Source: Candidatus Saccharimonadota bacterium (GTDB lineage: Bacteria; Patescibacteriota; Saccharimonadia; Saccharimonadales; Saccharimonadaceae). Taken from it: a stretch of DNA of 32,000 bases. Below are positions 1-32,000 of this stretch, piece after piece. The translations under genes and the position numbers were made by a program. The notes under the pieces are model-generated. The model made no database searches. It had not been told where the DNA came from and worked only from the letters and a program-made list of their open reading frames with translations. Positions within the stretch are counted from its first letter, which is position 1; every line of letters starts with the position of its first letter. The stretch is from positions 180,001 through 212,000 of the forward strand of contig JBDSDX010000001.1 in the NCBI GenBank assembly GCA_039920285.1. The letters are read 5' to 3'.

Positions 1-519
1 ATTAGTATGGTGATCGCCGTGCTCGCGATTGGCGGTACGATCATTGCCTCTCGAAACACTTATTTCGTCTCAAATGTGTTGCTCCATGAAAATGCGACAA
101 CTGGTGCAGCGATTAATTCGAATGAAGGTCACGTCAACTCTTTGTCTGATGGGTTGGATCGTATGGTCCACCAACCGCTGGGCGGGGGAATTGGCAGCAC
201 GGGATCGGCGTCGTTATTTGGAAATCAGCCATTGATAATTGAAAACCAGTATCTTTTTATTGCTCATGAAGCTGGCTGGGTTGGGTTAGTGCTCTTCCTT
301 GTCATCACCTGGAAGATTATGAGAATACTGTGGGTGCGACGAGCAGATTGGCTCGCCCTAGGGGTATTTGCTAGTGGTGTCGGACTATTGATTATTGGAT
401 TACTCTTACCTGTTTTGGCTGATGATACAGTGTCATTAATATGGTGGGGATTAGCAGCAATAGTGATTGGAGGAGTCAATGAGCGAACGATCAACAAAAC
501 GACAAAAAGAACTGCTTGA
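1..519 (+). CDS. O-antigen ligase/polymerase-like polytopic membrane protein, C-terminal part (5' end outside window)
   Basis: The ORF is open from the window edge, in the frame of track ORF 7..519. It has hydrophobic helices plus the loop GGGIGSTGSASLF...ENQYLFIAHEAGWVGL, which resembles the Wzy_C/O-antigen-ligase loop. Confidence 0.5.
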   Translation: MSMVIAVLAIGGTIIASRNTYFVSNVLLHENATTGAAINSNEGHVNSLSDGLDRMVHQPLGGGIGSTGSASLFGNQPLIIENQYLFIAHEAGWVGLVLFLVITWKIMRILWVRRADWLALGVFASGVGLLIIGLLLPVLADDTVSLIWWGLAAIVIGGVNERTINKTTKRTA

Positions 520-907
520 TTTCGTTGATGCATTTATTCAGCAGTATGGCTACGGTCCTAGCTACCGAGAAATTATGAATGCGCTGAATTATAAGTCAGT
601 TTCGACGGTCGCTATTCATATTGATAACCTCATCACTAAAGGATACTTACGAAAACGAGATAATTCAGCTCGTTCACTCGGAGTGGTCACTACGCAGTTT
701 ACTGGTGGTGATGCGAAGTCGAAAGGTCCAACTGCCTCGCAAGAGAAATGGTTGGTGAGTGCAATTAACGAACGTTTTGATCGGTATGCCAGCACCCCAA
801 ACCAGATGACACTCGATGAGCTGTACGTCCTTATTGGGACGCTAAAAATTCTTGGACTCGACGATGCGCATGAGTCAACCAAAGCACGTCTCGGCAAACT
901 TCGATAA
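479..907 (+). CDS. LexA-N-terminal-like winged-helix DNA-binding protein lacking the S24 peptidase domain
   Basis: TKRQKELLDFVDAFIQQYGYGPSYREIMNALNYKSVSTVAIHIDNLITKGYLRK matches the LexA DNA-binding domain pattern. ATG 479 is preceded by GGAGGAG (469-475). The track's TTG start at 467 is less likely. At only 142 aa, no Ser/Lys peptidase domain is present. Confidence 0.65.
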   Translation: MSERSTKRQKELLDFVDAFIQQYGYGPSYREIMNALNYKSVSTVAIHIDNLITKGYLRKRDNSARSLGVVTTQFTGGDAKSKGPTASQEKWLVSAINERFDRYASTPNQMTLDELYVLIGTLKILGLDDAHESTKARLGKLR

Positions 908-937
908 GAGTGTTGATAATATAACATCAATCCGTCC

Positions 938-966
938 TTGAAGCATAAGGATAATACCTCTATACT
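938..966 (+). promoter_or_regulatory. candidate sigma70-type promoter (TTGAAG-17-TATACT) upstream of ORF 999
   Basis: TTGAAG lies at 938-943, followed by a 17-nt spacer and TATACT at 961-966. Confidence 0.35.
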
Positions 967-998
967 AAAGAAAAGTTCACTAAAAAATAAACACAACT

Positions 999-1286
999 AT
1001 GCAAGACGTCATCCCATATCACCAGCTTCATCGCCGCGGTAAACCCGCCGACCGTTTGCATATTCGTCCTCTGGGAAAGGTTGTGTATACAGAGAAAATT
1101 ATCGTCACACCCACCCAGATTATTGAGGTTGATACTATTACTTTCGAACCCACACCGATGGTTCGACCGATTGAATCATTAACCCCTGATGAAAAAGTTC
1201 TTGTTTTAGAACGCGCCCTCAATCGTGCACGTAATGAGGCAAGACTCGAACGTCGCCGTAGCCAAAAATGGCGCATCTTCGCCTAA
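999..1286 (+). CDS. hypothetical small basic protein (95 aa)
   Basis: ORF with a candidate upstream promoter. No recognisable domain and no obvious SD. Confidence 0.35.
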   Translation: MQDVIPYHQLHRRGKPADRLHIRPLGKVVYTEKIIVTPTQIIEVDTITFEPTPMVRPIESLTPDEKVLVLERALNRARNEARLERRRSQKWRIFA

Positions 1287-1303
1287 TTTACACCTCGAGG
1301 ATG

Positions 1304-1333
1304 TTGACTATTTGACAGAGGTAAAGGTATAAT
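1304..1333 (+). promoter_or_regulatory. candidate promoter of tRNA-Asn (TTGACT-18-TATAAT)
   Basis: TTGACT at 1304-1309 and TATAAT at 1328-1333. The tRNA 5' end (1345) lies 12 nt downstream of the -10 box. Confidence 0.45.
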
Positions 1334-1344
1334 ACGCTTTGTAT

Positions 1345-1419
1345 TCCGACGTAGCTCAATGGTGGAGCAAGAAGCTGTTAACTTCGAGGCTGCTGGTTCG
1401 AGTCCAGCCGTCGGAGCCA
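1345..1419 (+). tRNA. tRNA-Asn: tRNA-Asn (anticodon GTT), CCA encoded
   Basis: 75-nt cloverleaf folded by hand. Acceptor TCCGACG/CGTCGGA; D arm GCTC-AATGGTG-GAGC; anticodon stem AGAAG/CTTCG with loop CTGTTAA. T arm GCTGG-TTCGAGT-CCAGC; discriminator G followed by CCA. Confidence 0.9.
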
Positions 1420-3030
1420 AGTTGATTTCAACAAGTTCAAGTCAAGAGTTTGACGATTTTGTGAAGATATAGCAGAAGACCCAACAGGGGTCTTTTTGCT
1501 TTTATGATACAAAGAGTCGTTATTCTCAAGCGGTTCTAACGCAAGAAATTGACGTTCTAGTATAGAGTAATTTTCTTTGATTGGGATAAGCCAGCTTACG
1601 GGGGTGAAGGTTAATTCTTTATGCAATAAGTCGAGTTTCTGACCGAACATTGTTATCAATTCTCTTCGTTCCGATATCTGACCGCCATTGAACTTGTCTT
1701 GTGCCTTGCGAATGAAGTTGAGCAACGTGATTGTCTCTTTCGCTCCCTTACTCGGGTTAGATTTCAAACTCTCTAGTTTAGATTTACCAGATTCCAACTC
1801 CCCTAAAAGTAATGTCTTCTGTTCTAGATATTCATAGTCATCGATTAGACCCCTTGTCCGCATGCCCAATAGCTCCTTGAGCTCGCTATTGATACGCTCA
1901 AGGCTCGATGAATGAGAATCTATATCTTTACTGCTTTGAGTCGTTTCTGTCTCATCAAGCTCTTTTAATGCGTCTTCCGCCCATTCCAAGAACTTTGGAT
2001 GAATGTTATATTGCCCAAGTTCACGTATTACTTGCTCTTCTAACTCCAATTCTGTAAATGCGGGTTGTTTGCATATGACATTTTTCTTGCGATGAGTACA
2101 GTGATAATAAGTGTAAGCCTTACCTTTCTTATATTTGATCTCGCCTGTTACTAGACATTCGCATTCACCGCATTTCATAAGACCGCGATAGGCGAGAGGT
2201 ATTTTTTCGTCTTTTGCTCGTGGACTTGGCTCACCCTGCAAACGGTTGACGATAATTTGCTGTTCTTTGAATGTAATTATTGGAGGATGTGAACCTTGCC
2301 TTAGTTCACCATGCCACATGAAGTAGCCAGTATAAAAAGGATTGCGCAAGATATTATATAAAGTTGTACGGATCATCTGATTTCCGCCAGAGTGTTTATG
2401 CTGAATAGAACGATATCCACGAACATTATTCAGATGATTCATGGTTTCAGTGATAGTAGCTCCTGCAAGCATCATATCGAAAGCCTCTCTAATCAATGAC
2501 ACACGCTCCTCGTCGATAATAATTGTTTGAGTGAGCAGGTCGTTTTTATAGCCTGCTGGAGGAGTTCCGGGGTAATGTCCTTTGTCTACCTTGCTGTTAA
2601 GTCCTCGTTTTGTATTTACGCTAAGATCTCGAACGTATTGATTCGCCGATCCAGTATCGACGCTTAATACGAGTGCGTTGTCGGTCGGTAAGTATAAACG
2701 ACTATACGTTCTTATCTCCTTGATCACCTCGTTTTGCAAAAGGTGGCTGATAAGACCTGAATCAACAGCGTTTCTAGATAAACGATCAACACTCCAACAT
2801 AAGATTGCATCAGCTTCACCTGCTTGAATCATTTTCATTACTTTTTCAAAGACAGGGCGTACGTAGGGTGCTTTTGCTGACTTTGATTCTGATTCAACGG
2901 CAACGACATTAAGACCGTAAGTAACCGCTAGGCGTTCCATCTCGCGGGTTTGATCGTCGATAGACTGAACTTGTCGTTCATTGCCTTCACTTGATTTGCG
3001 TACATACAATACGTGTCTTAATTCTTTCAT
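1378..3030 (-). CDS. large serine recombinase (integrase)
   Basis: The N-terminal resolvase-type catalytic domain (LYVRKSSEGNERQVQSIDDQ...SVDRLSRN) is followed by a recombinase domain. A zinc-ribbon (CGECECLVTGE...YYHCTHRKKNVIC) and a coiled-coil tail follow. SD AGGAGAAAAAG lies before the ATG. The last 14 codons read antisense through the att repeat and the tRNA. Confidence 0.9.
   Translation of the reverse strand: MKELRHVLYVRKSSEGNERQVQSIDDQTREMERLAVTYGLNVVAVESESKSAKAPYVRPVFEKVMKMIQAGEADAILCWSVDRLSRNAVDSGLISHLLQNEVIKEIRTYSRLYLPTDNALVLSVDTGSANQYVRDLSVNTKRGLNSKVDKGHYPGTPPAGYKNDLLTQTIIIDEERVSLIREAFDMMLAGATITETMNHLNNVRGYRSIQHKHSGGNQMIRTTLYNILRNPFYTGYFMWHGELRQGSHPPIITFKEQQIIVNRLQGEPSPRAKDEKIPLAYRGLMKCGECECLVTGEIKYKKGKAYTYYHCTHRKKNVICKQPAFTELELEEQVIRELGQYNIHPKFLEWAEDALKELDETETTQSSKDIDSHSSSLERINSELKELLGMRTRGLIDDYEYLEQKTLLLGELESGKSKLESLKSNPSKGAKETITLLNFIRKAQDKFNGGQISERRELITMFGQKLDLLHKELTFTPVSWLIPIKENYSILERQFLALEPLENNDSLYHKSKKTPVGSSAISSQNRQTLDLNLLKSTWLRRLDSNQQPRS
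1401..1420 (+). repeat. attL-like direct repeat (AGTCCAGCCGTCGGAGCCAA), equal to the 3' end of tRNA-Asn
   Basis: An identical 20-mer recurs at 10819-10838. Confidence 0.75.
1477..1500 (+). terminator. rho-independent terminator downstream of the tRNA (inside the recombinase 3' coding region)
   Basis: AGACCC-aacag-GGGTCT followed by TTTTGCTTTT. Confidence 0.55.
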
Positions 3031-3052
3031 CTTTTTCTCCTACTACTTAAAA

Positions 3053-3146
3053 GAGGCGACCTGTTGCACACAACTCGAAAAGAATTGTACAGGCCGCCTC
3101 ATTTAAGAAGACGAAATACATTTTATCTTTTCGTAAGTTGTGTGCA
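3053..3146 (-). promoter_or_regulatory. structured 5' leader of the recombinase gene with two interleaved inverted repeats
   Basis: GAGGCGACCTGT (3053-3064) pairs with ACAGGCCGCCTC (3089-3100) at 11 of 12 positions. TGCACACAACT (3065-3075) pairs with AGTTGTGTGCA (3136-3146) at 11 of 11. On the mRNA strand the first helix is followed by UUUU and then the SD. Confidence 0.45.
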
Positions 3147-3220
3147 CTCTTATTTTACTATTAATGATTGTTTTCTGATACGGGTGTGATATAACTACAG
3201 GCTACAGCTTAAGTAGTTAC

Positions 3221-3229
3221 TACTATAGG
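3221..3229 (-). promoter_or_regulatory. island-specific TACTATAGG motif (reads CCTATAGTA on the minus strand and contains a TATAGT -10-like box), upstream of int
   Basis: The same 9-mer recurs at 4668-4676, and 8 of its 9 nt at 3815-3823. All three sit upstream of minus-strand transcription units of the island. Confidence 0.3.
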
Positions 3230-3298
3230 TAGCTATTCCCATAGAATGATATTTATATCAAACCTTTTGTCATTTGTCCCATTGTCTTACTTTAGTAG

Positions 3299-3610
3299 TT
3301 ACTTCCAAAGGCGCTCCAGGGGATCGGACGGTGGAGAAGACGGTTTTTTGTTGTGCGCTTCAACCGTTTTTATACAAGCTGCATGAATTTGCACCCAGAG
3401 ATCGCCGCCCGTCTCAAATGTTATGTCTTTATAGTACTTTGCACCTACTTTGTGACCTGGTGTCGTGACGTAATAAACCTCACCCTCAATAACTGAGTCT
3501 TGTACTATCATTCCCATGATATGTATACCAAGATCGTGTATTGAAACTTTTAGCCTAAAACGCGCCTTATCGGATTTGCCGAGAATTGAGGCATCAATCT
3601 GATGTTTCAT
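3299..3610 (-). CDS. hypothetical protein with weak SpoVG-like pattern (103 aa)
   Basis: The ORF start overlaps the stop of the upstream 47-aa ORF (ATGA). The segment RFRLKVSIHDLGIHIMGMIVQDSVIEGEVYYVTTPGHKVGAKYYKDITFETGGDLWVQIHAACI loosely parallels SpoVG (RAIASITLD..FVVHDIRVIDG..GLFVAMPSKR...FRDITHP...IQDAV). Confidence 0.45.
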   Translation of the reverse strand: MKHQIDASILGKSDKARFRLKVSIHDLGIHIMGMIVQDSVIEGEVYYVTTPGHKVGAKYYKDITFETGGDLWVQIHAACIKTVEAHNKKPSSPPSDPLERLWK

Positions 3611-3750
3611 ACAGCTTTCCTTTTAAGGATGCGTAGAATACGAACTAAGTGATTAGCCTCAAGTCTTGATTGCTCTAGGTCAATTGAAATACCTAAGCAG
3701 GTTTTGTATAGCGTTTGATATTCTTTTATTTTTTCCTCTGACAACGTCAT
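3607..3750 (-). CDS. small hypothetical protein (47 aa, MTLSEEKIKEYQTLYKTCLGISIDLEQSRLEANHLVRILRILKRKAV), not in the ORF track
   Basis: I translated this from the reverse complement. SD AGAGGAAAA lies 5 nt before ATG 3750, and its TGA overlaps the next gene's ATG (4-nt ATGA overlap). Confidence 0.4.
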   Translation of the reverse strand: MTLSEEKIKEYQTLYKTCLGISIDLEQSRLEANHLVRILRILKRKAV

Positions 3751-3769
3751 ATAGTTTTCCTCTAATATG

Positions 3770-3783
3770 ACTGAGCGCTCAGT
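3770..3783. promoter_or_regulatory. perfect 14-bp palindrome ACTGAGCGCTCAGT, candidate operator in the leader of the 47-aa/103-aa operon
   Basis: The sequence is its own reverse complement. It is a GC-rich island in AT-rich intergenic DNA, between the TATAGT motif (3815-3823) and the start codon at 3750. Confidence 0.35.
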
Positions 3784-3814
3784 ACTTATTTAATATTTAG
3801 CATATGCATAAAGA

Positions 3815-3838
3815 AACTATAGGTCTATAAAACTATAG
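3815..3838 (-). promoter_or_regulatory. tandem AACTATAG(G) motifs (3815-3823 and 3831-3838), candidate promoter/operator
   Basis: AACTATAGGTCTATAAAACTATAG, a direct repeat with 16-nt period. The minus strand reads CCTATAGTT. Confidence 0.3.
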
Positions 3839-3845
3839 TGGTTTA

Positions 3846-4658
3846 CTATGACGGAATATTCTTTATCTGACTAAGGATGTCTGATAGAGTATCACGGTTC
3901 TTATTTTGAACATATTTACCATTTTTTGAATTATGTTTTACGAAGTCATCAAGTATGTGATTAATTTCTTCACCTTCAAGATAGAGCGGGGTTTTTAGTT
4001 CAATGATGTTGTCCTTGCATTGAAAGAATAGGTAGTTTCGTGCTTTCTTCTTAAACCCTGAGTTTCTTACGACACTTGATAATGAACCAATGGGTTGACC
4101 TGCACCTATTCCTTTACCTTTTATGTAGCCATCTTCATCACGTTCAACGACACGCTCAATAATGAGTTTTCTGAATACATCTATGGCTCCACGATTATTG
4201 AAACGCTTTAGTTCTAGTTGTTTCTTGTTAACCATTAAATAAAGTTTACGATCTTCAACATGGAGGTCGCATCGCAAATCGTTGTGACTAAACTCCTTTA
4301 TCCTGAGCTCAATAGAGCTGGCGAGGCTACGAATCCTATCATCATCTATCACTTGAATTCTCCACCGAGTATGAACACGCATTTTTGGTATCCCAATAAT
4401 AGGAGTTTTTACCCAGAGATAAAAGTCTTTATCACGAGATGGTATGATCTTTATATATTTCTTCGTCTGCAGGTATTGGAGTAAATTTGAAATATTATAC
4501 TCTTTTGTGCGACCAATCTTGAATCCGTCCGCGAATGGATAGAGATACATGCCTTCGGTTTTGTATCCCCATTCATCATGGGCTTCCAAGATTTTCTTCA
4601 AAACATACACAACATGTGTCGTCATCTCGAAAGGGTAGGTATTATATTGATATCCCAT
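3846..4658 (-). CDS. hypothetical protein (270 aa), no recognisable domain
   Basis: Long ORF with AT-rich codon usage typical of the island. A TATAGT box lies 10 nt upstream of the ATG. Confidence 0.6.
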   Translation of the reverse strand: MGYQYNTYPFEMTTHVVYVLKKILEAHDEWGYKTEGMYLYPFADGFKIGRTKEYNISNLLQYLQTKKYIKIIPSRDKDFYLWVKTPIIGIPKMRVHTRWRIQVIDDDRIRSLASSIELRIKEFSHNDLRCDLHVEDRKLYLMVNKKQLELKRFNNRGAIDVFRKLIIERVVERDEDGYIKGKGIGAGQPIGSLSSVVRNSGFKKKARNYLFFQCKDNIIELKTPLYLEGEEINHILDDFVKHNSKNGKYVQNKNRDTLSDILSQIKNIPS

Positions 4659-4667
4659 AACTATCTC

Positions 4668-4683
4668 TACTATAGGCTATAGG
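4668..4683 (-). promoter_or_regulatory. TACTATAGG-CTATAGG motif pair immediately upstream of the 270-aa gene
   Basis: TACTATAGGCTATAGG. The minus strand reads CCTATAGCCTATAGTA, with TATAGT 10 nt from ATG 4658. Confidence 0.3.
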
Positions 4684-4783
4684 GTAATTTTTTTTGCGCG
4701 CGCACTAAGTACAGAAATGAGAAGACCAAAAGGGAAGGTAGGGTGCAGTTAATTTCTAACTTCAAATAGCAGGGGGGTATAAT

Positions 4784-5000
4784 CTCTTGCTCGCATAGAG
4801 TATGAGCAAGTGCTGGAGGAATTAACAGAGGTGACTGTTTAAAAGATGTGATATGATTATAAAGTCTAAACCAGTTGAAGCGATACATTTCTATATGTGT
4901 CGAGTTTGTGTCTACAAATGGGCACCCACTCGACAAAACAGTTAGGGACGCAAATCTCTTCTGCTGGTTTAGACACCTAGAGCTGGGTGTCCTTTTATTT
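4784..5000 (+). ncRNA. candidate structured leader or small RNA ending in a terminator just upstream of the DUF805 gene
   Basis: A TATAAT box sits at 4778-4783. Helices are CTTGCTC/GAGCAAG (4786-4792 with 4804-4810) and a long-range 10-bp helix TCTAAACCAG/CTGGTTTAGA (4865-4874 with 4964-4973). The long-range helix encloses GTCGAGT/ACTCGAC (4899-4905 with 4928-4934). The terminator is GACACC-8 nt-GGTGTC + CTTTTATTT (4972-5000). Confidence 0.3.
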
Positions 5001-5042
5001 CTGGACTATCCTCTCTTATCTAATAAATCAAGGAGGTAACAA

Positions 5043-5471
5043 ATGAACATTCTAGGCATAAGGTCACCAAGGTTTAATCGATTAACTTATCTATTATCTA
5101 TATTCTTTGCGATGTTTGTTTTTGTGGGTCTGGGAGTTATTCTCAGTTCGTTATTTGATGTTGCAATGGGTGTTAAAACCGATAGTTTTGAACCTAACCC
5201 ATTCATCTTCTTGCCGTTCTTTCTGGGTTATTATCTGTATCTTATCATGGCTGTAGTAAAACGATTACATGATCTGGACATACATGGAGCATGGTCGATA
5301 GCTTTCGCGGTTGCGATATTTATTCCGATCGTGAACCTTATTACTGGTTTGTATCTTTTATTCACTGACGGTAACGCGGGTGATAATAAATACGGTAAGC
5401 GTCCTCAAGTTGTTCACGTAATGGGTGTTGTCATATGGAAAAAATCATTAGAGATTGGCCAAACAGTTTAG
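5043..5471 (+). CDS. DUF805-family inner-membrane protein
   Basis: Strong SD AAGGAGG (5030-5036). Four hydrophobic helices and the family-typical motif KRLHDLDIHGAW. Confidence 0.7.
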   Translation: MNILGIRSPRFNRLTYLLSIFFAMFVFVGLGVILSSLFDVAMGVKTDSFEPNPFIFLPFFLGYYLYLIMAVVKRLHDLDIHGAWSIAFAVAIFIPIVNLITGLYLLFTDGNAGDNKYGKRPQVVHVMGVVIWKKSLEIGQTV

Positions 5472-5659
5472 CGTAGACGGCTATGAGTGAAGATAGACTT
5501 GAGCTGCGCAGGAAACAAGATGCTCTATCGCTGGCTCAACTACTTTACGATATTTATGTTAAATAAGAGTAATCTATAAGCTGTGGTGCAAACTACTTAA
5601 CAGAGGTATAATGGTGACCAGAGTAGCGAAAGTTTGTAAACAGTTAGGTGTTTGAGGCG

Positions 5660-8600
5660 ATGAGTATAGAGAGCGACCGAGGATCAGAATGGCGCAGATG
5701 GGATTTGCACCTTCATACGAAGGACACTAATAAGAACGATCAGTTTAACGAGAGTGCTGATTTCGATGCGTATTGTGTCACGATGTTGAAAAAAGCCGTT
5801 GATAAGAATATCGCTGCTATTGGTATTACTGATTATTTCAGCATCGATAACTATAAAAGAGTCGTTGAATTTATCTCCAATATTGATAGTCGTACCGATT
5901 TCGATGCTGATCAAAAAAGATCAATAAAGAATATCCTAGTAGTACCGAATGTAGAGCTTCGGATGCTTCCAGTTACAGCACGCGGTAGCTTGGTTAATAT
6001 TCATTGTATTTTTAATCCTGCTATTGTGTCCAAGCTTGATAACAAATTTTTCGCATCCATTGAGTGTTCGGATGGCAGCACGACTCATAAAATGAATCTT
6101 CAGGGTCTGATAGATTTTGGTAAATCTTTTGATTCCGGACTAGATGAAAAAGCGGCATATAAAAAAGGTGTCGATAATTTCCACGTAGATCAAGCAAAGC
6201 TTCAAGAGCTATTAACTGATGAAGTGTTTGCTGAAAATACTATTGTAGTTGTAAGCAACTCTACTAACGACGGAGCGTCAGGTTTTCAAAAGCATTACGA
6301 TTCTTTTGAAGATATAGATCCCGGCAGTCTTGAAGGTGTGAGGAAGGCTATTTACTCTATCTCGCAAGCCATTTTCTCAAGTAATGAAGGCGATAGAAAA
6401 TATTTTCTCGGCTTAAGCAAAGATGATGAAGACGTTGTGAAGAAGAAGTGTGGGTCTTTAAAACCCTGTATTCATGGCAGTGACGCACACACAGAATCAA
6501 AACTTTTTGAACCAGATGAAGACAGATTTTGCTGGATAAAAGCGGACACTACGTTTGAAGGATTAAAACAAATAATATATGAACCAGCAGACAGGGTTTT
6601 CATTGGTTTGGAACCACCTGTTCTTGATCGGGTGAGGACTAATAAAACCAAATATATTGATATGTTAAATATTAATCACTTACCCGGTTATAGCGGAGCT
6701 CAGGGTGTTTGGTTTAAGGACGTCAGTATTAATTTAAATAAAGAACTTATAGCCATTATCGGCAATAAGGGCAGTGGAAAAAGCGCGCTATCAGACATAC
6801 TTGGAGTGCTTGGAAATACACATAACGCAGGCGCTAACCATGAGAACCTCTCCTTTCTAAGAGGTGGAAAAAAGTTAAAGTTTAGAAAAAAGGGCTACGC
6901 GGAGAATTTTGAAGCGGAGTTGGTATGGGAAGACGGTAGCGGTGCTGACACAAAAATTCCCTTAGATCATAACGTCGATCCTGACGACACGGAAAAGGTA
7001 AAATACCTACCGCAGAATTACTTTGAGAACTTGACCAATGATCTCGAAGGCGAAGGTTTTGATAAAACCTTGAAGAGTGTCATCTTTTTACATATACCCG
7101 AAGAGCAAAGATTAGGCGCACACAGTTTTGAAGAGCTAGAGGATAAAAAAGCAAAAAGCATTGAAGCAGATCTTGTTGTACTGAGAGACGAAGCTCATTC
7201 TATATCGGAAGAGACTATTAAGCTAGAAGCCAAGAAACATCCCAGCAGAAAGAAGCAGATTGAAAACGCAATTCTTGAAAAAAAGAACGAGCTTACCGAA
7301 CACGAAAAGATTAAGCCAGTAGAAATTCCTGATCCTGCAAAACAAGGAGATGAGGAAGCGGCTGAAGCAAAGAGCGAGAAATACGACCAACTAGAAAAAT
7401 TAAATGCTACGCAGGCTGGTGTACTTGGAAAAATTGCTCAGAAACGAACAGAACTTAATGGACTGACGCAAGATCAGGAAGAGCTTACTCAGCTCAAGAA
7501 TGCATTGTCCAGAGTTTCTAATCAGGCGGAAACATTTAAAATTGAAAATGCCACAGTCTTTGAGAAACACGGTCTTATTATCGATGAAATTATCGAAATT
7601 AAGGTTAAGAATGATCCTATTCTTTTAAAGATCCAGGAGAAGCAAGAATCAGTAAATAGCGCTAAGGCTGCACTACGTACAAAATCTGCCATTGATACCG
7701 ATCCAGAGCTAATTGGTAAGCCTGCAGAGCTCAAGGCAGCGTACGCAGCAAGTCTTCAAGTTCAAGAAGAAGATATTCGTACTCAGATTACTGAAATAAA
7801 GAAAGATCTATCACGGCCTGAAAAAGAATTCCAAGAGTATAAAGAAAAGCTCAAAAAATGGGGTGATAGGAAGCGAGAAATCGAAGGTTCAAAGAATCAG
7901 ATCAATAGTCTTAAGTTCTACGAAGAAGAGCTTAGATATATAACAAAAGAGCTTACGTCAACTCTTAACACGATGCGTGGAGAGCGGTTGAAAAAAACTA
8001 TCTCAATCTTTAAAAAGCAAAAAGAGATCGTAGAGTTATACCGTATTTTCAAGGAGTCGATAGATAAAGAAATTTCTAAAGACGAAGAGTTTTCCAAGAA
8101 ATTTAAGATGATCATAGATGTGAACTTTAAACTAGATCCTCTGTTTATGCGTAGCTTCTTGCAGTTTATTAATAAATCAAAAAGGGGCACCTTCTACGGT
8201 TCAAACGAGAATCACGTCTCAGAACTTTTCAGTGAGATGGATTTGTTAGATGAGAGTCATATTTCACAAATTCTTAACACAACTATTGAATGGCTTGAAT
8301 TGAATCAAAAGGAATCTAACGAAGACTTGAGGCCACAAGAAATATCAGACCAGATTGATAAGTTGCAGGAGTTCTACGATTTCTTATTCTATCTTGAATA
8401 CCTGAAGCCGGTTTATGAGTTGAAGCTCGATGGGAAAATACTTGATGAACTCTCGCCAGGTGAGAAAGGTACGTTATTGCTTGTTTTCTATCTAATGATC
8501 GATAAAGAGGACACTCCACTGATCATTGACCAACCAGAGGATAATCTAGATAACAAGAGTGTATTCCAAGTCTTGACACATTTTATTAAGACGGCTAAAA

Positions 8601-8824
8601 AACGCAGACAAATAATTATTGTTACTCACAACCCGAACCTTGCGGTTGGTGCAGATGCTGAGCAGATTATTTACGTTGAGCTCGACAAGAAAAGTAATAA
8701 GAATACTTTTACATTTGAAGTTGGTGCAATCGAAAACCCAAGAATCAATAAACAGCTGGTTGAGATACTTGAAGGAACTATGCCTGCATTTAACAGGAGA
8801 AAGCTTAGGTATAACAAATCATGA
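5660..8824 (+). CDS. PHP-domain phosphoesterase fused to a Rad50/SMC-like ABC ATPase with a long coiled-coil insertion
   Basis: PHP motifs are WDLHLHT (HxH codons at 5708-5716), GITDY, NVELR and HGSDAH (6473-6490). The ABC head has Walker A GNKGSGKS (6761-6784) and Q-loop YLPQNYF. About 400 aa of heptad-rich, K/E-rich coiled coil without Cys follows. Then come signature LSPGEKG (8450-8470), Walker B/D-loop LIIDQPEDNLD (8519-8551) and H-loop VTHNPN. ATG 5660 with GAGG (5654-5657) is preferred over the track's GTG 5648. Confidence 0.8.
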   Translation: MSIESDRGSEWRRWDLHLHTKDTNKNDQFNESADFDAYCVTMLKKAVDKNIAAIGITDYFSIDNYKRVVEFISNIDSRTDFDADQKRSIKNILVVPNVELRMLPVTARGSLVNIHCIFNPAIVSKLDNKFFASIECSDGSTTHKMNLQGLIDFGKSFDSGLDEKAAYKKGVDNFHVDQAKLQELLTDEVFAENTIVVVSNSTNDGASGFQKHYDSFEDIDPGSLEGVRKAIYSISQAIFSSNEGDRKYFLGLSKDDEDVVKKKCGSLKPCIHGSDAHTESKLFEPDEDRFCWIKADTTFEGLKQIIYEPADRVFIGLEPPVLDRVRTNKTKYIDMLNINHLPGYSGAQGVWFKDVSINLNKELIAIIGNKGSGKSALSDILGVLGNTHNAGANHENLSFLRGGKKLKFRKKGYAENFEAELVWEDGSGADTKIPLDHNVDPDDTEKVKYLPQNYFENLTNDLEGEGFDKTLKSVIFLHIPEEQRLGAHSFEELEDKKAKSIEADLVVLRDEAHSISEETIKLEAKKHPSRKKQIENAILEKKNELTEHEKIKPVEIPDPAKQGDEEAAEAKSEKYDQLEKLNATQAGVLGKIAQKRTELNGLTQDQEELTQLKNALSRVSNQAETFKIENATVFEKHGLIIDEIIEIKVKNDPILLKIQEKQESVNSAKAALRTKSAIDTDPELIGKPAELKAAYAASLQVQEEDIRTQITEIKKDLSRPEKEFQEYKEKLKKWGDRKREIEGSKNQINSLKFYEEELRYITKELTSTLNTMRGERLKKTISIFKKQKEIVELYRIFKESIDKEISKDEEFSKKFKMIIDVNFKLDPLFMRSFLQFINKSKRGTFYGSNENHVSELFSEMDLLDESHISQILNTTIEWLELNQKESNEDLRPQEISDQIDKLQEFYDFLFYLEYLKPVYELKLDGKILDELSPGEKGTLLLVFYLMIDKEDTPLIIDQPEDNLDNKSVFQVLTHFIKTAKKRRQIIIVTHNPNLAVGADAEQIIYVELDKKSNKNTFTFEVGAIENPRINKQLVEILEGTMPAFNRRKLRYNKS

Positions 8825-10002
8825 ATGTAAGCACGATTAAATGTACACACTGCGGAAAGGATATTGAACTTTCCGAAGCTCTTACTAAAGATATTGAAAA
8901 GACAGTGCTCGATGCTGAGCATAAAAAACATCTAGCTGAAATGGAAGAATTTCAAAAAGTATCTGACGAAAAAACACGCAAGTTAGTCGAAGAAGAAAAA
9001 TTAAAAGCTCAAGCGGATGCCACGTCGAAACTTGAACACAGATTAAAGCAGATGAGTGAAGAGTCCGAAGCGGATAAGCTAGAGGTGAAAGAAATGCGCG
9101 GACAGTTATCAACGCTTATGCAGGAGCTTCGTGAATCAAAGAAAAATGCTGCAAATGCAGAGCTTGAAATGCAGAAAAAATTGGCCGAAGAAGAACAGAA
9201 GATTCGCGAGGAAGCTCAAAAAGAGGCTGGTGAAAACCAACGCCTTAAATTAGCAGAAAAAGATAAACAAATTGAAGCTGCAAAGAAACAAGTTGAAGAA
9301 ATGCAGAGAAAGCTGAACCAGGGTTCTCAACAGATGCAAGGTGAAATCCTGGAACTTGATCTTGAGGACGCACTCGCAGCTGAATTCAAAGATGATGACA
9401 TCAATCCTGTAGAAAAGGGCATAAAAGGTGCAGATATAAAACAAACGGTACGAAGCCCACGTGGTACGGATTGCGGGGTGATTCTTTGGGAAATTAAACG
9501 TACCAAAGCATGGACTGAGGGCTGGGTTCAGAAACTAAAAGATGATTTAAGAGATACAAAAGCGAACATACCCGTCATTATTACAGAAGTTATGCCACGT
9601 GATATTAAATCCGATATTCATTTACACAATGGTGTTTGGGTTGTTAAGCCCGGCTCTGCACTCATTCTTGCTGGCTTGTTAAGGAAAGGTTTATTGGACG
9701 TAGGGCGTGAGAAAGCTATCGCTAAGCATCGAGATACGAGTGCGGATGCTCTTTACGGTTTTGTTACGAGCCATGAGTTCTCTCAGCAAATTGAAGCAAT
9801 GGTTGAAGTCTATACTGAAATGATAACTGATCTTACTAAAGAGAAAGTTGCGTTTGACAGAATTTGGGCAAAACGTGAAAGCCAAGCCAAGAAGTTACTT
9901 GGAAGTACAGCTAATATTATTGGAAGTATGCAAGGTCAGTTGGGCGCAGGTGCTTCACTTCGCATTAAAGGTCTTGAGCTTTTGGATTCTGGTGAGGATT
10001 AA
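8821..10002 (+). CDS. DUF2130-family protein: N-terminal CxxC, coiled coil, C-terminal RmuC-like PD-(D/E)xK nuclease fold
   Basis: The start overlaps the ATPase stop (ATGA at 8821-8824). N-terminus is IKCTHCGKDIELSEAL, followed by a K/E-rich coiled coil. The nuclease motif is GADIKQTV...GVILWEIKRTKAW (D codon 9433-9435, E-x-K 9490-9498). A conserved tail reads FVTSHEFSQQIEAMVEVY...WAKRESQ. Confidence 0.75.
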   Translation: MNVSTIKCTHCGKDIELSEALTKDIEKTVLDAEHKKHLAEMEEFQKVSDEKTRKLVEEEKLKAQADATSKLEHRLKQMSEESEADKLEVKEMRGQLSTLMQELRESKKNAANAELEMQKKLAEEEQKIREEAQKEAGENQRLKLAEKDKQIEAAKKQVEEMQRKLNQGSQQMQGEILELDLEDALAAEFKDDDINPVEKGIKGADIKQTVRSPRGTDCGVILWEIKRTKAWTEGWVQKLKDDLRDTKANIPVIITEVMPRDIKSDIHLHNGVWVVKPGSALILAGLLRKGLLDVGREKAIAKHRDTSADALYGFVTSHEFSQQIEAMVEVYTEMITDLTKEKVAFDRIWAKRESQAKKLLGSTANIIGSMQGQLGAGASLRIKGLELLDSGED

Positions 10003-10582
10003 GTTTCGGTAAGTCCTCTAAGGTATTGAGTTCATCAACAACTGCATTGAATATAGTATTAATGTCATCTGCACACTGATTCATATCGTTCTGCCACATT
10101 TTGATTAAATCCTTGCGCTTTGCCATGTTAGCGAGTTGCATAGTAGTTGTATATGTTATTGGTCTTGGTAAAATGTCATTTCCAAACTCAGGCACACCTA
10201 TTCTTTCATAATTTGACCCGTGAGCTGCACGGTGCCGCTTATGCATTTTTTCTTTATGGTACTTACTAGATAATGTATCTTCGTATTCTCTTAATTTTGT
10301 TGTAACAGTATATCCAGGCGGAAGTGTGTGGTATTTTCTAACATTTTTGACAAGGTCTATTATAAGATCTTCGTAAAACCGGCTATTGAGTATCAGAAAT
10401 GTTTCCATCATTGACTGCAACCAGTCAATATCTTGTTTTTTACGGTTTAACTCTCTGGAAAGCTTTTTCATCATCCGTACTATGTAGCGTATGTCACGAA
10501 TATAATAAATAGCATCATGACCATAAGATAAGCGTAAAGTCTGGATCGCGGGGCTCGTTTTCTTAGATATTGAGATTCGCAT
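9965..10582 (-). CDS. hypothetical alpha-helical protein (205 aa) with an RxxxxH (HEPN-like) motif
   Basis: The ORF is convergent with DUF2130, and their 3' ends overlap by 38 nt. The RHRAAH motif is encoded at 10220-10237. No other recognisable domain. Confidence 0.45.
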   Translation of the reverse strand: MRISISKKTSPAIQTLRLSYGHDAIYYIRDIRYIVRMMKKLSRELNRKKQDIDWLQSMMETFLILNSRFYEDLIIDLVKNVRKYHTLPPGYTVTTKLREYEDTLSSKYHKEKMHKRHRAAHGSNYERIGVPEFGNDILPRPITYTTTMQLANMAKRKDLIKMWQNDMNQCADDINTIFNAVVDELNTLEDLPKLNPHQNPKAQDL

Positions 10583-10627
10583 AGATATTCTCAGTATAGT
10601 ACTTTTGACTTACTTCTCATTTAATAA

Positions 10628-10659
10628 GGTTCTGACTTCATCTAGGACGCGGAGCCAAG
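10628..10659 (+). repeat. degenerate tRNA-3'-end-like repeat R1 (GGTTCTGACTTCATCTAGGACGCGGAGCCAAG)
   Basis: It shares GGTTC...CGGAGCCAAG with tRNA-Asn 1395-1421, and the last 10 nt are identical. A terminator hairpin follows directly. Confidence 0.5.
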
Positions 10660-10700
10660 AAAAAAGCCGCAGTCCTTTAGGACTTAGGCTTTTTTCTTTG
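10655..10700 (+). terminator. long terminator hairpin following R1
   Basis: CAAGAAAAAAGCC..AGTCC-tuta-GGACT..GGCTTTTTTCTT(T)G, with an inner 5-bp and an outer ~13-bp helix and a U-rich 3' arm. Confidence 0.5.
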
Positions 10701-10712
10701 TTGTGTTGCTAG

Positions 10713-10761
10713 CCCGACCAGCAACCGCAGCGCGGTAGCGATGCATGGTTGCGGTTCGATA
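10713..10761 (+). repeat. 49-nt hairpin repeat, copy 1 (degenerate)
   Basis: CCCGACCAGCAACCGCAGCGCGGTAGCGATGCATGGTTGCGGTTCGATA is identical to 14714-14762 at 44 of 49 positions. Confidence 0.7.
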
Positions 10762-10818
10762 GCGAGGAGCAGGACAGGAAAGTTTACTTTCCTGAACGTG
10801 ACGATGGTATATCTGGAT

Positions 10819-10838
10819 AGTCCAGCCGTCGGAGCCAA
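10819..10838 (+). repeat. attR-like direct repeat R2, exact copy of the tRNA-Asn 3' terminal 20 nt
   Basis: AGTCCAGCCGTCGGAGCCAA matches 1401-1420 at 20 of 20 positions. Confidence 0.75.
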
Positions 10839-10850
10839 ATTTGAATCACT

Positions 10851-10873
10851 AGCCGATGCGTCGGCTATTTTTT
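10851..10873 (+). terminator. rho-independent terminator following R2
   Basis: AGCCGA-tgcg-TCGGCT followed by ATTTTTT. Confidence 0.6.
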
Positions 10874-10967
10874 GTATTGACTGATATGGTTTCTTTCATT
10901 TTACGGTTCGAAAACCCTGAGAACAGTGTTATAGTATGGCGAGAACAACAGGGTGGCAGGAAACATT

Positions 10968-12260
10968 ATGGCTTTTAGAGACCCCCTTAGAAATTACTCG
11001 ACAATTGATGGTATTAATTACCTCGATCCAAAGATTGAAAACTTTCTTGAACTTGATGCACCAGAGAGCTTCAAGAATTCAATCAATGTGCTACTACCAA
11101 TTCGCAACGCCCTACGAGTCGCAAAGACGATTGGTAGGATCGGCGAGATCCCGACCACTGAATATTATATGCAGACTATTCAGTGGCTAAATAAACAGAT
11201 GGCGCTTGGAGCATGGATAGGCGTCCCCCAGCTTACTAGCTACAATGACATAACGGAAGATGTAGCTTCAAACTTTAGTGGGCATGCTGCTAATGTTCTT
11301 TCTAATTTGGTTAACCAATCGCTTTTTCAACAGATCCAGTTGATGCAGGGTGTCTTGGAAAATACTATAGTACAAGGAATCATTGACGACATCGAGGCCC
11401 CCATTGAGGAGAATTTCAAACAGACATTGAGAGATGAACAATCAGCTGTTACGGTATCCCTCGACGCTACACAGGAGGAGAAAGCGAGACAGCTGACTGC
11501 GCTGTTTAATGAACAGATGCAGCAGGTCAGAACTGCTGGAAGTGACGCTACATCCTCATTTGAGCAAGCAAGAGCACTCGCTAGTTGGAGTGAATTTTAC
11601 GCAGGACGTGTACATCAGTATGAGCTCGCTTTGTACGGTAAAGTATGGCCAGTTAATGCTACTGCAAGAAAGCTTTCGACATATAGAAAGTATAGAAAAT
11701 CCTTGTCAATGAAAGAACGAGCTAGAACTATCCTTGCCACAATTATTGCGGCACTTCGTTGCTTACGCCAAGGTTGGGCAATTGTATATTCCAAGATTAG
11801 CTCGTATTCAGGACGTAGGTTTCTTTGGTTTGTACTCATTGCGCTGAGCATAATTCTGATCATGGCCGTAAATCTGCTCTCCATATATGGAACGAAAACT
11901 TTCCTTGGAATAAACGTAGCTCCCTTGAAAGCCACTCATAAAGACACGCTCTTATTTGCTAAGGCCGCCACATATCTTGCTGTACTTTTTATTCCTACAA
12001 TCGGATACTCATTTGCGAATAAGAATTACCGGATATACAGCAACTTATTAGAACAGTACCGTCATAGAGAGATTGTTGCCAAGACAATTCAGGGCATACT
12101 AGCTCGGCCTAGAGGTGATGACGATGATGAGGCTGTTAGAAAAGAGCTCGCTAATGTAGCCTCCGTAGCACTATTCGAACAAAAGACTGTCGGACACCTG
12201 TCGAAGCAGGAAGCAAACTCTGCTTCAATCATTGATATACTGCGGACTTTTAGATCTTAA
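10968..12260 (+). CDS. hypothetical membrane protein (~430 aa): soluble helical N-terminal half, two or three TM helices, helical C-terminal tail
   Basis: ATG 10968 with AGGAAA 4 nt upstream, and an extended -10 TGTTATAGT at 10927-10935. TM segments are FLWFVLIALSIILIMAVNLLSIY and AATYLAVLFIPTIGYSF. No domain recognised. Confidence 0.6.
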   Translation: MAFRDPLRNYSTIDGINYLDPKIENFLELDAPESFKNSINVLLPIRNALRVAKTIGRIGEIPTTEYYMQTIQWLNKQMALGAWIGVPQLTSYNDITEDVASNFSGHAANVLSNLVNQSLFQQIQLMQGVLENTIVQGIIDDIEAPIEENFKQTLRDEQSAVTVSLDATQEEKARQLTALFNEQMQQVRTAGSDATSSFEQARALASWSEFYAGRVHQYELALYGKVWPVNATARKLSTYRKYRKSLSMKERARTILATIIAALRCLRQGWAIVYSKISSYSGRRFLWFVLIALSIILIMAVNLLSIYGTKTFLGINVAPLKATHKDTLLFAKAATYLAVLFIPTIGYSFANKNYRIYSNLLEQYRHREIVAKTIQGILARPRGDDDDEAVRKELANVASVALFEQKTVGHLSKQEANSASIIDILRTFRS

Positions 12261-12305
12261 TAGGAACTGAGAGTTCCCACATGCTTACAATTTGATTTTT
12301 AATTC

Positions 12306-12337
12306 GGTTCCAATTTATCCCAGTGTGGTGAGCCAAG
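12306..12337 (+). repeat. degenerate tRNA-3'-end-like repeat R3 (GGTTCCAATTTATCCCAGTGTGGTGAGCCAAG)
   Basis: Same 32-nt format as R1 and R5, with the shared frame GGTT...CCAG...GAGCCAAG. An imperfect A/T-rich hairpin follows at about 12338-12386. Confidence 0.45.
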
Positions 12338-12381
12338 CTTAAGCATTATGAAAGACTTCTTAGGAAGCTTTTTTCTTATGC

Positions 12382-12409
12382 TTGCACCAAGACCCTAAAC
12401 GTTTATAAT
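12382..12409 (+). promoter_or_regulatory. promoter TTGCAC-16-TATAAT for the 124-aa gene
   Basis: TTGCAC at 12382-12387 and TATAAT at 12404-12409. SD AAGGAG lies at 12421-12426 before ATG 12432. Confidence 0.5.
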
Positions 12410-12431
12410 TCTTACAAACTAAGGAGCGTAC

Positions 12432-12806
12432 ATGGCAGGCCTTCCGCAGAATATTGAAACTGCTCTCACAGAAGTATACGGACCAGTTGAAGCTGCGTTT
12501 ATAATTACGCAAATACCCAAGGGTGGAGCGCCAGAGGATATAAAGGAGCAATGGGTCGGAGTATCACTGCCAGTGCGAGCTGCACATCTTGGCCAGACTG
12601 CTCTTGCGCCTACAAGAAACTTTGACTATTTAACGCAACAAATAACTGAAAATGACGACTCTGTAGCTATCACAGGAATTGATGCAGTACATGCACTTGC
12701 CGAAGCTGGAAAAGAGTCTGCTGCTAGGTTCTGGGATTCAATGCAGCTTGCTAAATTTGTTTTTCGAGCACATGAGGGTACGCTACAACCTCTGCAATCT
12801 GATTAG
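12432..12806 (+). CDS. hypothetical soluble protein (124 aa)
   Basis: ORF with a good promoter and SD. No recognisable domain. Confidence 0.6.
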   Translation: MAGLPQNIETALTEVYGPVEAAFIITQIPKGGAPEDIKEQWVGVSLPVRAAHLGQTALAPTRNFDYLTQQITENDDSVAITGIDAVHALAEAGKESAARFWDSMQLAKFVFRAHEGTLQPLQSD

Positions 12807-12809
12807 TTG

Positions 12810-12855
12810 GGTTAGAGTCATAGTTGCGAAATGTGACCAGTAGGGGGGAGCCAAA
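12810..12855 (+). repeat. degenerate tRNA-3'-end-like repeat R4 (GGTTAGAGTCA...CCAGTAGGGGGGAGCCAAA)
   Basis: GGTTAGAGTC resembles the T-arm GGTTCGAGTC at 9 of 10 positions. An insertion follows, then CCAG-N-GGAGCCAAA. Confidence 0.4.
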
Positions 12856-12866
12856 GTTAGAACCAA

Positions 12867-12896
12867 AAATAACAGAGATGAAAGTCTCTGTTATTT
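12867..12896. terminator. bidirectional terminator between the 124-aa gene/R4 and the MBL operon
   Basis: AAATAACAGAGA-tgaaag-TCTCTGTTATTT, a perfect 12-bp stem with T-runs on both strands. Confidence 0.65.
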
Positions 12897-12929
12897 GTTG
12901 TAGGTACCGATATAATTGAAATTTGATTG

Positions 12930-13748
12930 TTAAGCTTGCTTATACTTTTCAGCGATTTGCTTGGCTTGCCATTCATGAATACCGGCAACCCATTCCCATC
13001 CTTCTTTTGCGGAGGAGTTAATTCTTGAATCGTCAGGAGTGACACCATCTCGTAACGCTTCTACATAGGCGCGGTCAAGTTCAATACGTTCTTTAATATG
13101 TTCGCCTTTTGCAACCGAGCCGTGTCCAGGGACAATAGCAGTGATCTTATCAGCTATTGCACTAAATAGGTTTAATGCAGCTAGGTAATCACTTATCGGA
13201 TCTTTGGCATCGAACTTAAGCATAGGCATAAAAACATCTGAAAGCATGTCACCAGCAATCAGTACGCCTTTATCTACTAAGAATAGAGCTGCGTGACCTT
13301 GAGCATGTGCTGCATGCTCAATAACTTTTATTACTGGACCATTCCAAGTAAGCTCAGTTGCATCAGAGGACAATGCCGTTAAAAGACCGAACAAGTCTAA
13401 AGGAACTTCTGTTGCTATTTCTTCAGGTAACGCAGCAGTTGCCAGCTCTTTCCAGTCAGTTTTTGCTCTAAAGTCTTGCATAAAGGCTGCTCCTTTGGCA
13501 GTAGCGTATCGAGGAGCATTACCAAGTTCATTATGCCAAAGTACATGATCCCAATCTGGGTGAGTCGAAAAGCCAGCAGTAACAGTTTGACCAAGTTCTT
13601 TTATGTCTTTTACTAGGTCAGTCATCTCATTCTCCGTCAGTCCAGGATCCGTAACCAATACTCCGTCATTGCCCTGTACAACAGTACAGTTATTTTGCAT
13701 CAGTTCGCTTTGATGAACCCATACTCCATCAGTAATTTTTTCTAACAC
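12930..13748 (-). CDS. MBL-fold metallo-hydrolase
   Basis: STHPDWDHVLW (an HxHxDH-type variant), HAAHAQGHAALF, and GDMLSD...VPGHG. Confidence 0.7.
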   Translation of the reverse strand: MLEKITDGVWVHQSELMQNNCTVVQGNDGVLVTDPGLTENEMTDLVKDIKELGQTVTAGFSTHPDWDHVLWHNELGNAPRYATAKGAAFMQDFRAKTDWKELATAALPEEIATEVPLDLFGLLTALSSDATELTWNGPVIKVIEHAAHAQGHAALFLVDKGVLIAGDMLSDVFMPMLKFDAKDPISDYLAALNLFSAIADKITAIVPGHGSVAKGEHIKERIELDRAYVEALRDGVTPDDSRINSSAKEGWEWVAGIHEWQAKQIAEKYKQA

Positions 13749-14191
13749 TACTTATTCTCCTTTATTAAGAAACTACTTAGTTTGTCTAATGTGGCATTCC
13801 AGCCGTTCATCATCTTCTGATACTTTTGGCGGAGGGATTCATCTGGTAATTCTCCCCATATAGTAAGCTCGGTCTTCTCACCAATGGCCTTGAGCTCAAC
13901 ATGGCACATTCCACCAATACCCTCAGGATGCTGTGGAAATGAGTAATCTAATATGTCGAAGACTATCTCGTGAGGTTGGTCGAGACTAATGTACGTCCAT
14001 GTATATTCGCCAGAACCTTTTGAAGATTTGAACCGCACTTTGCCTTGGGGCCTTGCGTCAAATTCTAATATGTCCAAGTCATTCGTTTGCGAAGAGAACC
14101 ACTGTTTGAGTTCGTCTGCAACTGTCCATGCTCGCCAGATACGTTCGGGCGATGCGTCAAATGTGCGTTTTATACTAACTCTACTTACCAT
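13748..14191 (-). CDS. SRPBCC/AHSA1-like domain protein
   Basis: RTFDASPERIWRAWTVADELKQWF is typical of Aha1/START-like SRPBCC proteins. These are commonly paired with ArsR regulators. The gene overlaps arsR by 11 nt. Confidence 0.65.
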   Translation of the reverse strand: MVSRVSIKRTFDASPERIWRAWTVADELKQWFSSQTNDLDILEFDARPQGKVRFKSSKGSGEYTWTYISLDQPHEIVFDILDYSFPQHPEGIGGMCHVELKAIGEKTELTIWGELPDESLRQKYQKMMNGWNATLDKLSSFLIKENK

Positions 14192-14519
14192 CGCTAATTT
14201 CCTCCTTTAAATATAACGCCAATGAATTCACTTTGTCCGTCCAGAACTGTTCAAACCACTCTATATACTCATGTGCATCTATTAATGCACGTGGGGTTAG
14301 GCTAACAATTTGCTCCTTTCCTCTTTTTTTCTTGATTATAAGATCAGCGTTTTCTAGAACTTTGAGGTGCTTCGAGATAGCACCAAAGGTAAGTTGATAG
14401 TTTCGAGCGATTTCGCCTATCGAAAGTTCGGTAGCGCCAATTCGTCGTAGAATATCTCTTCGAGTAGGATCTGCGAGTGACATAAATGTCTTATCTAAGA
14501 TAAGTGAACGTTCTACCAT
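14181..14519 (-). CDS. ArsR/SmtB-family transcriptional regulator
   Basis: LADPTRRDILRRI...ELSIGEIARNYQLTFGAISKHLKVLENADLI is a wHTH of the ArsR family. Confidence 0.8.
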   Translation of the reverse strand: MVERSLILDKTFMSLADPTRRDILRRIGATELSIGEIARNYQLTFGAISKHLKVLENADLIIKKKRGKEQIVSLTPRALIDAHEYIEWFEQFWTDKVNSLALYLKEEISDGK

Positions 14520-14527
14520 ATAGTAGA

Positions 14528-14556
14528 ATGATAGTACTATTAGTTTATGATTGCAA
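14528..14556 (-). promoter_or_regulatory. promoter TTGCAA-17-TATCAT of the arsR operon, with the -10 only 8 nt from the ATG (leaderless geometry)
   Basis: The minus strand reads TTGCAA tcataaactaatagtac TATCAT tctactat ATG. Confidence 0.45.
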
Positions 14557-14635
14557 ATAAGTAAATGAAATCTTTTATATTAATACTACCTAAGTGCTCA
14601 TATTATGGTTGATACACTAAATCCTGCTTTATAAC

Positions 14636-14667
14636 GGTTATAACTTCCTCTATTGTGGTGAGCCAAA
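14636..14667 (+). repeat. degenerate tRNA-3'-end-like repeat R5 (GGTTATAACTTCCTCTATTGTGGTGAGCCAAA)
   Basis: It aligns without gaps to R3 and shares the 13-mer TGTGGTGAGCCAA. Its 3' part forms the 5' arm of the following hairpin. Confidence 0.45.
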
Positions 14668-14703
14668 TAAAGAAGACCCGTCAGGGCCTTTTTTATTTGG
14701 CTC
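14660..14703 (+). terminator. 20-bp hairpin/terminator (GAGCCAAATAAAGAAGACCC-gtca-GGGCCTTTTTTATTTGGCTC)
   Basis: Hand pairing gives 18 Watson-Crick pairs, 1 G:U and 1 mismatch. The inner part resembles the terminator at 1477-1500 (AGAAGACCC...GGG..CTTTTT). Confidence 0.55.
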
Positions 14704-14713
14704 GGTTATTTGA

Positions 14714-14762
14714 CCCGACCAGCAATCGCAGCGCGGGAGCGATGCAAGGTTGCTGGTCGATA
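14714..14762 (+). repeat. 49-nt hairpin repeat, copy 2 (intact)
   Basis: CGACCAGCAATC (14716-14727) pairs with GGTTGCTGGTCG (14748-14759). An inner helix GCAGCGC/GCGATGC carries a GGGA tetraloop. Confidence 0.7.
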
Positions 14763-14802
14763 ACTCGAGTTATATGACTTTTAACTTTTCTGATTTGTAT
14801 TA

Positions 14803-14819
14803 ATACCCCCAGGGGGTAT
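14803..14819. promoter_or_regulatory. CsoR-type operator: perfect palindrome ATACCCCC-A-GGGGGTAT overlapping the csoR promoter
   Basis: A G/C-tract inverted repeat of the kind bound by CsoR/RcnR-family repressors. It sits between TTGTAT (14795-14800) and the -10 (TATACT 14819-14824). Confidence 0.7.
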
Positions 14820-14830
14820 ATACTCTAAAT

Positions 14831-15106
14831 ATGATTACAGATATCAAAAAGCGTTCGCTACACCGTGCCAAGATCATTGAGGGTCAGATGCGGGGCATCC
14901 AGAAGATGATCGAAAATGGAGATTATTGCATGGACATTATCACTCAGAGTCTTGCGGTACAAAGATCTCTCGGTTCACTTAATAAACTTGTTCTTGAGAA
15001 CCATCTACGGACTCATGTCAAAGATATGTTTGCTGCTGGCGAAACGGATAAAGCGGTTGAGGAATTACTTTCGGTCTACGAACTTGCCAAAATAAGAAGT
15101 AAATAA
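14831..15106 (+). CDS. csoR: CsoR/RcnR-family metal-sensing repressor (x-C-H-H ligand pattern)
   Basis: The pattern LHRAKIIEGQMRGIQKMIENGDYCMDIITQSLAVQRSL...ENHLRTHV is family-typical. Cys33, His58 and His62 have the same 25/4 spacing as the C-H-C ligands of characterised CsoR. Confidence 0.8.
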   Translation: MITDIKKRSLHRAKIIEGQMRGIQKMIENGDYCMDIITQSLAVQRSLGSLNKLVLENHLRTHVKDMFAAGETDKAVEELLSVYELAKIRSK

Positions 15107-15116
15107 AGGGGATGAT

Positions 15117-15911
15117 ATGAAATTAACGCCAAATAAAAAAATAGTAGTGTATGTGGTGAGTGTAATTCTTGGTCTATTGATTCTGGCAGGTGGATGGTAC
15201 GGGTATGTATATCTTTCGACGCCTGCACACATAAGAAAACCTACGTATCAGCACTATCATTTCCGTACACAAATTTCAGTTGATGATAAAGCAGTAGATT
15301 TCTCAAAAGACGAATTCCAAAAAGAGACTGGAACATCTATAGCATGTAGTGCAGCAGTGGGCAGCGCGCCAATTGATTTTCACGACAAGATGGATCAGTT
15401 AACACATGTTCACTGGAACGGTATGACTGGCGGCGAATTCTTGAAGGACTTCGGTTGGAATTATATTGGTGGAAACGATGAAGTATTAGGACAACGTTAT
15501 GATGAGGGCTTAAACCCAAGTCCAGTAAACATATACGGCAAGTTGCTCCCTACGGTATCTGAAAATGCTAATTTCTATGTATACGCAGGCGATAAAGAAC
15601 AGTATCAAAAAAAGAATTGGAATGATTTTCTGAATCAAGATCTTGAATTGTTTTTTGGCAAAAAAAGTAATGTCGGACACGGCGAAGATGTTTCGTTCAA
15701 CGTTTTAAATTGGCTGTTTCCAAAGGCGTATGCTCATGGTGAAGTTATGGATGAACACGCTTCAACCAAATCTGAAGAAGAACTAACGCGCATTAACAAC
15801 GTCGTAGGTAATGTCGTCATCTTCGCACAGAAGGATGAGCCAACCGATGCTCAGATAAAAACCAAGTTTAACAATCTGGTACCACTACATGAAAGTACTT
15901 GTGGAGATTAA
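15117..15911 (+). CDS. membrane-anchored extracytoplasmic protein of unknown function inside the copper operon
   Basis: N-terminal TM helix VVYVVSVILGLLILAGGWYGYVYL. His/Cys-containing motifs are HVHWNGMTGGEF, AYAHGEVMDEH and C-terminal HESTCGD. It sits tightly packed between csoR and copB. Confidence 0.6.
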   Translation: MKLTPNKKIVVYVVSVILGLLILAGGWYGYVYLSTPAHIRKPTYQHYHFRTQISVDDKAVDFSKDEFQKETGTSIACSAAVGSAPIDFHDKMDQLTHVHWNGMTGGEFLKDFGWNYIGGNDEVLGQRYDEGLNPSPVNIYGKLLPTVSENANFYVYAGDKEQYQKKNWNDFLNQDLELFFGKKSNVGHGEDVSFNVLNWLFPKAYAHGEVMDEHASTKSEEELTRINNVVGNVVIFAQKDEPTDAQIKTKFNNLVPLHESTCGD

Positions 15912-15914
15912 TTA

Positions 15915-17930
15915 ATGAATTATTCAAAACATAGTAACGATAATCACGACCACTCCAATCATGACAAACATGCTGGCCATAACCCAAACATGTTCAAAAA
16001 AAAGTTCTGGTTGAGCCTGCTACTTACCATACCGGTACTACTATATTCTCAGACTATTCAGGAATTGCTGCATTTCACTATGCCAAGTTTCACGGGTAGT
16101 AGTTTTATTCCTCCAGTCTTTGGAATTATTATATTTGTTTACGGTGGTTTAGTATTCCTTCGTGGCGCCAAAGCAGAGCTTGCTGCAAAACAACCTGGCA
16201 TGATGACTCTTATATCTATGGCAATTACAGTCGCGTTGGTTTACAGCATCGCCGTCACATTTGGGCTTGAAGGAATGAGTTTTTGGTGGGAATTGGCCAC
16301 CCTTATCACGATCATGTTGCTTGGTCACTGGCTGGAGATGGCATCAATAATGAATGCTCAAGGTGCTCTTAAGGAACTTGCTAAGTTGCTCCCGGACGGA
16401 GCCGAGCTCTTAACCTCAAACGGTACAAAAACCGTTTCTGTCGCTGAATTGAAAGTAGGTGATAAGGTTCTCGTTCGACCAGGAGCAAACATACCCGTCG
16501 ATGGGGAAGTTATAAAAGGTGAATCGAGCGTCAACGAGTCAATGCTTACGGGTGAATCCAAGCCGGTAAAGAAACTAGTAAAGTCGTTGCTGATCGGCGG
16601 AACAGTTAATGGGAGCGGCTCGCTGACGATGCAGGTCACAAAAATCGGTGACAACACTGCGCTAGCTGGAATTATGAAGTTAGTCGCCGATGCCCAGAAC
16701 AGCAAGTCTAAGACACAGGTACTTGCTGACCGGGCAGCTTATTATTTAACGTTTTTGGCACTCGGAGCCGCACTTATTACTTTGCTCGCGTGGACTTTCT
16801 TCAGCGATCAATCTGCCTCATTTATTATTCAGAGAGTTGTTACGGTGCTCATCATAGCTTGTCCACACGCTCTCGGTTTGGCTATTCCGCTGGTTACCGC
16901 TATATCTACTTCACTTGCTGCAAAAAACGGGTTACTCATACGTGAGCGTATGGCACTGGAAGCTGCTCGCAATATAGATGTCGTATTGTTCGACAAAACA
17001 GGAACACTGACAAAAGGCGAACAGGGTGTCGTGGATATCGTAGCCACAGGCAATAAAAATAGCCTACTGTCGTTAGCTGCTTCTGTCGAAAACGAATCTG
17101 AACATCCTATCGCAAAAGCAATCGTTCGATATGCAAAAGAAAAAAAGTTGAGTGTCCTTGAAGCGAAACATTTTTCGGCTATGTCTGGTCGGGGTGCAAC
17201 AGCACTCGTGAATGGCAAAGCTGTACATATCGGAGGTCCAAAACTACTTGAGGAATTAGGATCAGAACTTCCTACTGCTATTCAAAAAGCCGCTCATTCA
17301 GCCCAAAATGAAGGTAAGACTACCGTATATGTCATTCAAAATAAGACCGTACTTGGCGCGATTATGTTAGCTGATATTATTCGACCTGAATCGAAAGAGG
17401 CTGTTAATTTGCTTCTAGCGAGAGGTATTCGAGTCTCAATGTTAACTGGTGATGCTGAGGGTGTCGCTGCATGGGTAGCAAAAGAGCTTGGGATAAAAGA
17501 ATTCTTTGCTGAGGTTTTACCCGAGAATAAAGCCTCAGTAGTCAAAAGGCTGCAAGCTGATGGTAGTAAAGTAGCGATGGTTGGCGATGGGGTCAATGAT
17601 GCTCCTGCACTCACACAGGCCAATGTGGGGATTGCTATTGGTGCAGGAACTGATGTTGCCATTGAGTCGGCAGGTATTGTACTGGCTAGTAGTGACCCGC
17701 GCGGTGTCGCAAGCATCGTGACGCTTTCGAAAGCGACGTATAGGAAGATGGTTCAGAACTTAGTCTGGGCAACTGGCTACAATGCTCTCGCTATTCCATT
17801 AGCGGCAGGCGTAACGGCTGGGTTTGGTTTTGTACTATCACCCGCTATAGGAGCAGTGCTTATGTCATTATCGACAATCGTTGTAGCTGTTAATGCCCAG
17901 TTCCTGCGTAAATTAAAACTTAAGGTTTGA
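15915..17930 (+). CDS. copB: P1B-type copper-transporting ATPase, CopB-like (His-rich N-terminus, CPH motif)
   Basis: N-terminus [20 protein letters not shown]. Motifs are TGES, transmembrane CPH ([13 protein letters not shown]), DKTGTLT and [10 protein letters not shown]. No HMA/CxxC domain is present. Confidence 0.85.
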
Positions 17931-17973
17931 TAACGAAGAACAGGGCAGAAGAGCCTGCGTATATAATAGTAAT

Positions 17974-18519
17974 ATGAATACTATATTTACGATTGGACAC
18001 TCAACGAGGCTAATAGACGAATTCATAGAGCTTTTAAAATTACATTCGATTACTCAATTGGTAGATATGCGAACTATACCAAAGTCACGCCACAATCCTC
18101 AATTTGGGCAAGAGGAAATAGCGATGAGCCTAAAGAAGGCTCGTATAGAGTACGTGTACCTCAAAGAACTCGGCGGGCTCCGTCCTCCCACTAAAGATTC
18201 GATAAATGACGGCTGGCATAGTATGTCATTTCGGAATTACGCTGACTATATGCAAACAGAAGAGTTCGACGGGGGGCTACGGGAACTCATAGGGATTGCT
18301 AAAGATGAGGTTACTGCAATTATGTGTGCCGAAGCAGTACCATGGCGTTGTCATCGCTCGCTTGTGAGCGATGCATTAATAGTGCGAAGCATTCCGATAT
18401 CTGAAATTATAGGGAAGGGTAATGTACGCGAACACACCCTCACACCTTTTGCGGTAGTAGACGGGACGACAATTACCTATCCGAAGTCAGCACTAGAGGT
18501 TAAGGAAGCTGATGATTGA
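17974..18519 (+). CDS. DUF488-family protein
   Basis: IFTIGHSTR...FIELLKLHSITQLVDMRTIPKSRHNPQF and CAEAVPWRCHRSLV are typical of DUF488. TATAAT (17962-17967) lies 6 nt from the ATG. Confidence 0.7.
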   Translation: MNTIFTIGHSTRLIDEFIELLKLHSITQLVDMRTIPKSRHNPQFGQEEIAMSLKKARIEYVYLKELGGLRPPTKDSINDGWHSMSFRNYADYMQTEEFDGGLRELIGIAKDEVTAIMCAEAVPWRCHRSLVSDALIVRSIPISEIIGKGNVREHTLTPFAVVDGTTITYPKSALEVKEADD

Positions 18520-19105
18520 CGAAGAGTTTAATCGTTTGCGGAAAGAGATTTCGGAACATGAAAGTAATCGTGTGCAAAAATCTCTCGGCTACGAACCTTT
18601 GTTTGCAGCGTCGACTCGTTCACGCATTATCATAATTGGCCAAGCACCTGGTATTAAGGCTCAAAAAAGTGGTATTGCGTGGGATGATGCGAGTGGCGTC
18701 CGTTTGATGAACTGGCTTGGTGTTAGTGAAGAACAGTTCCGCGATACATCCTTATTTGCGCACATCCCTATGGATTTCTATTATCCTGGCAAGGGAAAGT
18801 CAGGTGATTTACCACCGCGTAAAGAATTTGCTTCTCTTTGGCATAAGCGACTAATCGACTCCATGCCGAATGTCGAGCTTATTCTTGTGATTGGACGGTA
18901 TGCACAGAAGTACTATCTGCCACATACAAAGGGCAAAACACTGACCGAAACCGTGCACAATTACCAATCATATTTACCAGATTATTTCCCCCTTGTTCAT
19001 CCGTCACCATTGAATTTCCGCTGGCTTACAAAAAATACATGGTTCGAGGAAGAGCTGGTCCCTGTTTTACAAGAAACTGTATCGAAAATAGTTCTGTATT
19101 ATTGA
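18512..19105 (+). CDS. uracil-DNA glycosylase superfamily protein
   Basis: Motif A is IIIGQAPG and motif B is VHPSPLNFRW. It overlaps the DUF488 gene by 8 nt. Confidence 0.7.
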   Translation: MIDEEFNRLRKEISEHESNRVQKSLGYEPLFAASTRSRIIIIGQAPGIKAQKSGIAWDDASGVRLMNWLGVSEEQFRDTSLFAHIPMDFYYPGKGKSGDLPPRKEFASLWHKRLIDSMPNVELILVIGRYAQKYYLPHTKGKTLTETVHNYQSYLPDYFPLVHPSPLNFRWLTKNTWFEEELVPVLQETVSKIVLYY

Positions 19106-19512
19106 TTCTGCTGATTCTTCAAAGCGTCAAAATACTGTTCGAGAGTTGGTCGACCGTGATCGGTGAGATATTTATTTTGTACCTCGTTTGTATAAGAGTT
19201 GGTAATGCTGACTGCGGTCATGAGTACGATGATTGCTACTAAGAGCAAGAGGGGTAACTTTGCATTACTGAAGTTATGGTCCTTGCGGTACATTTTGATA
19301 ATTGCGACAACGCTGACAACAATAAATAGTGCAAAAGTAACAACAACGGCAATGATTGTTTGTTGGAGATAGGCGAGACCTTGGGTGATATCGACGTTGT
19401 CAGGGTTTGCGCTTTTAAAGATTGCGGCGGTGAGGACGCCCACCAAGACGGTAACAGGGACCATGAGCGCCACCCAGGTAGTTGTAAAAGTTCTTAAATT
19501 TGGTCGATGCAT
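19099..19512 (-). CDS. hypothetical integral membrane protein (~137 aa)
   Basis: Three or four TM helices. ATG 19512 is preceded by GAGGAGG, so I prefer it to the track start at 19554. Confidence 0.55.
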   Translation of the reverse strand: MHRPNLRTFTTTWVALMVPVTVLVGVLTAAIFKSANPDNVDITQGLAYLQQTIIAVVVTFALFIVVSVVAIIKMYRKDHNFSNAKLPLLLLVAIIVLMTAVSITNSYTNEVQNKYLTDHGRPTLEQYFDALKNQQNQ

Positions 19513-19575
19513 GTGACCTCCTCGTTGATTAGTACTTTTATTATAACACCGCAAGTAGACAACCTCATTACCCGC

Positions 19576-19604
19576 TTGACGGGCAATAGCGTTAGTGGTT
19601 AAAT
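19576..19604 (+). promoter_or_regulatory. promoter TTGACG-17-TTAAAT upstream of the surface-protein gene
   Basis: TTGACG at 19576-19581 and TTAAAT at 19599-19604. The -10 overlaps ATG 19603, which argues for the start at 19651. Confidence 0.4.
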
Positions 19605-19650
19605 GAACCTAGATACACCCAAAAACCAAAACAACAGGAAATTATTAAAA

Positions 19651-21300
19651 ATGAAAATCAAAAATATTCGATTAGGTCGCCTGGGCATCGCTTTTGCTTT
19701 TGTGCTCGCTGTCGTTGTGGCACAATTTGCTCATGTACAACTCGCATTTGCAGCAACAACTGCGACTTGGACAGGAACATCGGGAGACGGCAAGTTTAGT
19801 ACAGCAGGCAACTGGACTGGTAATACATTACCAACAACGGGTGATACTATCGCGTTTAACAACACGAGTCTTTCAGCAAACACGGTGTTGAATAATGACA
19901 TGTCGGGCTTATCAGTCGGTGGAATAAACTATCTAGGAACGAATACGACCTACGGGTATACGATAAATGGCAACGCATTGACTCTGACGGGAGATATTTC
20001 GAACACTGCGACCGGACCTTACGTATGGCTCAATTTGGGAACAAACATCGTGCTTGGAGCAAATATTGCGACCCATGGCCTTATAAACTTTAGTGGATTG
20101 GTTGATACCCAAACATATAACATTTCACTCAATGACACTGCTGCTGCGTGTATGAGTGTTGCTCACCTTGCGGGAAGTGGAGCTGTGTCTATCAATAGTA
20201 CTTCTGCGATCGGTTTGGGCGCGGGTAACACTGGTTTTAGTGGCTCGATCAGCATTGCTTCAGGTACGGTGATTGCAAATAACACAGCTGCATTTGGTAC
20301 CGGTAGCGTGACTATATCTGGAAGTGGCGAGCTGTCTCTTTACGCTCCAGCAAATAGCACTTGGACAACTCCTTTTACTCTTGGAGGTAGTGGTTGGATC
20401 GGTGCACAGCACGGCAGTACAAATGGTTGTAGTGGCGGCTCTGATTCATCAGTCTATATGGCAACACTGAGCGGTCCTGTTGCTCTGTCTAGCGACTTCA
20501 GCTACAACGGTGGTGACAACATGACCATAGCCGGAACGTACACAGCAAATGGTCACGCGTTCACTGTTGGTAATGGTGTTTCTGGAACGCTCACATTACC
20601 TACCGGAACCGTTGTTGCGCCTGTCGTGACGAACACTTATTCTGATAGCCAACCGAGTCAGAACGTATCACTGGGGACAGGTGAGACGGGTATTCTCGAC
20701 GGTACTCGTAAACAAGTGAATGTTAATGCTGGCGGAACACTGATGGGTACAGGAACAGCGGAAAGTCTCTACATCGCTGCAGGCGGTACTGTCGCTCCTG
20801 GTCACTCACCCGGAAAGTTAACAGTCACTCAAACATTTAGTATTGATGGTGTATATCAAGCTCAGCTGAAAGATTCAGCAGATGGCGATTATGACCAAGT
20901 TCAAGTTAGTGACCCAAGTCGAACAACAGGCAATGATGTTTCGATAAACTCCGGTGCAACCCTCGATGTCAGCCTCTATGCTGGTTGGGATATCAAACAG
21001 GGAGATACGTTTACTATTATTAAGAACTTGCAGCCCTCAACACAAACGGTTAACGGAACATTCAATGGACTTGCGGAAGGTGCACAGTTCACCGTTAGTG
21101 GTATAACTTTCAGCATTAGTTATGTCGGTGGCGACGGTAACGACGTTGTCCTCACAGCGCTCAATACAGGGACTGACCCAACACCACCGAACACAGGCTT
21201 TACGGTGTTGAAACTCGCAAACCCCATTGTATTAGTCGGACTTGGTGTGGTGAGTGCGGGAATCTTATTCGCCCTTGCGCGTCGCCGACTTAATAGGTAG
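19651..21300 (+). CDS. secreted cell-surface protein with beta-helix-type G/T/N-rich repeats and a C-terminal sortase sorting signal (PPNTG + TM + RRRLNR)
   Basis: Signal peptide MKIKNIRLGRLGIAFAFVLAVVVAQFAHVQLAFA. Repeats of the autotransporter-associated beta-strand type include GSGAVSINSTSAIGLGAGNTGFSGSISIASGTVIANN and LTLGGSG. The C-terminus is PPNTGFTVLKLANPIVLVGLGVVSAGILFALARRRLNR. An alternative start is 19603. Confidence 0.75.
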   Translation: MKIKNIRLGRLGIAFAFVLAVVVAQFAHVQLAFAATTATWTGTSGDGKFSTAGNWTGNTLPTTGDTIAFNNTSLSANTVLNNDMSGLSVGGINYLGTNTTYGYTINGNALTLTGDISNTATGPYVWLNLGTNIVLGANIATHGLINFSGLVDTQTYNISLNDTAAACMSVAHLAGSGAVSINSTSAIGLGAGNTGFSGSISIASGTVIANNTAAFGTGSVTISGSGELSLYAPANSTWTTPFTLGGSGWIGAQHGSTNGCSGGSDSSVYMATLSGPVALSSDFSYNGGDNMTIAGTYTANGHAFTVGNGVSGTLTLPTGTVVAPVVTNTYSDSQPSQNVSLGTGETGILDGTRKQVNVNAGGTLMGTGTAESLYIAAGGTVAPGHSPGKLTVTQTFSIDGVYQAQLKDSADGDYDQVQVSDPSRTTGNDVSINSGATLDVSLYAGWDIKQGDTFTIIKNLQPSTQTVNGTFNGLAEGAQFTVSGITFSISYVGGDGNDVVLTALNTGTDPTPPNTGFTVLKLANPIVLVGLGVVSAGILFALARRRLNR

Positions 21301-21321
21301 ATAACTTTAAAAAATAAAACC

Positions 21322-21358
21322 GTAACGAGCGAGACCTAATGAGGCTCTCGCTCGTTAC
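21322..21358 (+). terminator. 13-bp hairpin after the surface-protein gene (atypical terminator, no 3' U-run)
   Basis: GTAACGAGCGAGA-11 nt-TCTCGCTCGTTAC, with an A-run upstream. Confidence 0.35.
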
Positions 21359-21373
21359 TAATATAAGAACAAT

Positions 21374-22384
21374 ATGAATAACGATTTTATAGTACCACGA
21401 GGTCATGTGCATTCACGCGGACGTATACGCTCTACGCCTCGGGGACCTTTGACGATGCGTGACGTAAACTATACTCGTCGACCAATTCCCAACCCGTATA
21501 ACGGCGTGATAAACAGACGAACAACTATTGTGATGGCGCCCGTCTCTATAACGATTGATCAGCCACGAGTACGTGAAAAGCTTGAGACTAAGGTGAATGT
21601 CGAACTCGACATTGAATATAACGACAAGGCACATACTGTATCAAGCGCTGTTGTTGTAGAGCCGCCGCTAACTCACCAAAAGAAATCATTACGTGCATTC
21701 CGCAAAAACAATATTACCCGAGCTCTCATCATTGGCTTAGCTATTATCGTACTAGCAGTAACTGGCTACGTCGGGTTTGATACGTGGCAAACCAATAATC
21801 GAGTAAAGACACAGCTGGGTCAATCAGGAGGTGTTGGTACAAACGGTGAATCAAGTACACCTGAAGCACGTCAAGCAGCTGAGGGAAGCGACAAAACTCC
21901 ACTCGTTACCAATGCCCTTAAGAACTATGCCGTTGCACCCGATCTTCCACGAGCTTTATATATCGAGAAGGCACATGTTGCTGCACGTATTCTACCTATG
22001 AATGTTAATCCTGATAGTAGTGTTCAAGCACCAATCAATATATTTGATTCAGGATGGTATACAGGCAGCGTCAAACCAGGAGAAGTCGGCGCTATGTTTA
22101 TTGATGGTCATTCATCTGGCGCAACTCACGAAGGACTATTCGGCAATCTTGATAAGTTGGTTGTGGGAGATACACTGCAAGTTGAAAAAGGCGATGGAAC
22201 ACGGTTGACCTATAAGGTTGTACATACGGCTGTAGTCGATAAAGATAACGTCGATATGAGACAAATGTTATTGCCATACGGCAACGCACTCCGCGCATTG
22301 AATTTGATAACCTGCACCGGTACGTGGGTTGATAATTCACAAACTCTTAGTCAGCGTTTTGAAGTATTTACTGAACAAATCTGA
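21374..22384 (+). CDS. sortase (transpeptidase) with a long N-terminal cytoplasmic extension and one TM helix
   Basis: Catalytic motifs are FIDGHSSG (His), LNLITCTG (TLxTC-type Cys) and a C-terminal Arg (SQRFEVF). The TM helix is ALIIGLAIIVLAVTGYVGF. Confidence 0.8.
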   Translation: MNNDFIVPRGHVHSRGRIRSTPRGPLTMRDVNYTRRPIPNPYNGVINRRTTIVMAPVSITIDQPRVREKLETKVNVELDIEYNDKAHTVSSAVVVEPPLTHQKKSLRAFRKNNITRALIIGLAIIVLAVTGYVGFDTWQTNNRVKTQLGQSGGVGTNGESSTPEARQAAEGSDKTPLVTNALKNYAVAPDLPRALYIEKAHVAARILPMNVNPDSSVQAPINIFDSGWYTGSVKPGEVGAMFIDGHSSGATHEGLFGNLDKLVVGDTLQVEKGDGTRLTYKVVHTAVVDKDNVDMRQMLLPYGNALRALNLITCTGTWVDNSQTLSQRFEVFTEQI

Positions 22385-22387
22385 TAC

Positions 22388-23233
22388 TTATTTAGCTTTG
22401 TGAACGACAAGTTGTGGGAAGGCAATCTTGATACCTTTTTGCTGAAAGGCGTGGAGTAATCGACGTCGATACTCGCCGGCAATTTCCCATTGCTTGGCTG
22501 GTACAACTTTGCCGATGACTTTGATAATCACCCCTGATTTTCCGAGTTCATCAACACGGAAGAAATGCATTGGTTCTTGGATGACCTTGTTGAGCTCTTT
22601 GTCTTTTAACATGTCTTTGCCAACTTGATTCATGACAGATTCGACAAGGTCAATGTCACTGTCGTAGGTGACGCCAATATCGATGACGACACTGGAGTAT
22701 CTGAATGTTCGGTTGGTGATAATACTTGCTTCGCCATTACGAATAATATGAAGTGTGCTGTCGAGATCGCGTAGTTTAGTAATGCGTAGTGAAATATCTT
22801 CAACGATACCTGAGGTTTCTTGGCTGACACCTCCTCCGTTGAGAGTGACGATATCACCGACGCGGTATTGACCTTCGACGAGTATGAAAATGCCTGCTAA
22901 GTAATCACGGATAGTGGCTTGAGCGCCGAACCCGATAATAATTCCTAAGAATCCAGCCCCGGCTGCGATCTGTCCCAGGTTAAACTGCAACACACTAAGG
23001 ATTGCACCAGCCGCGATTAGTATGATAATAACCGCTGATGTTGCTCGGAATACACTTGAGATAGTTTTTTCTTGCTTCTCGCGATCATCAGGTGTCTCAA
23101 AGTCGTGACGGAGCATGACGCGGTGAATAAATGAGTTGATGATGCGACTACTAAAATGCCGGGCAACAAACGCAATAACGATAATAATAATGATTTGTGT
23201 CAGTGGATGCGATAAAATTTGTGAAATAACCAT
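22388..23233 (-). CDS. small-conductance mechanosensitive channel (MscS family)
   Basis: Three N-terminal TM helices, then QYRVGDIVTLNGG...GIVEDISLRITKLRDLDSTLHIIRNG, typical of the MscS beta-domain. Confidence 0.8.
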   Translation of the reverse strand: MVISQILSHPLTQIIIIIVIAFVARHFSSRIINSFIHRVMLRHDFETPDDREKQEKTISSVFRATSAVIIILIAAGAILSVLQFNLGQIAAGAGFLGIIIGFGAQATIRDYLAGIFILVEGQYRVGDIVTLNGGGVSQETSGIVEDISLRITKLRDLDSTLHIIRNGEASIITNRTFRYSSVVIDIGVTYDSDIDLVESVMNQVGKDMLKDKELNKVIQEPMHFFRVDELGKSGVIIKVIGKVVPAKQWEIAGEYRRRLLHAFQQKGIKIAFPQLVVHKAK

Positions 23234-23354
23234 ATGTACTATGGTAGCATGTCGAACACCGAGAGATTACGCATTACTCCAGAAGCTACGTATTCGTTAT
23301 ACTCCTTGCATTATCATGACCTTTTTACCATACTGTAACTTTTAAGGAGAATAT

Positions 23355-23993
23355 ATGACTGAACTTGCTGAAGTGTCCGGAAAAACTCGATTGTATGAAG
23401 AATTACTTTTTACCGAAGAACAGGTAACAAAGAGAGTTGATGAGATGGCTGAAGAAATTATTTCTCAATACGACCCTGAGAATACGCTATTCGTCGGTCT
23501 ACTGAATGGTGCACTTCCTTTTCATTCCGCACTTATGAAATCAATCGCTCATCTTGATCCGGAGTTTCATCCAAATGCGCAATTTATGACATTGAGTCGC
23601 TACGGTGAAAATCGTGAACCTGTAGAGCAACCACGCTTGGTGATGGATCTCCCAAATGCGTATGCGGATTTGACCGGGCAAGTTGTCGTAGTGGTTGATG
23701 ATTTGATTGACGAAGGCGTAACGCTTAATCGTGCAAGAGATATTATGTTAAGCCGTGGTGCTGCAGAAGTTAATTCGTTAGTACTTGTGAAGAAAGATAA
23801 AGAATTTGTTCCACTCGGAAATCAGGCAATTCGCGGAATGGTGAAGTTTGGCTTTGCTGCTCCAGATAAATGGCTGACTGGTATGGGAATGGACGATGCG
23901 CGGCTGACTATTGATAGCAACCGGCTTGGTGGTGAAGGAAATCGCTGGGCTCCATGGATTGCAATCGCAAATCCTCAACCCGAATCTGAATAA
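23355..23993 (+). CDS. hpt: hypoxanthine/guanine phosphoribosyltransferase-like protein
   Basis: SD AAGGAG. PRPP-binding motif VVVVVDDLIDEGVTL, and an Hpt-like N-terminus (VTKRVDEMAEEIISQY...LLNGALPF). Confidence 0.6.
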   Translation: MTELAEVSGKTRLYEELLFTEEQVTKRVDEMAEEIISQYDPENTLFVGLLNGALPFHSALMKSIAHLDPEFHPNAQFMTLSRYGENREPVEQPRLVMDLPNAYADLTGQVVVVVDDLIDEGVTLNRARDIMLSRGAAEVNSLVLVKKDKEFVPLGNQAIRGMVKFGFAAPDKWLTGMGMDDARLTIDSNRLGGEGNRWAPWIAIANPQPESE

Positions 23994-24022
23994 GCCTCGT
24001 CTATTCTTGTTATACTTATCTC

Positions 24023-25270
24023 ATGACTGCGAATCAAACGACTCGTTTAAAAACTAACTTTGATTCACTCGATTTTCTTTCAGAGTCGAGTACGCTTACT
24101 ACCCTCGAAACAGCAGCTGACCTGTTTGTTCACTATGATAATGATAAAGCACAAATTTGGGCTTCGAGCCGAGACTGGTTTATGGAACAGTGGGGACGCG
24201 ATACGTTCATTTCATTACCTGGTTTACTGCTAACGACTGAAAAATATGATGCTGCGAGGAAAGTGTTTCTTGATTTTGCACAGTATGAACGCGGAGGGTT
24301 AATCCCAAACCGTATTCGCGATGGCATTATTTTATATAACACGGCTGACGGATCGCTCTGGTTTGTCCATGCGTTGAAGATGTATATAGAAGCGACTCAA
24401 GACTGGGCATTTATTCAACAATTACTCCCGAGACTACGAAATATTATTCTTGGGTATATGCGTGGTGCGACGTATGAAAGAACCGGCAAAGAATACCGCA
24501 TCGGTATGGATGATAGAGATGGGCTTATTGGGTCGCCAGCACAGGCTTCATGGATGGACGCTGATCCTGCGGGCGACGGGTCAGAGCCGGTGACACCTCG
24601 AGCGGGGAAGTGTGTTGAGATTAATGCACTTTGGTATAATGCGCTTCGTTTTGTGATTGATGTCGAAAAACGACTCGATCCGCATGTCGATGTGACTGAG
24701 CTAGAAACGCAAGCATCGCGTGTCAAAGTTTCATTCCAAAAATTCTGGAATGATAAGACGGGGTGTTTATACGACGTTATTGATAGTGATGAAACGGGTA
24801 GTGCAATTCGACCAAATCAAATCTTTGCTATTAGTCATGGTTTAGATCTTTTAACTTCTGAACAAAAAGAAGCTGTTCTTGCTGTCGTGAAGCGAGATCT
24901 TTTGACAGCTGGAGGACTCAGAACGTTATCACCGCATGACCCACTATATAAAGGCGAATATGATACGAGCGCACCGGTAGATATAAAAGATTTGGGATAT
25001 CACCAAGGGACGGTCTGGCCGTGGCTCATTGGTGCATATTGCGATGCACTACGGATCGTTAAGGGTGATCAGGTGGATGGTGAGATTGGTGAAGTCATTG
25101 CACCACTTGTAAACTTTTGTTTAGAAAGTGAATTCAAATCGTTACCTGAAGTGTTTTCTGGAAATTCATTGGAACCGGGAGGTACGACGTCTCAAGCATG
25201 GAGTGTCGCGGAGGTACTTCGAATATCGAAGGGTTGCTCGTTTAGACTGAGAAACTATCGCCAAACTTAG
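24023..25270 (+). CDS. amylo-alpha-1,6-glucosidase / glycogen-debranching-enzyme C-terminal (GDE_C) family protein
   Basis: EQWGRDTFISLPGLLL, IPNRI...YNTADGSLWF, SWMDA, NALWYNAL and HQGTVWPWLIG are typical (alpha/alpha)6 GDE_C motifs. TGTTATACT lies 6 nt before the ATG. Confidence 0.7.
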   Translation: MTANQTTRLKTNFDSLDFLSESSTLTTLETAADLFVHYDNDKAQIWASSRDWFMEQWGRDTFISLPGLLLTTEKYDAARKVFLDFAQYERGGLIPNRIRDGIILYNTADGSLWFVHALKMYIEATQDWAFIQQLLPRLRNIILGYMRGATYERTGKEYRIGMDDRDGLIGSPAQASWMDADPAGDGSEPVTPRAGKCVEINALWYNALRFVIDVEKRLDPHVDVTELETQASRVKVSFQKFWNDKTGCLYDVIDSDETGSAIRPNQIFAISHGLDLLTSEQKEAVLAVVKRDLLTAGGLRTLSPHDPLYKGEYDTSAPVDIKDLGYHQGTVWPWLIGAYCDALRIVKGDQVDGEIGEVIAPLVNFCLESEFKSLPEVFSGNSLEPGGTTSQAWSVAEVLRISKGCSFRLRNYRQT

Positions 25271-25850
25271 CTATTCTTTTGTTAAAGTCTTTAGTCATTT
25301 CTTCGATTTCATTTTTTAACTCAAGTCGTTCTTCGGCGTCGTCAGTTTCGGTGATTCTTTTAATCTTTTTTTGGACTTCATTCAAATGCGTTTGAAGATC
25401 TTCGAGTAACTTAATAAGTTCTTCAAAGAATTTCTTGAGCATTTCGAGACCTTCACCAATCTCACCAAGTTCATCGCTAATACCGCGTAGTTCATCGGCA
25501 GTTTTTTCGAGTCCTGCAGAGATGCTATTAAGTTTGCCAAGCATTGATTCGGCGCCACCTTCAGAGTCAACGTTCGCTGCGAGTGATTCAAGATCATCCG
25601 GAGTCTCAGGTTCGGTATCTTCTAGGTCAGGCTCAACCTCTTTAGTCTCAGAAGCTTCCTCGGAATCATTGCCTTTATCAAAAGCAGCGATCGCCTCATC
25701 AGCTAATTCAGTAGGAAGACCAAGTTCAGCTGCATGATCTCTAATTTCTTGCACTGCTTGTTCGTGAGTTTCTAATTCTCCCACTTCATTACGGCCAGCG
25801 CTTTCGCTAGTTGGTGTTTCGTTGGTGGGGGCTTCTGATGGATATGTCAT
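25242..25850 (-). CDS. highly acidic hypothetical protein (202 aa), disordered N-terminal half and coiled-coil C-terminal half
   Basis: Long ORF with a strong D/E bias. Its 3' end overlaps the GDE gene 3' end by 29 nt. Confidence 0.5.
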   Translation of the reverse strand: MTYPSEAPTNETPTSESAGRNEVGELETHEQAVQEIRDHAAELGLPTELADEAIAAFDKGNDSEEASETKEVEPDLEDTEPETPDDLESLAANVDSEGGAESMLGKLNSISAGLEKTADELRGISDELGEIGEGLEMLKKFFEELIKLLEDLQTHLNEVQKKIKRITETDDAEERLELKNEIEEMTKDFNKRIAKFGDSFSV

Positions 25851-25982
25851 TTTTTTGTTTTATTTTTAAACTTATTTCTACATTAGCATAAGTATTACAA
25901 TAAGTCAATTAGCTGTTGAGAATAGTATAGAAACGGTGGGTCTATTGACTATAGTGGTACGGTTGGAGCAGAATTGCTTTAG

Positions 25983-27476
25983 ATGCTAACAAAACTACTC
26001 AATAGGGTGTCAATGTATCGACTCATGTCGATTATGCTAACGTCTTTGTGGGTAATCTCTCTCACCCTCTCGCTTACTGGATATATTCATTATTCACCGT
26101 GGGCAATGGTGGCAAGTATTGGGGTATTAGGAATCGTTGTCTTCGTGACGAGCGTTGTGTTCGGACGCCTGCTGGGTGTTCGTGTTCATACTGAATCATC
26201 ATATATTACTGCTTTTATCTTGTTCTTTATATTTACACCAACATTAGATGTCGGCTCTTTGGGAGTCTTGGCGTTAGTTGGATGTATTGCTGCAGCTTCA
26301 AAATTTATCTTGGTGTACAAGGGCCGACACATATTTAACCCTGCAGCGGCGGGCGCATTTATTATTAGTTTAACAGGGCTTGGCTTTGCAAGTTGGTGGG
26401 TGGGCGCAGCAGTACTTTCTCCATTCACGTTCATAATTGGATTTTTGGTTATTCAAAAGACCCGTCGATTTTTAACAAGCGGTGTATTCCTCGGACTGTC
26501 GATCCCGTTGATATACCTGGTTCAACTCAGTAACGGTAGTTCAGAGACCGATGCGGCTGTACTGCTACTATCATTACCACTGTTTTATTTCTCAGGTTTT
26601 ATGCTAACAGAACCACAAACTTTACCATCTAAACCGTGGCAAAAAATCTTCGAAGTTATTGTAGTGGTGATTGTCTTTGCTGTGCCGATTCATACTGGGT
26701 TGTTTAATTCGAATCCAGCGATGGCCTTGGTGATTGGTAACTTGATCGCCTTCGGATTCACTCGTCGCCGTGCCATTATTTTGAAGTACAAGGGAAGTAA
26801 GAAATTAACGTCAGCTTCAAGAGAGCTTACGTTTACGCCAACTCATCGCGTCGAATTTGAACCTGGTCAGTATATCGAAATTAACCTGCCGCATAAGGGT
26901 AAGGATGCGAGAGGCGAACGTCGCTCATTTAGTATCACTTCCTCTGAAACGGACAGAGATATTACACTGGGTGTTAAGTTCTATACACCCCCGAGCAGTT
27001 TTAAGAACGCTCTTAAAGATCTTGCTGTTGGTAAAGTTATTACGGCCACACGCGTGAGCGGTGACTTTATTTTGCCAGCTGACCCGATTCAACCGCTACT
27101 ATTCGTCGCGGGGGGAATTGGAATTACGCCATTTATCAGTATGTTACGGACTATGAATAAGTTGCACGAGACGAGGAATATCGTATTGGTGTATTCCGTC
27201 AGTACCTTAGAAGATCTTGCCTACTGGAATGTTATTAAATCGTCGGGGATCAAAGTTTTTGTCGTATGTAACACGACAGAAAAGCTTGATATCAAAAATG
27301 GAAAACTTATTAAAGAGGCGCATGTGACACTCGAGTCGTTGCAAAAGAATATCCCTGATATTGAAAGTCGACGAGCCTACATTTCGGGCCCACCGTTCAT
27401 GATTGATAGTGTCAAACATACACTCAAGAAACTGGATGTGAAGCACATTAAGACTGACTATTTCATTGGCTACTAA
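25983..27476 (+). CDS. fusion oxidoreductase: polytopic membrane domain + ferredoxin-NADP-reductase-type FAD/NAD(P)-binding domain
   Basis: About 8 TM helices with a HIFNPAAAG motif. These are followed by RSFSITS (RxYS-type FAD motif), GGIGITPF (NAD(P) motif) and YISGPPFM. Confidence 0.7.
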   Translation: MLTKLLNRVSMYRLMSIMLTSLWVISLTLSLTGYIHYSPWAMVASIGVLGIVVFVTSVVFGRLLGVRVHTESSYITAFILFFIFTPTLDVGSLGVLALVGCIAAASKFILVYKGRHIFNPAAAGAFIISLTGLGFASWWVGAAVLSPFTFIIGFLVIQKTRRFLTSGVFLGLSIPLIYLVQLSNGSSETDAAVLLLSLPLFYFSGFMLTEPQTLPSKPWQKIFEVIVVVIVFAVPIHTGLFNSNPAMALVIGNLIAFGFTRRRAIILKYKGSKKLTSASRELTFTPTHRVEFEPGQYIEINLPHKGKDARGERRSFSITSSETDRDITLGVKFYTPPSSFKNALKDLAVGKVITATRVSGDFILPADPIQPLLFVAGGIGITPFISMLRTMNKLHETRNIVLVYSVSTLEDLAYWNVIKSSGIKVFVVCNTTEKLDIKNGKLIKEAHVTLESLQKNIPDIESRRAYISGPPFMIDSVKHTLKKLDVKHIKTDYFIGY

Positions 27477-27586
27477 TAATTCTTAAATTTTATCATCAAC
27501 CCTTTAAAACATACGTTAACTGATTGCTCAACGATACCTCTTATGGTAGGATTGAAGTAACGAAGTAAGTGGAGAGAGCGAATTTC

Positions 27587-28090
27587 ATGGAAAATATTCC
27601 TGTGCATACAAACGGTCACGATCAAAGGACACACCTTTCTCATCCTGGTGTTGATAAAACCCCAAAGGGTAAACGAATGCAACGTCGTCGCATCGTCATT
27701 TCTATTATTGCTGTCCTCATTTTAGCCGGCCTCGTTATCGGTGGCCTATCTATGGTTCGTCAATTATCTGGGGTTGCAATAGACTCAGGTAAATACCAAG
27801 CGGTGTTCCTCTCGAGCGGACAAGTATATTTTGGTAAACTTCAGAATACCGGTGGTGATTACATGAAATTGACTGACGTCTTCTATCTCCAGACAAAGAC
27901 TGATACGAGTTCTGGTAATCCACAGAAGACAGCGACTAGCGATACGAATGTCGAACTCATCAAACTCGGTAGTGAGATACATGGTCCGGAAGATGCGATG
28001 ATCATTAGCCGTACACAAGTGTTGTTTTACGAAAACCTTAAAGCTGACGGCAAGGTTTCTCAATCGATTGTTAATTACCGCAAGCAATAG
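27587..28090 (+). CDS. membrane-anchored hypothetical protein
   Basis: ATG 27587 with GGAGAG at 27571-27576. A single TM helix (IVISIIAVLILAGLVIGGLSMV) is followed by a beta-rich domain. Confidence 0.55.
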   Translation: MENIPVHTNGHDQRTHLSHPGVDKTPKGKRMQRRRIVISIIAVLILAGLVIGGLSMVRQLSGVAIDSGKYQAVFLSSGQVYFGKLQNTGGDYMKLTDVFYLQTKTDTSSGNPQKTATSDTNVELIKLGSEIHGPEDAMIISRTQVLFYENLKADGKVSQSIVNYRKQ

Positions 28091-28095
28091 ATATC

Positions 28096-28590
28096 GTGAA
28101 GAAAAATGTGCTACGAAAGATCAGGAATATCGCGATTAGCGTTGGGATACTCCTGGTTCTTTTTATTGGTGCTGGTGTTGCCTACACATTTTATATGAGT
28201 CAGACTGAAACACCGAAAATTGTTACTACGCCAGTTGTTGATAAAAAAAACACGATTACACATGTTAAGATCGCTGCTAATGCACCCGCAAGTGCGTCGG
28301 TTCAATCTATCACAACGCCAATTATGCCAGGTGATAATGCCTCAATTTCGATTAAAAGTAACCCCGGTTCAAGTTGCGCGATCAAAGTCGAATACAATAA
28401 AATACCTAGTACTGATTCGGGTTTGAAAGACAAAGTGAGTGATGAGTTTGGTATTACCACGTGGTCATGGACTATTGAACCGACCGCACCCGAAGGCAAG
28501 TGGCCAGTCTCAGTAACATGCACGTACAATACAAAAACTGCAGTTGTTGTGGGTGACTTGGTTGTTTCTAAAACAATTCTAACTGAATAG
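28096..28590 (+). CDS. membrane-anchored hypothetical protein (Ig-like/beta-rich ectodomain)
   Basis: GTG start 5 nt after the preceding stop. TM helix IAISVGILLVLFIGAGVAYTFY. Confidence 0.5.
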   Translation: MKKNVLRKIRNIAISVGILLVLFIGAGVAYTFYMSQTETPKIVTTPVVDKKNTITHVKIAANAPASASVQSITTPIMPGDNASISIKSNPGSSCAIKVEYNKIPSTDSGLKDKVSDEFGITTWSWTIEPTAPEGKWPVSVTCTYNTKTAVVVGDLVVSKTILTE

Positions 28591-29217
28591 CTACTTCAAC
28601 GAGTTGACGTATTTTGCCCAATCGTCATCTGATACTTTAAGACTCGACTTAATTAACACAAGAATATTATTTTTTACGAATATGACCGACTGTGGACCTT
28701 TTGCGGAAGTCCCAATATAGACAGTGATATCGCCAACGGTAACCTTTTCGGTTGCTTTATAGCCGGCAGCGAGTTGTTCGACTTGGCTATTAGTATCTTC
28801 TTTAAACTCAGGAGGCAGTGGCTGTTCTGAGACATTTATTTGCTTCCCGTTTATGGTATCAACGTATGCAAAGACAGGGTTACGATCAGGAGGGCTCACG
28901 CGTGTCCATCCACCGAAGTCAGTGATAGTTTTGCCTTCAGGGAGAACAGTCGGATAATCAGGTGTCTTTTGTAAGCTTGTGTCTTTTGTTTTTGTTATTG
29001 TCTGTGTCGGGTGGACGGTGAGGAAGGCGCTAATCAGGAGTACAGTGAGTGTCGCAATAACTGCAATGATAATAATCAATCCAACAGCCTGCACGAGACG
29101 TCGTCTCTTTTTGTTTAGTGAGGCATATTTTGCACGGATTTGTTTTGAAAAGGGAATCGAAAAGGTACCAGGCATCTTGATGTGTATTTCGATAGCAGGT
29201 TTCTTTGGTTCGGTCAT
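28591..29217 (-). CDS. membrane-anchored hypothetical protein, downstream of the Kelch gene
   Basis: TM helix LVQAVGLIIIIAVIATLTVLLISAFL. It starts 21 nt after the Kelch gene stop. Confidence 0.55.
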   Translation of the reverse strand: MTEPKKPAIEIHIKMPGTFSIPFSKQIRAKYASLNKKRRRLVQAVGLIIIIAVIATLTVLLISAFLTVHPTQTITKTKDTSLQKTPDYPTVLPEGKTITDFGGWTRVSPPDRNPVFAYVDTINGKQINVSEQPLPPEFKEDTNSQVEQLAAGYKATEKVTVGDITVYIGTSAKGPQSVIFVKNNILVLIKSSLKVSDDDWAKYVNSLK

Positions 29218-29238
29218 ATTTGTAGTATACCAGTCGTA

Positions 29239-32000
29239 TTAGAACGAGTAGAGAGGGGTATCCACCGGTTGCTGCAGACCGCCAGTAAAGGTTCGGCCAT
29301 GAAGCAGGCGTTTACTAGGGTCAGCGGTGAACTGGAGTGTGAGGTCAGTGATCGTTGGACCGCGGGTGTAATCATCAGGATACCCAAAGGCCTGGGAGCT
29401 GTCGACAGCAACATTGAAGTAGTAATAACGGGCACAATTTGTATTGGTACCTGCCGCGTTCTTTGGAGTATAGGTACCAGGAAGACCCAGTGTGACATCA
29501 CCAAAGACTGTCTCTTGACCCCACGTCGTCATGGCGGGACTCGTACAAACTGTCGTCGGATTAGTCATTGAACGATAGCGTAGTTGCCATTTGGCACCAA
29601 TCGCGTTGTCGACACCGTTAAGGAGCCAGTAGGCAGGGTAGACATCCGAGTCTGTATCAACGGCGATTGAATAACGAGCGACTTGAGGCTGTGTTAACAG
29701 TGTGGTTTGTTGAACGACAGGACTCGCATAGGTGAGTGTCGTTCCACAGGCTCCTCCAATGACGTATGCTTTTCCGTTATAGTACACAGCGGCATTTCCG
29801 TAACGAGCACCAGTATAGCGTTGATTGGTTTGATACCACTCACCGATACCAGTAGGGTTGTTACCTGATGAAATCGTTGTGTTGGCACTAATTGGTGCAA
29901 CAAGAGTGATCGGGCTGCAAGATGTTGCTGACGACCTTCCTCCTATGAGATATATATAGCCGTTGGCAGCAAAGCCATCGCCATTTGCAATTGGTCCAGG
30001 GAGGCTTGCGGTGTATATCCATGTACCGGCATTTCCTGTTGAAGGGCTTATTTTACTGTATTGAACATCACTCAGGTAATTAGCGCCGTCATAGCCACCC
30101 ATTAGGTAGAGGTTATTGGCATAAGATATGGCCGTCCCGCCGCGGCGAGCTACGTCGAAACTGGTACTTGTAGTCGACCATCCCGATGTAATATTTCCGC
30201 CAGAGTTGAGTTGAGGACTGACGTAGACGGTATTACACACGTTACTGCCTGTACAACCGGTACCCGTGCCTGCACCACCCATCACATAAAGACGATTGTT
30301 CCAGCTCGTTGCAGCGAAGTCAGTTCGGCCAGCTGGTAGTCCATTGCTCGCTGTCCCCCATGAGGTAATATTTCCACTTGATGGAGTAGCATAGTACACT
30401 TCGGCTCGTCGATCAGTTGAAGTGCTACTTTGACCACCAATGTAATAGAGTGAAGATCCTGCTGAACGTAAACTACCCCAGGCTCTGACTGCCGGTAAGG
30501 CGGCAGTTGTATCCGTCCATGTACCGACGTTTCCGTTCACATCAATGGCCGCATAAGAAACCGTATTGATTGCGGTTGTACAGTCGGTTGTGCTCGTACA
30601 ACCACCTGCCGCATAAAGATAGCCATTGAGGACTGCACTCGTGACACCTATTCGATTTGGAGATGTTCCGTATGTATTTGCTGATGTGCTATAACCAGCT
30701 GGTGCGCCACTATCGTTGTTATAGATCTGGAAGGTCTGAATAACGTCTGTGCGTGTCGTACACCCACCTGGGCTTGCACCCACTGTACACCCACCGATAA
30801 CATACGCAAATGAGTTCGAAACTGGCACACTTAGGCCCCAACGCTGGCTAATAGTTACTGAAGAGACGTGGAAGCTATCTGTGACGGTACCGAGACTTCC
30901 ATCACTGACATTCACTTTAATAAACTCAATATCAGCCAGAACACCTGATGCTGCTTCGTACCCACCAACGACGTAGATATAGCCGTTATACCCAAAGGCC
31001 GCTGCACGACGCCTACCTACCGCCATAATATTTGGCGACTCAGTCCAGCCTGACGACGCGGCTATCACGACATTATTTGAATCATCGAACTTTGCGTAAC
31101 GGACGGTTTTAAGGTCTTGTTGGTTTGGCGACACTCCACCAATAAGATAAATGTATCCGGCATATACTGTCCCACTCATGATGCCAAGTCCAGATGAACT
31201 ATCTCCTGGGATGACCCCAATTTGTAATTGGCTCGTTGTCGTGCAACCAGTGAGTGTACCAGCAACTTGAATACTACATTTATAGACGTTCGCACTATAT
31301 GCAGTACACCCTGCAGATGATGAGGCTGAGCAACCCCCGAATACATAAAGGTTTCCAGGGTTAGTGCCGGCGGAAACTGGATTCGCTCGTGCATAAGCAA
31401 ATAGGTAAGAGACAGAGTTCATACCGAGCCCTGTCATTGACTGACTCGTCCAAGCGTTGATACTTCCGTCGCTATTGAGGTCTGTTCTATTTACTAGATT
31501 GGCGTTACCGGATCCTGTTAATCCACCAACCAAGTAGACACGGTTATTGAAGATGACAGGACTTGCAGCGGCTAATCCACCAGATATTGTATTGACGGTA
31601 TCTACGCACCAGGTTCCTCCTTGGTAGGCTCCGTTTGGACAGGTTGCAGGTTTACTCATTTGACCTGTCGAGGAAATAGCAACATAGGCAACGTTTCCCA
31701 TGGTGGTTGAACACAAATTATTCGTACACCCACCAACGACGTAGAGGTATCCATTACTAATAAACGAACTGTTAAGCATGTTGCCAATATTTGAAGTTCC
31801 GGGGAGGTCACATTCTGTTGGTGATCCGCCTGTACAGCTACCCACACCACTTGTGACTGATTGATCAACGGTTGATGCATCACCATCATCGTTAATCACA
31901 CCGTAATTAATACTTGCCAACATACCGGAATTACAGTCTCCTGTTGTGGTGTTCTGAGCTGAGCAACCTCCGACTTCATATACTCTATCTCGCCATGATA
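29239..32000 (-). CDS. very large Kelch-repeat (beta-propeller) surface protein, 5' end outside the window
   Basis: More than 15 repeats of the hydrophobic-GG blade motif occur (YLYVVGGC, VYLVGGL, IYLIGGV, IYVVGGY, LYVMGGA, LYLMGGYDG, IYLIGGR, AYVIGGA). The frame stays open upstream of Met 31923 to the window edge (…RVYEVGGCSAQNTTTGDCNSGM…). Confidence 0.75.
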   Translation of the reverse strand, partial: SWRDRVYEVGGCSAQNTTTGDCNSGMLASINYGVINDDGDASTVDQSVTSGVGSCTGGSPTECDLPGTSNIGNMLNSSFISNGYLYVVGGCTNNLCSTTMGNVAYVAISSTGQMSKPATCPNGAYQGGTWCVDTVNTISGGLAAASPVIFNNRVYLVGGLTGSGNANLVNRTDLNSDGSINAWTSQSMTGLGMNSVSYLFAYARANPVSAGTNPGNLYVFGGCSASSSAGCTAYSANVYKCSIQVAGTLTGCTTTSQLQIGVIPGDSSSGLGIMSGTVYAGYIYLIGGVSPNQQDLKTVRYAKFDDSNNVVIAASSGWTESPNIMAVGRRRAAAFGYNGYIYVVGGYEAASGVLADIEFIKVNVSDGSLGTVTDSFHVSSVTISQRWGLSVPVSNSFAYVIGGCTVGASPGGCTTRTDVIQTFQIYNNDSGAPAGYSTSANTYGTSPNRIGVTSAVLNGYLYAAGGCTSTTDCTTAINTVSYAAIDVNGNVGTWTDTTAALPAVRAWGSLRSAGSSLYYIGGQSSTSTDRRAEVYYATPSSGNITSWGTASNGLPAGRTDFAATSWNNRLYVMGGAGTGTGCTGSNVCNTVYVSPQLNSGGNITSGWSTTSTSFDVARRGGTAISYANNLYLMGGYDGANYLSDVQYSKISPSTGNAGTWIYTASLPGPIANGDGFAANGYIYLIGGRSSATSCSPITLVAPISANTTISSGNNPTGIGEWYQTNQRYTGARYGNAAVYYNGKAYVIGGACGTTLTYASPVVQQTTLLTQPQVARYSIAVDTDSDVYPAYWLLNGVDNAIGAKWQLRYRSMTNPTTVCTSPAMTTWGQETVFGDVTLGLPGTYTPKNAAGTNTNCARYYYFNVAVDSSQAFGYPDDYTRGPTITDLTLQFTADPSKRLLHGRTFTGGLQQPVDTPLYSF

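What the first reader, a model, noticed from the sequence alone, without database searches (positions are those of the whole stretch)
5660..10002. Two-gene operon: PHP phosphoesterase fused to a Rad50/SMC-like ABC ATPase, translationally coupled to a DUF2130 (RmuC-like PD-(D/E)xK) nuclease. Candidate novel defence system.
Seen directly: one 1055-aa ORF combines a complete PHP metal-dependent phosphoesterase motif set (HxH at 5708-5716, GITDY, HGSDAH at 6473-6490) with a split ABC ATPase head. The head has Walker A at 6761-6784, Q-loop YLPQ, signature LSPGEKG at 8450-8470, Walker B/D-loop at 8519-8551 and H-loop VTHNPN. Its two halves are separated by about 400 aa of Cys-free coiled coil. Its TGA overlaps the ATG of a DUF2130 protein (ATGA at 8821-8824). 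That protein has a CxxC N-terminus, a coiled coil and a D...ExK nuclease core (9433-9498). Established knowledge: PHP domains act as nucleases/phosphoesterases (for example the exonuclease of PolX and DnaE). Rad50/SbcC-type ABC ATPases partner with a separate Mre11/SbcD phosphoesterase. Several defence systems (Lamassu, Wadjet, Gabija, PARIS) pair SMC- or ABC-type ATPases with nucleases. Inference: the large protein looks like a single-chain SbcCD analogue in which PHP replaces the calcineurin-type nuclease. Coupling to a second nuclease, placement as the main cargo of a tRNA-integrated island, and AT-rich composition all argue for a DNA-sensing anti-phage or anti-plasmid system. As far as I recall, a single-gene PHP+ATPase defence protein (Ppl) was reported from prophage hotspots. 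Whether this protein is homologous, and whether the obligate DUF2130 partner is new, cannot be decided without searches.
Basis: partly seen in the sequence, partly recalled or inferred. Interest (0 to 1): 0.85.

Follow-up and report, generated by a model that had tools for sequence, protein, structure and literature searches.

The report
Ppl-like PHP-ATPase with DUF2130 nuclease partner
A small mobile island in a Saccharibacteria genome carries a large nuclease-ATPase of an already named but unstudied family (TrlF, a cousin of the anti-phage protein Ppl), coupled to a second nuclease (DUF2130) that turns out to be a swappable add-on for several such defence ATPases.

Summary
All ORFs, motifs and the ATGA overlap are at the stated coordinates. 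The PHP fold is undetectable by single-sequence Pfam but is confirmed by a structure model and Foldseek.

Gene A is not a new kind of protein. It is a full-length member of NCBIfam "TrlF family AAA-like ATPase" (672 bits, cutoff 350). This family is large and found across many phyla, with 782 plasmid records. It is a sister of Ppl but not a member (90 bits, cutoff 1000).

TrlF usually stands alone or sits inside type I or type III R-M operons. DUF2130 is adjacent in only 10 of 124 loci, so it is not obligate.

The link is nevertheless real and asymmetric. All 10 DUF2130 genes in those loci are immediate neighbours of TrlF. Among sampled DUF2130 homologues at least 60% identical to gene B, 5 of 5 directly follow an ABC-ATPase nuclease (3 TrlF, 2 P2-Old type). 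One plasmid has DUF2130 directly upstream of GajA and GajB. Partner identities are shuffled (TrlF 30% with DUF2130 73%; TrlF 69% with DUF2130 26%).

Best reading: a Ppl-like defence nuclease with a facultative, modular PD-(D/E)xK accessory nuclease, on a 9.4-kb serine-recombinase island at tRNA-Asn. This is a new variant of a known kind. No function has been tested.

The parts
1345..1419 (+). tRNA-Asn (GTT), the integration target of the island
   Evidence: ARAGORN; Rfam tRNA, 65 bits
1401..1423 (.). attL-side direct repeat (3' end of the tRNA)
   Evidence: the repeat finder family D5, 22/23 identical to 10819-10841
1378..3030 (-). Large serine recombinase (Resolvase + Recombinase + Zn_ribbon_recom). 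Its 3' end overlaps the tRNA 3' part.
   Evidence: Pfam. An 87%-identical homologue sits in the syntenic island L085.
3299..4936 (-). Three small or medium island-backbone ORFs (3299-3610, 3846-4658, 4670-4936) with no family match
   Evidence: No Pfam, NCBIfam, PHROGs or PADLOC hits. They are 71%, 26% and 73% conserved in L085.
5043..5471 (+). DUF805 membrane-type protein directly upstream of gene A
   Evidence: Pfam DUF805, 2.5e-16
5660..8824 (+). Gene A: TrlF-family PHP + ABC ATPase protein, 1054 aa
   Evidence: NCBIfam NF045780, 672.5 bits against cutoff 350, full length. Identical NCBI protein named TrlF.
5660..6640 (+). Gene A PHP phosphoesterase domain (about residues 1-327), with HxH 5708-5716 and SDAH 6479-6490
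   Evidence: AF2 pLDDT 89. Foldseek top 22 hits are all PHP, E down to 1.7e-7. Invariant H17, H19, D58, E99, D275, H277.
6662..7069 (+). Gene A ABC ATPase N-lobe (Walker A 6761-6784, Q-loop 7004-7015)
   Evidence: Motifs. Profile hits to MacB, LolD, Rad50 and SMC heads. Pfam SMC_N and AAA_21.
7088..8434 (+). Gene A Cys-free helical (coiled-coil-like) insert between the two ATPase lobes
   Evidence: Composition profile. The Pfam SMC_N match is split across residues 353-1005. Not modelled.
8435..8824 (+). Gene A ABC ATPase C-lobe: signature 8450-8470, Walker B/D-loop 8519-8551 (with Gln 8531-8533 in place of the catalytic Glu), H-loop 8621-8638
8821..10002 (+). Gene B: DUF2130 protein, 393 aa; its start overlaps the gene A stop (ATGA 8821-8824)
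   Evidence: Pfam PF09903, 4e-55; sequence
8842..9384 (+). Gene B N-terminal CxxC knuckle (8842-8853) followed by one helix of about 170 residues (residues 19-188)
   Evidence: AF2 model. C8 and C11 invariant.
9385..9726 (+). Gene B PD-(D/E)xK-type nuclease core (D205 at 9433-9435; E224-x-K226 at 9490-9498)
   Evidence: Invariant D205, E224, K226. Foldseek BFVD hits to Mrr-like and restriction endonucleases, E to 1e-8. Weak PDB hits to Bax1, MspJI, SPARDA and DdmD nucleases.
9965..10582 (-). Convergent ORF of 205 aa with no family match; overlaps the gene B 3' end by 38 nt
10819..10841 (.). attR-side direct repeat, followed by a terminator-like hairpin at 10850-10867

Best explanation
Gene A is a member of the TrlF family. 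It has an N-terminal PHP metal-dependent phosphoesterase domain fused to an ABC-type ATPase head, and the two lobes of that head are separated by a helical insert of about 450 residues. TrlF is a sister family of the validated single-gene anti-phage protein Ppl.

Gene B is a DUF2130 protein. It has a CxxC knuckle, a helix of about 170 residues, and a PD-(D/E)xK nuclease core.

The two genes are co-transcribed and translationally coupled. They make up nearly half of a 9.4-kb island integrated by a large serine recombinase into tRNA-Asn of a Saccharimonadales (CPR) genome.

Proposed function (inferred, not shown): an anti-phage or anti-plasmid nuclease module. By analogy with Ppl and Gabija/OLD, the ABC head acts as a nucleotide-gated DNA sensor or clamp rather than a motor. 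The family-wide Gln in place of the Walker-B catalytic Glu fits a binding switch. The PHP domain would act as a 3'-5' exonuclease on invader DNA. DUF2130 would be a facultative accessory endonuclease, docked through its long helix, that makes the nicks or ends the exonuclease needs. It may also add double-strand cleavage.

The same accessory is plugged into P2-Old-type and Gabija ABC-ATPase nucleases elsewhere.

Sub-confidences:
- Family identities: about 0.95.
- Defence or anti-MGE role: about 0.7.
- Genuine functional coupling of A and B: about 0.7.
- The specific 'end-maker plus resecting exonuclease' mechanism: about 0.3.
For: Identity:
- NCBIfam TrlF 672.5 bits against cutoff 350.
- PHP fold.
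- ABC motifs.
- DUF2130 4e-55, with an intact D...ExK motif in all subtypes and nuclease-fold matches.

Relation to Ppl:
- PADLOC Ppl 5e-21; NCBIfam Ppl 89.9 bits.
- Ppl is a single-gene PHP+ATPase defence protein (PMC11482910).
- Ppl is described as an NTP-inhibited ssDNA 3'-5' exonuclease that needs 3'-OH ends (PMC12904381).

Defence-type context of TrlF:
- 28 of 124 loci have an R-M subunit as the immediate same-strand neighbour, in mod-TrlF-res or hsdS-TrlF-hsdR arrangements.
- Other neighbours include GmrSD, PvuRts1I-like, Z1/NgoFVII, RhuM, Abi, HEPN and TA genes.
- 782 plasmid records carry it.

Coupling of A and B:
- ATGA overlap, and no terminator between the genes.
- All 10 DUF2130 genes found anywhere in the 124 TrlF loci are immediate neighbours of TrlF.
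- 5 of 5 sampled DUF2130 homologues at least 60% identical to B directly follow TrlF (3) or Old-type ATPase-TOPRIM (2), with junctions ranging from an 8-nt overlap to a 10-nt gap.
- DUF2130-GajA-GajB occurs on an Aliarcobacter plasmid.
- TrlF-RelE-HTH-DUF2130 occurs on a Bradyrhizobium plasmid.
- Shuffled partner identities argue for repeated independent assembly.

Island: direct repeats plus a serine recombinase, and a syntenic island in L085.

Invariant Q958 after the Walker B Asp.
Against: - No experiment exists for any TrlF or DUF2130 protein in the searchable literature.
- About 90% of TrlF loci lack DUF2130, including relatives 70-74% identical. TrlF therefore clearly works without it.
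- DUF2130 also occurs alone on plasmids and in a housekeeping-like chromosomal context.
- DUF2130 also occurs in phage replication and recombination modules with no ATPase. The family is therefore not intrinsically a defence partner.
- No physical interaction was modelled.
- The coiled-coil nature of the gene A insert rests on composition only.
- PADLOC 2.0 contains no TrlF-specific model, and gene B gets only a coiled-coil-type LmuB hit.
- The DUF2130-side sample is small: 7 look-ups.
Confidence: 0.55

Rival explanations
1. Sequestered-effector (PARIS-like or abortive-infection) model. The two proteins do form a complex, but DUF2130 is the real toxic effector nuclease. The TrlF ATPase scaffold holds it inactive and releases or activates it when a phage trigger or a fall in nucleotide levels is sensed. 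The outcome would be indiscriminate DNA cleavage and cell death rather than targeted resection.
For: DUF2130 pairs with three different ABC-ATPase families that share only the ATPase head: TrlF, Old and GajA. That is what one expects if the head is the docking or regulatory platform. Weak AriA, HEC-01A and AbiLi-type ATPase hits come from the C-lobe. The Gln in place of the catalytic Glu suggests a switch.
Against: TrlF, Old and GajA each already carry their own nuclease domain and mostly occur without DUF2130, so an extra effector is not required. No TOPRIM AriB-like partner is present. No toxicity data exist.
Confidence: 0.2
2. Independent neighbours. TrlF acts alone as a Ppl-like single-gene system, as it does in most genomes. 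DUF2130 is a separate nuclease associated with mobile elements that merely lands in the same variable hotspots.
For: TrlF lacks DUF2130 in about 90% of loci. DUF2130 is solitary on several plasmids, in one chromosomal context and in phage contigs.
Against: There is a 4-nt start/stop overlap here and in L127-129, and the junction ranges from an 8-nt overlap to a 10-nt gap in L125, L130, L163 and L166. All 10 DUF2130 genes in the TrlF loci are the immediate neighbour, never elsewhere in flanks of up to 10 kb. Assuming about 15 genes per flank, chance is roughly (2/15)^9, or about 1e-8 (inference). The combination recurs in CPR, Campylobacterota, Acidobacteriota and Alphaproteobacteria with shuffled partners.
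Confidence: 0.15
3. Element-maintenance or recombination function. DUF2130, with or without the ATPase, serves the mobile element itself, for example by processing DNA during excision, transfer or replication, rather than defending the host. Gene A would then act as an SbcCD-like repair or processing enzyme.
For: A serine recombinase abuts DUF2130 in L127-131 and L163, and those recombinases are 69-86% identical while the ATPase differs. Distant DUF2130 homologues sit in phage modules with PolA, a Cas4-like nuclease, VRR-NUC and SNF2, and near relaxase and ParA on pMLa.
Against: In the window the recombinase start is 2.6 kb upstream of gene A and about 5.8 kb from gene B, at the other end of the island. 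Pairs occur with no recombinase in L083, L125 and L157. TrlF is embedded in R-M operons and defence-type regions, not repair operons. No Mre11/SbcD partner or zinc hook is present.
Confidence: 0.1

Closest known systems
TrlF family AAA-like ATPase (NCBIfam NF045780)
   Same: Full-length match, 672.5 bits against cutoff 350. The identical protein is already named so by NCBI. It shares the PHP domain, the conserved linker (CWIKADxTFEGLKQIxYEP) and the split ABC head.
   Different: Nothing at the protein level; it is a member. I found no published characterisation of the family, and the origin of the name could not be traced. Most members lack the DUF2130 neighbour.
Ppl (single-gene PHP + ATPase anti-phage protein of E. 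coli; NCBIfam NF042955, PADLOC PDLC02208)
   Same: Same two-domain logic (PHP nuclease plus NTPase in one chain) and detectable homology (PADLOC 5e-21, NCBIfam 89.9 bits), strongest in the ATPase C-lobe. Ppl is reported to be an NTP-inhibited 3'-5' ssDNA exonuclease that needs 3'-OH ends (PMC12904381).
   Different: It fails the curated Ppl cutoff (1000 bits). It is longer (1054 aa against about 880-890 positions in the Ppl models). Here it is coupled to a second nuclease gene, whereas Ppl works as a single gene.
Gabija (GajA OLD-type ABC-ATPase/TOPRIM nuclease + GajB UvrD helicase) and P2 Old
   Same: All are ABC-ATPase heads fused to a nuclease and found in defence islands. The same DUF2130 accessory is found directly next to GajA-GajB and to Old-type proteins.
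   Different: Gene A has PHP at the N-terminus instead of TOPRIM at the C-terminus. No helicase partner is present.
PARIS (AriA ABC ATPase + AriB TOPRIM nuclease)
   Same: It is a two-gene ATPase-plus-nuclease arrangement. Weak AriA-model hits come from the C-lobe.
   Different: The partner nuclease is PD-(D/E)xK, not TOPRIM. The ATPase itself carries a nuclease domain. The hits are partial and weak.
Rad50-Mre11 / SbcCD
   Same: The ABC head is split by a long helical insert and combined with a metal-dependent phosphoesterase. Profile hits reach Rad50 and SMC heads.
   Different: The nuclease is PHP and is fused. The insert has no CxxC zinc hook, as there is no Cys after residue 291. Pfam SMC_N is below its gathering score. 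The context is a mobile island, not a repair locus.
PrrC / RloC anticodon nucleases
   Same: These are ABC-ATPase-plus-nuclease proteins. PrrC sits inside a type I R-M operon, as many TrlF genes do. RloC has a Rad50-like coiled coil with a CxxC hook (PMC2610378, PMC3458546).
   Different: They are RNA (tRNA) nucleases with a C-terminal ACNase domain. No homology beyond the ABC head was tested or seen.

Membership tests
TrlF family (NCBIfam NF045780) | Whole-protein HMM score at or above the curated cutoff (350 bits), with end-to-end coverage | tested here: met
   672.5 bits; residues 7-1052 match model positions 1-944 of 944
TrlF family (NCBIfam NF045780) | N-terminal PHP-fold domain with conserved metal ligands | tested here: met
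   AF2 plus Foldseek; invariant H17, H19, D58, E99, D275, H277
TrlF family (NCBIfam NF045780) | ABC-type ATPase motifs: Walker A, Q-loop, signature, Walker B/D-loop, H-loop | tested here: met
   All are present and conserved across 67 homologues. The catalytic Glu position is Gln family-wide.
Ppl (NCBIfam NF042955 / PADLOC PDLC02208) | Whole-protein HMM score at or above the curated cutoff (1000 bits) | tested here: not met
   89.9 bits, best stretch residues 927-1047. PADLOC Ppl 5e-21 is partial.
Ppl (NCBIfam NF042955 / PADLOC PDLC02208) | PHP and NTPase domains in a single polypeptide | tested here: met
Ppl (NCBIfam NF042955 / PADLOC PDLC02208) | Confers phage resistance as a single gene; NTP-inhibited 3'-5' exonuclease | not testable with these tools
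   Needs experiments. The property is reported for E. coli Ppl (PMC12904381, PMC11482910).
DUF2130 (Pfam PF09903 / COG4487) | Pfam score above the gathering threshold (26.7 bits) | tested here: met
   187.3 bits, 4e-55
DUF2130 (Pfam PF09903 / COG4487) | PD-(D/E)xK catalytic signature and fold | tested here: met
   D205, E224, K226 are invariant. BFVD Foldseek hits to Mrr-like and restriction endonucleases, E to 1e-8. PDB hits are only weak. The family is classified as PD-(D/E)xK in PMC3424549.
RmuC (Pfam PF02646) | Match to the RmuC profile | tested here: not met
   No RmuC hit at E<=0.1 in the Pfam scan of gene B
Rad50 / SbcC (SMC-like) | Pfam SMC_N at or above the gathering score | tested here: not met
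   23.5 bits against 40. The head is similar to Rad50 and SMC only at E 4e-5 to 1e-3.
Rad50 / SbcC (SMC-like) | CxxC zinc hook at the apex of the coiled coil | tested here: not met
   Gene A has no Cys after residue 291
Rad50 / SbcC (SMC-like) | Separate Mre11/SbcD calcineurin-type nuclease partner | tested here: not met
   No island ORF has such a domain
OLD / Gabija GajA | C-terminal TOPRIM nuclease domain | tested here: not met
   No TOPRIM hit for gene A. For contrast, L130 and L166 score as PADLOC Old, and L130 hits Pfam OLD-like TOPRIM in my own scan. L156 scores as GajA at 2e-190.
PARIS (AriA/AriB) | AriA-type ATPase together with a TOPRIM AriB | tested here: not met
   AriA hits are partial (5.5e-8, residues 928-1007). 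No AriB is present.
Lamassu (LmuB SMC + LmuA effector) | LmuB-type SMC protein with an LmuA effector | tested here: not met
   The only hit is a 3.7e-5 LmuB match to the helical region of gene B

The most novel reading that the evidence does not exclude
DUF2130 proteins, at least the clade at least 60% identical to gene B and the '26% type' found next to TrlF, may be a dedicated, exchangeable accessory nuclease for ABC-ATPase defence nucleases (TrlF, P2 Old, Gabija GajA). It would dock via a long zinc-knuckle-tipped coiled coil. This would define a previously unrecognised class of two-component systems. The accessory would generate the DNA ends that end-dependent exonucleases such as Ppl otherwise obtain only from phage-encoded nucleases. 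It would also be one of few candidate defence modules in reduced CPR genomes.
Probability: 0.3. Interest if true: 0.65.

Novelty: new variant of a known kind. Interest (0 to 1): 0.5.

Why it matters
Ppl-type PHP-ATPases and OLD/Gabija nucleases are established anti-phage proteins whose activation depends on nucleotide levels and DNA ends. Suppose the uncharacterised nuclease family DUF2130 is a plug-in partner for three such ATPase families. That would give DUF2130 its first functional context. It would add a testable two-gene variant to the Ppl/TrlF group. TrlF itself is abundant on clinical Klebsiella and E. coli plasmids yet unstudied. It would also document defence cargo moving on small serine-recombinase islands in Saccharibacteria, organisms with tiny genomes and few recognised immune systems. 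If the link is only positional, the finding reduces to an already annotated TrlF gene in a mobile island.

Tried and rejected
1. Single-sequence detection of PHP failed. Pfam at E<=10 on residues 1-337 and phmmer against the PDB gave nothing. A profile against the PDB gave only non-significant PHP hits, E 0.76 and 1.3. The question was settled by structure instead.
2. tblastn with gene B alone missed divergent DUF2130 neighbours; for example, L083 was missed. I replaced it with an iterated HMM.
3. The origin of the TrlF name and any characterisation were not found. 'TrlF' returns only unrelated TRLFS spectroscopy papers, and no paper combines TrlF with phage.
4. The DUF2130, COG4487 and PF09903 literature has no paper placing the family in a defence context.
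5. PHROGs gave no hit for any island protein, including A and B.
6. NCBIfam, Pfam and PADLOC gave nothing for the five other island ORFs except DUF805.
7. Rfam found only the tRNA in 1-16000.
8. The sigma-70 scan found no plus-strand promoter in front of gene A, so the operon start is not defined.
9. The primary paper on the Ppl mechanism is not in the searchable library. Only a review statement could be cited.
10. Rejected idea: gene A as a Ppl orthologue, because it fails the curated cutoff.
11. Rejected idea: gene B as RmuC, because there is no profile match.
12. Rejected idea: DUF2130 as an obligate TrlF partner, because it is adjacent in only 10 of 124 loci.
13. Rejected idea: DUF2130 as a phage-only or defence-only family, because its contexts are mixed.

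Full report
**1. Observation**

The window holds the two ORFs as described. Gene A runs 5660-8824 on the plus strand and encodes 1054 aa. Its ATG 5660 has a GAGG 4 nt upstream, although the mechanical ORF begins at GTG 5648. Gene B runs 8821-10002 on the plus strand and encodes 393 aa. The two genes overlap in ATGA at 8821-8824.

Gene A has no cysteine after residue 291. Residues 477-812 are 54-75% E/K/Q/L/A/R/I with few Pro or Gly. No terminator-like site lies between the genes.

The exact protein sequences are on record. NCBI calls them 'MAG: TrlF family AAA-like ATPase' and 'DUF2130 domain-containing protein', from a Candidatus Saccharimonadales bacterium on a 795-kb contig. The window therefore comes from a CPR/Saccharibacteria genome.

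**2. Gene A**

Pfam sees only weak AAA_21 and SMC_N matches and no PHP domain. NCBIfam gives an end-to-end hit to NF045780, 'TrlF family AAA-like ATPase', at 672.5 bits against a curated cutoff of 350. Two sister families score far below their cutoffs: Spaf_1101 at 115 against 475, and Ppl at 89.9 against 1000. The best model in PADLOC 2.0 is Ppl (5e-21, mainly the C-terminal lobe), followed by mad3, HEC-01A and AriA-type ATPases. No TrlF-specific model seems to exist there.

The PHP claim needed more work. Single-sequence searches of residues 1-337 against Pfam and the PDB were empty. A profile of 11 N-termini hit two PHP-fold proteins, but without significance. Five of the 11 N-termini hit PF02811 individually, with a best E-value of 2.7e-6. 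An AlphaFold2 model built with a 67-sequence alignment reached pLDDT 89.3 and pTM 0.89. Its top 22 Foldseek matches in the PDB are all PHP domains, each with probability 1.00 and a best E-value of 1.7e-7. They include YcdX-like phosphoesterases, RNase AM, and the PHP domains of Pol III alpha and PolC. H17, H19, D58, E99, D275 and H277 are invariant or nearly invariant. The PHP domain is therefore confirmed.

The ATPase head resembles both ABC-transporter NBDs and Rad50/SMC heads. One detail stands out. The residue after the Walker B aspartate is normally the catalytic glutamate. Here it is an invariant glutamine (LIID-Q-PEDNLD) across the family. By inference, this suggests a nucleotide-binding switch rather than a fast hydrolase.

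**3. Gene B**

Gene B matches Pfam DUF2130 at 4e-55. DUF2130 is classed in the PD-(D/E)xK superfamily with unknown function (PMC3424549).

The AF2 model (pLDDT 76) shows a CxxC beta-hairpin and then a single helix spanning residues 19-188. An alpha/beta core follows, and then C-terminal helices.

Foldseek against the PDB gives only weak hits, the best at 1.3e-2. They are mostly to PD-(D/E)xK nucleases: Bax1, MspJI, the SPARDA nuclease, DdmD, EcoT38I and FAN1. Against predicted viral structures there are 8 hits at E<=1e-3. The named ones are Mrr-like or restriction endonucleases, and the rest are uncharacterised. Weaker hits include PD-(D/E)xK, VRR-NUC and Holliday-junction resolvase proteins.

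C8, C11, D205, E224 and K226 are conserved in every DUF2130 subtype examined. No RmuC profile match was listed. An exhaustive search finds 3,929 cluster representatives at E<=1e-3. The 150 listed are mostly stand-alone proteins of about 370-550 aa, with a few shorter ones, and none has the length of an ATPase fusion.

**4. Island**

The 3' end of tRNA-Asn (1401-1423) is repeated 22/23 at 10819-10841. A large serine recombinase lies at the tRNA-proximal end. GC falls to 36-39% inside the island. Genes A and B together take 4.3 of the 9.4 kb. The other island ORFs have no family match except DUF805. A metagenomic contig, L085, carries the same backbone next to a 76%-identical TrlF. Its recombinase is 87% identical and two of its small ORFs are 71-73% identical. 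That contig ends at the TrlF stop codon.

**5. Co-occurrence from the TrlF side**

I collected 124 TrlF loci:
- 80 species representatives from GTDB.
- 40 metagenome contigs.
- 4 by exact look-up.

An iterated DUF2130 HMM finds a DUF2130 gene in 10 of them: L010, L037, L077, L083/L084, L101, L102, L103, L110 and L112. That is 8 of 87 loci with at least 1.3 kb on both sides, and 3 of 64 in the GTDB set. The four closest full-length relatives with readable flanks, at 70-74% identity (L081, L082, L086, L104), have no DUF2130. DUF2130 is therefore not obligate for TrlF.

The commonest same-strand immediate neighbours of TrlF are R-M subunits:
- Type III Mod-like methylase, 12 loci.
- Type III Res-like subunit, 8 loci.
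- HsdR, 7 loci.
- HsdS, 6 loci.

In all, 28 of 124 loci have an R-M neighbour, typically arranged as mod-TrlF-res or hsdS-TrlF-hsdR. Other neighbours include GmrSD, PvuRts1I-like, NgoFVII/Z1, RhuM, DUF1016, Abi, HEPN and TA genes. TrlF is present on 782 plasmid records, mostly conjugative Klebsiella and Escherichia plasmids. The records sampled are nearly all annotated as TrlF. It is rare in cultured phages. This is the context expected of a defence gene, not of a housekeeping repair gene.

**6. Co-occurrence from the DUF2130 side**

All 10 DUF2130 genes found in the TrlF loci are the immediate neighbour of TrlF, and 9 are on the same strand. None lies elsewhere in the flanks of up to 10 kb. 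Assuming roughly 15 genes per flank, chance placement would be about (2/15)^9, or roughly 1e-8. This figure is my own estimate.

I looked up seven close DUF2130 homologues. The ATPases upstream were classified.

| Homologue | Identity to gene B | Gene directly upstream |
|---|---|---|
| P0128 | 73% | TrlF |
| P0132 | 71% | TrlF |
| P0166 | 60% | TrlF |
| P0138 | 71% | P2-Old-type ATPase-TOPRIM (PADLOC Old 3e-63) |
| P0158 | 61% | P2-Old-type ATPase-TOPRIM (PADLOC Old 6e-51) |
| P0214 | 56% | none (solitary) |
| P0235 | 56% | none (solitary) |

For the five paired homologues, the junction with the upstream gene ranges from an 8-nt overlap to a 10-nt gap.

The plasmid contexts I inspected are varied:
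- A Bradyrhizobium plasmid carries TrlF-RelE/ParE-HTH-DUF2130. Bradyrhizobium accounts for 31 of the 45 plasmid records with DUF2130, but I inspected only this one.
- An Aliarcobacter plasmid carries DUF2130 directly upstream of a bona fide Gabija pair, GajA at 2e-190 and GajB at 3e-270.
- A Chryseobacterium plasmid has it between a giant helicase and a type I R-M system.
- Three other plasmids carry it alone.

In 24 viral contigs, homologues 30-42% identical have no TrlF-like gene nearby. In the loci where neighbours recur, those neighbours are replication and recombination genes: family A polymerase, a Cas4-like nuclease, a methylase, VRR-NUC and SNF2.

**7. Shuffling**

Identity of the paired proteins to A and to B does not co-vary:

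| Locus | ATPase identity to A | DUF2130 identity to B |
|---|---|---|
| L110 | 67% | 71% |
| L102 | 59% | 60% |
| L112 | 69% | 26% |
| L083 | 56% | 26% |
| L125 | 30% | 73% |
| L163 | 26% | 60% |
| L166 | Old-type ATPase | 71% |

At least two DUF2130 subtypes therefore pair with TrlF, and one subtype pairs with very different ATPases. Repeated independent assembly of the same two-part combination is the classic sign of a functional link. In L127-131 and L163 a serine recombinase abuts DUF2130. Those recombinases are 69-86% identical to each other while the ATPase upstream is TrlF or Old. Small recombinase-borne elements thus spread these modules.

**8. Mechanism**

What is shown:
- A PHP fold with intact ligands.
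- An ABC head with all motifs, plus the Glu-to-Gln change.
- A PD-(D/E)xK core with an intact D...ExK motif.
- Translational coupling of the two genes.
- The genomic associations described above.

What comes from the literature: Ppl is a single-gene PHP+ATPase defence protein (PMC11482910). A review describes it as a 3'-5' ssDNA exonuclease that is inhibited by bound NTPs and needs 3'-OH ends made by phage homing endonucleases (PMC12904381). PrrC is the precedent for an ABC-ATPase nuclease embedded in, and silenced by, a type I R-M locus (PMC2610378).

What I infer: TrlF works like Ppl, as a nucleotide-gated PHP exonuclease on invader DNA. Where DUF2130 is present, it is an accessory endonuclease that supplies nicks or ends, or adds double-strand cleavage. 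It would dock through its long helix. Its N-terminal CxxC could pair in a dimer to bind zinc, reminiscent of a Rad50 or RloC hook.

A PARIS-like alternative cannot be excluded. In that model the ATPase sequesters DUF2130 as the toxic effector.

**9. Comparison and novelty**

Gene A is a member of TrlF and a relative of Ppl, but not a member of Ppl. It is only an analogue of SbcCD/Rad50-Mre11, because it has no zinc hook, no Mre11 partner and a sub-threshold SMC_N score.

Neither TrlF nor DUF2130 appears in the searchable literature in a defence context.

The new element is the recurrent, modular association of DUF2130 with ABC-ATPase defence nucleases (TrlF, Old, Gabija), plus this instance in a CPR genome. 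I rate the finding a new variant of a known kind, with interest 0.5. The gene pair is real and the association is non-trivial and testable. However, the main protein is already named, its relative Ppl has been studied mechanistically, the partner is facultative, and nothing functional has been tested.

Noticed in passing
window 10620-10658, 12298-12336, 14628-14666; also 10713-10761 and 14714-14762: Three degenerate copies of a tRNA 3'-half-like motif (GGTTC...GAGCCAA), each followed by a hairpin and a T run. A 49-nt segment is repeated at 90% identity 4 kb apart. These may be decayed att remnants of earlier integrations at tRNA-Asn, which would make a tandem island array. Rfam sees nothing there.
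   Followed up: partly
window 8528-8542 (D957-Q958-P959-E960-D961 of gene A): The residue after the Walker B Asp is normally the catalytic Glu of ABC ATPases. It is an invariant Gln in the TrlF family (14/14, and at least 90% of 67 homologues), with an invariant Glu two residues later. This suggests a nucleotide-binding switch or a non-canonical hydrolysis mechanism.
   Followed up: partly
window 1378-1419: The 3' end of the serine recombinase ORF on the minus strand, including its stop codon, lies inside the tRNA-Asn gene. It extends past the 23-nt direct repeat, so the last codons of the recombinase are read from tRNA sequence.
   Followed up: no
L156 5989-11195 (Aliarcobacter butzleri plasmid NZ_CP104379.1): A bona fide Gabija pair (GajA 2e-190, GajB 3e-270) has a DUF2130 gene directly upstream on the same strand, 1 nt apart. 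A DNA methyltransferase and a RhuM gene follow. This may be a three-gene Gabija variant.
   Followed up: partly
L130 4356-7179; L166 3302-6146: P2-Old-type ATPase-TOPRIM genes (PADLOC Old 6e-51 and 3e-63) are each followed immediately by a DUF2130 gene 61-71% identical to gene B. The junction is a 4-nt gap in L130 and an 8-nt overlap in L166. This Old plus DUF2130 pairing is not described in the literature I could search.
   Followed up: partly
L157 2319-7272 (Bradyrhizobium ottawaense plasmid NZ_CP150124.1): The locus reads TrlF, RelE/ParE toxin, HTH antitoxin, DUF2130, so a toxin-antitoxin pair is inserted between the two partners. Bradyrhizobium accounts for 31 of the 45 plasmid records with DUF2130.
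   Followed up: partly
L087-L090, L097-L099 (mod-TrlF-res); L027, L028, L047, L076, L108 (hsdS-TrlF-hsdR): TrlF is often embedded between the subunit genes of type III or type I R-M systems, the position occupied by PrrC in the prr locus. This hints that some TrlF proteins are regulated by, or back up, the flanking R-M enzyme.
   Followed up: partly
TrlF homologues P0072, P0098, P0080, P0079 against the window protein (alignment A2): The N-terminal PHP domain comes in at least three length and sequence variants (about 272 to 340 aa). The linker CWIKADPTFEGLKQIIYEPEDRVFIG and the ATPase stay conserved, which indicates domain-level swapping within the family.
   Followed up: partly
L132-L155 (IMG/VR viral contigs): Distant DUF2130 homologues (30-42% identical) have no TrlF-like gene nearby. 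Their recurrent neighbours, each shared by 3-6 of the 24 loci, are phage replication and recombination genes: family A DNA polymerase, a Cas4/RecB-like nuclease, a DNA methylase, VRR-NUC and an SNF2 helicase.
   Followed up: partly
L164 521-6272: A 56%-identical DUF2130 sits alone downstream of dnaE (Pol III alpha) and a flavin reductase. The same protein was read on 13 contigs, with 9 similar places not shown. This is a possible housekeeping-type paralogue.
   Followed up: no
window 12930-14519 and 17974-19105: Outside the island there is an ArsR-type regulator, an AHSA1/SRPBCC protein and a metallo-beta-lactamase-fold protein, all on the minus strand. There is also an overlapping DUF488 plus uracil-DNA-glycosylase-superfamily gene pair on the plus strand.
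   Followed up: no

Follow-up and report, generated by a model that had tools for sequence, protein, structure and literature searches.

Displaced 3' ends of a large serine recombinase gene as probable cassette borders at a tRNA-Asn gene in a Saccharimonadota bacterium

The tRNA-Asn gene and the modules downstream

The window, by which we mean the whole 32-kb stretch of DNA analysed, carries a tRNA-Asn(gtt) gene at 1345-1419 on the plus strand (ARAGORN; Rfam RF00005, 65 bits). This gene is the integration target of the locus, providing the left half of attB and now forming the left part of attL. A large serine recombinase (LSR) gene of 550 aa (1378-3030, minus strand; Pfam Resolvase, Recombinase and Zn_ribbon_recom) enters it antisense and takes its last 14 codons (WLRRLDSNQQPRS*) from the opposite strand of tRNA-Asn 1378-1419. 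The terminator hairpin for the tRNA (1474-1496, plus strand) lies inside the recombinase coding region, where its antisense codes for KKTPVGSS. The LSR gene is part of an integrative element of about 9.2 kb (1420-10657), delimited by ORF and Pfam content and by the layout of relatives, with a cargo of small ORFs, DUF805, a 1058-aa SMC/AAA_21-like gene with DUF2130, and a 205-aa ORF alongside the recombinase. Its right end (attR, P arm) is R1 (10610-10659, minus strand), which by translation, and by its equivalents in the related loci L145 and L146, reads as a displaced native recombinase tail (WLRVLDEVRTLLNEK*) and which folds into a 7-bp hairpin.

Several smaller units follow. A non-coding unit of 180 nt (10658-10838, plus strand) contains a terminator (10660-10700), a hairpin termed D4 (10713-10761), a second hairpin (10775-10794) and R2 (10819-10838), an exact copy of tRNA positions 1401-1420; the unit is conserved whole in L028 and L042, with its GTCCAGCCGTCGGAGCCA end kept and its hairpin structure preserved. 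Module A (10839-12337, plus strand) comprises a terminator (10850-10867), a 430-aa 2-TM gene (10968-12260), homologues of which are located in defence islands elsewhere, and R3 (12306-12337), which reads as a decayed tail (WLTTLG*) with a stop in frame. Module B (12338-12855, plus strand) consists of a hairpin at about 12338-12386, a 124-aa gene (12432-12806) and R4 (12810-12855). We class R4 as an unclassified or decayed junction: its minus-frame translation contains no tail motif, no relatives of its left arm were found, and the sequence to its right is of a family also present after other sites. Module C (12856-14667) holds a bidirectional terminator (12867-12896), an MBL/SRPBCC/ArsR operon (12930-14519, minus strand) and R5 (14636-14667), apparently an intact tail of type A (WLTTIEEVITVIKQDLVYQP*) coded at 14603-14665 on the minus strand. 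Past R5, the plus-strand segment 14660-14762 combines a terminator (14660-14703), which on comparison by eye resembles one within the LSR 3' end, with a second copy of the D4 hairpin (14714-14762), and could be what is left of an LSR 3' end or P' arm. Next come csoR, a 264-aa gene and a Cu-ATPase operon (14831-17930, plus strand), which in relatives form a module of their own, with tRNA-Asn on one side and a tRNA-like copy on the other.

The pattern GGTT-N15-40-GAGCCAA is matched five times in the window (starts at 1395, 10628, 12306, 12810 and 14636), always on the plus strand, against an expectation of 0.26. The repeats described in the sequence-only reading are thus borne out, and its description of every R copy as lying between ORFs with a hairpin after it is equally correct. 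GAGCCAA itself occurs 11 times where 4.08 occurrences are expected, and none of 100 shuffles reached 11; one of these, noted earlier as a chance occurrence inside a CDS at 15835-15841, is in fact at 15837-15843. R1, R3 and R5 together form a 39-nt direct-repeat family (D1), and a 30-nt degenerate pattern built from them finds these three and no further site in the window, where 0 matches are expected even with 3 mismatches. The leading G of GGTT varies in related sites, being replaced by AGTT in L145 and L146.

Repeat sites and recombinase C-termini

According to the sequence-only reading, R1, R3, R4 and R5 were degenerate copies of the tRNA 3' end and R2 an exact one, left as att scars by repeated integration. 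The only segment common to the tRNA and all R copies is the core GAGCCA(A) (1414-1420, plus strand), which comprises the tRNA discriminator plus CCA and whose antisense supplies recombinase Leu-Trp codons. Beyond this core, R1, R3 and R5 have in common with the tRNA only a GTT that is placed 5 nt further out: GTT and GAGCCA are separated by 15 nt in the tRNA but by 20 nt in both subfamilies of R sites. Read on the minus strand, they translate as W-L-x-x-[ILV]-[DE]-E-V-[RI]-T, which matches the native C-terminal tail of LSRs. The peptide is conserved in R1, R5 and at least 152 metagenomic sites from at least 120 stretches, its conserved positions being in part preselected by the strict search pattern; it takes the form WLTTIEEVITVIKQDL in type A and WLPVVDEVRTRIYGLSREFxIP in type B. 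Nucleotide variation among R sites is synonymous or conservative, with type A differences distributed 121/113/200 over codon positions 1/2/3, and an HMM of native LSR C-termini matches 135 of 139 junction translations.

The LSR of the window has more than 1581 homologues and its family is abundant in Patescibacteria. Among the best 120 of these homologues, about 67 C-termini are tRNA-antisense tails (..W..DSNP..) and 11 are native tails (W..x[VI][EQ][ED]V[RG]T..I[HY]IP) that share homology with the R peptide. L125 and L101 each carry a full LSR ORF that continues uninterrupted into an R-type site; in the window, the matching native tail sits 9.2 kb off, at R1. Judged by this homology, R1, R3 and R5 appear to be the displaced 3'-terminal coding segment of LSR genes, in place of the tRNA ends proposed earlier, and R2 is instead the right end of the conserved 180-nt unit found in other genomes. 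Since the R sites are homologous to the LSR tail, the tail is displaced by 9.2 kb and relatives are arranged alike, the LSR gene appears to contain attP and would be split on integration.

Boundaries in relatives and a proposed route of accretion

Comparison with relatives supports accretion in tandem at tRNA-Asn. In L145 and L146, whose LSRs are 87% and 84% identical to that of the window and which share its backbone, the LSR gene likewise abuts the tRNA-Asn core, with an R1-like tail 9.0 and 9.8 kb away, while cargo and right flank differ from the window; the left 3.5 kb of the LSR element is 82% identical to L145, with other cargo beyond. Module C and R5 recur in L044 (80.8% identity over 13704-14673), where homology ends 8 nt past the core. 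In L008 and L010, three different left arms precede one common downstream sequence, and modules are bounded by tRNA-like copies with the tRNA's own spacing. Between-locus homology ends at GAGCCA(A), and we infer that 1414-1420 is the crossover region. Serial insertion at tRNA-Asn leaving att-type junctions, as suggested earlier, is therefore backed by L008, L010 and L044. The accessory nature of 1.4-14.7 kb is also supported, given that tRNA-Asn directly adjoins csoR in L008, at 275 bp, and L010 has another cassette set between the two. Its right limit probably lies beyond 14.7 kb, since the cop operon of L008 is itself flanked by the tRNA and a tRNA-like copy.

We consider it likely that tRNA-Asn is a hotspot for LSR-family elements with attP in the recombinase 3' end, and that R1, R3 and R5 are tails split off from such genes. 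In the circular form, R1 would be joined to the LSR body. The gene runs antiparallel to the tRNA, and its conserved Trp-Leu codons TGG-CTC are the antisense of GAG-CCA in the tRNA, this segment being the shared core. A crossover within GAGCCA would then split the LSR gene, leaving the body beside the tRNA with a tRNA-encoded tail and carrying the native tail of about 15-30 codons to the far end of the element. On this account R1 would be the native tail of the resident element, and R5 (intact) and R3 (decayed) would be orphan tails at the right ends of older, recombinase-less cassettes displaced outward by later insertions; R2 closes the conserved 180-nt unit. The hairpins would be terminators brought by each incoming element just after the core, that of the LSR element being embedded in the recombinase 3' coding region. 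If a repeat is a detached recombinase gene end at the far edge of an element, the repeats would mark the borders of successively captured cassettes. No circular or excised junction was observed, and the termini of L143 do not overlap. Against the splitting of tails speak the stop in R3, the missing tail signature of R4 and the tRNA-type, not tail-type, sequence of R2.

Metagenomic arrays, competing explanations and known systems

The same arrangement is widespread in environmental bacteria. In all 18 fetched loci that include a tRNA-Asn gene, it lies upstream of the R sites on the same strand, and contigs of 1.2 Mb, 216 kb, 135 kb and 80 kb have one strict match apiece; the motif is thus not dispersed, a point that the earlier reading had left to a genome-wide count. 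Hairpins of terminator type follow 74-75% of sites, compared with 2-7% in shuffles. Some arrays reach 9 sites in 27 kb (per-genome counts are lower bounds) and have no LSR. These type-B arrays suggest a tentative but substantial alternative, in which the recombinase-less modules are not remnants of full elements but non-autonomous cassettes with a minimal attP, namely the LSR gene fragment, inserted or exchanged singly by an LSR in trans, much as in integrons. Type-B junctions share one layout, with about 12 LSR codons, then the core, then about 28 codons of tail, and cassette families F16, F21 (three times), F91, F0 and F13 have different neighbours in different arrays. Furthermore, a cassette in L101 lies between tRNA-Asn and the LSR gene, with the cassette tail completing that gene, and the modules of the window and of L010 are each one gene or operon lacking a recombinase. 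On the other hand, no recombinase was found within or beside type-B arrays over about 60 kb, homologous recombination at the conserved junctions of about 100 nt could shuffle cassettes equally well, and insertion at attL is a non-canonical reaction for an LSR.

An improbable variant makes the LSR one passenger in accretion driven by a tyrosine recombinase encoded elsewhere, as in tycheposons or ICE/CIME. Tyrosine recombinases are well known to produce tandem accretion, and R2-type and pseudo-tRNA-type junctions, with their long tRNA identity, resemble classical att repeats. The recombinases seen at cores are, however, LSR genes only, and the absence of Phage_integrase from the top 25 families per set, among 189 ORFs of at least 230 aa, argues weakly in the same direction. 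Even less probable is that R1, R3, R4 and R5 are classical att direct repeats, that is, old copies of the tRNA-Asn 3' end decayed by mutation. This would explain the shared GGTT and GAGCCAA, the exact 20-nt copy in R2 and the tRNA-like copies bounding the L008 and L010 modules, and could take in R4 as a T-arm/acceptor strand plus an insertion. R sites nevertheless exceed the tRNA segment by 5 nt, are conserved in two lineages and are near-identical across genomes despite differing tRNA-Asn acceptor stems; L010, for example, carries the 30-mer of R5, yet its own tRNA ends in CCCGGGAGCCA. Retention of the 30-mer in 23-48 independent copies is unlike decay, and for R1 and R5 the tail homology and coding-type variation largely refute a tRNA origin.

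A generic, genome-wide REP/MITE-like repeat associated with terminators would fit the intergenic, hairpin-followed copies but is very unlikely in view of the exclusive tRNA-Asn linkage and the single matches on long contigs. Just as remote is the idea of a structured RNA, whether tRNA-like 3' element or sRNA, co-transcribed with the upstream gene: while the GCCA end is as in tRNA and R1 can form its hairpin, RNAalifold on 35 sites gave -1.27 kcal/mol with no compensatory pair or conserved structure, folding around R3 and R5 was no better than in shuffles and Rfam returned no match, and the R motif is therefore a DNA or coding feature.

Tandem islands anchored at tRNA genes and intragenic attP sites are both already known kinds. 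In streptococcal CIME/ICE accretion, recombinase-less att-flanked elements adjoin autonomous ones, and in myxophage Mx8 (intP/attP) attP lies within int and integration alters the integrase C-terminus. The first feature recurs here and the second probably does, although these are tyrosine recombinase systems and ours involves a serine recombinase; to our knowledge, neither makes multi-cassette arrays at tRNA-Asn. Integrons, with IntI, attI and attC, line up small cassettes of one to three genes, poor in promoters, on one strand. The present arrays share this layout with them, as well as a conserved separator of about 100 nt, a fixed anchor site and a cassette order that varies between arrays, but have neither an IntI-type tyrosine recombinase nor attC hairpin architecture; the anchor is a tRNA gene and the site a serine recombinase coding fragment.

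The splitting itself recalls the SSV-type (type I, 'suicidal') integrases known from archaeal viruses and plasmids: their attP is contained in the integrase ORF, they target tRNA genes in the 3' part, integration parts the gene to the two ends of the element and tandem insertions can re-form hybrid genes (PMC7253208). These enzymes are tyrosine recombinases, are described as confined to archaea and are inactivated by the split (PMC7253208), whereas here a bacterial LSR would lose only its last 15-30 codons and its body retains all catalytic and DNA-binding domains, plus a tRNA-encoded tail. Tycheposons of Prochlorococcus likewise stand side by side at one tRNA with att repeats between them, new arrivals displacing older ones outward and leaving degraded remnants and cargo-only segments, and a minority of them and of related islands use LSRs (bioRxiv 10.1101/2020.12.28.424599). 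Their separators are partial tRNA copies and tRNA-Asn is not among their seven listed targets (10.1101/2020.12.28.424599); here the main separator appears to be a non-tRNA recombinase-gene fragment, and their replication modules were not seen.

Two features depart from the serine integrase model: attP sites, once reconstructed, lack convincing dyad symmetry, and repeated insertion at an occupied site is unexpected under attL auto-inhibition. Because canonical LSRs do not recombine attP with attL (PMC3783163), such insertion would need something further, which an earlier loss, action in trans or homologous recombination, for example, could supply. A third feature agrees with it, in that the distal motif of the LI model lies 5 bp nearer the centre in attB than in attP (PMC3783163), which is matched by the GTT-to-GAGCCA spacing of the tRNA relative to that of the R sites.

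The repeat copies and what they encode

At the left of the window, a tRNA-Asn(gtt) gene (1345-1419) is directly followed by the gene for a large serine recombinase (LSR) of 550 aa (1378-3030, minus strand) with Resolvase, Recombinase and Zn-ribbon domains, and then, rightward, by cargo genes, gene-poor junctions and a csoR / 264-aa / Cu-ATPase operon. The Pfam families PF00239, PF07508 and PF13408 were all matched in the LSR protein, as they were in homologous stretches L060, L095 and L125 from other genomes or metagenomes. A 146-aa LexA-DNA-binding-domain protein (467-907) and a 95-aa ORF (999-1286) form the left backbone beside the tRNA, one that also occurs in five of the related stretches (L145, L146, L059, L091 and L101). 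The genome is of Saccharibacteria type, and the relatives fetched for the 264-aa protein all come from Saccharimonadales or Saccharimonadia MAGs.

A sequence-only reading had described five repeat copies around a GAGCCA(A) core, R1 (10628-10659), R2 (10819-10838), R3 (12306-12337), R4 (12810-12855) and R5 (14636-14667), and had taken them for tRNA 3' ends, exact at R2 and degenerate in the other four, left as scars of repeated integration. The observation is confirmed and its interpretation is supported in part. Coordinates and sequences of all five copies are correct, every copy lies between ORFs and a hairpin follows each; a GAGCCAA reported inside a CDS is slightly displaced and actually lies at 15837-15843. 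GAGCCAA occurs 11 times in the window against 4.08 expected, and the framed repeat GGTT-N15-40-GAGCCAA occurs 5 times, always on the plus strand, against 0.26 expected. R1, R3 and R5 make up a 39-nt repeat family, and a 30-nt degenerate pattern derived from them has no other match in the window.

The nature of this family emerges on the minus strand, where the frame TGG-CTC (antisense of GAG-CCA) encodes a conserved peptide in each of two subfamilies of sites: W-L-[TP]-[TVI]-I-E-E-V-I-T-x-I-K-Q-D-[LF] in type A and W-L-P-V-V-D-E-V-R-T-R-I-Y-x-L-S-R-E-x-x-I-P in type B. Codon positions 1, 2 and 3 of type A differ 121, 113 and 200 times, and the changes are largely synonymous or conservative. 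A profile of native LSR C-termini matches 135 of 139 junction translations. On the right-hand side of the core, type B has 11-12 codons (KSEAFRPRLVCW) that also agree with an LSR motif, KTEALASVRARW, so that every junction in an array is a piece of an LSR gene, of attP size. Within the window, R1 translates to WLRVLDEVRTLLNEK and a stop (an intact tail), R5 to WLTTIEEVITVIKQDLVYQP and a stop (an intact type-A tail) and R3 to WLTTLG and a stop (a decayed tail). Judged by what they encode, R1, R3 and R5 are LSR tail fragments and not partial copies of a tRNA. R2 is antisense to the tRNA for six codons and of tRNA type. The derivation from a decayed tRNA 3' end fails for the R1/R3/R5 motif, which is 5 nt longer than the tRNA segment and remains constant while the acceptor stem of the local tRNA varies. 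Two further candidates were rejected: a structured RNA (RNAalifold on 35 sites gave -1.27 kcal/mol and zero compensatory pairs) and plus-strand coding (in-frame stops stand just upstream in many of the site sequences inspected). At the gathering threshold, tRNA was the sole Rfam match in the window. R4 shows no resemblance to a tail on the minus strand and was left unclassified; its left arm has relatives in none of the loci searched, and its right flank belongs to a family also found after other sites and after a tRNA-like copy in L008.

Sites of this kind are widespread in metagenome contigs, where at least 120 stretches carry the R pattern and hold at least 152 sites, both counts being lower bounds owing to strict pattern matching. 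The type A consensus, to which R5 belongs, is GGTTATAACTTCCTCTATCGTGGTGAGCCA; that of type B is GGTTCTAACTTCGTCCACTACGGGGAGCCA, and among the matches listed its arrays reach 9 sites within 27 kb. ARAGORN found tRNA-Asn(gtt) in 18 of the at least 120 loci listed, in all 18 on the same strand and 0.4-5 kb upstream of the sites, and the only other tRNAs among these matches, Leu (twice) and Gln (once), are all downstream. Contigs of 1.2 Mb, 216 kb, 135 kb and 80 kb hold one strict match apiece, and a spread of the motif over unrelated intergenic sites was not seen in these strict-match, lower-bound counts. A scan of viral contigs with the corrected R pattern gave no matches and thus no evidence for a phage origin.

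A putative attachment site inside the recombinase gene

The LSR of the window ends in ...KSTWLRRLDSNQQPRS and a stop, and its final 14 codons are the antisense of tRNA positions 1378-1419. Homologues number more than 1581, source-named as Patescibacteria and others; among the best 120 of these, about 67 have tRNA-antisense tails (..RWLRGWDSNPRP..) and 11 have native tails of the form W..x[VI][EQ][ED]V[RG]T..I[HY]IP. A C-terminus of the form ..W..[DE]SNP.., antisense to the T-arm GGTTCGAATCC, is shared by many members of the family, whose general target seems to be tRNA genes that encode the CCA, the Trp codon lying on that CCA. A related LSR gene in L140 (1870-3657) lies antiparallel over the 3' end of a tRNA-Phe (1923-1998).

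The closest relatives of the LSR, in L145 (87% identity) and L146 (84%), share the backbone of Wzy_C, LexA and tRNA-Asn. In both, the LSR sits at the core and an R1-like tail follows 9.0 and 9.8 kb rightward, respectively, with different cargo and different right flanks; the resident LSR element (1420-10657) accordingly has its right end at R1. Furthermore, L125 and L101 each have an R-type site that is continuous with a full LSR ORF. An 8-kb contig with a native-tail LSR (L143) showed no terminal overlap when tested for circularity. At the LSR core of L095 (about 2300-2502) and of L146 (reverse strand, about 2600-2678) lies a tRNA-Asn-like 3' half, from anticodon-loop to CCA, which receives no tRNA call from ARAGORN and has unrelated, structured-looking sequence just upstream; these may be intron-containing or disrupted tRNA-Asn genes.

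From integrated forms only, we infer that attP lies inside the LSR ORF and that the gene is split by integration. In the mechanism we propose, attP would span the Trp-Leu codons at the 3' end of the LSR gene and attB would be the 3' end of tRNA-Asn. Integration would part the body of the recombinase from its tail, the body gaining a tail encoded by the tRNA and the native tail then marking the far border of the element. The distance from GTT to GAGCCA is 15 nt in the tRNA and 20 nt in R sites of both subfamilies, which equals the 5-bp offset of the distal motif between attB and attP half-sites described for serine integrases (PMC3783163). Dyad symmetry in three reconstructed attP sites reached at best 12-15 of 36 matches, with inconsistent centres. 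Recombination of attP with attB by this LSR at the core, with its crossover point and circular junction, is a prediction from sequence: the attP of a circular form, if joined, would read ...GGACGCGGAGCCA + AGTTGATTTCAACAAG, and the site vacated by loss of the LSR element alone would read tRNA ...CGTCGGAGCCA + AGAAAAAAGCCGCAG. R5 and R3 would be orphan tails, left by elements that arrived earlier and have since lost the body of their recombinase.

Each incoming element would also supply a terminator straight after the core, which would explain the hairpin after each R copy. In the LSR element, the coding region itself contains the terminator (1474-1496, read as KKTPVGSS), and family-wide a terminator-like hairpin follows 74-75% of sites against 2-7% in shuffles.

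Borders in relatives and the formation of arrays

Relatives were compared for the presence and borders of the modules, as the sequence-only reading had proposed. In L008, csoR follows tRNA-Asn after 275 bp and the content of 1420 to about 14700 is missing. In L010, the 4.5 kb from tRNA-Asn to csoR hold other single-gene modules (DUF4386, Fic, baeRF), divided by tRNA-like or R-like copies; the first of these separators is the R5 30-mer itself, within 59 nt that match the window at 88% identity. Across L008 and L010, one downstream sequence, GACCAAGCAGAG..., stands behind three different left arms, and sequence exchange therefore occurs at GAGCCA. L044, with ArsR, SRPBCC and an R5-type site, is 80.8% identical to 13704-14673 of the window, and its homology ends 8 nt past the core of the site.

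The interval 1.4-14.7 kb, which had been proposed as one accessory locus, is indeed accessory, being absent from L008; its right limit is less secure. The cop operon is itself flanked in L008 by tRNA-Asn and a tRNA-like copy, and L010 retains a fragment of the ATPase, so that the accessory region may exceed 14.7 kb. The bounded csoR / 264-aa / Cu-ATPase operon of L008 falls within 8889-15127, and in L010 (8593-8904) a 195-bp 3' fragment of the ATPase and a pseudo-tRNA copy precede a second cop left end; these remnants indicate that cop modules turn over at the tRNA-Asn site. The locus is interrupted within tRNA-Asn in the Logan assembly of SRR26386597, where L002 stops at position 1389 of the window, L001 begins at 9148 and a separate contig of about 4 kb (P0031, 4047 bp) carries the LSR. 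Population heterogeneity at the integration site would yield this pattern.

An array of sites would imply repeated insertion at an already occupied tRNA-Asn site; canonical LSRs do not recombine attL (PMC3783163). One route to arrays would be that cassettes lacking a recombinase are inserted in trans, and some evidence favours exchange at the level of cassettes. Several cassette families recur beside changing neighbours within type-B arrays (F16, F21 in three contexts, F91, F0 and F13), and in L101 a cassette lies between tRNA-Asn and the LSR gene, its tail completing that gene. No recombinase was found inside or adjoining the type-B arrays, and tyrosine recombinases were absent from the top 25 families listed for 189 ORFs from the loci. 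An LSR acting on type-B arrays would have a 3' end matching KSEAFRPRLVCWLPVVDEVRT. Arrays could also arise if the conserved junctions, about 100 nt long, recombine homologously, or if full elements lose their recombinase. In one type-B array (L024, reverse orientation), cassettes include MNT/HEPN and Fic genes, and a group II intron-type reverse transcriptase ORF of 464 aa (10479-11873) lies past the last strict type-B site.

A further reading is put forward as speculative and, taken whole, rather improbable: the tRNA-Asn locus would be a gene-capture platform run by serine recombinases, a functional analogue of the integron, with cassettes inserted, excised and shuffled singly. As part of that doubtful reading, a recombinase-less cassette would carry a minimal intragenic attP in which the Trp-Leu/CCA core stands between about 12 LSR codons and a tail 20-30 codons long, and insertion beside an LSR body would swap its C-terminal tail between tRNA-encoded and native forms. 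If true, such a swap could switch the activity or directionality of the LSR without a separate directionality factor.

Relation to known systems, and cargo

The recombinase combines Resolvase, Recombinase and zinc-ribbon domains in one protein within the range of about 450-700 aa, and its short putative attP/attB show the 5-bp shift of the distal motif, both as in LSRs. The closest mechanism is that of the SSV-type 'suicidal' integrases, in which attP lies within the integrase ORF, antiparallel to the tRNA target, an arrangement reported as restricted to archaea (PMC7253208). The window shares a putative intragenic attP, with the body at the tRNA and the tail at R1, as in L145 and L146. However, SSV-type integrases have a tyrosine recombinase fold and both halves are inactive after integration, whereas the recombinase here is a bacterial LSR in which just the tail is displaced, leaving a 550-aa ORF with its three domains and a tRNA-encoded tail.

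At the level of the locus, the closest pattern is that of tycheposon islands, tandem elements divided by partial tRNAs (bioRxiv 10.1101/2020.12.28.424599). Tandem elements with att repeats at a tRNA 3' end are present in the window, in L010 and in the metagenome arrays. Tycheposon elements are set apart by partial copies of the tRNA at which the island sits, whereas the separators described here are mostly LSR tail fragments and are tRNA-like only at R2 and in the pseudo-tRNA copies of L008 and L010; the tycheposon replication genes (primase, helicase, polymerase) were not seen in the island of the window. The arrays also resemble integron cassette arrays in behaviour, their cassettes being exchangeable between arrays and bordered by sites, yet they fail the defining features of integrons: neither the window nor any of five type-B loci has an IntI beside tRNA-Asn, and the R site is without conserved secondary structure, unlike attC hairpins with their R''/L''-L'/R' boxes. 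A literature search of incomplete coverage found no description of an LSR / tRNA-Asn system, which is weak evidence of novelty.

These observations would explain the 'C-terminally odd' integrases of Patescibacteria, whose ends are antisense tRNA and whose conserved Trp codon is the CCA of the tRNA. In these small genomes, which are hard to annotate, an orphan recombinase tail could flag the borders of islands at the level of sequence, and the proposed attP would add bacterial serine recombinases to the range of the intragenic site, which has been described as confined to archaeal tyrosine integrases (PMC7253208). Additionally, shuffled recombinase-less arrays suggest a second route, besides integrons, for stockpiling small accessory or defence genes at one site, and a compact serine integrase with a tail changed on integration may interest studies of directionality or engineering.

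Several features of the cargo deserve mention. A non-coding unit of 180 nt (10658-10838) closes with R2; it is composed of a terminator, a hairpin of the long-hairpin repeat family D4, a second hairpin (CAGGAAAGTTTACTTTCCTG) and GTCCAGCCGTCGGAGCCA. The unit is kept in L028 and L042 and partly in L087 and L106, and the D4 stem is maintained despite apical sequences that vary from genome to genome; downstream of R5, within 14668-14762, lies a second copy of D4. The 180-nt unit may represent a small structured RNA, or else a regulatory element that belongs to one type of cassette. In the element of the resident LSR, a 1058-aa SMC/AAA_21-like ATPase is followed by a DUF2130 protein (5648-10002), in whose stead L145 has a 981-aa PHP/SMC/AAA_21 protein and a KAP NTPase (2036-4981 in that locus); such pairs look like exchangeable candidate defence pairs. 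The 430-aa, 2-TM protein (10968-12260) has homologues amid defence genes in L137 and L140-L142, which suggests that it is an uncharacterised defence gene. Its neighbours include SLFN/AlbA_2, DNA methylases and GmrSD in L137, and in L140 a HinfI-type RM system and a reverse transcriptase within an LSR element. The contexts of its homologues (L137-L142) contain neither R sites nor tRNA-Asn, and this cargo is therefore not tied to the tRNA-Asn site.
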